A stretch of DNA of 43,286 nt from a virus (IMGVR_UViG_3300017963_000120:1-43286), one strand, 5' to 3'; numbered from the stretch's first letter, positions 1 through 43,286 are shown. Program-made: numbers and translations. Notes: generated by a model from the sequence alone, not told the origin.

Positions 1-123
1 ATCTGCCATTCATCGGCAACACCGGCTCTGTCATTTTCCTGAATATCAGTAAGCAGTCTCATAACTCCCTGTGATCCGTAAGGTCTGACACGTGCCCTCG
101 TAGGATCAATGATAAGCCCGGCA
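1..123. repeat. Terminal direct repeat, copy 1 (circular-assembly overlap)
   Basis: nt 1-123 are identical to nt 43164-43286; the repeat lies inside the capsid ORF. Confidence 0.97.
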
Positions 124-1142
124 TTTTCCCAATCATTTACCATCAAGTGATGATCCATGAAGTGTAGTTTTAAACCGTTCGGACCCTTATAAGTCTCAAA
201 CGCCATACCAAGAATAGTAGTACCACCGTCAACAAGACGCTGTTTCGCTTTTCCGATTTTGGTCAGTTCAAGACATATATTTGATGCAAAAAATCCAAAA
301 CGTACCTGTGATCCAATACCCTGTTTCATCGGACCTTTGAGCAGGAATGAATCAAAGTCAGCTTCCGTAAAACCAGAGGACCAATCGAAAACATTATCAC
401 CACCGCCTTGCTGAATAAAACGGCGAAATCCACGTGCGAAAAATTGTCTACCGTCTGAACCATCCCGGTAATATCTTTCACCATGAATCATGTTTTCCTC
501 AACCTGAATACGTATATCCTTATAAGTCTCAAGTCTACGTGCAGGTCTTTCTGGTCCGGTATACTGTTTCACATCCATTTCGATATTACCAACAACGTAG
601 GGTGCCCGGACAAAGTGAACGTGATTCCATTCCTGTTCAACCTTGAGCACTTTCATTGCCGGTTTCTGTGAGTATTCCTCAGATGAATCTGTAAGGATGT
701 GCAGGTTCATTCCAATTGTGACAGTTGGAAACGTGGCAGCAGTAGCAGCCAGATTTGATTGCCATCCAACAGCAGTAAGCGTAATGGTGGTTGATTTTGC
801 AGTAACAACACCAATATCGGTTTCAGTGGCAGCAGGTGACAATTGTGGTATCTGCACCAGATCACCAACTTTAAAATAGGACACATTTGCAGGTGTCACT
901 ACAACCGTTGCACCGGATGGAGTAGTTACACCAGAAATGGTATCCCAACGTGGCAAGTGATCCTGTCTGGACCACTCTACTTTAGGGTTGTAGGCAGTTC
1001 TGCCTTTCGGCATTTTCATCAACAGCGCAGTAATTGGATTCAAGGTCTGGTATTTATAATACAATCCCTTTGAAACATCCCGGACTTGTTTATTTGCAAG
1101 AACGTCACCAACACCCAATGTTCCAGTTAATACAGTAGGCAT
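1..1142 (-). CDS. Major capsid protein (DUF5309/SU10-like), 5' part; continues across the junction into 43163-43103 (400 aa total)
   Basis: Missing from the ORF track; translated by hand: MPTVLTGTLGVGDVLANKQVRDVS...NPKVEW...IQENDRAGVADEWQI. AGGGAG RBS upstream, directly follows the scaffold gene, frame stays open across the junction. Confidence 0.88.
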   Translation of the reverse strand, partial: MPTVLTGTLGVGDVLANKQVRDVSKGLYYKYQTLNPITALLMKMPKGRTAYNPKVEWSRQDHLPRWDTISGVTTPSGATVVVTPANVSYFKVGDLVQIPQLSPAATETDIGVVTAKSTTITLTAVGWQSNLAATAATFPTVTIGMNLHILTDSSEEYSQKPAMKVLKVEQEWNHVHFVRAPYVVGNIEMDVKQYTGPERPARRLETYKDIRIQVEENMIHGERYYRDGSDGRQFFARGFRRFIQQGGGDNVFDWSSGFTEADFDSFLLKGPMKQGIGSQVRFGFFASNICLELTKIGKAKQRLVDGGTTILGMAFETYKGPNGLKLHFMDHHLMVNDWENAGLIIDPTRARVRPYGSQGVMRLLTDIQENDRAGVADEWQ

Positions 1143-1160
1143 GATTTAATCTCCCTATAA

Positions 1161-2309
1161 TTACAGTGCCCCTATCTCTTTTAGTATATCCTCGGTAGGA
1201 TCATTAAGAGTATCAAGGAGCTCGTCAATATCGTCTTTTTTAACTTCCTTACTGCCCGGTGATTCTGGAACAACGCCATTTTGTTTTTGAATAATTTTGT
1301 TCTCTGTTTGGTCCTTTGTATCTATTTCTTGCTGCAACTTATTTTCATTCTTGACAAAATCACCATACAAAAAATTATATGCATCATCAAAACTGTTAAG
1401 TTTTTCTTCCTGCATGGTCCTGATCAATACTTTAAATTTCGATAATTTTGAATGATCTGGATGTATGTTTCCTGTCTTTTCAATTTCCCCAATATACTGC
1501 CTTAAATTTTGGCCTTGAGGAACATTGATAACATAGTCAGGATGTGTTGTCATAAATGAAGTCATACTTTGTGCAGCCACTTCGTCACGACTACTTTGAA
1601 CAATTTCATTGGCTTTTTCCAGTACCGGAGAGTAATGTTTTAATGCTGCTTTTACGGCATCATTAACTAATGGTGCCAGTACCTTGCCAGACACCTTTTG
1701 ATCATAACCATCATCATCTTTAAAGGTGTATTGTTTTTCTGGATCAAATACTTCACCTGAAATTTCGGCAGCAACATCATCGGTAGGATCAGGAATTTCT
1801 TTTTCCTTATTAAGATAGGGAATAAGCTTTTCAACTTCGTCTGTACCTAATTGATCTAAGGCCACGCTTTTAAGCCTTAACGCCTTTTCCCATTCCTGCT
1901 TATTACCATATTCTGTAATAGCAGTTAAAAGAAATTCTGGATCATACTCATTTTCACCAATTGTGATTTTACCGTTAGAGGATGCTTCCGGTTTTTCATC
2001 ACCGGCCTGTTCCGGTTTTTCATCACCGGGTTTTTCATCCTTCACTTCCGCATCTTTATCTGTTTTCTGCTCTTTAGCCGGTACTTCTTCTTTTTTATCT
2101 TTCGATTCTTCCGCTTCCGGTTTAGGTTTCTCGGCCTCAGCTTTCTTTTTTTCTTCTTTTATATCAATCTCAGATGCATCCTGTGCAACAACAGGTGCAT
2201 CCGCAATAATATCATCAATAGATTCTTCCTCAAACATATCATTAACAACCGAATCATCGGTTGTTGGCTCACGCAATTCTTTTGATTCTTCTTTTTTTTC
2301 TACAGGCAT
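1161..2309 (-). CDS. Capsid scaffolding protein
   Basis: Very acidic, low-complexity N-terminus; immediately upstream of the capsid gene. Start moved to ATG 2309 (MPVEKK) after a GGGGAG RBS. Confidence 0.75.
   Translation of the reverse strand: MPVEKKEESKELREPTTDDSVVNDMFEEESIDDIIADAPVVAQDASEIDIKEEKKKAEAEKPKPEAEESKDKKEEVPAKEQKTDKDAEVKDEKPGDEKPEQAGDEKPEASSNGKITIGENEYDPEFLLTAITEYGNKQEWEKALRLKSVALDQLGTDEVEKLIPYLNKEKEIPDPTDDVAAEISGEVFDPEKQYTFKDDDGYDQKVSGKVLAPLVNDAVKAALKHYSPVLEKANEIVQSSRDEVAAQSMTSFMTTHPDYVINVPQGQNLRQYIGEIEKTGNIHPDHSKLSKFKVLIRTMQEEKLNSFDDAYNFLYGDFVKNENKLQQEIDTKDQTENKIIQKQNGVVPESPGSKEVKKDDIDELLDTLNDPTEDILKEIGAL
1986..2039. repeat. Intragenic tandem repeat encoding (G)DEKP x3
   Basis: ttccggtttttcatcaccgg at 1986-2005 and 2010-2029, plus a partial copy to 2039. 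Confidence 0.8.
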
Positions 2310-2329
2310 TTTTACATTTCTCCCCAAAT

Positions 2330-2379
2330 AAAAAAAGCAGTCAGTTCCCCCACATCAACAATGAGGGCACTGACTGCTT
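2330..2379 (-). terminator. Intrinsic terminator-like hairpin in the leader of the scaffold/capsid operon
   Basis: Minus strand AAGCAGTCAGTGCCCTCA-9 nt loop-TGGGGGAACTGACTGCTT running into a T-tract. Confidence 0.75.
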
Positions 2380-2390
2380 AATTTTAAGAC

Positions 2391-2409
2391 TTAAATCAGT
2401 ATGATTTAA
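2391..2409. promoter_or_regulatory. Operator-like inverted repeat downstream of the promoter
   Basis: TTAAATCA-gta-TGATTTAA. Confidence 0.35.
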
Positions 2410-2423
2410 ATATGTGACACTAT

Positions 2424-2452
2424 ATTATAAAAAATGATTTTTCCATATGCAA
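2424..2452 (-). promoter_or_regulatory. Sigma70-type promoter
   Basis: Minus strand TTGCAT (2452-2447), 17 bp spacer, TATAAT (2429-2424), in an intergenic region. Confidence 0.75.
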
Positions 2453-2458
2453 GAAATA

Positions 2459-2851
2459 TTATTGAATTATTCTTTTATTACCTTCAACACCGGTTCCCGG
2501 CAAAACTATATCCACACCTTCAGTAACAGATGTTTTGTCCACTGTCACAGAAAATATTCTTTCACAAGACTTATACATTAATATTTCAGGTTCCCCGGAT
2601 TCAATTGAATGATATCTTATATATTCCGGTATAGGATCATTATTTAATTGTTTTCTAATCCTGTGATAATCATCCCTTTGAATTTCAAATGATACAGGCA
2701 ATATTCTCGGTGTACCATCACCGGGCAGGATAAATACAGTCAAAAGGTATTTATCTTTTTTCTCCGGTTTAAGAAGTTCAGAGGTTTCTTTCTTTGTCTC
2801 AACCCCCTGTTCTTCCAACAGTTCATTTACATCTAATTCTTTGTCACTCAT
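2459..2851 (-). CDS. Hypothetical protein
   Basis: 130-aa ORF with GGAGG RBS, coupled to the upstream gene. Confidence 0.7.
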   Translation of the reverse strand: MSDKELDVNELLEEQGVETKKETSELLKPEKKDKYLLTVFILPGDGTPRILPVSFEIQRDDYHRIRKQLNNDPIPEYIRYHSIESGEPEILMYKSCERIFSVTVDKTSVTEGVDIVLPGTGVEGNKRIIQ

Positions 2852-3029
2852 TTGTTATTTCCTCCCCAATTAGTTTACCATTTTTATACTTTTCAAATTT
2901 AACACTATCTATTTTTGAATGATTGCCGTATATCACAATTTTAAAACGTAATCCCGATAACAATCCACGTGTTTGAAATCTGTCAAGAACAGGTGCCCAC
3001 TTGCGCCTTATTGATAATATTTTTCTCAT
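2844..3029 (-). CDS. Hypothetical protein
   Basis: 61-aa ORF; ATGA overlap with the portal stop codon. Confidence 0.65.
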   Translation of the reverse strand: MRKILSIRRKWAPVLDRFQTRGLLSGLRFKIVIYGNHSKIDSVKFEKYKNGKLIGEEITNE

Positions 3030-4876
3030 GCCGGTATATCTAATCCCTGTAAGTTTGGTGGCATCTTACCTGTTTTTCTTGCTTCTTCAAGTTCCTGTAT
3101 TTTTGGCTTTATCTGACCTACAACATTTTGTACATATTGTATTGCTTCCGGTCCTAACTCGGCAATCTCTTTTACCAGTGTCATTGCCTGATTCTGTTCC
3201 TGAAGATTCTTTAATTTTTGCTGCCAAGTTTTTGGAAACAGTGCTTTAAGAAAATCCTCGTCAGATAACTTGCCCCGGTCATGTGCCATGATTGCCAGTT
3301 GAATATCTGCCTGTCTTTTCATTTCATGGTTCATTTCAATTTCAATAGACACATCCATATTAATCTGTGACAGGTCATTTATCTTACCGAATTTGCTGTC
3401 CACTACATGATAATTATCACCCTGAAAGTTATCGGTCATTTGATAATCAACATTATATCCGATCTTTTTATCTTCACCATCTATCTTCCGGGTAATCATA
3501 AAAGGTGTGTTCATTTCATTTTTCATACAATGCAGGATACATCTTGCCAGATCAGTAAGCGCAGTTTCAATATTGGCCTGTGCCACATACTCAGATAAGA
3601 TGCCTTGAGAAACTAATTGGTGGACCGTCACCCCGGCAAGATTACCTTTTAGTTCCCCACGTGAAGGACCAAAATCACCCTGCATTCTGTCAAACCGGTG
3701 ATTGATCATTTCATATAACTGGACATAGGCTATTGAAAGATCAGACTTTGCCATTTGCTGCACTTTCGTGCCAATACGTATAGGAATAAAAGCCATTGGC
3801 TGTGTAGACTTTTGTTCCATATCTGTAATTTCTTCGTCTTTAGCACCGGGCACAAAAAATAAATTTTTTACAGACTGCTTTGCAGTTTCAGTTAAGATGG
3901 ATGCAGTAATATTTAACTGGTCCTGTGTCTGTCCTAATAGCCTGTTTGGTCCGAATGGCATCTTGCCAAACGTAGCAGATTTACGTGGAGTATGCATCAT
4001 AGGTATAAGCCTGAATAACGGGTATCCTGTTTCTTCCGGTCCTTCCACAATAACAGTACGGTTTATGACCTTAACAATATAATATTTATCACGCTCTAAT
4101 TTTATGCTGCCCTTTTCATTTTGCTTTTCATAAAAATGTGTTTCACGAAATTCAATTTCATAAAGGTCTGCATACCGGTTTGCTTGCTGATCATTTTCCT
4201 GCCTGTAATCCTCATTTGAATCATGTATCTGATCCGCAAATTCAGGCCAACGTTTTTTGGCTTCTGATAACAATATCCTTGAAGGTGCAATACGGAACAC
4301 ATCATCCACGTGCATTAAATCTTTTGCATCTGGATCAAGCCATAAATATTCAGGTGAGGTTGAAAATATTTCTGGTTTTCCTATGCCGTAATCACATTCC
4401 TTGTAAGGATTATACCGAAATTTTAATCCGCAATAACCTTCACAATAAATATGATTTGTAAAGTTTGGAACATGCTGCTCTTTAAATTTATTCTTTTCAA
4501 GTATATCCTCAAACAGCTCATATGCCGGTACCATCATTTCACCGCCACCCTTTAAGGTGGGATTAATCCTGCCAGATATAATCTGCCCACACAAACGCCG
4601 GTTTAAATCAAGTAACCTGTTTTCTACAATATAATCTTTATCTTCCGGGATGTTTTCAGGTGCCTGTGCATTTTCAAGATAATCACGATCTTCTTCATAC
4701 CATTTTCTAACTTTATCAAACCCTGCTTCTGCCTTATCAATCCATTCCTTAAAATCATCCTTTGTATAGACACCGGAATATTTGCCCTGTTTCGGCTGTG
4801 GCATTCGTGGCTGTTCAGGTGAACGCCTGACTTTCCCCTTTAACTTTTTTGAGGAATCATCTTTTTCTTTAGCCAT
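3026..4876 (-). CDS. Portal protein (P22-like)
   Basis: ~616 aa between terminase and scaffold; P22-portal-like segments (IVENRL, LWLDPDA, Q-D-LN, C-terminal helical region). Start moved to ATG 4876 after AGGGGG. Confidence 0.8.
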   Translation of the reverse strand: MAKEKDDSSKKLKGKVRRSPEQPRMPQPKQGKYSGVYTKDDFKEWIDKAEAGFDKVRKWYEEDRDYLENAQAPENIPEDKDYIVENRLLDLNRRLCGQIISGRINPTLKGGGEMMVPAYELFEDILEKNKFKEQHVPNFTNHIYCEGYCGLKFRYNPYKECDYGIGKPEIFSTSPEYLWLDPDAKDLMHVDDVFRIAPSRILLSEAKKRWPEFADQIHDSNEDYRQENDQQANRYADLYEIEFRETHFYEKQNEKGSIKLERDKYYIVKVINRTVIVEGPEETGYPLFRLIPMMHTPRKSATFGKMPFGPNRLLGQTQDQLNITASILTETAKQSVKNLFFVPGAKDEEITDMEQKSTQPMAFIPIRIGTKVQQMAKSDLSIAYVQLYEMINHRFDRMQGDFGPSRGELKGNLAGVTVHQLVSQGILSEYVAQANIETALTDLARCILHCMKNEMNTPFMITRKIDGEDKKIGYNVDYQMTDNFQGDNYHVVDSKFGKINDLSQINMDVSIEIEMNHEMKRQADIQLAIMAHDRGKLSDEDFLKALFPKTWQQKLKNLQEQNQAMTLVKEIAELGPEAIQYVQNVVGQIKPKIQELEEARKTGKMPPNLQGLDIPA

Positions 4877-5148
4877 TTTAACCCCCTTGTAGTATAGACT
4901 CCCCAAGTCTTAATGAAGAAAGTTATATGTATTTTTAATTGCTGTGGTTTAGCCATATGTTTTTTTAGAAAATTCTCAAGCATTTTACGGTTTAAGGCAA
5001 TGGATAGTGGATCATCTATCATATACATGTGGTCTGTATTTTTCTTGCAGCGATTGCAGATCAGCAGGTAATATGATCCATCGGTATGCTCAGCAGGTTT
5101 AACGTGAATATTGTAATTGTGCCAGAATATTTTGCAAATCAGACTCAT
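4840..5148 (-). CDS. Small Cys/His protein (DUF1660-like)
   Basis: LICKIFWH...CNRC pattern. Confidence 0.5.
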   Translation of the reverse strand: MSLICKIFWHNYNIHVKPAEHTDGSYYLLICNRCKKNTDHMYMIDDPLSIALNRKMLENFLKKHMAKPQQLKIHITFFIKTWGVYTTRGLKWLKKKMIPQKS

Positions 5149-5279
5149 TTAGATTTTTTCTTTTTTTCTTCAGTCTTTTTCGCATTGTACGCCCTAATTT
5201 GCTCTTTAGTCATTACCCTGCCAGAAGGTGAACGGTACTTGCCCTTTTGTGGACCACGTTTAATATATACGAATGGCAT
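5145..5279 (-). CDS. Small basic protein (44 aa, not in ORF track)
   Basis: MPFVYIKRGPQKGKYRSPSGRVMTKEQIRAYNAKKTEEKKKKSK; GGGGG RBS; ATGA overlap with the next gene. Confidence 0.7.
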   Translation of the reverse strand: MPFVYIKRGPQKGKYRSPSGRVMTKEQIRAYNAKKTEEKKKKSK

Positions 5280-5280
5280 T

Positions 5281-5499
5281 TTATCCCCCGTAATATTTTA
5301 TTGCATAATGATATGTTTTATTAATTTTATCCTGATACTTTTTTGCTGCCTGCATATGAACATTTGACCAGTATGCATTTATAAATCCTTCAGGCTTTAA
5401 TGGTCCTGATTTTTCATTATCATGTTTTATAATTTTACCTATACTGGTTACGGCAGCAACAGACACCAATAAACCTTTAAAAAATTCACGCCTTATCAT
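5281..5499 (-). CDS. Small protein with twin-arginine-like N-terminus
   Basis: MIRREFFKGLLVSVAAV resembles the Tat consensus RRxFLK followed by a hydrophobic stretch. Confidence 0.6.
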   Translation of the reverse strand: MIRREFFKGLLVSVAAVTSIGKIIKHDNEKSGPLKPEGFINAYWSNVHMQAAKKYQDKINKTYHYAIKYYGG

Positions 5500-5701
5500 T
5501 ATCCAGCCTTTCTAATTCACTTGTGTATCCATATTCCAGATATTGCTGCTTGCCACCATAACCATCATTATGAAATTCAACAGTTTCCAAAATGCACATA
5601 CCATCGGAACATACATCACATACACGATAAATGATTTTTTTATTTTTTTTAAATCTTACCCGGTCCTCTTTTTGAATACGATCACCAAAACTTTCTGCCA
5701 T
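5486..5701 (-). CDS. Hypothetical protein
   Basis: 71-aa ORF overlapping both neighbours. Confidence 0.6.
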   Translation of the reverse strand: MAESFGDRIQKEDRVRFKKNKKIIYRVCDVCSDGMCILETVEFHNDGYGGKQQYLEYGYTSELERLDNDKA

Positions 5702-7439
5702 CTTTTTTTTCTCTTATATCCATACCAAATGATTTTTTACCTGCATGTCTGTCCGGTTGTTCTTCTTTTTTTGTGGCAGGCATCCAATTATGAACCATAA
5801 ATTTTATTCCCTGTGCCAGTACCCGATCATCCAAACAACCCTGATCTGCCTCTGGTTTTCCATTTTTATTATAAATGAATGTCAGTGCTTCATTGAAAAA
5901 TTCCAAATCCTTTATACCATCCGCACCTTCGTGGACAGCATCACGCAAGGTTGAACATAGTATTGATCTGGTTGACATATTAGTTTCCCATCCCGGCCTG
6001 AATGTTTCATAATCAACTTCCTGCTCAAATCTTTCCATATGGTACAGATTTGGATATTCCAATCTCTTTAAATCCTGATTAACAGCATGACCATGATTGT
6101 TCCTTTCCACACCAATATATGCCGTATCATACCAGTATCCAAAATATGCAAGCAGCAATGCCAGAACGGTTGTATCAATCTTGCCTGCATACCATGCAAC
6201 ATCCATATATTTTACCCGGTCAAATACATAAAAAGATGAATTATCACCTTTCTCTAATCCTTCTGCCACATCACACGAAATAATGTATCTGTTATAAAAT
6301 CCTATTTCCGGTTCATTAAATATTTTTATTTGACCATTTGCATGTTCACTTACCGTAATATCATCTTTACCGGTCCGTTCATAATTATATCTTTTTACAT
6401 TTGGTGGATTCTGTGCTAATCCTATATATCTTTTTTGGATGATCATATTATTAAAATAAGGTGTGCCACTGGAAAGGTAATCGATGTCAAGTTCCTGCCC
6501 AATATTTACATCAGGATCATCTTTACGTCTTTCGCATTCTGCTAAGTACCAAGGACTAAGCCACACATCGGTTTTTTCTGGATCAAAAGGATGCTGCCCC
6601 TTATACTTCCCGGCACCCTTTATTGGATGATCTGACCAGTGCAAAGTTAATACCTTGACTGCACCGGACAATCTTAACTGTGCAAACTTCCTACCTATTC
6701 CCCAAGGTGTGCTGACCGGTATCCTGCAAGGTGTGCTGTCACCCATACTGGTCCATGCATCGGCATCAGTTTCAAGCCATTTTGAAAACTCATCCATCAG
6801 ACTTGCTTTATATCGCCCGGATGTACCGAAGTTTGCATTATTGGATTCACCACGAATAAATGATCCGGTAGCAGGATTAGTAATAAGATTAACATTGTCA
6901 TTAAAATTTGGATTATAGCCATCAGGTTTAAAATAGCATTCATTAAGATTATAGCGGAATTTTTCAAATAAGGTGTCCTGTGATCCTCTTTTATCCACAA
7001 ACTCTAATTTTCTGGAACCTAACAGAAAATCATTCCCGGCAGTATCCTGCAAGAAAAACCAGAGCAGTACAGTAACAACCAACCATGTCACGCCCATATC
7101 TCTTGACTTTTCTACAAGCACATCTTCCCCTTTATTAATAGACTCAACAAGATCAAGTACAAATTCTTCCTGATAAGGATATAACATAAATGGCAATCTC
7201 GGATGTTTAAATCCATAAGCCTCAAGCATTTTTGGTCGTGGTTCATGTGTCCAACAATAATATTTTATAAAATGCAATATGTGACGTAATGCATTTTCTC
7301 TCTCATTCAACCATAAATTTTTATCATGTTCAATCGCATCGTAAAGTTCTTCCCTATCCTTTAAGTTTTTCGAGATTTTCGATCCTTCTTCTCCGTATGC
7401 GATCAATAGATCGTTGTTGAATTGTTTCATTGTCGTCAT
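5682..7439 (-). CDS. terL: Terminase large subunit
   Basis: LYPYQ Q-motif, KSRDMGVT Walker A, LMDE Walker B, STP motif III; RNase H-like nuclease CDVAEG...D, VERNNHG, DDRVLA. Confidence 0.95.
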   Translation of the reverse strand: MTTMKQFNNDLLIAYGEEGSKISKNLKDREELYDAIEHDKNLWLNERENALRHILHFIKYYCWTHEPRPKMLEAYGFKHPRLPFMLYPYQEEFVLDLVESINKGEDVLVEKSRDMGVTWLVVTVLLWFFLQDTAGNDFLLGSRKLEFVDKRGSQDTLFEKFRYNLNECYFKPDGYNPNFNDNVNLITNPATGSFIRGESNNANFGTSGRYKASLMDEFSKWLETDADAWTSMGDSTPCRIPVSTPWGIGRKFAQLRLSGAVKVLTLHWSDHPIKGAGKYKGQHPFDPEKTDVWLSPWYLAECERRKDDPDVNIGQELDIDYLSSGTPYFNNMIIQKRYIGLAQNPPNVKRYNYERTGKDDITVSEHANGQIKIFNEPEIGFYNRYIISCDVAEGLEKGDNSSFYVFDRVKYMDVAWYAGKIDTTVLALLLAYFGYWYDTAYIGVERNNHGHAVNQDLKRLEYPNLYHMERFEQEVDYETFRPGWETNMSTRSILCSTLRDAVHEGADGIKDLEFFNEALTFIYNKNGKPEADQGCLDDRVLAQGIKFMVHNWMPATKKEEQPDRHAGKKSFGMDIREKKDGRKFW

Positions 7440-7887
7440 TTGCTACGTTAATGATAACAGTGTCGGCTTTGACACCGGAAACCCCCTCGTAACCAGAGCC
7501 ATCACCGACACCATTCCCCCTATTCCCATAAGGCAAATCACCGGCAAGCTGAAAAGTAAATTCAATAAGTGTGTCGGACACACCATCATCTTTTAACTTT
7601 TTTACCAGTGCATCAAAAGCATACTGCCTTAAATAATTCCGGTAATCATTATTCCATATTTTATTTATTTCTTCCCTGTATTCTTTCAGCAGTTTATAAA
7701 AATACTGCTCAGATATTTCTAATTTAGTGGCAAGCTCTTTATTTGATACTTTTTCCTGACTTAACTGGTTTATAATATACAGACTTATAAACTTTTCCTT
7801 GCGCAACTCAGGATTCATTTTACTCAACGATACTCTACTACTTTTTCGCTTAGTTTTTGCTGATGTTTTTTGTTTTTGATCCGTCAT
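7354..7887 (-). CDS. Putative terminase small subunit (HTH)
   Basis: HTH-like SNKELATKLEISEQYFYKLL; immediately upstream of and overlapping terL. Confidence 0.65.
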   Translation of the reverse strand: MTDQKQKTSAKTKRKSSRVSLSKMNPELRKEKFISLYIINQLSQEKVSNKELATKLEISEQYFYKLLKEYREEINKIWNNDYRNYLRQYAFDALVKKLKDDGVSDTLIEFTFQLAGDLPYGNRGNGVGDGSGYEGVSGVKADTVIINVANDDNETIQQRSIDRIRRRRIENLEKLKG

Positions 7888-8341
7888 TTTTCATCGGTAT
7901 TTTTATTATTTCTGCCCACTCTACACCGTAATTATTATCATCCACTTTTTCAATCTTTGTGATCATCACTTGAAGATTGTCACCATTTGATATAGCAATC
8001 TTTTCAAATATGTGATTGCATATCCGCATCACTTCCAGTGCTTTCTCCCGATCATTTTTATGTGATTGCAACATTGCCAGTGCATTATTTTTTTCTGCCT
8101 CAAGTTTTCTGCCATGATTATAACCGTTAATATAAAACTGCCTCAACCTTCTGAATAATTTATCTTTGTGCATTAAGCGAATATACCAGTACCATGCATG
8201 TGTAAAATACTTAACAATATAGTTTATAGGTATGATGTAATATTCAGATGTTAAGCAATCATATCTAACATTTGCCAAACCATAACCAAATGGTATTTTA
8301 TCATATTCACCCAACTCAATCTTTAATTTTGTTATTTTCAT
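7850..8341 (-). CDS. Hypothetical protein
   Basis: 163-aa ORF coupled to its neighbours. Confidence 0.65.
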   Translation of the reverse strand: MKITKLKIELGEYDKIPFGYGLANVRYDCLTSEYYIIPINYIVKYFTHAWYWYIRLMHKDKLFRRLRQFYINGYNHGRKLEAEKNNALAMLQSHKNDREKALEVMRICNHIFEKIAISNGDNLQVMITKIEKVDDNNYGVEWAEIIKIPMKNDGSKTKNISKN

Positions 8342-8718
8342 AATTCTATCTCACGCCATTTTGTTTTATAAATGACAAGTTCACTGGTCCAGTGGATGAT
8401 AAAACAAAATACTCCCACCAATATATATAAATATGCATTTAAATGAAATAAAAAATAGATATGGACAAAAGCAGTATATGCTGTCATAGTTTGTAACCAG
8501 ACAAATAAATGCCAACCGTCAAAAAATAATGCAGGTATGACGAATATCCAAATTTTTTTTCTGCCCTTAGACGGATCACGATCTTTGTACTTTCTTTTCC
8601 AATCCGGGTAAAAATATTTCCACCGCCAGTAAAGTGATGTTTTAAAATGATGTGCAACACTATCGGCTGACCATTTGAAAAATGAATATAGCAGCCAGTA
8701 AAATAAAATGTATTCCAT
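8338..8718 (-). CDS. Membrane protein
   Basis: Several hydrophobic segments; WKRKY and FFDGWHLF motifs. Confidence 0.7.
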   Translation of the reverse strand: MEYILFYWLLYSFFKWSADSVAHHFKTSLYWRWKYFYPDWKRKYKDRDPSKGRKKIWIFVIPALFFDGWHLFVWLQTMTAYTAFVHIYFLFHLNAYLYILVGVFCFIIHWTSELVIYKTKWREIEL

Positions 8719-8966
8719 TATTTACCTATATTCTTATATATATATTTTAAAAATGCTGCAATAAAAACCCATAAAATTGTCAATGGCAACGCCATTGACC
8801 AATATCTTATGGATTGTTTAACAAATGCAATTTCACCATCAAACACAATCATCGTATCAGGCCAGTAGTATTTTATAAAATACAATGTTAAAGTCCAAAT
8901 CCACAACAATGAATTAATAACCTGCAATCCAATATATTGCCGCTTTTTCATAACTCTCTCACGCAA
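8718..8966 (-). CDS. Two-TM membrane protein
   Basis: Two hydrophobic helices with a DTM sequon in the connecting loop; real start may be ATG ~8951. Confidence 0.6.
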   Translation of the reverse strand: MRERVMKKRQYIGLQVINSLLWIWTLTLYFIKYYWPDTMIVFDGEIAFVKQSIRYWSMALPLTILWVFIAAFLKYIYKNIGK

Positions 8967-9078
8967 TTAAAATTGATGTATATAGTGTGTGTAATGAAAA
9001 TATGCAAATATCCATACCTGCAACATTCATCATTGAAATATCTACCCCTGCAAATGCCCAACAAATTATTTCTAACAT
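8959..9078 (-). CDS. Small hydrophobic peptide (39 aa, not in ORF track)
   Basis: MLEIICWAFAGVDISMMNVAGMDICIFSLHTLYTSILIA with an AAAGGTG RBS. Confidence 0.4.
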   Translation of the reverse strand: MLEIICWAFAGVDISMMNVAGMDICIFSLHTLYTSILIA

Positions 9079-9098
9079 ATTTGTCACCTTTCTTTTAA

Positions 9099-9189
9099 AT
9101 AGTGCCCGGCAATTCTATCGTTAAACCCTTTTAGTTAATTAAGGTTGAAAACGGGCAGGTAATGGGAGGCACCTGCAACCGGGCACTAT
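9099..9189 (-). ncRNA. Structured intergenic element (multi-branch RNA candidate)
   Basis: 11-bp closing stem ATAGTGCCCGG/CCGGGCACTAT enclosing a GCAGGT/ACCTGC hairpin and an AACCTT/AAGGGTT hairpin. Confidence 0.45.
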
Positions 9190-9191
9190 AT

Positions 9192-9428
9192 TTACGCCCT
9201 GACCAACGCAAAGACTACAAGCAGGATCACGCTTGCAAATGGAAACACAAACCACGCTTCATATTCCCGGTAAATCAACAGAATAGTTCCAATGACCAGT
9301 GTTGACCAGTACATGAATGCAACAATTTTATGATATTTGTCTGCAAAAGATGTGTCAATCATCACAAATACTACTATAAGGATAATGACATTCATCACTA
9401 TAAATGCATTTGAAATATGCTGTACCAT
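9192..9428 (-). CDS. Three-TM membrane protein
   Basis: Three hydrophobic segments; GGGAG RBS. Confidence 0.65.
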   Translation of the reverse strand: MVQHISNAFIVMNVIILIVVFVMIDTSFADKYHKIVAFMYWSTLVIGTILLIYREYEAWFVFPFASVILLVVFALVRA

Positions 9429-9430
9429 AA

Positions 9431-10051
9431 TTATGTTCTCCCCTTATATAGCCAGTTATAATCAGAACCATAAAACATTTCTGGTTCAAATCTTATATTT
9501 AAAAACATACATATTTCTCTTAGTACCAATTCCTGATATTTTTCGTTTTTAAATCTTTCATAATGTACTATATAAAATTTTTTTAATTCACTTGACATTT
9601 TTATAGCAGCAACCAATTCCTGATTCTTTCTTACATCCCGGCCTGCCTGTTTTTCGGAATATTTAAGCCACCTGCCCATGCTCTCTATTGTATCAGCAGG
9701 ATCACGCAGAACATAAATAACTTTTGCACCGATCTGTATATAATCCCACAATGACATTTTTGAAATAGGTATTCTGGACCTTTCGCCATTTGGCAGTAAC
9801 CTTCTAATCAGGTACCCGGACCTTGATGCAGTCTTATACCAGTGAATTTGCCGGGGATAAACCAGTTTATTTGCATTATATTTTTTCCCGACACCTTTCA
9901 ATACCGCATAGCCTATATCTTCGTGCAGCATATTAATTTCGGAATGCCTGCCCACACATGAAGATACCCAACTGGTACCGGAATTAGCGCATCCTGTTAT
10001 CAGTAGAATCTTTGGTTTTTCCTTTAAGATGTTCCAATATTTGTTGTACAT
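9431..10051 (-). CDS. Sulfotransferase (Sulfotransfer_3-like)
   Basis: 5'-PSB loop ITGCANSGTS, 3'-PB motif VLRDPADTIES, and VHYE. Start moved to ATG 10051 after GAGG. Confidence 0.8.
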   Translation of the reverse strand: MYNKYWNILKEKPKILLITGCANSGTSWVSSCVGRHSEINMLHEDIGYAVLKGVGKKYNANKLVYPRQIHWYKTASRSGYLIRRLLPNGERSRIPISKMSLWDYIQIGAKVIYVLRDPADTIESMGRWLKYSEKQAGRDVRKNQELVAAIKMSSELKKFYIVHYERFKNEKYQELVLREICMFLNIRFEPEMFYGSDYNWLYKGRT

Positions 10052-10283
10052 TTTTATATAGCCTCGTAAATTTTGGACTCTGATCATAAATCCAATCTAA
10101 TTCTTTCGGTTGAATTTTCCTGCTATCAAACCATGAAAACATAACCAGTACCAACGACAACAGCAGGTACCACCATTGCCAGCCCCATCTGTCAATTGTC
10201 AGTGCACTCACTTGAAGAAATGTCAGAGTTCCAAGATGTGCCTTGACTCTGTTTATACGGTTGTTGAATTGGCCTAAGTTCAC
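9984..10283 (-). CDS. Small membrane protein
   Basis: TM segment WQWWYLLLSLVLVMFSWF; GGAGG RBS before a GTG start. Confidence 0.6.
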   Translation of the reverse strand: MNLGQFNNRINRVKAHLGTLTFLQVSALTIDRWGWQWWYLLLSLVLVMFSWFDSRKIQPKELDWIYDQSPKFTRLYKNVQQILEHLKGKTKDSTDNRMR

Positions 10284-11007
10284 GCTCTATCCTCCATATT
10301 GGATACTTTATCCGGTTAAATATTTTTGTTTTAAGTGTTTTCGGTTTTGGCCTGATCATACTTGTACCAAGTCTTTCTGTATAAATCATATAATTAATAT
10401 ATCTCGGTGTGACAATATCCCCAAGCCTTAACCACATATCCCAATCAGCACCCTGACCGAACATTAAATCCCGAAAATCACCGGCCTGCCTATACAGTTC
10501 AAGATTAACAAATACGGAACCGCCCGGAATATAGTTCTTCTTTTTTAACATTTTTTTTTCATACAATCCCGGACTGCATGCACTAACCAAATATTCTTTT
10601 TCTCTTTCTTCAATCTGATTGCTGTTTCCATATAGCCATTGAGTATTAAATCCCCATATACACTGTGCAACATTTTCCAATACTTTTATATCGTATAGAT
10701 GATCATCCATTCCATGAAAATTTACATATATAATTTCATCGGGGTTTTTTTCTTTACTCAAAAGATAATGCAATCCCTGATTCAATCTGTGTACTTGCCC
10801 TTTGTTTTTACCATCATTAAACCATTTGATCTTTGGATCATTTATAATTTCTTTTTGTGATGGAAATTCTGTATCATTATACAAAAGTATAAACCAATTT
10901 TTATAAGTCTGCAATCTTATTGACACAAGACATTTATGTGCCAAATCCAGATGCTTTTTGCCTAACGCCAGTATAAATACAAACTTTATTTTTTCATCCA
11001 TTGCCAC
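10192..11007 (-). CDS. Glycosyltransferase family 2 (GT-A)
   Basis: CLVSIRLQTYKNW, LNQGL, MDD (DxD-like) and GADWDMWLRL motifs. Confidence 0.85.
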   Translation of the reverse strand: MAMDEKIKFVFILALGKKHLDLAHKCLVSIRLQTYKNWFILLYNDTEFPSQKEIINDPKIKWFNDGKNKGQVHRLNQGLHYLLSKEKNPDEIIYVNFHGMDDHLYDIKVLENVAQCIWGFNTQWLYGNSNQIEEREKEYLVSACSPGLYEKKMLKKKNYIPGGSVFVNLELYRQAGDFRDLMFGQGADWDMWLRLGDIVTPRYINYMIYTERLGTSMIRPKPKTLKTKIFNRIKYPIWRIERELRPIQQPYKQSQGTSWNSDISSSECTDN

Positions 11008-11888
11008 ACCTTTTTTAATCCATCGTCAAGTTTTATTTGTGGTTTAAAACTTAATTCATCTTCTGCTAAACTAATATTAAAATCTTTATGTGGATAAATA
11101 TCATCTGGTGCAGGAACAGAAACAATTGCGCTTTTGCTTTTTGTCAGTGTCGCTATTTTCGTAGCCAGATCAAAAGATGATATCTTTTCATATGGATTGC
11201 CAATATTATACAACCTGTTTCCCTGCACCGCCACACTGTAAATTCCATTAACAATATCATCCACATAACACCACGATCTTGAAGTATTGTGATGTACCTC
11301 TATGTCGTCATTATTCATTGCAGATTTAAACATCCGAGAGATTGCAGTCTTTTCATTTGCCTTTGATCCATCGGCAGCATAGCACATAAAAAGCCTTGCA
11401 ACAGATGAATCAAGGCCATGATTTAATGTGTAAAATTCGACTAACTTTTCAGCAAATAGTTTGGTCATTCCGTATATACCTTTAAAAATGGGAAAATCAG
11501 TCGGTACCGCAAACTCACTTGCAGGATACTGATCACCAGACAAAAACCTTGATCCATAACTTTCTGAAGTACCGATATAAGTCAGTTTGCATTTATGTGC
11601 CAAACACGCCTGAATAATATTATAAGCACCCATCACATTTGTTGTCAGTGAATTATGATGATCCAGTGAATTAAACACCCTGCCAACAGCAGCAGCCAGA
11701 AGTATCACATGTGTTGGATGATAACTCATAAATATATTTTCCACACTTCTGGTATCCTGTATATCAATAAAGTTCCCATCCTGATATACAAAATCAACCG
11801 ACCTTGATATTTCTTTTTTTGATTCAAGATATTTCTGTAAGTTTCTGCCAACGGTACCGGCACCACCGATAAGTAAAAATCTTCTCAT
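10986..11888 (-). CDS. NAD-dependent NDP-sugar epimerase/dehydratase
   Basis: GGAGTVG Rossmann motif, TSESYG, YGMTK (YxxxK), RSWCYVDD, YNIGNP. Confidence 0.92.
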   Translation of the reverse strand: MRRFLLIGGAGTVGRNLQKYLESKKEISRSVDFVYQDGNFIDIQDTRSVENIFMSYHPTHVILLAAAVGRVFNSLDHHNSLTTNVMGAYNIIQACLAHKCKLTYIGTSESYGSRFLSGDQYPASEFAVPTDFPIFKGIYGMTKLFAEKLVEFYTLNHGLDSSVARLFMCYAADGSKANEKTAISRMFKSAMNNDDIEVHHNTSRSWCYVDDIVNGIYSVAVQGNRLYNIGNPYEKISSFDLATKIATLTKSKSAIVSVPAPDDIYPHKDFNISLAEDELSFKPQIKLDDGLKKVWQWMKK

Positions 11889-12514
11889 TTTTTCCTCTCT
11901 AAAAATAATTTATAATGGTATTCAATTTCTGCCATTAATTGCCTTTTGGTATTTTCTGTATTAAAATAATGTTTCCGGGAATGAAAAACCGGAATGCCGT
12001 TCTGCTTGCAAAATTCTGCAAGCCTTGATCTTCCATCATGGCGATTTGGTCTAATATAAATATCGGTTGTCTGAAGAAGAAGAATCACAGTAAATTTGGA
12101 TGTATGCTGATCTATCCTGTAAAACTGCCAGTGTGAATTATTCATCATTATTTTTTTTATAACATCCCAACCATAAAGCCAATCTTTAAAATACTGGTTC
12201 CCTGCTCTCGGCCTGTAAAACATAACAGTAAATTTTTCGTGATCTTCCCGGTGTACTTTGTCGGTCCATATGGGATCAGATACAACTTTAATTTTATTTG
12301 TATCAATCCCGAATTTTTCTAAGTTTTCAATCAGACAGTCATGGTCCACCCAATGTTCCCGGATCATCCATTCAGTCAGTTTCCATATTTGTCTTTCAAG
12401 CCAGATACGCACATACCATAATTTTTGTTTTGTAGGTGGATACATAACCAGTTTTAAAGTATCGGTACCTTTCCACCAGTGAATCAAATGATGTGACTTA
12501 TTAAACTTTATCAT
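11885..12514 (-). CDS. GT-B (GT4-like) glycosyltransferase-related protein
   Basis: C-terminal DIYIRPNRHDG...NGIPVF resembles a GT-B donor-binding motif; short for a full GT-B. Confidence 0.55.
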   Translation of the reverse strand: MIKFNKSHHLIHWWKGTDTLKLVMYPPTKQKLWYVRIWLERQIWKLTEWMIREHWVDHDCLIENLEKFGIDTNKIKVVSDPIWTDKVHREDHEKFTVMFYRPRAGNQYFKDWLYGWDVIKKIMMNNSHWQFYRIDQHTSKFTVILLLQTTDIYIRPNRHDGRSRLAEFCKQNGIPVFHSRKHYFNTENTKRQLMAEIEYHYKLFLERKK

Positions 12515-12671
12515 ATATTAATTCGCTTTTCATTTTAGGACCATACACATCATCTGTGCCCGGCTCAACCAGATCAGGTGCATTTAATTTAATCGTAAGC
12601 CACAAAAATAATAATGTTAAAACAATAAATAATATACCAACAACCATAACCTCTTTTTTGTTTTTATCCAC
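12501..12671 (-). CDS. Single-TM small protein (56 aa, not in ORF track)
   Basis: GTG start after AGGGGG; VMVVGILFIVLTLLFLWLTI. Confidence 0.55.
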   Translation of the reverse strand: MDKNKKEVMVVGILFIVLTLLFLWLTIKLNAPDLVEPGTDDVYGPKMKSELIYDKV

Positions 12672-12722
12672 CAGTACCCCCTACATGTTAGAAAAATATA
12701 TATCCACAATCTGTACATCTTT

Positions 12723-13082
12723 TCATTCCGTCAATGCTTTTTGTGCTTTGATCTGAGAAAATTCTTTATCAAATTTCTGTATCAATGGAATACCAGTATA
12801 TAAATTTCTAATTATCCCCAATATTTCAGTTAGCCAATATTCATATTTATCCAACGCCTCTTTTAATCGGGTGTTTTCTTTTATTGTGTCTCGTATTGAT
12901 GCTGATTCTGTTTCACTTATTGCTTTATTCTCCGCTTCCAGTTCCTCTATGCGGGATAGTATTTTATCGCACAGAGTTATAGCCTTTTCATAGGCATAAA
13001 CATATTTTGCCGGGTTCACAGATTCATCTAAATCTTTCTTGACTAACTGTATGTCTACAGCAAAACTACATTCTTCTGACAT
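12723..13082 (-). CDS. Hypothetical coiled-coil protein
   Basis: RIEELEAEN heptads; GGAGG RBS. Confidence 0.65.
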   Translation of the reverse strand: MSEECSFAVDIQLVKKDLDESVNPAKYVYAYEKAITLCDKILSRIEELEAENKAISETESASIRDTIKENTRLKEALDKYEYWLTEILGIIRNLYTGIPLIQKFDKEFSQIKAQKALTE

Positions 13083-13084
13083 AT

Positions 13085-13411
13085 CTATTCCTCCAACTGT
13101 TTTTCAAGTATTTCAAATGCTTTGTCTATGGCTTCTTGAGGAGTTTTGGAAAACAGGTCAGCAGGCCACCACCTTTTATCAACCTTATACCATTTTTCAA
13201 CAGCCCAATCGCCACTTAATTTTTGTCTTATCCTAATCCCGTATTTCGGGAAAAATTCTAAGACGAGATAGCCGAATAATGAAACAATAGGTATACTTTC
13301 GGGTAAATTATATATATCGGCAAGTTCAATATTTTCATTCTCATGCATATCAAGCCAATACTTGCAAAACAACTCCCATGCTTTCTCATATTTACTGGCA
13401 ATATCTTTCAT
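13085..13411 (-). CDS. Hypothetical protein
   Basis: Start moved to ATG 13411 (MKDIAS) after GGAG. Confidence 0.6.
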   Translation of the reverse strand: MKDIASKYEKAWELFCKYWLDMHENENIELADIYNLPESIPIVSLFGYLVLEFFPKYGIRIRQKLSGDWAVEKWYKVDKRWWPADLFSKTPQEAIDKAFEILEKQLEE

Positions 13412-13508
13412 ATCATGTACTCCACAATAAAGTAAATAACAAGTATTAACCAAATTGGAAATATTATAAATATAGGCCATGCGTCATCAAATAAATCGTA
13501 TATTTGTT

Positions 13509-13682
13509 TCATGGTTTTTCCTCACGAAATCTATTTTCGCCATCTTCATCAATTAAACCATTTGCATATAACCAACTTTCAAATCCTGACATTATTCCTT
13601 CAATCCCCTGCCTTAAAAATACTGTCATTAAATCTTCAATTTGATCTTCTTCAAATAAATCATATAGTGATTTTTCTCCCAT
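13509..13682 (-). CDS. Small acidic protein
   Basis: Start moved to ATG 13682 after GGAGGT. Confidence 0.6.
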   Translation of the reverse strand: MGEKSLYDLFEEDQIEDLMTVFLRQGIEGIMSGFESWLYANGLIDEDGENRFREEKP

Positions 13683-13694
13683 CCCTACCTCCAA

Positions 13695-13788
13695 TCCATA
13701 CAAGACAGGCTGCACGATTACCGCATTTAATTATCCATCTATTCGCCTTGGTTTTGGCCCAAATAGACCCCTCACCTGTCTGTATGGA
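13695..13788 (-). ncRNA. Structured intergenic element (multi-branch RNA candidate)
   Basis: Closing stem TCCATACAGACAGG/CCTGTCTTGTATGGA (one bulge); inner stem TCTATTTG/CGAATAGA whose G-U pair works only on the minus strand. Confidence 0.5.
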
Positions 13789-13789
13789 G

Positions 13790-13954
13790 TTATTTAATAT
13801 TATGGTCGTCACCATATCTTTGAATAGCATCCATTGCTGTTAATTCAGGTACAACAGTATTAGAATATTTACCCGTGGTTGCATAAGCAATTACATCAAT
13901 AGCAATGAAATACTTTAATCGCTTTGGTATAAATTTTATTAAGAAGTATCTCAT
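13790..13954 (-). CDS. Small phage protein (54 aa, not in ORF track)
   Basis: MRYFLIKFIPKRLKYFIAIDVIAYATTGKYSNTVVPELTAMDAIQRYGDDHNIK; ATGA-coupled to the upstream gene. Confidence 0.65.
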   Translation of the reverse strand: MRYFLIKFIPKRLKYFIAIDVIAYATTGKYSNTVVPELTAMDAIQRYGDDHNIK

Positions 13955-14157
13955 AACAATTCCTTTATTTGTTTTAAATCTTCAATAAACCATTCTCTAT
14001 ACGGATTATCTGAATCTTTATACTTTTCAATCAACTCATCCACTTTCTTTTCAATGGCTGTGAGTTTTTCTGTCTTTACCCACAAATCACCGTTCTGATC
14101 TATATATACATAATCATGCTCTTTTTGTGCATTAAGTAATTTTTCTTTATCACTCAT
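13951..14157 (-). CDS. Hypothetical protein
   Basis: 68-aa ORF with GGAGG RBS. Confidence 0.65.
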   Translation of the reverse strand: MSDKEKLLNAQKEHDYVYIDQNGDLWVKTEKLTAIEKKVDELIEKYKDSDNPYREWFIEDLKQIKELL

Positions 14158-14159
14158 TG

Positions 14160-14174
14160 TTTATCCTCCAGTAT
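14160..14174. repeat. 15-bp direct repeat flanking the PAPS-reductase-like gene, copy 1
   Basis: TTTATCCTCCAGTAT; identical copy at 14917-14931. Confidence 0.75.
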
Positions 14175-14917
14175 TATTTTCTACAATAAATCCCACAATC
14201 TTCATTTTCATAAATTTGTGGCCTGTCAAACATTTCAATCTGCTTTTGATTTTGTGCAATCTCTTTAACTTTTCTTAAAGGAATATACATTCTCTTATCT
14301 TTTTGAAGCGCGTGAAACATTGGATAATACCCTTGCCGTTTATCCTGTACTAATTCTTCCCTGTCAATTAAAACATCAAATAACTTTGGTTCATTTTGCG
14401 CCAGTGCAATAAGTTCTTCTTTGCTCTTATAAAAGCATGAATAACACCCACCTCTTGACATATACCAAGGATATTTAGGAATCAAATCATATTGTTGACA
14501 TATCGTAACTACATCACATTTCTTTATTCCCCACTCTTGCAAAGGATAAACAGCATAATCTGCAATATTACCTTTTCTGTCCTCGTCTGCACGTAATCCA
14601 ATAGCTAATTTAAACGGCTCATACACTTTTAAATATCGTTCAATCGGCTCAATCTTAAACATTCTTGTACAAAACCTTTGCTTATGTGAAGGGAAATATT
14701 TAGATTCAATTTCATATTCTCCTAATTTTTTATCATTCCAAGCAGTTTCTATTTTTATATTTAATCGTTCTTCCATTTTAGTAAGATGATTATAAACTTG
14801 TGGAAATTCATCACCCGTATCTGCAAATATATATCTTGCATCAGGTATCTTTTTAGATACTAAAATAGAAAGTGCCGTACTATCTAAACCACCTGACACA
14901 GAAACAAAATAATTCAT
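14174..14917 (-). CDS. PAPS reductase-family (PP-loop) protein
   Basis: SGGLDS PP-loop, DTG-EFP, RFCTRMFK, GLRADE, YPL, GCYSC motifs. Confidence 0.88.
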   Translation of the reverse strand: MNYFVSVSGGLDSTALSILVSKKIPDARYIFADTGDEFPQVYNHLTKMEERLNIKIETAWNDKKLGEYEIESKYFPSHKQRFCTRMFKIEPIERYLKVYEPFKLAIGLRADEDRKGNIADYAVYPLQEWGIKKCDVVTICQQYDLIPKYPWYMSRGGCYSCFYKSKEELIALAQNEPKLFDVLIDREELVQDKRQGYYPMFHALQKDKRMYIPLRKVKEIAQNQKQIEMFDRPQIYENEDCGIYCRK

Positions 14918-15117
14918 TTATCCTCCAGTATATGTATGGGTTTTCCGCAATGACATTTATTACTTGCTTCAAATTTTAAAACATCTCTACCAAATCCAGT
15001 AAAAAATCTATTACATTCTGTATTATAACCTTCACCTTCTTCCTCATGATAAACTTTCACCCACACACATTTATCTTTGTGTATCTCTTTATTCATTACT
15101 GGTATTGGACAGCTCAT
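14914..15117 (-). CDS. Small Cys-rich protein
   Basis: C...YNTEC...CHCGKPI; start likely ATG 15117 (TAATG coupling, GGAG RBS). Confidence 0.6.
   Translation of the reverse strand: MSCPIPVMNKEIHKDKCVWVKVYHEEEGEGYNTECNRFFTGFGRDVLKFEASNKCHCGKPIHILEDK
14917..14931. repeat. 15-bp direct repeat, copy 2
   Basis: TTTATCCTCCAGTAT. Confidence 0.75.
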
Positions 15118-15407
15118 TATTTTCTTCTCCAAATTAAAGTTGTATCAGCATCCACAAATGCGTTCATATATGAAATCCATTGCTTACACCTGACACACCT
15201 GCCCATCTGGTGACCTTCTTTTATAACAACCTTTATTGTGCTATCTGGAAAATCAATCCAGAATATTTCGTTGTTTTCTATATATTCTGGCTTTGAAAGT
15301 AAATGGCCTCTTTCAACACAAACAGAATCATAAACATAAAAATAGGTAACATCAATTTGTGCATAACTACATACAACAAATACAAGTAGAATTATAATTA
15401 CTTTCAT
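15117..15407 (-). CDS. Small secreted protein (signal peptide, +1 Gln)
   Basis: MKVIIILLVFVVCSYA|QID; sequons DSV, DST, DTT; CxxxGH...CVRC. Confidence 0.7.
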   Translation of the reverse strand: MKVIIILLVFVVCSYAQIDVTYFYVYDSVCVERGHLLSKPEYIENNEIFWIDFPDSTIKVVIKEGHQMGRCVRCKQWISYMNAFVDADTTLIWRRK

Positions 15408-15455
15408 TTCTCACATTCCTTTAATAGTTCCATAAATATTGACAATATCAGTGCT

Positions 15456-15854
15456 TTATTTTTTTTCAAGATATTCATCAATAACTTCATGTGCCTCTAA
15501 TGAATCATAACAGACTTCACATTTCCAACCGGCACGTGTAAGTTTATTCATAAAATCATTTTGTGTACGTGTTGGCCTGTTCCTACCATGCTTCATTTCA
15601 ATTGCTAAACCGCAATAATAATTTCTTTCTATTTTATCGCCTTTTATCGGAAATCTTTTTTCATGGAATATAAGCAGGTCCGGGCACCCCGGAATGGTAC
15701 CTAATACTTTTCGCTTCCATCTTTGAAATTTGCTGATTGTATGTATTTCCTGTGGCGAATGATGGAACAATACATCCGGGTATTGAAGAAGGAGATAATT
15801 GACAACCGTAACCTGTGACGCTTCTTCAGGCGTAAGGTATTGCATAAATGACAT
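15456..15854 (-). CDS. VRR-NUC domain nuclease
   Basis: E..Q, GCPDL, IEMK, Q...F...L...GW pattern of the PD-(D/E)xK VRR-NUC family. Confidence 0.85.
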   Translation of the reverse strand: MSFMQYLTPEEASQVTVVNYLLLQYPDVLFHHSPQEIHTISKFQRWKRKVLGTIPGCPDLLIFHEKRFPIKGDKIERNYYCGLAIEMKHGRNRPTRTQNDFMNKLTRAGWKCEVCYDSLEAHEVIDEYLEKK

Positions 15855-15858
15855 AATA

Positions 15859-16245
15859 CTACCTTTCGATATAAATTCTGTCTATGTTATCCCATGTGAA
15901 GATGTGTCTCACTTCGTCTTTAAGTCTTTTTTCTGTATGGGAATATTCACCGTTTTTGTAGATATCCATATCCATGTATCCGTACTCAATTATTTCAAGA
16001 TACTGTGTATGGAATTTTATTTGCCGGTATGGTATATGCATAAATTGAGGATCAACTTCAAATTGAATACTACCAAATGCTTCGTGCAATTCATATTCTT
16101 TTGTTTTTGTAATAACTGTTATCCTGACAATATCATCAGGCATGATGTTTGTCTTTCGTATTTCCCAATCCAGAGAATCACTCACACTGTCAAAACTTTG
16201 CCCGAATAATGGCAGCACTAAAAATATTATGATTAAATATTTCAT
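15859..16245 (-). CDS. Secreted protein (signal peptide, +1 Gln)
   Basis: MKYLIIIFLVLPLFG|QSFDSVSDSL. Confidence 0.7.
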   Translation of the reverse strand: MKYLIIIFLVLPLFGQSFDSVSDSLDWEIRKTNIMPDDIVRITVITKTKEYELHEAFGSIQFEVDPQFMHIPYRQIKFHTQYLEIIEYGYMDMDIYKNGEYSHTEKRLKDEVRHIFTWDNIDRIYIER

Positions 16246-16574
16246 AACAGCATACCTTTCAGCAAACCAATTTTTTCATGGATGCCATCAATTGCATTAG
16301 CTTCCGATCTTAAATCTTCAGGCAACTTCTCAAGCATGGTAGATAATGGCCTCGTAGGTGGTACTTCCAATTTTTCTACCTCTTCTTTAGAATTAGTTTT
16401 ATTTGACATACCTTCTTGAACAATAAGAATAAAAGCATCCACCGTTGAGCGCAATAATTCTACCCGGTGTCTTAAATGTGCAATACTTCTTTCAATATTA
16501 TCAGGATGTGAAATTCTCCCGGTTGTTTTTGCGTGTAAATCAACATCTACTTTTTGGTCTACATAATTTGGCAT
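16242..16574 (-). CDS. Hypothetical protein
   Basis: 110-aa ORF, AGGAG RBS, directly downstream of the initiator gene. Confidence 0.65.
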   Translation of the reverse strand: MPNYVDQKVDVDLHAKTTGRISHPDNIERSIAHLRHRVELLRSTVDAFILIVQEGMSNKTNSKEEVEKLEVPPTRPLSTMLEKLPEDLRSEANAIDGIHEKIGLLKGMLL

Positions 16575-16576
16575 TT

Positions 16577-17524
16577 TTATTTCTCCTTATTTTTTTTGTT
16601 TTTATTTTCAATTTCTTTTTTAAGTAAAGTTTTATCTTTATCAGATATACCCATTGCATTGATTGCTGCTTCTTCATCACACCGGTATGCTTCGATGATG
16701 GATTCAAACCAGTATAATAATTTTTTACCCGGCTCATAATGTTCAGGCTTTGTGGTCATATCTTTTTTCTTATCCCTCTGCTTCCACAATTTCACCGCAG
16801 CCTGCCAACTGACCATTTTATTTTTACCAACCATCCATCCTTTTTGCTCGTAAAAATTTATAAACTCCACCGGATCAAGATTGTAATCTATTTTTTTGGC
16901 ATATTCTTCCACTTCCTGCAATGTAGGTTTAATGAATTTTTTCCTTTTAGTATTACCAACAGCTTTAGTTATACTATTATCTTTTTTATTATCCTTTTCC
17001 TTTTCCACTGGTCCAAGTGACCCCCTGCCCTGCCCCTCGGTAGCCCCTGCTTTGGTCCTGCTTTGGTCCTCGGCAGGTCCACCGGTGCCCCTTGCATGGC
17101 CCTCGGCAGGTCCTATGGACGACCTACTCAGGTGCTCACTCAAAGAACATAAATCCGTAAGCACAAGGTCTGACCTGCCATTCTGATACAAATTATATTT
17201 TTCAAGGATTTTAATTGCGCCAAGGTGTGCATTATTGTGTCGGTTTAAATTGGTGATATCGTGCCCGTATTGAAATTCGATGAACGGCTCAAGGAACCAC
17301 TTATCATTTGATATGACATATATTTTGTCGCCAAAAAATACATCTAACTGGTCTATGTCAATAGGACCCCCAATATCAAACTCTGCCTTTTCCAGATCAA
17401 CATCCCACATGCCAGCATAGTCACAAACATCACAGAGATAGTTCCAGAATAGTTTGTATTCCATCGGCAGCTTCCGGTACCACGCTTTTTGCCATTTTGC
17501 CGTATCAGTAAATCTTTTTGGCAC
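16577..17524 (-). CDS. Phage replication initiator (lambda O-like organisation)
   Basis: N-terminal KRFTDT.KW...KLFWNYL.D.CD.AG; low-complexity linker; C-terminal FIKPTLQEV...FINFY..KGW.VG...M..W.AA..W. Confidence 0.8.
   Translation of the reverse strand: MPKRFTDTAKWQKAWYRKLPMEYKLFWNYLCDVCDYAGMWDVDLEKAEFDIGGPIDIDQLDVFFGDKIYVISNDKWFLEPFIEFQYGHDITNLNRHNNAHLGAIKILEKYNLYQNGRSDLVLTDLCSLSEHLSRSSIGPAEGHARGTGGPAEDQSRTKAGATEGQGRGSLGPVEKEKDNKKDNSITKAVGNTKRKKFIKPTLQEVEEYAKKIDYNLDPVEFINFYEQKGWMVGKNKMVSWQAAVKLWKQRDKKKDMTTKPEHYEPGKKLLYWFESIIEAYRCDEEAAINAMGISDKDKTLLKKEIENKNKKNKEK
17013..17133. repeat. Putative replication origin: eleven phased 11-bp iteron-like units inside the initiator gene
   Basis: Units start every 11 bp with CC(T/A), including cctgctttggt x2 and cctcggcaggt x2; adjacent AT/pyrimidine-rich tract at ~16950-17005. 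Confidence 0.75.
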
Positions 17525-17533
17525 TAATACCCC

Positions 17534-17905
17534 CTACTCATTGCAGAGACAACCATCTATCCCGTACCGCCCTATCACGCCACCGCACACCGGGCACATT
17601 TCAATTTTTATATCGTCAACAAGGTCCATTTCTGATTGCACAAAAACAGGTGCCCGGACACATAGATTTTCAATGTCAATCAATCCGGGATCACAATCAA
17701 GCCAGTAATCGGTACCGCCCAATTTTTCACCGTCTTTATTTGTCCGGTATTCCCATTTTATAGGTATGCCGTTTTCAATCCTCAGTTTCCGCATAGTGGA
17801 ATCAGCAGATGATCCACCTATATCTGGTTCCCTCAAGGTCCACAATGGTGTCCTGCCATGTTCACACAAATATTTCAAAATTCTTTTTTTTGCTGTGTCT
17901 GACAT
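17534..17905 (-). CDS. Winged-HTH-like protein with C-terminal Zn ribbon
   Basis: KKRILKYL...G; CPVC...CLC. Confidence 0.55.
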   Translation of the reverse strand: MSDTAKKRILKYLCEHGRTPLWTLREPDIGGSSADSTMRKLRIENGIPIKWEYRTNKDGEKLGGTDYWLDCDPGLIDIENLCVRAPVFVQSEMDLVDDIKIEMCPVCGGVIGRYGIDGCLCNE

Positions 17906-18144
17906 TTGGCTTTAGCCTCAATGTATTTTAGATGAAGTTTTTCCTGCCATTCACCATCAATGAATTTTTTATTTAAACCGTTAATAAAATGACAAACCAG
18001 TGTTTCATCCGAATATACATAAAGATCATCGGTCCAACCGGCATGAATAACTAACAACTTCCCAAGTTCCAGTTTATTATATATGCCGGTTTTAACTCCG
18101 AAGATTTTCAGAATCAGCACCAGTTTGTCATATAATTCATTCAT
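17875..18144 (-). CDS. Hypothetical protein
   Basis: 89-aa ORF with AGGA RBS. Confidence 0.6.
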   Translation of the reverse strand: MNELYDKLVLILKIFGVKTGIYNKLELGKLLVIHAGWTDDLYVYSDETLVCHFINGLNKKFIDGEWQEKLHLKYIEAKAKCQTQQKKEF

Positions 18145-18237
18145 TTAATTTTCCTAACAATCAATTCTTTGTCCTGCCCGGACCATTCCCGGCATTCCTC
18201 AATTGTTTTAGCCTGAAAAACCGCCCGGCGATAATAC

Positions 18238-18504
18238 CTATGATAAACTTCGTAATACATCTTTGGATGTTTTGATTGCATCTGCAATTTTCTCCATAAG
18301 TTTGTATTTCAGCATTGCCTGCACACGTGACTCTAAAAGTGTATTGCAACCATTGATACCCCGGACCTGTTCCGCTTTCCAATCTGCCATAACAGCAGTA
18401 TTGTGGATGCACGTTTTGAAACATCCCATACAGGCAGGTGATTTTACAAGTTTCGGTTTTTGTGATAAAATAAGATCAAGAGTGCTCTCATAACTCTTCG
18501 CCAT
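18238..18504 (-). CDS. Hypothetical Cys-rich protein
   Basis: CMGCFKTC...C; AAGGA RBS. Confidence 0.55.
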   Translation of the reverse strand: MAKSYESTLDLILSQKPKLVKSPACMGCFKTCIHNTAVMADWKAEQVRGINGCNTLLESRVQAMLKYKLMEKIADAIKTSKDVLRSLS

Positions 18505-18595
18505 AATAGAATTGTCCTTATCTTATAATTTTCAGATATGAGATTCAGGTGAAACAGATTTAATTTTAACCAGAATATTGACCGGTATAATCTTT

Positions 18596-18964
18596 TCATT
18601 TTTCCAGTTTTCCTTCCACCCCTCTTGCAATCCGTTCCTGTGTCCTCTGGTTTAAAACATTCAGTGCTTTGAAAAGGTGTGCAATCGCCCGTTCATTAAA
18701 TTGACTCGGAAATGGTCCTTCCTGAAATCTTTCCAAACGGTCAATAACGATTTTAATTAAATCTTCATTATGGCAGCCATTGACACCAGATTCTTCAATT
18801 GCCCCCTTCTGGAAAAAGATCATGGTCTGTGTAAATTCTGCATGGCCCGCACGTTCAGTTGATGCAGTTATCTGGTAAATATGATGTGCGCCCCCCGGCC
18901 CCTTATCATCCAGACTTTCTACTTTGGTATAATTACCATCCTCAATAATTCTTTTGTTTGTCAT
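18596..18964 (-). CDS. tad1: Tad1-family anti-defence (immune-signal sponge) protein
   Basis: GPGGAHH.Y, FQKG, GVNG..NEDL, DRL..FQ.GPF, N..A..H...AL, R...R..RGVEG follow the Tad1 pattern. Start ATG 18964 after GAGG. Confidence 0.85.
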   Translation of the reverse strand: MTNKRIIEDGNYTKVESLDDKGPGGAHHIYQITASTERAGHAEFTQTMIFFQKGAIEESGVNGCHNEDLIKIVIDRLERFQEGPFPSQFNERAIAHLFKALNVLNQRTQERIARGVEGKLEK

Positions 18965-19118
18965 TGTCAAATACCTCAAATAAAGTAAATTGTTCAGTTA
19001 CTTCTATTTTTTCAAGATCATCCAAAAAACGTTTAATGACCTTCGCCTGATCGTCGTTAATATGTTTGATCAGGTCATATTGCCTTTGCCATTTTAACTT
19101 GAGCGCTGTCAGCGTCAT
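18942..19118 (-). CDS. Hypothetical protein (58 aa, not in ORF track)
   Basis: MTLTALKLKWQRQYDLIK...; ATGA-coupled to the upstream gene. Confidence 0.55.
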   Translation of the reverse strand: MTLTALKLKWQRQYDLIKHINDDQAKVIKRFLDDLEKIEVTEQFTLFEVFDNDKQKNY

Positions 19119-19324
19119 TTTCCGTTTTTACCCTTGCTGATAAATTCAGTTTCTTTTTCAGTGTTTCCGTTAAATGGATTGCGTTCAGTTCGTAAATAAT
19201 AATTAGTTTGGCCCTTACTATACAAAATGATCGTCACGCAGATCATAAAGCAGACACCCAAGATAGTAAAGGAAATAGGTGTCAAGATGTTATTTAATAT
19301 TTCCATCATAGCAAATTCTCCCAT
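19115..19324 (-). CDS. Single-TM membrane protein
   Basis: ILTPISFTILGVCFMICVTIILY. Confidence 0.6.
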   Translation of the reverse strand: MGEFAMMEILNNILTPISFTILGVCFMICVTIILYSKGQTNYYLRTERNPFNGNTEKETEFISKGKNGK

Positions 19325-19336
19325 TTTATATGACTG

Positions 19337-19531
19337 TTATTTACTTTGCTGAACACTCAGCATTCTATGTTTTTGAAAATCTTTTTTGCGCCTTAAATCG
19401 GTCAGTGCTTCAATAAAAATTTCAGACTTTGTGCAGATACGCCTTTCAACCAAATCCATGACCCATTCATGTAGATCATCATCAACACGTGCTGCAATAA
19501 TTTTTGTTTTTGGCTTTGGTGCAAAATCCAA
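19337..19531 (-). CDS. Ribbon-helix-helix (CopG/Arc-like) regulator
   Basis: Beta strand KIIAARV, helix DDDLHEWV, TKSEIFIEAL; first gene of the early operon; GAGGT RBS with TTG start. Confidence 0.7.
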   Translation of the reverse strand: MDFAPKPKTKIIAARVDDDLHEWVMDLVERRICTKSEIFIEALTDLRRKKDFQKHRMLSVQQSK

Positions 19532-19563
19532 AATTCTTACCTCAATATGAATAGTGATAAATA

Positions 19564-19585
19564 ACCGTTTACACGTGTAAACGGT
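19564..19585. promoter_or_regulatory. Perfect 22-bp palindrome, candidate operator
   Basis: ACCGTTTACAC|GTGTAAACGGT, just upstream of the RHH gene. Confidence 0.65.
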
Positions 19586-19594
19586 ACAGTAGAT

Positions 19595-19617
19595 AAAAAA
19601 ATCCGCAGATAGCGGAT
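19595..19617 (-). terminator. Intrinsic terminator-like hairpin
   Basis: Minus strand ATCCGC-tatct-GCGGAT followed by a T-tract. Confidence 0.65.
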
Positions 19618-19658
19618 AGATGGAGTGATATTTGTTTTTACTCCCTCAAGCATGGTAA

Positions 19659-19687
19659 ATAATAATCAATTGATTTTTAAAATGCAA
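19659..19687 (-). promoter_or_regulatory. Sigma70-type promoter
   Basis: Minus strand TTGCAT (19687-19682), 17 bp spacer, TATTAT (19664-19659). Confidence 0.65.
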
Positions 19688-19706
19688 GCTAAATCTTTAT
19701 ATTGAT

Positions 19707-20087
19707 TCATTTATTTTTTTCGATTTTATATCCGTTTTCTAACAACATTTCACGCATAGCATTTTTCATTAATGATATTTTTTCATCTGGTGTCTGAAGC
19801 CTGCCTTCATCTTTCCAATCACGCAATTGCAGTTTTAATGATTCAAGTTCTTTTTCAACCAGAACAAGCCTCATCATAACATCCTCTTTTTGTTCCTGAC
19901 TGAAAGTAAATCCATATTTTTGTATGTGGTCAATCTGTGCTTTTTCAGTGTAATCCATATGTATGGTAGTATCAGTAACATGCATCCTTAATGCAGCAAC
20001 ATTAACACCTGTGAAAAATGCAAGTGATAATATCCACTTCCAGAATGAAAATGTTTGCCAAAATTTTTTAATTGTTTCATTGTTCAT
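19707..20087 (-). CDS. Membrane-anchored coiled-coil protein (lysis region)
   Basis: N-terminal TM followed by heptad repeats. Confidence 0.65.
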   Translation of the reverse strand: MNNETIKKFWQTFSFWKWILSLAFFTGVNVAALRMHVTDTTIHMDYTEKAQIDHIQKYGFTFSQEQKEDVMMRLVLVEKELESLKLQLRDWKDEGRLQTPDEKISLMKNAMREMLLENGYKIEKNK

Positions 20088-20089
20088 AA

Positions 20090-20368
20090 CTATTTATCTT
20101 TTCTTTCTACTACAAACTTAATTATCTGAAATATTAATACACCGGCTGATACCAGTGCCACTGTAACAGGCACAATTTCCGCTTTAAAAAATTCCCACAT
20201 ATCCCCGGCAAATTTACCGGCATCAACAACAATTGTTTGTGCAACACGATATGATTTAATAATATAGCCTACACAAATCAGGCCAGTATAATGTAAATAT
20301 TTTATAAGTTTATTTTCTGTTCTATCAGATTTTCTATCTTTTGCATTTCTTCTGTCTGCCATAATCAA
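20090..20368 (-). CDS. Holin-like membrane protein
   Basis: Small, two hydrophobic segments, charged C-terminus, downstream of the endolysin. Confidence 0.45.
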   Translation of the reverse strand: MIMADRRNAKDRKSDRTENKLIKYLHYTGLICVGYIIKSYRVAQTIVVDAGKFAGDMWEFFKAEIVPVTVALVSAGVLIFQIIKFVVERKDK

Positions 20369-20760
20369 TCCAAATTAGCATAAATCTTGTCTGCTATATT
20401 ATCGACAAAAAGCAAAATATCTTTAGCTGTTTCACCCTTGATGAAGAAGGCCAGTTTATCAAGATGTGTCAGTATCCATAAAAGTTTTTTAGGTGTTAGT
20501 GTAATTTTCTCCCGGACCACATTAAACCACAATGCACTAAATGCTTTTGATATAAATCCCGACTCTCTTTCTTCAGACAATTGTTTTAACCTTGAAAGGA
20601 TTTCATCCAATTGTGCTTTTGTAGGTATTCCATTTGCCCGGTAATATAGAGCAATATCATCCGGGATAGCCTTGAACGGATCAGATGAATTTATGTGACC
20701 TGCCCGGTCACGCAACTTATTAAAATCAAATTTAAGTAATTCTTTTTGATACTCCCCCAT
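20365..20760 (-). CDS. Hypothetical protein
   Basis: 131-aa ORF in the lysis block. Confidence 0.65.
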   Translation of the reverse strand: MGEYQKELLKFDFNKLRDRAGHINSSDPFKAIPDDIALYYRANGIPTKAQLDEILSRLKQLSEERESGFISKAFSALWFNVVREKITLTPKKLLWILTHLDKLAFFIKGETAKDILLFVDNIADKIYANLD

Positions 20761-20761
20761 G

Positions 20762-21094
20762 TCACCAATCCTTTTTTCTAATATCTATAATTGGATTGTC
20801 GGTACGGTATGGTGGTATTGCCAGAATGGTATCCCCTCTAACTTCCCACTTATAAACATCCAGGTATGTTCTAAGTTTATTGTTGACTGAATCAAGCGTA
20901 CTTTGTAAATTCCATATTTCGACTTGAAGAGAATCAGCAATCATCTGATAAGTTTTTTCACGCAGCAGACTTTGATGATATGCTTTTTTGTACATATCCC
21001 GGTCTGCTTTGCATTGCTTTAAATTTGAACGTACTGATCCACAACTTACTAAAATGATCAGCAATATTATTGAGACATATATCACATATTTCAT
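20762..21094 (-). CDS. Lipoprotein with coiled coil (spanin candidate)
   Basis: MKYVIYVSIILLIILVS|CGS lipobox; sequons DSL, DSV, DTI. Confidence 0.6.
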   Translation of the reverse strand: MKYVIYVSIILLIILVSCGSVRSNLKQCKADRDMYKKAYHQSLLREKTYQMIADSLQVEIWNLQSTLDSVNNKLRTYLDVYKWEVRGDTILAIPPYRTDNPIIDIRKKDW

Positions 21095-21285
21095 TGTTTT
21101 TTATTTCGCCTTATTGGATTGTTTTTAGTAAATCTCAACCATATGGTACCGATGCCCGTACTAATCCATTCAAATTCTGTTTGATATAATCCCCACAAAA
21201 TCTGTGCAGTTCCCAACCATATTTGCCGGGATTGATACCAGTGTTTTGTATCACTCCCGGCAAACTGTTTTACCTGTTCAATCAT
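21091..21285 (-). CDS. Small holin-like protein
   Basis: K.WYQSR.IW...I.LRF.....PI pattern; lysis context. Confidence 0.5.
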   Translation of the reverse strand: MIEQVKQFAGSDTKHWYQSRQIWLGTAQILWGLYQTEFEWISTGIGTIWLRFTKNNPIRRNKKQ

Positions 21286-21590
21286 TGTTCAGGTGCAGGT
21301 TCAGGATTAGTAAATATTTCTGGTGGATATACCGGAATTGGTATTCCTGCCTCGGTAAGCGTATCCTCAATCAGTTCTTTGGCAGCCTGCAATGCCTGAT
21401 CGTCATAATCATTTTCAGTATCATTGGCAATTTTTTCACCAAAAAAGGTGATTGTACCATGTGCCAGATACATAGATTTTTTCAGATCAGAATGTGCAGT
21501 AGCACCATCAACAGCAGAATCACCGATATTTTTCAATATCGTTAATCCCAATGGTACGCCTAAATCAAGAATTTGATCCCACAATGACAT
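21282..21590 (-). CDS. Hypothetical protein
   Basis: 102-aa ORF with AGGGGG RBS. Confidence 0.7.
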   Translation of the reverse strand: MSLWDQILDLGVPLGLTILKNIGDSAVDGATAHSDLKKSMYLAHGTITFFGEKIANDTENDYDDQALQAAKELIEDTLTEAGIPIPVYPPEIFTNPEPAPEQ

Positions 21591-21639
21591 AAGTACCCCC
21601 TACTTTCTTTTGTTTAACATACTCCCCTTAGTGGAGAAT

Positions 21640-22125
21640 TTATATTCGTGCTAACCATCCTTTTATAAACGCCTTTTGAGATTCATCCTTTAAGGCCAAT
21701 CTTTTGAAATGCTCAAATTCAAAACCTCTTATTGCAGCCAACAGTGCTTTTGCATATTTCCTGCAAGCTCTATTGGCCTGATTTACAGTGTTTGGTCCTA
21801 TGATGCTGTCCACTATACAATCATATCCCATCAGATTTAACGCTTGCTGCAAATATCTTGCACATCTGGACGTACCGGCAACAAATCCAAAATCCAACAT
21901 TTCAAGTTTTAATTCTTCATTGTCAAACTCATCACATGACAGCTTGTTCCAGTAATCACGCTTAGTAATTTTCATTGCTTTTTCTTTTGTCAGATTTTCT
22001 ATATCAATATCTGGGTATTGCCTTTGGCTTATTCCATATTTTGTTTTTCCACCACGATCATATTTGTGATTTACAAAACCACCTTCCAGTGCAATCAATA
22101 TATTGTATGCTGTTTCAAAAGTCAT
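21640..22125 (-). CDS. Endolysin, glycoside hydrolase family 108 with peptidoglycan-binding domain
   Basis: EGGFVNHKYDRGGKTKYGIS, DYW, LQQALN..D.IIGPNT, FIKGWLAR. Confidence 0.93.
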   Translation of the reverse strand: MTFETAYNILIALEGGFVNHKYDRGGKTKYGISQRQYPDIDIENLTKEKAMKITKRDYWNKLSCDEFDNEELKLEMLDFGFVAGTSRCARYLQQALNLMGYDCIVDSIIGPNTVNQANRACRKYAKALLAAIRGFEFEHFKRLALKDESQKAFIKGWLARI

Positions 22126-22168
22126 AATATTTTCTCAAAAAATAAATATTAATAGAATGGTTTTCATG

Positions 22169-22969
22169 TCAATGCCTTTTTAGCCTGTTTAAATTTGTAA
22201 TTTTTGTATGCCTTTGTTCATAACCACTTGAAGGATTAAAATTTCCTTTTGAATAACCAGACTCCAAAAAACTAATCATATTACTTGCCCATGTTGCGTC
22301 TCTTAATGTATTATCTAATTGAATATAATATAAATCGCCTGTCATATAATTTGCAGTAGTTCTTCTCGATCCGATTTGGAATGAAGTATTTAAATCAATA
22401 TTCGTTGTGGTCATTGTTGTCGTTGTTGTAGAAACCGCTCCACTATCCGATATATAAAATTGAGCGTTACCATCCCTGTCACACGTAACCACCATCGCAA
22501 CAAAGGTGTTTGCTGTAAATAAATTAGCATTGACAGACAAGGCCAATACAGCATCCACACCAGCCAATCTATATTGTATTGCAACTTGACCATTTGACTG
22601 CCAAAATTGAAAAAAATTAGAAGAATTAACATACTTCCCCGCCCAATCATCCCTTGTAAGATCAGTCACATTAAATCCAACACTCCATGTAAAATCACCT
22701 GTGCCTACGTCCTGATTTGGCGAAGGTGATGCAACAGATAAATGATCGTCACCATCAAATGTTAAATAATGTGTGCCGTTTAAAGGCTTTGCATTGGCAG
22801 TTGATTGTGATGCAGCATAAGAACCAATCTGATCTGTCCATGTGGTCACACTATCAACTTCCAATGTTTTGCTAAGATCACCACGCCAGACATTTGTCGT
22901 ATTTGCATCCTGTGGATTAAACTGTGCATACAATAATATTGGAATTAACAAAAATAAAAGTATTTTCAT
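22169..22969 (-). CDS. LamG/concanavalin-like domain protein with signal peptide
   Basis: Start ATG 22969 (ATGA-coupled): MKILLFLLIPILLYA|QFN; LTFDGDD, GDFT, FQIG, GDLYYIQL LamG-like motifs. Confidence 0.75.
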   Translation of the reverse strand: MKILLFLLIPILLYAQFNPQDANTTNVWRGDLSKTLEVDSVTTWTDQIGSYAASQSTANAKPLNGTHYLTFDGDDHLSVASPSPNQDVGTGDFTWSVGFNVTDLTRDDWAGKYVNSSNFFQFWQSNGQVAIQYRLAGVDAVLALSVNANLFTANTFVAMVVTCDRDGNAQFYISDSGAVSTTTTTMTTTNIDLNTSFQIGSRRTTANYMTGDLYYIQLDNTLRDATWASNMISFLESGYSKGNFNPSSGYEQRHTKITNLNRLKRH

Positions 22970-23265
22970 TTTTTCTTTTCCTTTAAAATTATTATAAAAA
23001 ATAAACATGATATTAACACCGCCACCAAATCTGTTATTGTATCTTTCATATAATGCTGAAATCCACCACCGTATGCATCCATGTTCCAGAAATACTCTGA
23101 TCCATCATACAAAACAGCAACCAACATAACATATAAAAATAATGTTCTTTTTTTGCTTTGATATAATTGCCACTTTTCAGGTAAATATACCCATAGCAGC
23201 ATCCACACATAAGCACCTAAAACCATGTGCTGCCAAAAGTCCGGTTGTCCTAATTGATTTATCAT
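22966..23265 (-). CDS. Three-TM membrane protein
   Basis: D..QH...G, TM segments, DTITDL; sits between the two putative receptor-binding genes. Confidence 0.65.
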   Translation of the reverse strand: MINQLGQPDFWQHMVLGAYVWMLLWVYLPEKWQLYQSKKRTLFLYVMLVAVLYDGSEYFWNMDAYGGGFQHYMKDTITDLVAVLISCLFFIIILKEKKK

Positions 23266-26200
23266 TTTTTCATAAACCTAAAAAAGTTTCTGCCACATCT
23301 TTTGTTATCTTCACCCTCATCACATACCATAAATATTGTGTTGTCATTATACTTATCTAAATTATGATCACCTGCAGTAACCAAAATATTAAAATATGAA
23401 AATCTTGATCTGCTAAACGGTAACATTGAAGGCCATGTAGGATTACCGGCATTACCGGCAAAGTCGAAAGCGACCCCTTCTTCGTCACCCAAAAACCCTG
23501 TTGACCGCCAAGACCGCCCCCTATCCCAACTCTCGGCAAAATATGTCCTATTCCTTGTCAATCCATTCATGGCTGCTATCACCCTGCCATCCGGGAGGTA
23601 GGCCAATGCAACAGGCGCACTATCACCGCCTCTGTATTGCCAGTTATATGGAGTAAATTGCGTCCAGTTATTACCGTTATCACTTGTCTCATATAAATAT
23701 CCGTATAGCCCCACATCATTACGTGTTGCAATTAATCCATTACCAAGCCAGTTAGCCGATCTAACATAAGTCCACTCACTAACATCGGATTGATTTAAAT
23801 CCACAACACAGGTATCGGCTATCCAAGTTTTACATGAATCTGTGCTTTTTAATATAAAATGCTTATTGCTACCATTAATAGGATAATAACACGGTATTCC
23901 TATTGTGTCGGCAGAGCCTATATGTTTTATGCCGCTCCATGCGGCAGAAGCATAAGTTGACCCGTTCGCATCAATAAACCTAAAATTTGAAAGATCACCT
24001 GTTTTTAGAAAACAAACCTTCTGTCCGTCTGGCTTGTATGTAGGAGAGGGTAAAGTATCAAACTGCCCCAACGCCAATACAAGGCTATCATCAGGTGAAA
24101 TAAAAGAATATCCGGCACCGACCGAAACAGTATCACCCGGAGTTATCAACCCACTTTCACCTTGATATACAAGCGAAGGTTTTCCCCATGTTTCCCCCCT
24201 GTCATCTGATACCATCATATAAATTTTATTATCCGCACTAAACTCATAGGATAATTGATTGCCCGGATTATAGCCTTTTTCACCGCCTGAATTAAAAAAC
24301 ATAACAAGGCTATCTCTGCCCGCTTTATCACCCCACTCTACGAGTGAAGAACTTCTTTCAAATACATTTAAATTATTTTTCCTGTTATCTATTCTGAATA
24401 AAGAAAGTTTCTCAAGCCAGTATCCCCTGAACGGCTCCCATTCTAATTGAGGGGCCCAACTTTCCATAAAAATAGATTTATAATCCTCTGAAATCTTCTG
24501 ACATATTTTGTATTTTTGTGGCCCCGTTAACTCATCAGCAAAACACATAATACCAAATATTCTATTGGAAACTTTTGTATGTTCATAAAAATATTTAACA
24601 TCATCTAAATCGGTCATAAAATCAAACCAGATTAAAACCCTATTTTCCTGATTATATTCATTATATGACCAAGGAGTGTCATACAAACCACCGTTGAATT
24701 GACAATCACTACCATATATAATTAATACTGTTTGTGTTCTTCCTGTTAACTCAGTATCAAAGGTAAATGGTATATCATAATCCCACTCAGGTCGCCAAAT
24801 AAAACCGCTTCCGTCTGTAAGATCAAAGTCATAAGTATTTTGCCTAAATACAACCGTATCACTATCTGCGACAGTAATAACCTTATAACCCACATATTCA
24901 GGTGGTTCAATAGACGCAACAAAGGCAGTATCACCAACCTCATACAAGGTATCTGACTGATTATCAAACACAAGTTTTATATCAGCCGTATTAGCATTAA
25001 CACTATCAACAAATACTGTATCTATGGTAAGGTAATCCATGTGAGTCTCAATATTAACCTGTAACCCCCTAAATGGTGTGATATGAAATAATGATGTTGA
25101 CGCATTTGTTAAATTCGTTGTATCAATCACGACATCTGGATAATTTTGCAGTGCATCTCTTATGTGACTAACATAATATGGCTTTGTAAAAATACAATTA
25201 TCTGGATTTAGTATTCTACCAACTTTCAATCGTCTATAATGTGTTGTTCGTCCAGTATTACCCAAAGCATGATTAAACTTAACCAAGCCACCTGTATGTT
25301 TGTATAATATTTCAGTTTTATGCCATGTACTATCATCAACAGCTAATACACTTAATAAGTAATCCTGATCACCGGCCTGCACTTGTACATAATTAGTTAC
25401 GGTAGTGGTATCATCATTTCGTCTTTCAAAAGAAATAACATAATACTCATTCTTAATAAAATCATATTGTGTTGTATCTATGGCAAATGAATTTGCTGCT
25501 AAAGAATTATAAATAGTTATTTCAATATCATCGGCATCAGTTACATCCCATATATACCAATCATTTGCGTTCCCGGTCTGGTCATAAAAATAAACAGTAT
25601 CCCCCGGTGCATCCATCATATAATTTGTATCAACGTCTGCTATTGTCCTATCAAAAAAACCGTAATAATTATTTACAACACCGTTTGTGATTGGTCTGAT
25701 TTTTTTCTGTGTTCCAGAATTTTCATACCTGTCACTTTTATTTGCTGAAGGTCTATAATCTTCATATGCTATCTGACCGTTTATCAAAAACAATCCATTA
25801 AAAAAATCTTTATTTGCAATTTCACCAGAATCTATAATTGTTGAATCTAATACATCAACACCTTCCCAAAATCCGGTATGTGCATGTAAATCATAATAGG
25901 CAATAGCTTCCGGGTATCTGGTTCTTTTGCGTTTTATGATTCTTCTATATTCACTTGTCTGTCTTTTATATGGTGTAGAAAGTTTTTGACCATAAACAAC
26001 ATCAGCAGGTATATCCACTATCACACTATCATCAACACGTTTTATTTCAAGCGTATCCGTAGCAGTCTTATATCCAATCGAAACACCATCTGGTAAATTT
26101 GTGATCATCACCGTATCGGCAGAATCAGACAACAACGCATTCATATATGCCCTTGCACCATCCCCAAAATGTGATGAATCAACTCCACCAGTTTTGATTG

Positions 26201-26768
26201 TCAGCACACCACTACTTTTTGTAATAGCAGCATCATCTACCAATGTTGTAAGTCCACTATCATCTGACAAGGCACCATCGGCATTTAACTCAACTGCACT
26301 ACCTGCAACCTTATCAGATGTAGTTATCTGGTTCAATTTATCATCTGTAATTGAACCGGCTAATTTTTCATTTGATATTCCCAAATCTTTAACACGTAAA
26401 TTTCTACCGGAATTATATTCCTCTATCGTCACATCATCTGGAACATGCAGACTTTCAGCAACCACACTTTGAGCTGCAGCCACATAATTATTATCATATA
26501 TGATGCCAATATTTGTACGCCATAAAACACCGGCAACATAAACATCATACACACCGGCAACAACAGAATCAGAGCCATTTGTCCAATAATACCACCCGGC
26601 ATCAAGCCATGTTAAATCATACTGCTTTACACCACTTTGATAAAGCTGTACCGTTGCATTTTTTATCGGCCTACCATCAGATGATTCAACAGGTACCGGC
26701 AAAAAATATTTTGTTTGACCAAACACCGATAATGATAAGGCCAGTATAATAAAAATGATTGTTTTCAT
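23262..26768 (-). CDS. Tail fibre/spike-like protein with C-terminal Asp-box (sialidase-like) propeller and N-terminal signal peptide
   Basis: MKTIIFIILALSLSVFG|QTK; fibre-shaft repeats (DDVTI..LRVK..GI, DDAAI..LTIK..GV); Asp boxes SDDRGETW, STDSCKTW, TSDNGNNW, SWDRGRSW. Confidence 0.75.
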   Translation of the reverse strand: MKTIIFIILALSLSVFGQTKYFLPVPVESSDGRPIKNATVQLYQSGVKQYDLTWLDAGWYYWTNGSDSVVAGVYDVYVAGVLWRTNIGIIYDNNYVAAAQSVVAESLHVPDDVTIEEYNSGRNLRVKDLGISNEKLAGSITDDKLNQITTSDKVAGSAVELNADGALSDDSGLTTLVDDAAITKSSGVLTIKTGGVDSSHFGDGARAYMNALLSDSADTVMITNLPDGVSIGYKTATDTLEIKRVDDSVIVDIPADVVYGQKLSTPYKRQTSEYRRIIKRKRTRYPEAIAYYDLHAHTGFWEGVDVLDSTIIDSGEIANKDFFNGLFLINGQIAYEDYRPSANKSDRYENSGTQKKIRPITNGVVNNYYGFFDRTIADVDTNYMMDAPGDTVYFYDQTGNANDWYIWDVTDADDIEITIYNSLAANSFAIDTTQYDFIKNEYYVISFERRNDDTTTVTNYVQVQAGDQDYLLSVLAVDDSTWHKTEILYKHTGGLVKFNHALGNTGRTTHYRRLKVGRILNPDNCIFTKPYYVSHIRDALQNYPDVVIDTTNLTNASTSLFHITPFRGLQVNIETHMDYLTIDTVFVDSVNANTADIKLVFDNQSDTLYEVGDTAFVASIEPPEYVGYKVITVADSDTVVFRQNTYDFDLTDGSGFIWRPEWDYDIPFTFDTELTGRTQTVLIIYGSDCQFNGGLYDTPWSYNEYNQENRVLIWFDFMTDLDDVKYFYEHTKVSNRIFGIMCFADELTGPQKYKICQKISEDYKSIFMESWAPQLEWEPFRGYWLEKLSLFRIDNRKNNLNVFERSSSLVEWGDKAGRDSLVMFFNSGGEKGYNPGNQLSYEFSADNKIYMMVSDDRGETWGKPSLVYQGESGLITPGDTVSVGAGYSFISPDDSLVLALGQFDTLPSPTYKPDGQKVCFLKTGDLSNFRFIDANGSTYASAAWSGIKHIGSADTIGIPCYYPINGSNKHFILKSTDSCKTWIADTCVVDLNQSDVSEWTYVRSANWLGNGLIATRNDVGLYGYLYETSDNGNNWTQFTPYNWQYRGGDSAPVALAYLPDGRVIAAMNGLTRNRTYFAESWDRGRSWRSTGFLGDEEGVAFDFAGNAGNPTWPSMLPFSRSRFSYFNILVTAGDHNLDKYNDNTIFMVCDEGEDNKRCGRNFFRFMKK

Positions 26769-26776
26769 TATATAAC

Positions 26777-27307
26777 CTATCGGTTTAATATTCCTACATG
26801 TGGCCTTGAAAGTGAATCATCTTTTGCATCACCCCGGATACATCTAAACTGCCAACCGATTGACGGACCTTCCCACCATGCAGAATCAGCAGGAATATTC
26901 CTCATAACATAAAGCGAATCAGATTTGATATTGCGCCAGATGTTATACCAACCCGGTTCCCAAAACTGATTTGGATGTGTATCTTTATCGAAATAAAATC
27001 TTACATCCAGCGTGACAGAATCAGCACGTGCATCAACAGAATCAATGGAGAATGTCATTGTAAGAATACCCTCAACACCGTCTGATTTTAGGGGCATCAT
27101 ATCTGTAAATAAAGTATCAGAAGATAATGAATCACACATATATGAAGGTAATGTTCCCACAAGCCTTAATGAATCAGTATCCCTAAATGCAGTACCCCAC
27201 CTGATTGAATCTTGAAATTGTGGCAATCCCCAATACTGGACCTCATCATTTTGCCCGTATGACAGACTTACCAAAATTAGTAAAATTAAAACAATTGCTA
27301 ACTTCAT
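26777..27307 (-). CDS. Secreted beta-rich protein, dense in D-S/T sequons
   Basis: MKLAIVLILLILVSLSYG|QND; nine D(S/T)(A/L/V/I) motifs. Confidence 0.75.
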   Translation of the reverse strand: MKLAIVLILLILVSLSYGQNDEVQYWGLPQFQDSIRWGTAFRDTDSLRLVGTLPSYMCDSLSSDTLFTDMMPLKSDGVEGILTMTFSIDSVDARADSVTLDVRFYFDKDTHPNQFWEPGWYNIWRNIKSDSLYVMRNIPADSAWWEGPSIGWQFRCIRGDAKDDSLSRPHVGILNR

Positions 27308-27322
27308 AATACCCCCTTCTCA

Positions 27323-30300
27323 CTAAAGGCCATGTTTTGCCCTAATTTGAGTTATTAGAGATTGTAATTTTTCTATTTTTTCAGTGTCCTTTTCCTTTTT
27401 TGCTTTGGTTAATTGGACACGTATTTTTCTAATCATTTCCTTTGCTTCTTTACGTGGCACCTGATCCCGATCAATCATATCCTGTGCCTGATCCAATAAT
27501 GTTTTCTTCAATGCAAATTCAGAATAACCGAGTGCCCTTCTGATATCACCACCGGTTGCTGCTTCATATATTCCGGTAGTAATTCTTTTGACCGGATCAA
27601 AAGGAACACCAACAAATTTAGATGTAGCACTTGCCAGTTCATTTGTAATATTAAGGAATGTTTCAAGATCAATTTCATTGCCACGTACTATTTTTCCAAT
27701 TTCCTTTGCTACTCTCTGAAACCGTTCAAGTGGTCTTTCATGTGTTAAGAAATCCACATTTGATAGTGAACCGGCAAAAAGTGCATCAAATAATCCTTCA
27801 AGAAAATCACCAAGTATAAGTAAGCCATTGAATGAACCGAGCAAAGCAGCTCGTAATTGCTTTTCATCTTCCCACCTAAAACCGGATGCAGCAAACTGGA
27901 ACATCATAGGCAGTACAAAATGCGCCACCACAAACCGCTTTACATTTTCTGTTTTTGATCCCCGGCCTGCAATTAAATTTCTGATTGCCCCAACTTCTGC
28001 CCGGTAGTACTGATTTGGTGAAGTCATAAACATTGTAAATAATTTTGCCCAACTTCCCATCCTTTGTATTTCGCCCAAATCCTCAACATCACCTGCTTGC
28101 TGCATTCTTTTAGTCGAAGATTCAAATTCATTTAATGCATTTTTATGTGCTGTTTCAGGACCGGCACCTTCCTCAATTTGCTGATCATAATGATATTTAT
28201 AGACTGACCACCCACCATAAAGGATTGCTGCCCTGTCACCCAACTTTGTAAATAACATCAGAGCATTTGACAGGTCATTCACGCCAGACATTTTCTTAGG
28301 AATAGACTGTTTCATTGCAAGCATGATATCCCGTTCAAATCCTACCGAGTACCTTGCTTTCATCATTTCAGAACTCATTAATGTTTTTGTAGACTTAATA
28401 GGATGTTTATTAAAATCAACCACACCTGCTATAAAATCCTTTACCGGTATATCAGATGCATATGCCGGGAAAGAAGTAAGCTGCTTTAAAAATACAGTCG
28501 GATTGATACCCAATACCGCACGTGTAAAATTCGCCCTAATTTTATCAAGTGCATTTGTGACAAGCATTCTGTCCACACCGCCACGTGCCAGATCATCAAT
28601 CATTTTATTTAAAACTTGCAGCATATTCTGACCATGATACTGCTTAATGGCCTTTGATACTTCGTCAGAATTAAATATGCTTCTAAGTTTTCTTACCGTA
28701 TGTGTCCAGTTTTTAAAATGTTCCATTTGCAGGATGTGCTGCATAAGCACCTGATCACCATCCACATACCGCAAACCATGTGTATTGTCCACACGCGATC
28801 TTAAACTGCTATTTAAAGTAGTACCGTATTGTGTCCGGTCCTTTAAATATGGATCATCATCAGTTTCGCCCTTCTTATCTCTGGATATCGGTGTATAGAA
28901 CTCATTGAACGGCAGGTCAACAAAGAACCTTTCCCGGAATGTTTTATTGATTGTCTCATAATAATCCGGGTAAAACTCATTGATTTGCCATAACGCCCAT
29001 TCCTTGACTTCCGGTAATAGAAATTTTTCGACTGCTTTGAAAGTCTCATCTGTCCACCCCATCATTTCAAAGGTAGGTTGAAGTTTTGGATCAAGATATT
29101 CAAGCCATTTTTTATAAGCCTCATTTTGTGACATTTCCAGTTCAATCTGTTTTTCTTTTCCGTCCTCTCCCATCTTTGTGATAAATGCACCGGTTTTTTG
29201 ACGTTCATTATTCTTCCGGAGCTTCCGGGATAATTTCCTGCCCTTAACCTTGTATATTTCTTCCATTTTATCATTGATCAATTGCATCAATTCACGTATG
29301 CCCTGATTTTCTGCATTCCGGGCATAGCGAACATCCCGACCAAATTCAGTGTTTAAAAATCCACGTAAAGGTTTACTTTTTTTATGGTACCGGGATAATT
29401 TATCCATAAGCCATTCAAACGATTGCTGCATATTGTCAAATGACTTGAATATATTATCAATTTTATCCCGGCCTTCTGCTCTCATTTCTTCCTGTGATAA
29501 TACCCCCTTCCCACCGGTGACCATATGCACTACCCTGTTCCTGATCCTTGCCATATCCTGCAAGCGGATATTTTCCTGTATCCGGTGTTCAGTCTGACCT
29601 TTTTCGATCAGTGTATTTAATTCACGTATGGCCTGTGCAACACCGGCAGCATCCTTGCCTGCCATATCACCAAATACGCCATACAGATAAAGTATTTCTT
29701 CTTCTTCAGTTGTAGGTTCCCGGCCTTCTAAATTAATGCGCTCAAGTATCTGTTCCTGTTTTTCTCTCACACCTTCCTCTGACATTCCCATCACATCACG
29801 TAAATCTCTTAAAACTTTATATACTTCCGGTGTCAAGGTGGTACCACGTGGTACCATGTTTTTAACCTTTGGCTCATAGCGGACCATCAGATTTTTAATA
29901 CGTTCAAGGCCAGTTCTTTTTTGTACGTTTTCTGCAATGGCATCTATCTTTTTATAAGCCTTGTCCACATCTTTTAAATTTTTGGCCTTTGCGACCTGTG
30001 TTAAAAGCGGACCAACTTGCCCACGTGAAATTGCTTCTGGTGGCAGATATTTTCGGGCATACTTCTGGATCAGCATTTTCACATCTTCTAATCTTTTACG
30101 CTCAAGTTGTTTTCCTTTTCTAACGCCTTGAGAGATATGTTTTATTTTATCTTTGATCAGTTTTGACAGGTGAACTTGAATCATTGGGTCCTCAAACATT
30201 GATTCACCCTTAAATTCACCTTCCTGAAACAAGATATTATGACGTAAATATTTTTTATAGGTGTCAGTTTCCCAATCAGCAGGTATGGCACCATCAGCAA

Positions 30301-33300
30301 CTTCTTGCTGTCTCATCAGTTCAATCTGTTCTTCAGAAATTCCCAAATCCATTGATTCAACATGCAATGGTGCATTATCTCTTAACTTTTCTATAAACCA
30401 ATCAGTAGGATTATAATTTGAAGGTGGTTGCGATATTACACCTTCCTCAATTGCCGTAGCAGCCAGATCATCAAGGCCAGTTCCTTCACCCGGCTTTGCA
30501 GCAGTCATATTCCATAAACCACGATCCTCTTTATAGGCAATGCCATGCTCTGCTAAATGTTCCCGGATGATCTTACCCTTTGATTTTACCCATTGGCGTA
30601 CTGTTAATATTCCTTCTGGTTGTTTGACAGGTTTTGCTTTTTTTACATCAACACCGAGCATTCTATCAAACACATCTTTTACTTCAGGTGACAGATCAAC
30701 ATCAATAGCAGTACCCTTGATCCGTCCGTAAATCTCTTTTAACCATTCTTTAAAAGATTCAAATATTTCGATCAGTCTTTCATTTGGTGCTGTACCGGTA
30801 CGGAGATAATTTTCAAAACCACGTGCGAATTTTTCTTCTGCTTTCCTGTTCCACGTTTTCTGTCCGGTCCATTTTAAAACGGTAATATCATCTTCGATAT
30901 TAAGATCACGCCTGAAGATATGTGCCAGTTCATGTATTGCTGTGGACACATCGGCATTTTCAAAAGCATGGATGATTGCCCTGCCATCATCAAGGAATTG
31001 TGTAGCACCCTTGTATTCCTGAAACAGTGGCATTCCTTCATTAATGACAGCAAAACGCATATCGTCTGTAATTGGCAATTTGTGAATATCAGTAACCTCA
31101 TTCATAAATCCCGGTTCCTCAACCACATAATCAACATCTTGCGCAATATTTACTGGTGATTTACCAACAACAATTTCATCTTTTTGTGTTTTTGCACCAT
31201 ACCGCTTGCCAAACTTGTTAGCATATCTGACAAGCATATCATCATAAAACCCCTTCATTCCCTGACCACCGATTGAAAGATCATCACCGGCAATTGTGAT
31301 ATCACCCTTACTGGAAAGAATTTTATTTGCAATTTCCCTACCAACAACATTTTCTAAAGGTGCCCCCTTTAACCTATAACTTTCAGAACTCGCATCAGTT
31401 ACTTTACCAGTTTCAGTATCAATGTTCATTGATACAACTTGTTTATTGTTTTTGCTAAATCTAAGAAGTCTTGCATTTGGCATACCCAATACACCAATAA
31501 CTTCTATTTCATCAATATTTTTCCTTATTGCAGATTCATACCGATCAATTTGCTGCTTGCCGGTTGTCCAACCTACTGAATCAAATCCCCTTTCGGCTGC
31601 CCATCGGACCATACGCTTAAATGTCAATTCGTGCCACGTTTTTTTGAATGGTGCATCTGGTAATCCAATACGCAAATTTACGCCTTCCTGATCCAGTTTA
31701 AATACTTGCTTTTTGATATCAGCAATTTCCTGAAAGTATTTTGCTGCTTTAGTAGATTCTGGTATTAACAACGTAAGATTGCCTTCTGGTGTGATATAGG
31801 CTAATTTTTTATAATCACCATCTTTTTGTTCTAACATGTCTGAATATCCCCATCCACCATCGGCAGTTTGAGCTATAAATATTGAGACACCTTCCTCTTT
31901 CTCTATTTTATCAATCCAATCTAATCTTTGCTGATCCAGATCACCCAATATTTTAGTTATCTGTTCAAGTCTTTTTTCATCCCTGTACCCACGCTTCCTG
32001 CCTTCTTGATGCCAATCAGACTGAATTTCCTCAATAAATAATATTTTTTTACCGTCTTTATCCATTCTTTCTTTAAACCGCACATGTGCCAACACGTTAG
32101 GTTCCTCAAAATGACCTTCAGTAAATACATTTGTTTTATCAGATTCAACCTTTGCAATATGTGACCTTAATATCTCTGCCCGGTTTTGAAGATCACCCAC
32201 AATTTTAGAGTGCCTTGAATGTAGTTTATCCTGATATAATTGTTTTAAATCAACAACAACCTTGTTTCGCATTCCAGACCATTCAGATTCAACTCTTTTT
32301 TCAGCAGAGTAAGGCGTATCACCACGCCTTTTAAACATCCTTATTCTGAATTGTTTCTCGGCCTCAAGTTCATTGGTTATTTCTTCTTGTAATTCAGGTA
32401 ATGTTTGTTCCCACGCCCATTGCCAAGTACCGACAATAAAACGATTTATTTGATCAAGCTTATCATTTATTTCTTTTGACCTTACATCGGCCTCAACTTT
32501 ATCCCGAATTTGCTGTTCTACTTTCGTTAATTCCTCAAGCCATTTTTCCTGATCTTTACTTCTGACAGTGGGTAAGGTCAACATCATTTCACGATATTTT
32601 TCACCACCGGGCAGCGTATATTCTTCATATCTGGTACCACGCATCGGACCACCACGAAAGAGCTCATCAACATAACCATCAACATTATATCTGACTTGAA
32701 CACCACGATCCTGCAATTGCTTAGCCAATGCATCCAGTTCAGTACGCTCATCTAAGAAATCACCAGTAGGATCAGTTTGCAAATTATCAATATAGGCATC
32801 ACTTTGTTTGACATAATCAATAAGTAACTGTCTAAATTCCGGTGTGACCTGTGTATGCTCGTAGGTAAATCCCTCATCCAGTGTATAATACAGTTGACCG
32901 CCACTATCATCATAAATTACTTCTGTAAATTCAATCTGGTTTTCATAAAACCGGTCAAGCACTTCCTGCTTAGTAACAGATTCTTTTTCATTTAAAAGAT
33001 CAGCGATACCGGAGTATTGTAATTCTTCTTCTTTGATACCACCCTTCTTAATCATGTTCCTGACCTGATCCGAATTTGCTTTATTTGGCATTTTTTCATT
33101 GATCAGGTTTTCGAGCTTTGAATAAAATGTAGGTGCCGGTTGCTGTTCCTGATAAAGTATATTTTCTTTTGCAGGATCATAAGTTCCTATATTTCCGGTT
33201 GCAGATTTTATCTGATTAGGATCAAATGCTATCCAGACATTATGATCTGGACCACCACCCATCTTATTACCACGATCCTGTATGCCATCATAGCCATGTT

Positions 33301-36124
33301 CTTTAAATATCTTTACCGCTTTTTTCGGAATTTGTGTTGACCATGTAGGATTATAATTAGGATTTTCTGCTTTATTTTTTTCATCCTGTTCAATAGACTC
33401 CACAAACATTTTTAGCGATTCACGCCAATCTTCTTTTTCACGTTCATATTTTGCTTTTTGTTTTAATGCAGCCAGTACATCATCCGGGAATTTATCCTGT
33501 ATGACTATCGGATTTTGTATTGAAAGATAAAGTGGAAACACGCCCGGTTGCGACCTGTCAGTTGACTGCCAATCTGCACCAATCCGGTTAAGTATTTCCT
33601 CAAACGCAGTATATAAATCTTCCCGTAGATAAGTAGGTGTTTTATCTTCCATGTCGGCATAAACAATATTTTCACCCATCCACTCATAAAATTTATATAT
33701 ACTCCATAAGTCTTTACTGCCACCACGAAGTTTCATTCTGTATGCTTCTTTGTCATATTGAGCATTATCTTCTATCCACTGATCCATCCATGCAAGCGCA
33801 TGTACCGCTTCCCCGTTTTCATCCTTTTCATTTTTCATCTGCTCAATAATTTTGTGCTGTTTCGGTGTCATTTCCTGATTCCACAACCTGCCAGAATATT
33901 TTAATCCTTTGCCTTTTTTAAATTTATACTGTTCACCCTCAGTAAATCCTTTTCTTTCATATTTACCTGTGGCATAATTACTTGCCACTTCTGGACTTTC
34001 GGTTGCATAAAATCCACCTGACTCGGAAGCGTATGGTTTATATTTTTCACCATATCCCAACACATTATAATGACCGGAATAAACTACTTTTGGTTTTCCC
34101 TTTTCATCAGTGACTTTGGATTTCCGAAACCAGTTTTTTAGATTTTGCTCTATTTCTTCAGGTGTACGTTTTTGAAATAATTTTTCTTCTGTTTCAGGTG
34201 CCTGCCCCCTTCTAATCCCGGCAATCCGTCTTTTATACCAATCTTCTTTTTTATTCCCTGTCTGCTTTGCCCACGTTTCTGCACGTGCATCAGCAATATC
34301 GGCAACGGCATCGGCCTGCATATCATCCAGATTGAAATTAGTTTTCATTTCATCTCGGAACGTCTGCCTGTCTGTAATCGGTTTATTACCGGCAGGTGTT
34401 TGCTGATTTATAATTGTCTGTGCATCATCCGGTTTCATTTTCTTTATATCGGCAGCAGAGTAACCAAGATCACCAAGTCTTTTTTTATCATCATTGGTAA
34501 TCATAAATTTTACTTTTGCGCCTTTTTCTTCCTCTGCAACCTTTTCCGCTTTTTCTTCCATTGCAGTAATTTTCTCTTCAACAGTAGGTAGTTTTTCTTC
34601 AGGCAATGGTTCACGAAGAATATCGGCAAGTCTTTTTTCCTGATCCGGTGTTAATACCTGACCGGCATCCTCAACCGATGTTTTTAATTCCTGTACATCT
34701 GATTCAACTCTAAGGTTTTCAGATTCTTCCTGCACAACCTCATCTATAATTTTAGGTCTGTCAACCTCAACAAATTCACCTTCCTCAATAACATAATAGG
34801 TATCATCTTTAACTGATAATGCTTCAGTTAATAGTGGAATTTGCTGTTTATCTTCTAATTTTTCAGATTGTTTTAATCGCTCAATTTCCGCTTTTATCTC
34901 ATCACTGGTCACATCCTCAGACAGCGCAAACCGGACCGCATCACGTGTGCCTTCCAGTTTTCTAAATTCTTTTGGTGCTTCTTCCGTTACTTCTTCACCC
35001 GGCTTTATTCTCTCGGCAGTTACGCCGGTAACAGCAGCACCCGGCGCAAGCAAAAATGCCATTGGTATAGCAACTTCAGATGTAGTATTCCAGATAGACT
35101 TTAACCATTCCCCCGGTGCAGATTGCCCGATTGCAGTATTATCTATTTCATTTGATAATGCTTTTGAAAACTCTTTTGTGGAAAACATTAATATATCCTG
35201 CAATACTTCCTCAGATACTTCCGTTGCCCAATTCTGACCGTATTTCGTAACCAACTTCTTTATAATTTGAGCTGCAGTTCCCCTAATCGTATCCAGTGCA
35301 AGCCTTTTCATTCCGGGAATGATCTTTGATACCTGACTAAATTCAATGGCAGCGTATGGTACACCGGCAGCATGTGATAAAGGCTTTGCAATTTTATCAT
35401 CAATTCCCAACTTTCTCATTTCACCATACATCTGCCCGGCACCCTGTCTGTACCAGTAAAAGCCTGATCCTGTCATCATACCGGCAGCGAATGCAGCAGG
35501 CATGGTAATAACTTCTTCAGGTGCTATGGCCTGTGGACCCATTTGCCCAGCAGCCAATGCACCGGCAGCATAGGTGGCACCCAATGCACCGCCCTCGGTA
35601 TAACCTTTCAACATAGGACCTGCCATCTGCACCACTTTATATAAATTGTCTGACAACCAATTAGTGCCCTTAACCGGATCAGACTGCATTTTCTTTTCAA
35701 AGGTTTCACGCATCTTTGCGACTTGCTTATAATCCTGCAAACCTAAAGATGCCTCATACATCAGTGCATCCAGTTCCACACCACGAAGGCCACGACTCCA
35801 CGCTTCTGCAATATTATCCACAAATGACCGGCTGACATTCACCACATCCTCAACCGGTGTTTCTTCAGGTGCAGGTTGATATGTCACGCCAGATGTATCA
35901 GTAGAAGCTGCAGGTGCAGGTACCGGATCAGGAAAGGCAACCACGCCAGTTTGCACCGGTGCCGGTTGTAATCCGGGAGTTTCTACTGGTGCAGGTTCAG
36001 GTTCCGTAACACCATACTTCTGGTAGATATCACCATAATATTTTGATTTAGCATCTTTATAAGTAGGTGCTAATCCTTCACCAGTTTGACCAAATTTCTT
36101 TTGTGCCTCTTTAAAAGTGGACAT
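27323..36124 (-). CDS. Giant polyvalent/ejection protein (ART-like domain, EEIQSDW domain, zincin metallopeptidase)
   Basis: ART-PolyVal-like WF..SKV.D..G.P.VVY, GYDG, AFDPNQIKS; FIEEIQSDWHQ module; HELAH plus EEKFARGFE zincin; Ala/Gly-rich hydrophobic N-terminal region; follows two ejection-like genes. Confidence 0.8.
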   Translation of the reverse strand: MSTFKEAQKKFGQTGEGLAPTYKDAKSKYYGDIYQKYGVTEPEPAPVETPGLQPAPVQTGVVAFPDPVPAPAASTDTSGVTYQPAPEETPVEDVVNVSRSFVDNIAEAWSRGLRGVELDALMYEASLGLQDYKQVAKMRETFEKKMQSDPVKGTNWLSDNLYKVVQMAGPMLKGYTEGGALGATYAAGALAAGQMGPQAIAPEEVITMPAAFAAGMMTGSGFYWYRQGAGQMYGEMRKLGIDDKIAKPLSHAAGVPYAAIEFSQVSKIIPGMKRLALDTIRGTAAQIIKKLVTKYGQNWATEVSEEVLQDILMFSTKEFSKALSNEIDNTAIGQSAPGEWLKSIWNTTSEVAIPMAFLLAPGAAVTGVTAERIKPGEEVTEEAPKEFRKLEGTRDAVRFALSEDVTSDEIKAEIERLKQSEKLEDKQQIPLLTEALSVKDDTYYVIEEGEFVEVDRPKIIDEVVQEESENLRVESDVQELKTSVEDAGQVLTPDQEKRLADILREPLPEEKLPTVEEKITAMEEKAEKVAEEEKGAKVKFMITNDDKKRLGDLGYSAADIKKMKPDDAQTIINQQTPAGNKPITDRQTFRDEMKTNFNLDDMQADAVADIADARAETWAKQTGNKKEDWYKRRIAGIRRGQAPETEEKLFQKRTPEEIEQNLKNWFRKSKVTDEKGKPKVVYSGHYNVLGYGEKYKPYASESGGFYATESPEVASNYATGKYERKGFTEGEQYKFKKGKGLKYSGRLWNQEMTPKQHKIIEQMKNEKDENGEAVHALAWMDQWIEDNAQYDKEAYRMKLRGGSKDLWSIYKFYEWMGENIVYADMEDKTPTYLREDLYTAFEEILNRIGADWQSTDRSQPGVFPLYLSIQNPIVIQDKFPDDVLAALKQKAKYEREKEDWRESLKMFVESIEQDEKNKAENPNYNPTWSTQIPKKAVKIFKEHGYDGIQDRGNKMGGGPDHNVWIAFDPNQIKSATGNIGTYDPAKENILYQEQQPAPTFYSKLENLINEKMPNKANSDQVRNMIKKGGIKEEELQYSGIADLLNEKESVTKQEVLDRFYENQIEFTEVIYDDSGGQLYYTLDEGFTYEHTQVTPEFRQLLIDYVKQSDAYIDNLQTDPTGDFLDERTELDALAKQLQDRGVQVRYNVDGYVDELFRGGPMRGTRYEEYTLPGGEKYREMMLTLPTVRSKDQEKWLEELTKVEQQIRDKVEADVRSKEINDKLDQINRFIVGTWQWAWEQTLPELQEEITNELEAEKQFRIRMFKRRGDTPYSAEKRVESEWSGMRNKVVVDLKQLYQDKLHSRHSKIVGDLQNRAEILRSHIAKVESDKTNVFTEGHFEEPNVLAHVRFKERMDKDGKKILFIEEIQSDWHQEGRKRGYRDEKRLEQITKILGDLDQQRLDWIDKIEKEEGVSIFIAQTADGGWGYSDMLEQKDGDYKKLAYITPEGNLTLLIPESTKAAKYFQEIADIKKQVFKLDQEGVNLRIGLPDAPFKKTWHELTFKRMVRWAAERGFDSVGWTTGKQQIDRYESAIRKNIDEIEVIGVLGMPNARLLRFSKNNKQVVSMNIDTETGKVTDASSESYRLKGAPLENVVGREIANKILSSKGDITIAGDDLSIGGQGMKGFYDDMLVRYANKFGKRYGAKTQKDEIVVGKSPVNIAQDVDYVVEEPGFMNEVTDIHKLPITDDMRFAVINEGMPLFQEYKGATQFLDDGRAIIHAFENADVSTAIHELAHIFRRDLNIEDDITVLKWTGQKTWNRKAEEKFARGFENYLRTGTAPNERLIEIFESFKEWLKEIYGRIKGTAIDVDLSPEVKDVFDRMLGVDVKKAKPVKQPEGILTVRQWVKSKGKIIREHLAEHGIAYKEDRGLWNMTAAKPGEGTGLDDLAATAIEEGVISQPPSNYNPTDWFIEKLRDNAPLHVESMDLGISEEQIELMRQQEVADGAIPADWETDTYKKYLRHNILFQEGEFKGESMFEDPMIQVHLSKLIKDKIKHISQGVRKGKQLERKRLEDVKMLIQKYARKYLPPEAISRGQVGPLLTQVAKAKNLKDVDKAYKKIDAIAENVQKRTGLERIKNLMVRYEPKVKNMVPRGTTLTPEVYKVLRDLRDVMGMSEEGVREKQEQILERINLEGREPTTEEEEILYLYGVFGDMAGKDAAGVAQAIRELNTLIEKGQTEHRIQENIRLQDMARIRNRVVHMVTGGKGVLSQEEMRAEGRDKIDNIFKSFDNMQQSFEWLMDKLSRYHKKSKPLRGFLNTEFGRDVRYARNAENQGIRELMQLINDKMEEIYKVKGRKLSRKLRKNNERQKTGAFITKMGEDGKEKQIELEMSQNEAYKKWLEYLDPKLQPTFEMMGWTDETFKAVEKFLLPEVKEWALWQINEFYPDYYETINKTFRERFFVDLPFNEFYTPISRDKKGETDDDPYLKDRTQYGTTLNSSLRSRVDNTHGLRYVDGDQVLMQHILQMEHFKNWTHTVRKLRSIFNSDEVSKAIKQYHGQNMLQVLNKMIDDLARGGVDRMLVTNALDKIRANFTRAVLGINPTVFLKQLTSFPAYASDIPVKDFIAGVVDFNKHPIKSTKTLMSSEMMKARYSVGFERDIMLAMKQSIPKKMSGVNDLSNALMLFTKLGDRAAILYGGWSVYKYHYDQQIEEGAGPETAHKNALNEFESSTKRMQQAGDVEDLGEIQRMGSWAKLFTMFMTSPNQYYRAEVGAIRNLIAGRGSKTENVKRFVVAHFVLPMMFQFAASGFRWEDEKQLRAALLGSFNGLLILGDFLEGLFDALFAGSLSNVDFLTHERPLERFQRVAKEIGKIVRGNEIDLETFLNITNELASATSKFVGVPFDPVKRITTGIYEAATGGDIRRALGYSEFALKKTLLDQAQDMIDRDQVPRKEAKEMIRKIRVQLTKAKKEKDTEKIEKLQSLITQIRAKHGL

Positions 36125-37059
36125 TATTTTTTTAGCCTTCTTTGAATCATCAATTGTGCCTGTTCTTCAGGTATACCGGCTTCAATATAGGATAAATACA
36201 TTTTTGTTAAATAATAAGACTGCTCATCGGTATAGCCTTTGTTCATCATGGTCTGATAATATTTTTCGGCTTTATCGGCATGTTTATCGTATGGATCAAT
36301 CCCGGATATCTCTGATATTTTATCACTGTTCCATGCCAGTTCCGCAAGTATCTCATCCACCCTGTCTTGATGTTCAGGCAGGTATCCACCTAAATCTTTA
36401 TCATAGTAATCTGATAATTCCGCTTTTAAAATACTGTTTTTTTCTTTGAATGCATTTAACTGCAATTTTGCATCTGGTGGAATGGTGTCACCCGGCCTAT
36501 CTTTACGCTTTTCCCTTTCGGTTAATATTTTTTCTTCAGTCAAAGAAATATCAGAACGGTATTTATCCTCTTTAAGTTTGTCAAGTGCAGTTTGTGCATC
36601 ACCTGCAACCATACCGCTTTGCCGTAACCACTTTTCTTTAGCAGCAGTAGGCCACATATCAAAACCGGCAGGATACTCAAGTTCCGGCTTTGGTGATGCT
36701 TCCGGTGTGCGGAAATAAGACAACCGCCTTTCCGGTCCCGTATCAAGCATACCCATGCCGGGAACCTGTGCTTGGGGAGTATGGGTTCCTGCCGGTCCTA
36801 AAATCTGCTCTGTTACTGTATTTAAAAAATCGCCTGATTCTTTTCTTGTAGGCATTGGAACATTGGGATCAGAATAAACGCCTAAATGATACTGGTAAAC
36901 CTTATCAAGAAAATTCTGTTTGCGCTTTTCATCTTCTTCTTTTTTTCGCGTTAGTGCCTCATTTTCAAGATTAGACTTTGCCTGATATCCCATATACATA
37001 TTGCCTAAACCTACACCCAACAATGCAGCAATGGCACTACTCGTATCTTTTTGTGGCAT
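36124..37059 (-). CDS. Putative internal virion/ejection protein
   Basis: N-terminal Ala/Gly hydrophobic segment then coiled coil; position before the giant protein. Confidence 0.55.
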   Translation of the reverse strand: MPQKDTSSAIAALLGVGLGNMYMGYQAKSNLENEALTRKKEEDEKRKQNFLDKVYQYHLGVYSDPNVPMPTRKESGDFLNTVTEQILGPAGTHTPQAQVPGMGMLDTGPERRLSYFRTPEASPKPELEYPAGFDMWPTAAKEKWLRQSGMVAGDAQTALDKLKEDKYRSDISLTEEKILTEREKRKDRPGDTIPPDAKLQLNAFKEKNSILKAELSDYYDKDLGGYLPEHQDRVDEILAELAWNSDKISEISGIDPYDKHADKAEKYYQTMMNKGYTDEQSYYLTKMYLSYIEAGIPEEQAQLMIQRRLKK

Positions 37060-37070
37060 TGTAATAACCT

Positions 37071-37559
37071 CTAATTTTTAAATAGACTTTGACCAAACGC
37101 ATAACCGGCACCACCAACAACAGGTGTGAGTATGCTCATTAAATCATCCCAAAAACTTCCTTCCTGTGCTTCTTTGGCAAGTTGATATTGTTTATGTGCC
37201 ATTCTGTTTTGAAATGCTTGTTGCACTCCCTGCCTGTTATATTCTTCAATCCATTTCATTAAATCAAAACCGCCCTTTTCCAGTGCCATACCGGACCTAT
37301 AATCCACGCCACGCAATGATGCAGCTCGGGCAGGATCACTTGCCATTGACAGGACAGACTGCTCGGTTGCAACATTCCGGGCAGTAGCAGTTTGAGTACC
37401 TATAACTTTCATTAACTGTTCCCAAAAGGATTGCTGCTCATCCGGTCCTATTTGAAATGTGCTTGCACTCAAAGGATTTTGATATCCTTCAGGTATTCTT
37501 GCTCTACCACGCCCTATACCATATGGATTCCTGCCACTCGGTAATTTTCTTTCTGCCAT
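37071..37559 (-). CDS. Putative ejection/pilot protein
   Basis: Gln/Ala-rich helical protein with C-terminal GGAG hydrophobic tail; position after the nozzle gene. Confidence 0.55.
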   Translation of the reverse strand: MAERKLPSGRNPYGIGRGRARIPEGYQNPLSASTFQIGPDEQQSFWEQLMKVIGTQTATARNVATEQSVLSMASDPARAASLRGVDYRSGMALEKGGFDLMKWIEEYNRQGVQQAFQNRMAHKQYQLAKEAQEGSFWDDLMSILTPVVGGAGYAFGQSLFKN

Positions 37560-37570
37560 TTTATTTACCT

Positions 37571-37714
37571 CTATGCATCTTGTTTATTGTTTTCTAAACG
37601 TTGCAATTCCTGCTCAATCTTTTCCTTCAATAGTTTTAATTGCTCAACCAATTTTTGCAAATCCACATCCTTTGTAGGAAAAGGTGTAATTTCTGGTAAT
37701 TTAATTGTAGCCAT
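37571..37714 (-). CDS. Small coiled-coil protein (47 aa, not in ORF track)
   Basis: MATIKLPEITPFPTKDVDLQKLVEQLKLLKEKIEQELQRLENNKQDA; fills the gap directly after the nozzle gene. Confidence 0.65.
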   Translation of the reverse strand: MATIKLPEITPFPTKDVDLQKLVEQLKLLKEKIEQELQRLENNKQDA

Positions 37715-39940
37715 CTAAAAATTCCTCGGCTCTCCAAAAACCTGCAATTCGGATACTTCAACATCATTTGCGCTTGCACTGGATGATATTTCCACTTCCA
37801 GTTCCTTTGATACTTTTCGCATAATTGCAGAGTTATTGGATAATAATGTTAATGAATCACCACTACCCTGATCATGGATAGCAGTCAGTGAGACAGTATC
37901 ATCACTTGTATAGGACAATCTGATTTTATCCCACCATGTCTTTATATCGCCTGCCAGTTCATTTCTTAGCAGTTTTAATTTTACGTACAGGTCACATGTT
38001 TCAGTAGGTGTGCTATTATTCCAATCAATTATTTTAGTGGCTGATCCGGTTAAAAGATGTACATCATGTGCAATACAATTTGATTTTATTGCCGTATCAG
38101 TATCCATTAATAGCCAAGGCAGTATTCCTTTTGTAAGATCAAAACTTTTTAAATCAAATATTGCCACAAAACCGGCAGTATATGGTGCTGTGGTATAATC
38201 CGGGAAAGAATAAAAAACTAACTGGTGCTTTGAATCATATGATACAACACATCCCTCTTTTTGTGCATCGGTCAAATTATCGTCTTTTGTTCCACCCCAC
38301 CATTCAATAAGATCAACACCAATGTCAATAAATTCTCTGCCCCTCATCATCCATGCACCAAGATAGTCAAATCCAAACACCATTTGATCTGATACCTTAA
38401 ACCAACCTTTTTGATTTGTGCATCCACGATCTGAATAATTTTCTTCTTCAGTAACTTTTTTATTTCCGTACCAGTTAAATCTTTTTGATCCGTCACGATA
38501 GCAGACAATCACATCATTGCCTATCGGTATAACAGCCTGTGCATCTTTCGCAATTGTGACTTCATTTAGTACGGGTATTTGGTCCGGTGCATATGGTGCA
38601 GAGTAATATCCTTTATATTCATCGGTAGTTCCAAATATCCAATACACCTTATTGGCCTGCACACCTATTTTATATCTACGATCTGACAAACCGGTATCAC
38701 CGGCAAACTCATTTGATAAACCAAGATAGGCATACATTTCATCGGTCAGAAGTTTATGATGATTGTCATAATAAATTGGAAATTCATAATTGCCAGATAC
38801 TAACTCCCACCTTGCAAATATCTTTGTATCTACCGTCTGATTTTGCAATGCAGCAGCACCGGCAGCAGATAGAGGATACTGCACCTTTGTACCGTTTTCT
38901 ACACGTGGAGAACTAAGCCTGTATTCATACTCGGTACCGGAATATATAAAACGGATATATAATTCATATAAGGTGAATGTTTCCCAATTGGCAAAATCAT
39001 CTGAAAATTCGATATAAGTAGGTGGATTAGCATTTTCAAATGTGCCCTGCTTTGACATGATCACCGGCCCATCATCAAGTAATGATATGCGCTCTAAAAA
39101 GTAAGCAGGCATTTTAAGAAGATCACTTGAACCATATTCACCCACATCGGCAACAAACACATCAATTGCCGTTAGTCTTTTAAGATTAGACTGATTTGCA
39201 GTAGGAATTTGCAGCGTATATCTGATAAATCCGTAATCATCAAATTGTGGTATTTCAAGTGCAACCCGGTTATATAGTGAATGATCATCGTCAATATATG
39301 GTAATCCTTTCTGGTATCCGTCAAGGACCGGTACCATATAAATGATATATGTATCACTGGTCAAACCTGTGGTTGCCACCTGTGATGCACCACTTCCAAA
39401 ATCGGTGACACCTGATTTGAAAAGGTCCGTAAATGCATCATTATAAAATTGCCGGTCAGCATAGCGACCGGCAGCGATTGCAACAGAACTTGAGGCATTT
39501 GGAAAACGTGTTCTTGCCGGGATATAGCCATACCAAAATGGTTCATCGGTTGCAGCATTTAAGCCTGCACCTGATCTAATTTCCTTGCGCCATAATGATG
39601 GATACATTTGATCAATGGTGCTACCGCCCGGCCTTTCATCATTTGTAATTGCACCAATAGCACCATAACCACCGGAATATATTGATCTTTCAAGGTCCGA
39701 TCCGTCCTGAAGAAGTAATATCCTTTCATTATTCTGGTTGATAAACTCAATCATACTTTTAAGATCAGTCAATCCGGTAGTCAAAACATCCGCATATCTC
39801 GGCCTTTTCTTTATAACACCAAGTTTTTTAGAAAGCACACCATTCCTAAGAGATTGAACCAGCGCCACCGGCAGTTTTTCTTTCTGAATCAAAGAAGATT
39901 GTCCACCCCAAAAATTTATGTCATACAGTTTTTGTGACAT
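37715..39940 (-). CDS. Tail nozzle/stabilisation protein (P22 gp10 / tubular protein B-like)
   Basis: 741 aa, beta-rich; F.GG...L.N....G.I.KR N-terminus, GC...W propeller motifs; podovirus gene order. Confidence 0.65.
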   Translation of the reverse strand: MSQKLYDINFWGGQSSLIQKEKLPVALVQSLRNGVLSKKLGVIKKRPRYADVLTTGLTDLKSMIEFINQNNERILLLQDGSDLERSIYSGGYGAIGAITNDERPGGSTIDQMYPSLWRKEIRSGAGLNAATDEPFWYGYIPARTRFPNASSSVAIAAGRYADRQFYNDAFTDLFKSGVTDFGSGASQVATTGLTSDTYIIYMVPVLDGYQKGLPYIDDDHSLYNRVALEIPQFDDYGFIRYTLQIPTANQSNLKRLTAIDVFVADVGEYGSSDLLKMPAYFLERISLLDDGPVIMSKQGTFENANPPTYIEFSDDFANWETFTLYELYIRFIYSGTEYEYRLSSPRVENGTKVQYPLSAAGAAALQNQTVDTKIFARWELVSGNYEFPIYYDNHHKLLTDEMYAYLGLSNEFAGDTGLSDRRYKIGVQANKVYWIFGTTDEYKGYYSAPYAPDQIPVLNEVTIAKDAQAVIPIGNDVIVCYRDGSKRFNWYGNKKVTEEENYSDRGCTNQKGWFKVSDQMVFGFDYLGAWMMRGREFIDIGVDLIEWWGGTKDDNLTDAQKEGCVVSYDSKHQLVFYSFPDYTTAPYTAGFVAIFDLKSFDLTKGILPWLLMDTDTAIKSNCIAHDVHLLTGSATKIIDWNNSTPTETCDLYVKLKLLRNELAGDIKTWWDKIRLSYTSDDTVSLTAIHDQGSGDSLTLLSNNSAIMRKVSKELEVEISSSASANDVEVSELQVFGEPRNF

Positions 39941-40665
39941 TATTTCGTATACTCCAAACTTGAACCAAAACCATCAATTTGATAATGTATATCAAACTCC
40001 GTCATTAATATATCACCTGAATGATTATCACCTGAAGATGCACCAAGCCTTGACAATTTCATTTTTATGACACTGGATAATGTTTTACCGGTACCGTCAA
40101 GTGTACCTATGCCTGTCAACTGGTGCAAGGTGCCTGATGTATAACTTTGTGAATTTCCGCTATCTTTAACTGTACTCCAACTGCCCGGAACAGCACCACC
40201 GACATTTGCCCATTTATACTGCAACTGCCAGACAACTGAATCATCGGCAGACTGTTCCCAATGTACATGTGCCTCAACATCCGATCCTTCACGCCATGCA
40301 TGTGGCAACTGTGCAATAATTGTAATGCTCTCAGTTTGAGAATCATCAAAAAGCCAACCGACATTTGTCGTATCATACTCCGGTACCGCAGCATTCTGGT
40401 TTTGTGGAGAAAGTGCAGATGCAGGAAAACGAAGATCATCCCAAAAATAACCGGATACCTCAAAGTCTTTTGTAATGATCATATCACCGGAAACAGTGAC
40501 AATATCATTTTGTGTATCTACATTGAATATATTATTACCGTCTTTATCCTGCACAGTAAATATATTTGCCAAATCCGCTTTTGGTGATATGGTCAGTGAC
40601 ATTATTTGCTGACCGATAACAATTCCCACAATCACAAGTATAAATATTATGATTTTATTTTTCAT
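39940..40665 (-). CDS. Tail-fibre-tip-like protein with signal peptide
   Basis: MKNKIIIFILVIVGIVIG|QQI; C-terminal WDDLRFP...QLPH.W.EG...HVHW...FDIHYQID..GS..EY.K jelly-roll-like domain. Confidence 0.65.
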   Translation of the reverse strand: MKNKIIIFILVIVGIVIGQQIMSLTISPKADLANIFTVQDKDGNNIFNVDTQNDIVTVSGDMIITKDFEVSGYFWDDLRFPASALSPQNQNAAVPEYDTTNVGWLFDDSQTESITIIAQLPHAWREGSDVEAHVHWEQSADDSVVWQLQYKWANVGGAVPGSWSTVKDSGNSQSYTSGTLHQLTGIGTLDGTGKTLSSVIKMKLSRLGASSGDNHSGDILMTEFDIHYQIDGFGSSLEYTK

Positions 40666-41378
40666 CAGTCATTATCTCCCGTATAATAATAATCACCGTT
40701 GACATCAGCAGTAAAGTTTTCAAGGCCAATCCAATGATCCACGATATCATATTTATTTCCGTCACCTTCTAATCCAAACCAATATGACCTGACACCGCCC
40801 AAATTTCTACGTGGTATTTTCCATCTTGCTTTTTCAGCATAAAATTCAAGTGCCTGTTCATATGTCATTTTTTCAAATCCACCGCCATAATCAATACGTA
40901 ACGCAACTTTAATTAAGTTTTCCAAATCAATTAACACGTTATCCGGTATATCAAGCTCATCAGTTGGATTAACCAAACCGTCAAGGTTTCTGATATAATG
41001 CAAATCAAGCTGTACACCTTCGGTTGGTGCAGTCTTTAATATTATTCTGCCACTGTTATTAATATCATCATTTACAAATGAATATTTTTGGCTTTGCCAT
41101 GCATCATCTTCATATTTGAAACTAATTACTTTTGCAATCGGTCCTTGCAAAAGGTAATTAGTATAGCTTGAATCTTCCGCATGTGTTGCACCGGTTTCTT
41201 TAAAATATCTTTCCCACCTTAATGGAACAGCCAGATTAAAATCCTGTGCTATCCGATTAAACTCACGCAGAAAATCCGCATCCACAAGTAAATCCAAAAC
41301 CTCTTTACCTAAATGCACCAACAGATAAGGCTCAAGCCTGTCATATAAATTTTGTAATGTAGTAGCCAATTTTACCAC
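40665..41378 (-). CDS. Putative head-tail adaptor/connector
   Basis: Helical N-terminus, NYLL, Y...L....DELDIP pattern; position. Confidence 0.5.
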   Translation of the reverse strand: MVKLATTLQNLYDRLEPYLLVHLGKEVLDLLVDADFLREFNRIAQDFNLAVPLRWERYFKETGATHAEDSSYTNYLLQGPIAKVISFKYEDDAWQSQKYSFVNDDINNSGRIILKTAPTEGVQLDLHYIRNLDGLVNPTDELDIPDNVLIDLENLIKVALRIDYGGGFEKMTYEQALEFYAEKARWKIPRRNLGGVRSYWFGLEGDGNKYDIVDHWIGLENFTADVNGDYYYTGDND

Positions 41379-41987
41379 CTATTTTTTTGCAAAGGCCAGT
41401 GCTTCTTGTAATGCTTTTTCTGCAAGATCATGCCTTTGTGGTACCGAAGAAAAATATTCCGAAACGATAAAAAGAATAAGCATTTCATCACCAAGTTCAT
41501 CAAACACTGTACCATTTGAACCGTCAATTGTCGGATGTGCTTTGATATAATCAAAACGCCCGGTAGTTAAGGTTGTGGGTAATACAAACACGTGTGAACC
41601 GATAAAAGCAATAGGTCTGTTTTCAGTAGGAGTTAGTAAAAAGTTAGAAGAATCAAACCTTCTAAAATCCTCAGATGTTTCAAGTATTCTTGTTTTTCTA
41701 TTGGATGCAGAAGTACCGGTAACACGTAATGCAACCGGCCTCTGATATGTAGAAGGTAAGTTTGCTCTTCTGTCAGTATTTGAAGTGGTAAATGTGAGAG
41801 ATTCACTCGGTACGAAAAGAGAAGGAAAGTGCACATTGTGATCTAACAACTCAATCACTTGAGCGCATTTTTCTTGCGCCCAAGTATTGATTGAGTTATC
41901 ATGTAAATCATCAACTAACGGAGTAGCTAAGTCTGCACGTATCCTTGTCTTTACACGTGTATATATTGTAGCACGTGATATCGACAT
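41379..41987 (-). CDS. Putative head-tail adaptor (tubular protein A-like)
   Basis: I..RV..RI...IN.W, LPS.Y, DY...P pattern; position after the capsid genes. Confidence 0.55.
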   Translation of the reverse strand: MSISRATIYTRVKTRIRADLATPLVDDLHDNSINTWAQEKCAQVIELLDHNVHFPSLFVPSESLTFTTSNTDRRANLPSTYQRPVALRVTGTSASNRKTRILETSEDFRRFDSSNFLLTPTENRPIAFIGSHVFVLPTTLTTGRFDYIKAHPTIDGSNGTVFDELGDEMLILFIVSEYFSSVPQRHDLAEKALQEALAFAKK

Positions 41988-42012
41988 AATCCCCCCTTAT
42001 TTTATTTAAGGT

Positions 42013-42564
42013 TTAGGGATTTGTCGTTGACTTCTTTGCTTTGCTGCCTACATATATCGGTTGACCAGTAGGACCAACATCGATAACATCTTTCTTCAAA
42101 TGCAAATTGATCCACAAATATGTATCACTCGGATTGCCTGTCTGACCGTCAACTTCAATGATCATCCATTTATTCACATGGAATTTAAGATCATCCGTAC
42201 CACTGTTTATGCCTATCGTGTCATATTTAGCAGTGGTTGTACAGTTATCCAGATCAGCAGGTGTTGTGGATTCCCACGTAGCCAAGTCCTGTGAAAAATG
42301 ATATATAATATTTGCATCTTCAGTACCGGTACCGTTATACATATCCACCGACACCCTACCGTCAACATCATTGCAGTCACCAATAAACAAAGGTGGAGAA
42401 TGGTAGCTTCCGGTAGAATCAGCCATTGCAGCAGTCTGGAATTTATAGTGTACGTAACTCACACCTTCCTGAATGGTCACAGTAGGTTGATTATAGTTAT
42501 CGGCAGCAACAAGCAGCAAAAAGAATGCAACAAGAATAATCGGATATATTAATTTTTTAAACAT
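42013..42564 (-). CDS. Signal-peptide-bearing beta-rich protein in the head module (decoration-like)
   Basis: MFKKLIYPIILVAFFLLLVAA|DNY; GAGGT RBS; lies between the capsid and adaptor genes. Confidence 0.65.
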   Translation of the reverse strand: MFKKLIYPIILVAFFLLLVAADNYNQPTVTIQEGVSYVHYKFQTAAMADSTGSYHSPPLFIGDCNDVDGRVSVDMYNGTGTEDANIIYHFSQDLATWESTTPADLDNCTTTAKYDTIGINSGTDDLKFHVNKWMIIEVDGQTGNPSDTYLWINLHLKKDVIDVGPTGQPIYVGSKAKKSTTNP

Positions 42565-42602
42565 TTTGCTTACCTCATCGGTTTATAAACTACATGAATA
42601 TG

Positions 42603-43076
42603 CTATTTCTTTTCAGTTTCCGAAACACCAAGAAGGTTTTCTATTTCCGTAATAAGTGCAGCATTGGTTTTTTCCTTCTTACCATCCATAACGGAAATGC
42701 CGACCTGATTAGCAAATTCAAATAGATCATCTTTAGTTTTGTTTTTTAAACCCAATTCCACAAGGCCAGATGCAAGACTTATTTTCAAATTTTCAACAAA
42801 CTCAGCAGCTTTGGCAAGTCTTTTTTCTTCCTCAAGCTCATCGGCAGTTTTTAGCCTGCTAATGGATTTGTTAAAACGTGGATGATTTTCAACTGCTTTA
42901 ATAATTGCAGTATCCGTTTTTTTAAGTCTTGCAAGTCCGTATTGTGGTTCACCGGGTTTTAAGGTGCTTGCCTCAAATGTTACGTTAGGCAAATCACCGG
43001 GCAGAGTTATTACCAATCCCGGAATTTGTGAACGGTAAAATACTAACTCATCTGGATTAGGATTATGATCTAACAT
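42603..43076 (-). CDS. Capsid-downstream protein with C-terminal Rho-N/HeH-like motif
   Basis: LKNKTKDDLFEFANQVGI...TNAALITEI; GAGGGGG RBS. Confidence 0.6.
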   Translation of the reverse strand: MLDHNPNPDELVFYRSQIPGLVITLPGDLPNVTFEASTLKPGEPQYGLARLKKTDTAIIKAVENHPRFNKSISRLKTADELEEEKRLAKAAEFVENLKISLASGLVELGLKNKTKDDLFEFANQVGISVMDGKKEKTNAALITEIENLLGVSETEKK

Positions 43077-43102
43077 TTATACCCCCTCTAAAAGTTTATG
43101 TT

Positions 43103-43286
43103 TTAAGCAGCTTTATCCATCCATCCATGTGGCTCAAAACGGTCAACTTCAAGAGAATAAATGATCTGCCATTCATCGGCAACACCGGCTCTGTCATTTT
43201 CCTGAATATCAGTAAGCAGTCTCATAACTCCCTGTGATCCGTAAGGTCTGACACGTGCCCTCGTAGGATCAATGATAAGCCCGGCA
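43103..43286 (-). CDS. Major capsid protein, 3' end
   Basis: ...DEWQIIYSLEVDRFEPHGWMDKAA*, with the stop at 43105-43103, in frame with 1..1142. Confidence 0.85.
   Translation of the reverse strand, partial: AGLIIDPTRARVRPYGSQGVMRLLTDIQENDRAGVADEWQIIYSLEVDRFEPHGWMDKAA
43164..43286. repeat. Terminal direct repeat, copy 2
   Basis: Identical to nt 1-123. Confidence 0.97.

What the first reader, a model, noticed from the sequence alone, without database searches (positions are those of the whole stretch)
23262..27307. Exported proteins are loaded with the FCB-type O-glycosylation sequon D-(S/T)-(A/L/V/I/M/T)
Seen (manual counts): 9 sequons in the 176-aa protein (DSI, DSL x4, DTL, DSV x2, DSA); about 22 in the 1168-aa fibre; 3 in the 96-aa protein (15117-15407); 3 in the lipoprotein (20762-21094); 2 each in the 128-, 183- and 241-aa proteins; 1 in the LamG protein. 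By contrast there are about 2 in the 2933-aa protein, 0 in the portal and 1 in the capsid. TerL has 5 and the nozzle 3, so the background is not zero. Known: this is the sequon of the Bacteroidota general O-glycosylation system, which acts on extracytoplasmic proteins. Inference: the phage routes its appendages through the periplasm to acquire a host-type glycan coat, which would give a reason for the signal peptides.
Basis: partly seen in the sequence, partly recalled or inferred. Interest (0 to 1): 0.9.

Follow-up and report, generated by a model that had tools for sequence, protein, structure and literature searches.

The report
Exported, sugar-site-packed phage appendage proteins
This uncultured marine-sediment phage puts a bacterial export signal, and four to ten times the chance number of a bacterial sugar-attachment motif, on two proteins that are likely outer parts of its particle, so these parts would be finished and sugar-coated by the host outside the cytoplasm where tailed phages are normally built.

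Summary
Observation confirmed. The 176-aa protein has 9 D-(S/T)-(A/L/V/I/M/T) motifs (0.9 expected) and the 1168-aa protein 22 (5.8); no shuffle reached either count. The excess needs D and S/T in that order. It is absent from the window's 46 non-exported proteins (33 vs 26) and from 437 ORFs of six non-FCB phages. The 176-aa family (47 members, median 33% identity) keeps leader, Gln+1 and 3-9 motifs each (239 vs 45). A second phage repeats the layout with exported tailspike-like genes (75 vs 25). Cultured phage phi18:3 has leader-bearing proteins annotated as virion parts by MS, but these lack the motif (3 vs 9.6). Three of eight exported window proteins show no excess. Best reading (0.5): appendages are exported, glycosylated by the host and join the particle at lysis. 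Glycosylation and virion location are inferred, not shown. Shine-Dalgarno use points to a host outside Bacteroidia. This scan already noted the pattern in at least 38 other genomes; I found no paper describing it.

The parts
26777..27307 (-). 176-aa exported all-beta protein; predicted Sec leader 1-18, Gln at +1; 9 motifs at residues 33, 45, 59, 64, 89, 96, 130, 141, 164; member of a family of 47
   Evidence: the fold model is too poor to use (pLDDT 37)
23262..26768 (-). 1168-aa exported, likely fibre or spike; predicted leader 1-17, Gln at +1; 22 motifs; C-terminal BNR/Asp-box propeller-like region (about 850-1125); two short I-x-x-x-K-L repeats at 131 and 140 (fibre-type label recalled)
   Evidence: Pfam BNR_2 E 7.4e-7, 29.2 bits, under the 31.4 cut-off; four Asp-box-like motifs; weak sialidase matches E about 0.006; no homologue found
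22169..22969 (-). 266-aa (279 from the upstream ATG) exported beta-rich protein next to the endolysin; Gln at +1; 1 motif, no excess
39940..40665 (-). 241-aa exported protein between the likely adaptor and nozzle genes; Gln at +1; residues 68-239 match the C-terminal domain of a leaderless 372-aa tail-module protein of Rhodobacteraceae phage LS06-2018-MD06; 2 motifs, no excess
42013..42564 (-). 183-aa exported all-beta protein two genes after the major capsid gene (possible cement or decoration, not established); leader and two D-S/T sites conserved in 13 aligned members; no Gln at +1
   Evidence: model pLDDT 80.4, pTM 0.79; fold searches inconclusive
20762..21094 (-). 110-aa predicted lipoprotein in the lysis region (likely o-spanin); 3 motifs vs 0.42
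   Evidence: endolysin GH108 at 21640-22125
15117..15407 (-). 96-aa exported protein outside the structural block; Gln at +1; 3 motifs vs 0.23
15859..16245 (-). 128-aa exported protein outside the structural block; Gln at +1; 2 motifs vs 0.38
27323..36124 (-). 2933-aa likely ejection (polyvalent) protein with an ART-PolyVal domain; no leader; 2 motifs vs 6.6; marks the position just upstream of the exported block here and in L109
9431..11888 (-). Phage sugar-handling genes: sulfotransferase (9431-10087), weakly GT2-like 271-aa protein (10192-11007), NDP-sugar epimerase (10986-11888); link to the motifs untested
   Evidence: (GT2 E 0.12, under cut-off)

Best explanation
The 176-aa and 1168-aa proteins carry export leaders and a large, conserved excess of the D-S/T-hydrophobic motif, and are likely outer virion parts that the host would export, O-glycosylate in the periplasm and release to join the particle at lysis. 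Steps: (1) Sec export and signal peptidase I cleavage before Gln (predicted from sequence; conserved in the family). (2) Glycan transfer by the host's periplasmic oligosaccharyltransferase (inferred from the motif statistics and the published rule). (3) Folding in the periplasm while leaderless capsid, portal, adaptor, nozzle and ejection proteins assemble in the cytoplasm (leader absence is seen; assembly is inferred). (4) Attachment once holin and endolysin open the inner membrane and wall (inferred). The glycan is likely a stabilising or shielding coat used on some appendages, not the reason for export as such. The host is likely a Shine-Dalgarno-using, Q-rule member of the FCB group (Ignavibacteria- or Calditrichota/KSB1-like), not Bacteroidia.
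For: Excess and specificity: in the 8 exported proteins only D works at -1 (44 vs 12.0; E 3 vs 4.3, N 5 vs 8.1), only S (26 vs 5.8) and T (18 vs 6.1) at the centre, and the reversed order gives 13 vs 12.0. Not a fibre-composition effect: 0 of 437 ORFs from six non-FCB phages reach p<0.001; the 22 largest sum to 82 vs 78.8, top ratio 2.2. Conservation: the 55% identical homologue keeps 8 of 9 sites, with S/T swaps at two. The family of 47 has 3-9 motifs each, 239 vs 45.0; 274 of 315 D-S/T pairs (87%) are followed by L/I/V/T/A/S, against about 90% in glycoproteomes (PMC12871550 Fig. 1 legend). 44 of 47 pass the leader heuristic and 39 of 47 have Gln at the aligned +1. Second phage L109: same order (ejection protein, family gene, four leader-bearing genes); 5 leader proteins 75 vs 24.8, 6 others 9 vs 9.0; three have pectate-lyase-like beta-helix matches, two over the Pfam cut-off, the usual tailspike fold (established knowledge). 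Virion precedent: phi18:3 gp085-087 are annotated structural by MS/MS and begin with leaders ending before Gln. The 241-aa protein shares a domain with a tail-module protein of a cultured phage. Positive control: crAss001 gp27, annotated lysis regulatory protein, has 4 vs 0.32.
Against: No glycan and no virion location were observed for any window protein. The 1168-aa protein has no homologue and no model, so surface exposure of its sites was not tested; the 176-aa model is unusable. Part of the conservation may be structural: at family column 96, 11 of 13 rows without D keep S/T, and at column 130, 12 of 22. The family search profile itself held motifs; with leader and motifs masked 39 of 47 still score 20 bits or more, 8 do not. 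Three exported window proteins, 15 relatives' exported proteins pooled (22 vs 17.8) and phi18:3 gp085-087 (3 vs 9.6, P 0.014 for depletion) show no excess. TerL shows a cytoplasmic excess. The host is unidentified, and the glycan system is characterised only in a handful of Bacteroidota. The 96- and 128-aa exported proteins lie outside the structural block, so this phage also exports proteins that are probably not virion parts.
Confidence: 0.5

Rival explanations
1. The proteins are exported and host-glycosylated but stay with the cell: envelope-modifying accessory proteins (superinfection exclusion, receptor masking, surface enzymes), not virion parts.
For: PMC10367356 reads Q-rule phage proteins this way (passages). 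The 96- and 128-aa exported proteins lie among non-structural genes. About half of noncytoplasmic Bacteroidota proteins carry the motif anyway (PMC12871550). No window protein was matched to a solved virion part.
Against: The genes sit in the structural block at fixed places in many relatives. No leaderless fibre candidate is evident among the window's ORFs (judged by inspection). L109's exported genes are tailspike-like. phi18:3's leader-bearing proteins are MS-annotated virion proteins.
Confidence: 0.2
2. The proteins are exported virion parts, but the motif is kept for folding (turns and strand caps in beta-sandwiches) or is a relic, and this host does not glycosylate it. Export serves another end, such as keeping wall-degrading or sugar-binding parts away from the cytoplasm.
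For: S/T often persists without D at columns 96 and 130. phi18:3's exported virion proteins avoid the motif. Shine-Dalgarno use points away from the classes where the glycan is characterised.
Against: Beta-rich fibres of non-FCB phages show no such excess. E and N do not stand in for D across the family (13 vs 13.6, 20 vs 21.4). 315 of 690 Asp residues in the family are followed by S/T. The excess recurs in unrelated exported proteins of two phages.
Confidence: 0.17
3. The phage's own sugar genes (epimerase, GT2-like protein, sulfotransferase) build or remodel the glycan, as phage glycosyltransferases do for mycobacteriophage virions (recalled), so the coat is not simply host-type.
For: The genes are present at 9431-11888. 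Relative L034 has a clear GT2 gene just after its post-capsid gene (E 2.6e-21).
Against: These enzymes have no leader, while the motif excess is confined to exported proteins. The GT2 match in the window is weak (E 0.12). No phage oligosaccharyltransferase or flippase was found by Pfam or PHROGs among 45 ORFs scanned.
Confidence: 0.08
4. The N-terminal hydrophobic stretches are uncleaved anchors or mis-called starts, and the proteins work in the cytoplasm; the motif excess is incidental.
For: Leaders were called by heuristic only. TerL shows that cytoplasmic excess can arise by chance.
Against: Leader shape and Gln at +1 recur in 6 of 7 predicted SPI substrates of the window and 39 of 47 family members. 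The shuffles exclude chance.
Confidence: 0.05

Closest known systems
Bacteroidota general protein O-glycosylation system (PMC12871550; parts 1-2 of 4 of the text read)
   Same: Motif D-S/T-hydrophobic; enrichment only in noncytoplasmic proteins; E not tolerated; third-position spectrum about 90% L/I/V/T/A/S (87% here).
   Different: The substrates are phage-encoded and likely virion parts; density is far above typical; the host probably lies outside the characterised classes; no glycan shown here.
Cellulophaga phage phi18:3 gp085, gp086, gp087 (KC821620, Pachyviridae)
   Same: Tandem genes shortly before a glycosyl hydrolase lysis gene, with leaders ending before Gln; annotated structural by MS/MS.
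   Different: No sequence homology to the window's exported proteins; motif depleted (3 vs 9.6), not enriched; the host is a Flavobacteriia species with scarce Shine-Dalgarno use.
Q-rule signal-peptide proteins of Porphyromonas gingivalis phages (PMC10367356; passages read)
   Same: Phage genes with leaders obeying the Q-rule, read as adapted to the host's Sec system.
   Different: There they are of unknown function and proposed to modify the outer membrane; the paper has 0 hits for 'glycosyl'. Its Supplementary Data 4, which lists the genes, was not read.
Glycosylated mycobacteriophage virions (recalled; seen only as citations in the listing)
   Same: Sugar-coated tailed-phage particles.
   Different: Phage-encoded glycosyltransferases act in the cytoplasm, with no export leader and no D-S/T motif (recalled).
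Filamentous phage pIII/pVIII and haloarchaeal pleolipovirus spike proteins (recalled, no call)
   Same: Virion proteins made with signal peptides; the pleolipovirus spike is glycosylated by the host.
   Different: Those virions assemble at or bud through the membrane; this is a P22-portal, SU10-type-capsid tailed phage whose head forms in the cytoplasm.
Jelly-roll capsid cement proteins (Bbp16 of BPP-1; Pam1 gp6, named in earlier scan notes)
   Same: Small all-beta protein encoded just after the capsid gene (183-aa family); weak feature-level leads for the 176-aa protein (Bbp16 row score 0.80).
   Different: No fold match was established; known members have no leader (recalled).

Membership tests
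Substrates of Bacteroidota O-glycosylation | D-S/T-(L/I/V/T/A/S/M) motif above chance, specific for D and S/T | tested here: met
Substrates of Bacteroidota O-glycosylation | Noncytoplasmic location (Sec or lipoprotein leader) | tested here: met
   Heuristic and by eye only: (44 of 47 family members)
Substrates of Bacteroidota O-glycosylation | Sites in exposed soluble regions | tested here: inconclusive
   176-aa model pLDDT 37; no model of the 1168-aa protein; sites not mapped on the 183-aa model
Substrates of Bacteroidota O-glycosylation | Host that encodes the system | tested here: inconclusive
   Q-rule fits (6 of 7); Shine-Dalgarno use 14 of 32 vs 1-16% in five Bacteroidia phages; no credible host genome found
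Substrates of Bacteroidota O-glycosylation | Glycan attached | not testable with these tools
   Needs glycoproteomics
Q-rule SPI substrates | Gln right after the predicted cleavage site in most SPI substrates | tested here: met
   6 of 7 in the window; 39 of 47 in the family; the 183-aa family does not follow it
Phage tail fibre / tailspike (1168-aa protein) | Position in the structural block beside ejection and lysis genes | tested here: met
Phage tail fibre / tailspike (1168-aa protein) | Homology or fold match to a known fibre; trimer formation | tested here: inconclusive
   No homologue or PHROG; only a BNR-like C-terminus; trimer not tested
Phage tail fibre / tailspike (1168-aa protein) | Present in the virion | not testable with these tools
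   Uncultured phage
Capsid cement / decoration proteins (183-aa and 176-aa proteins) | Jelly-roll or beta-tulip fold matching a solved cement protein | tested here: inconclusive
   183-aa model good; Foldseek PDB no match at E<=0.001, weak rows are cupins and jelly-roll virus capsids; BFVD top rows TM under 0.4; the wide VIA search was not finished when the budget ended
Capsid cement / decoration proteins (183-aa protein) | Gene placed right after the capsid gene across relatives | tested here: met

The most novel reading that the evidence does not exclude
A whole group of sediment podophages builds its particle in two compartments: core in the cytoplasm, and spikes, fibres and a head cover in the periplasm, where the host coats some of them densely with its own species-specific O-glycan. 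The released virion wears the glycan of its last host. The same data imply that D-S/T O-glycosylation works in Shine-Dalgarno-using FCB lineages outside Bacteroidia.
Probability: 0.4. Interest if true: 0.9.

Novelty: new variant of a known kind. Interest (0 to 1): 0.72.

Why it matters
Tailed-phage particles are held to be built wholly in the cytoplasm. Exported, host-glycosylated appendages would add a second assembly compartment and a host-made, non-genetic surface to the virion, which could affect stability, receptor binding and recognition by the next host. The claim is testable now: phi18:3 is in culture for the export step, and the 176-aa protein is a compact nine-site reporter for the glycosylation step. 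It also gives a sequence-only host marker (leader, Gln+1, motif, Shine-Dalgarno use) for uncultured phages.

Tried and rejected
Chance or composition: rejected. General property of beta-rich fibres: rejected for the six non-FCB phages tested. Assembly error: no letter differences in the contigs of two runs. Homologues of the 1168-aa protein: none; only lengths 642-2044 and 8000 candidates were scored. Capsid plus two copies of the 183-aa protein: 'no answer', no evidence either way. Host search: the two genome-contig scans gave nothing and two contigs in bins labelled Nanoarchaeia and Enterobacteriaceae, which I take to be mis-binned phage contigs (inference); of 30 cluster look-ups none named a usable host; tblastn of the replication protein gave mixed hosts; the capsid has no match among cultured phages. 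Leaderless genes at the post-capsid position in L031, L032, L034 and L037 are not detectably homologous to the 183-aa family, so they are no control. The 183-aa profile rang in 0 of 13 records. No RNA holder listed. Loci for the 176-aa family: scans with the window protein and P0113 found none; only P0063 gave loci (L109 analysed, L110 not). Rows dropped before the pooled relative count: one false leader call (L002 terminase), two duplicates, two truncated ORFs and the distant L035. A6 left out P0079 and P0093. Literature: eight searches in a library limited to open PMC papers and bioRxiv found no paper on exported, host-glycosylated tailed-phage appendages; PMC12386605 and PMC8402811 (passages read) do not describe it.
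Full report
Setting. The window is a complete 43,286-base virus record with direct terminal repeats. All genes discussed are on the minus strand. It has a P22-like portal, a terminase, a GH108 endolysin and a 2933-aa protein with an ART-PolyVal domain; the capsid protein wraps over the ends and carries PF17236. No tape-measure or sheath gene was recognised among 45 ORFs scanned, so it is likely short-tailed. The two runs that hold the stretch are a sediment and a seawater metagenome, both possibly its source.

The observation. The mature 176-aa protein has 9 motifs against 0.92 expected and the mature 1168-aa protein 22 against 5.82; 0 of 100,000 and 0 of 20,000 shuffles reached these numbers. 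The eight leader-bearing proteins together have 44 against 12.0, the 46 others 33 against 26.2 (P 0.11). The signal is specific: with any other residue in place of D, or of S/T, or in reversed order, there is no comparable excess. It is uneven: the 241-, 183- and 279-aa exported proteins are at chance level, and TerL, with no leader, has 5 against 1.26.

Controls. I called ORFs in 11 cultured phages. Among 437 ORFs of six non-FCB phages none reached p<0.001 and 2 reached p<0.01; the 22 with the largest expectation summed to 82 against 78.8. The two window proteins ranked first and second of all ORFs. The next was crAss001 gp27, annotated as a lysis regulatory protein (4 vs 0.32); two small proteins with hydrophobic N-termini in phi14:2 and phi38:1 also ranked high. 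So the excess is not a property of beta-rich fibres in general, and it does appear in envelope-directed proteins of Bacteroidota phages.

Conservation. The nearest homologue of the 176-aa protein (55% identity) keeps 8 of 9 sites, swapping S and T at two. A profile search gave 46 proteins. With the window protein these 47 have median identity 33%; 44 pass the leader heuristic, 39 have Gln at the aligned +1, and each has 3 to 9 motifs, 239 in all against 45.0. Eight columns hold the strict motif in 16 to 40 rows. Of 315 D-S/T pairs, 274 (87%) are followed by L, I, V, T, A or S; the review gives about 90% for measured glycopeptides (PMC12871550, parts 1-2 of 4 read). Two cautions. The search profile contained the motifs; after masking leader and motifs 39 of 47 still scored 20 bits or more. 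And S/T often stays where D is lost (11 of 13 rows at column 96, 12 of 22 at column 130), so some sites also have a structural role.

Are they virion parts? Not shown, but likely. (a) A second phage (L109) has the same order: ejection protein homologous to the 2933-aa one, the family gene, then four leader-bearing genes. Its 5 leader proteins have 75 motifs against 24.8, its 6 others 9 against 9.0. Three of the four match the pectate-lyase-like beta-helix family, two over the cut-off, the usual tailspike fold. (b) The 241-aa protein shares residues 68-239 with a leaderless protein lying among tail genes of a cultured Rhodobacteraceae phage. (c) The 183-aa protein two genes after the capsid keeps its place, leader and two D-S/T sites in 13 aligned members. 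Its model is all-beta and good, but no cement match was established. (d) phi18:3 gp085-087 begin with leaders ending before Gln and are annotated as structural from MS/MS. The 1168-aa protein itself has no homologue; it ends in a BNR-like region.

The phi18:3 proteins have 3 motifs against 9.6, and 15 leader-bearing proteins of relatives have 22 against 17.8 (121 leaderless ones: 100 vs 105.9). Relative L020 has large leaderless proteins after its nozzle gene with no excess (5 vs 4.7, 7 vs 5.7). Export is thus broader than motif loading, and the glycan cannot be the general reason for the leaders. Excess in one phage and depletion in another would both fit selection acting on proteins exposed to the periplasmic transferase, but that reading is my inference.

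Host. Six of seven predicted SPI substrates start with Gln. The Q-rule is typical of Bacteroidetes (mean 71%), also high in Ignavibacterium album (77%) and low in most Chlorobi (PMC5837995, passages). But 14 of 32 window genes have a Shine-Dalgarno core before the first ATG (8 of 209 internal ATGs), against 12 of 75, 5 of 73, 3 of 59, 2 of 45 and 1 of 101 in five Bacteroidota phages. Bacteroidia, Flavobacteriia and kin are Shine-Dalgarno-scarce, while Calditrichae (51%) and Ignavibacteria (32%) are not (PMC10783764, passages). The host is therefore likely an FCB lineage outside Bacteroidia. This is indirect; no host genome was found.

Mechanism. Seen: leaders, Gln+1, motif excess and its conservation, gene order. 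Inferred: cleavage and export, glycan transfer by the host, joining of the parts to the particle at lysis, and a stabilising or shielding role. Overall 0.5. Rivals: cell-envelope accessory proteins (0.2), structural motif without glycan (0.17), phage-made glycan (0.08), no export (0.05).

Novelty. The glycosylation system and the Q-rule are known; Q-rule phage proteins are reported (PMC10367356, passages); leader-bearing virion proteins sit in GenBank annotations. Eight paper searches found no description of exported, host-glycosylated appendages in tailed phages; subscription papers are mostly outside that library. This scan has noted the pattern before: 40 findings in at least 38 genomes for fibres and 21 in at least 20 for cement proteins; those are unchecked AI notes, and I reached phi18:3 before reading them. 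None lies in this genome or resembles the 183-aa gene by sequence. What this window adds is the 47-member family with position-level conservation, a matched second phage, and the hint of a host outside Bacteroidia.

Noticed in passing
window 9431-11888 (-): Sulfotransferase, weakly GT2-like protein and NDP-sugar epimerase in a row, with a PAPS-reductase-domain gene at 14174-14917; target unknown (glycan, host surface or DNA).
   Followed up: partly
window, gene starts: Shine-Dalgarno use (14 of 32) together with Q-rule leaders, an unusual pair for Bacteroidia phages.
   Followed up: partly
L107 18892-24584 (phi18:3 gp085-087) and 38 Cellulophaga phage records: MS-annotated virion proteins with Sec leaders and fewer motifs than chance; homologues that cover the N-terminus occur in several other cultured Cellulophaga phages.
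   Followed up: partly
L108 1594-2196 (crAss001 gp27); phi14:2 69230-69808; phi38:1 44184-44783: Small proteins with hydrophobic N-termini in Bacteroidota phages are motif-rich (4 vs 0.32, 4 vs 0.53, 3 vs 0.3); likely glycosylated spanins.
   Followed up: partly
L031 1189-1590, L032 1061-1531, L034 920-1393, L037 4941-5342: In four relatives the post-capsid position holds a leaderless small protein of another family; L034 follows it with a GT2 glycosyltransferase gene.
   Followed up: partly
L029 1833-3021: Two tandem copies of the 183-aa family gene; each has lost one of the two conserved D-S/T sites.
   Followed up: no
L004 15219-16208; L035 11977-13500: Unrelated or distant phages also carry a leader-bearing gene just after the capsid gene, without motif excess in L035 (1 vs 3.25).
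   Followed up: no
L036 (G001:C116) and L037: Related phage contigs sit in genome bins labelled Nanoarchaeia and Enterobacteriaceae; probably mis-binned.
   Followed up: partly
window 27323-36124 (-): The 2933-aa likely ejection protein has fewer motifs than chance (2 vs 6.6; 9 D-S/T pairs vs 18.9), as does its L109 homologue (3 vs 4.8); it may avoid glycosylation while crossing the next host's periplasm.
   Followed up: no
window 22966-23265 (-): 99-aa membrane protein between the 1168-aa and 279-aa exported genes; role unknown.
   Followed up: no
L003 3799-4560 and L004 2-448: Proteins with tandem DSV repeats (WDSVRDSVGDSV), a cytoplasmic-looking source of false motif hits.
   Followed up: no
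L109 15041-18604: 1187-aa exported protein with 45 motifs against 12.9 and no Pfam match.
   Followed up: partly
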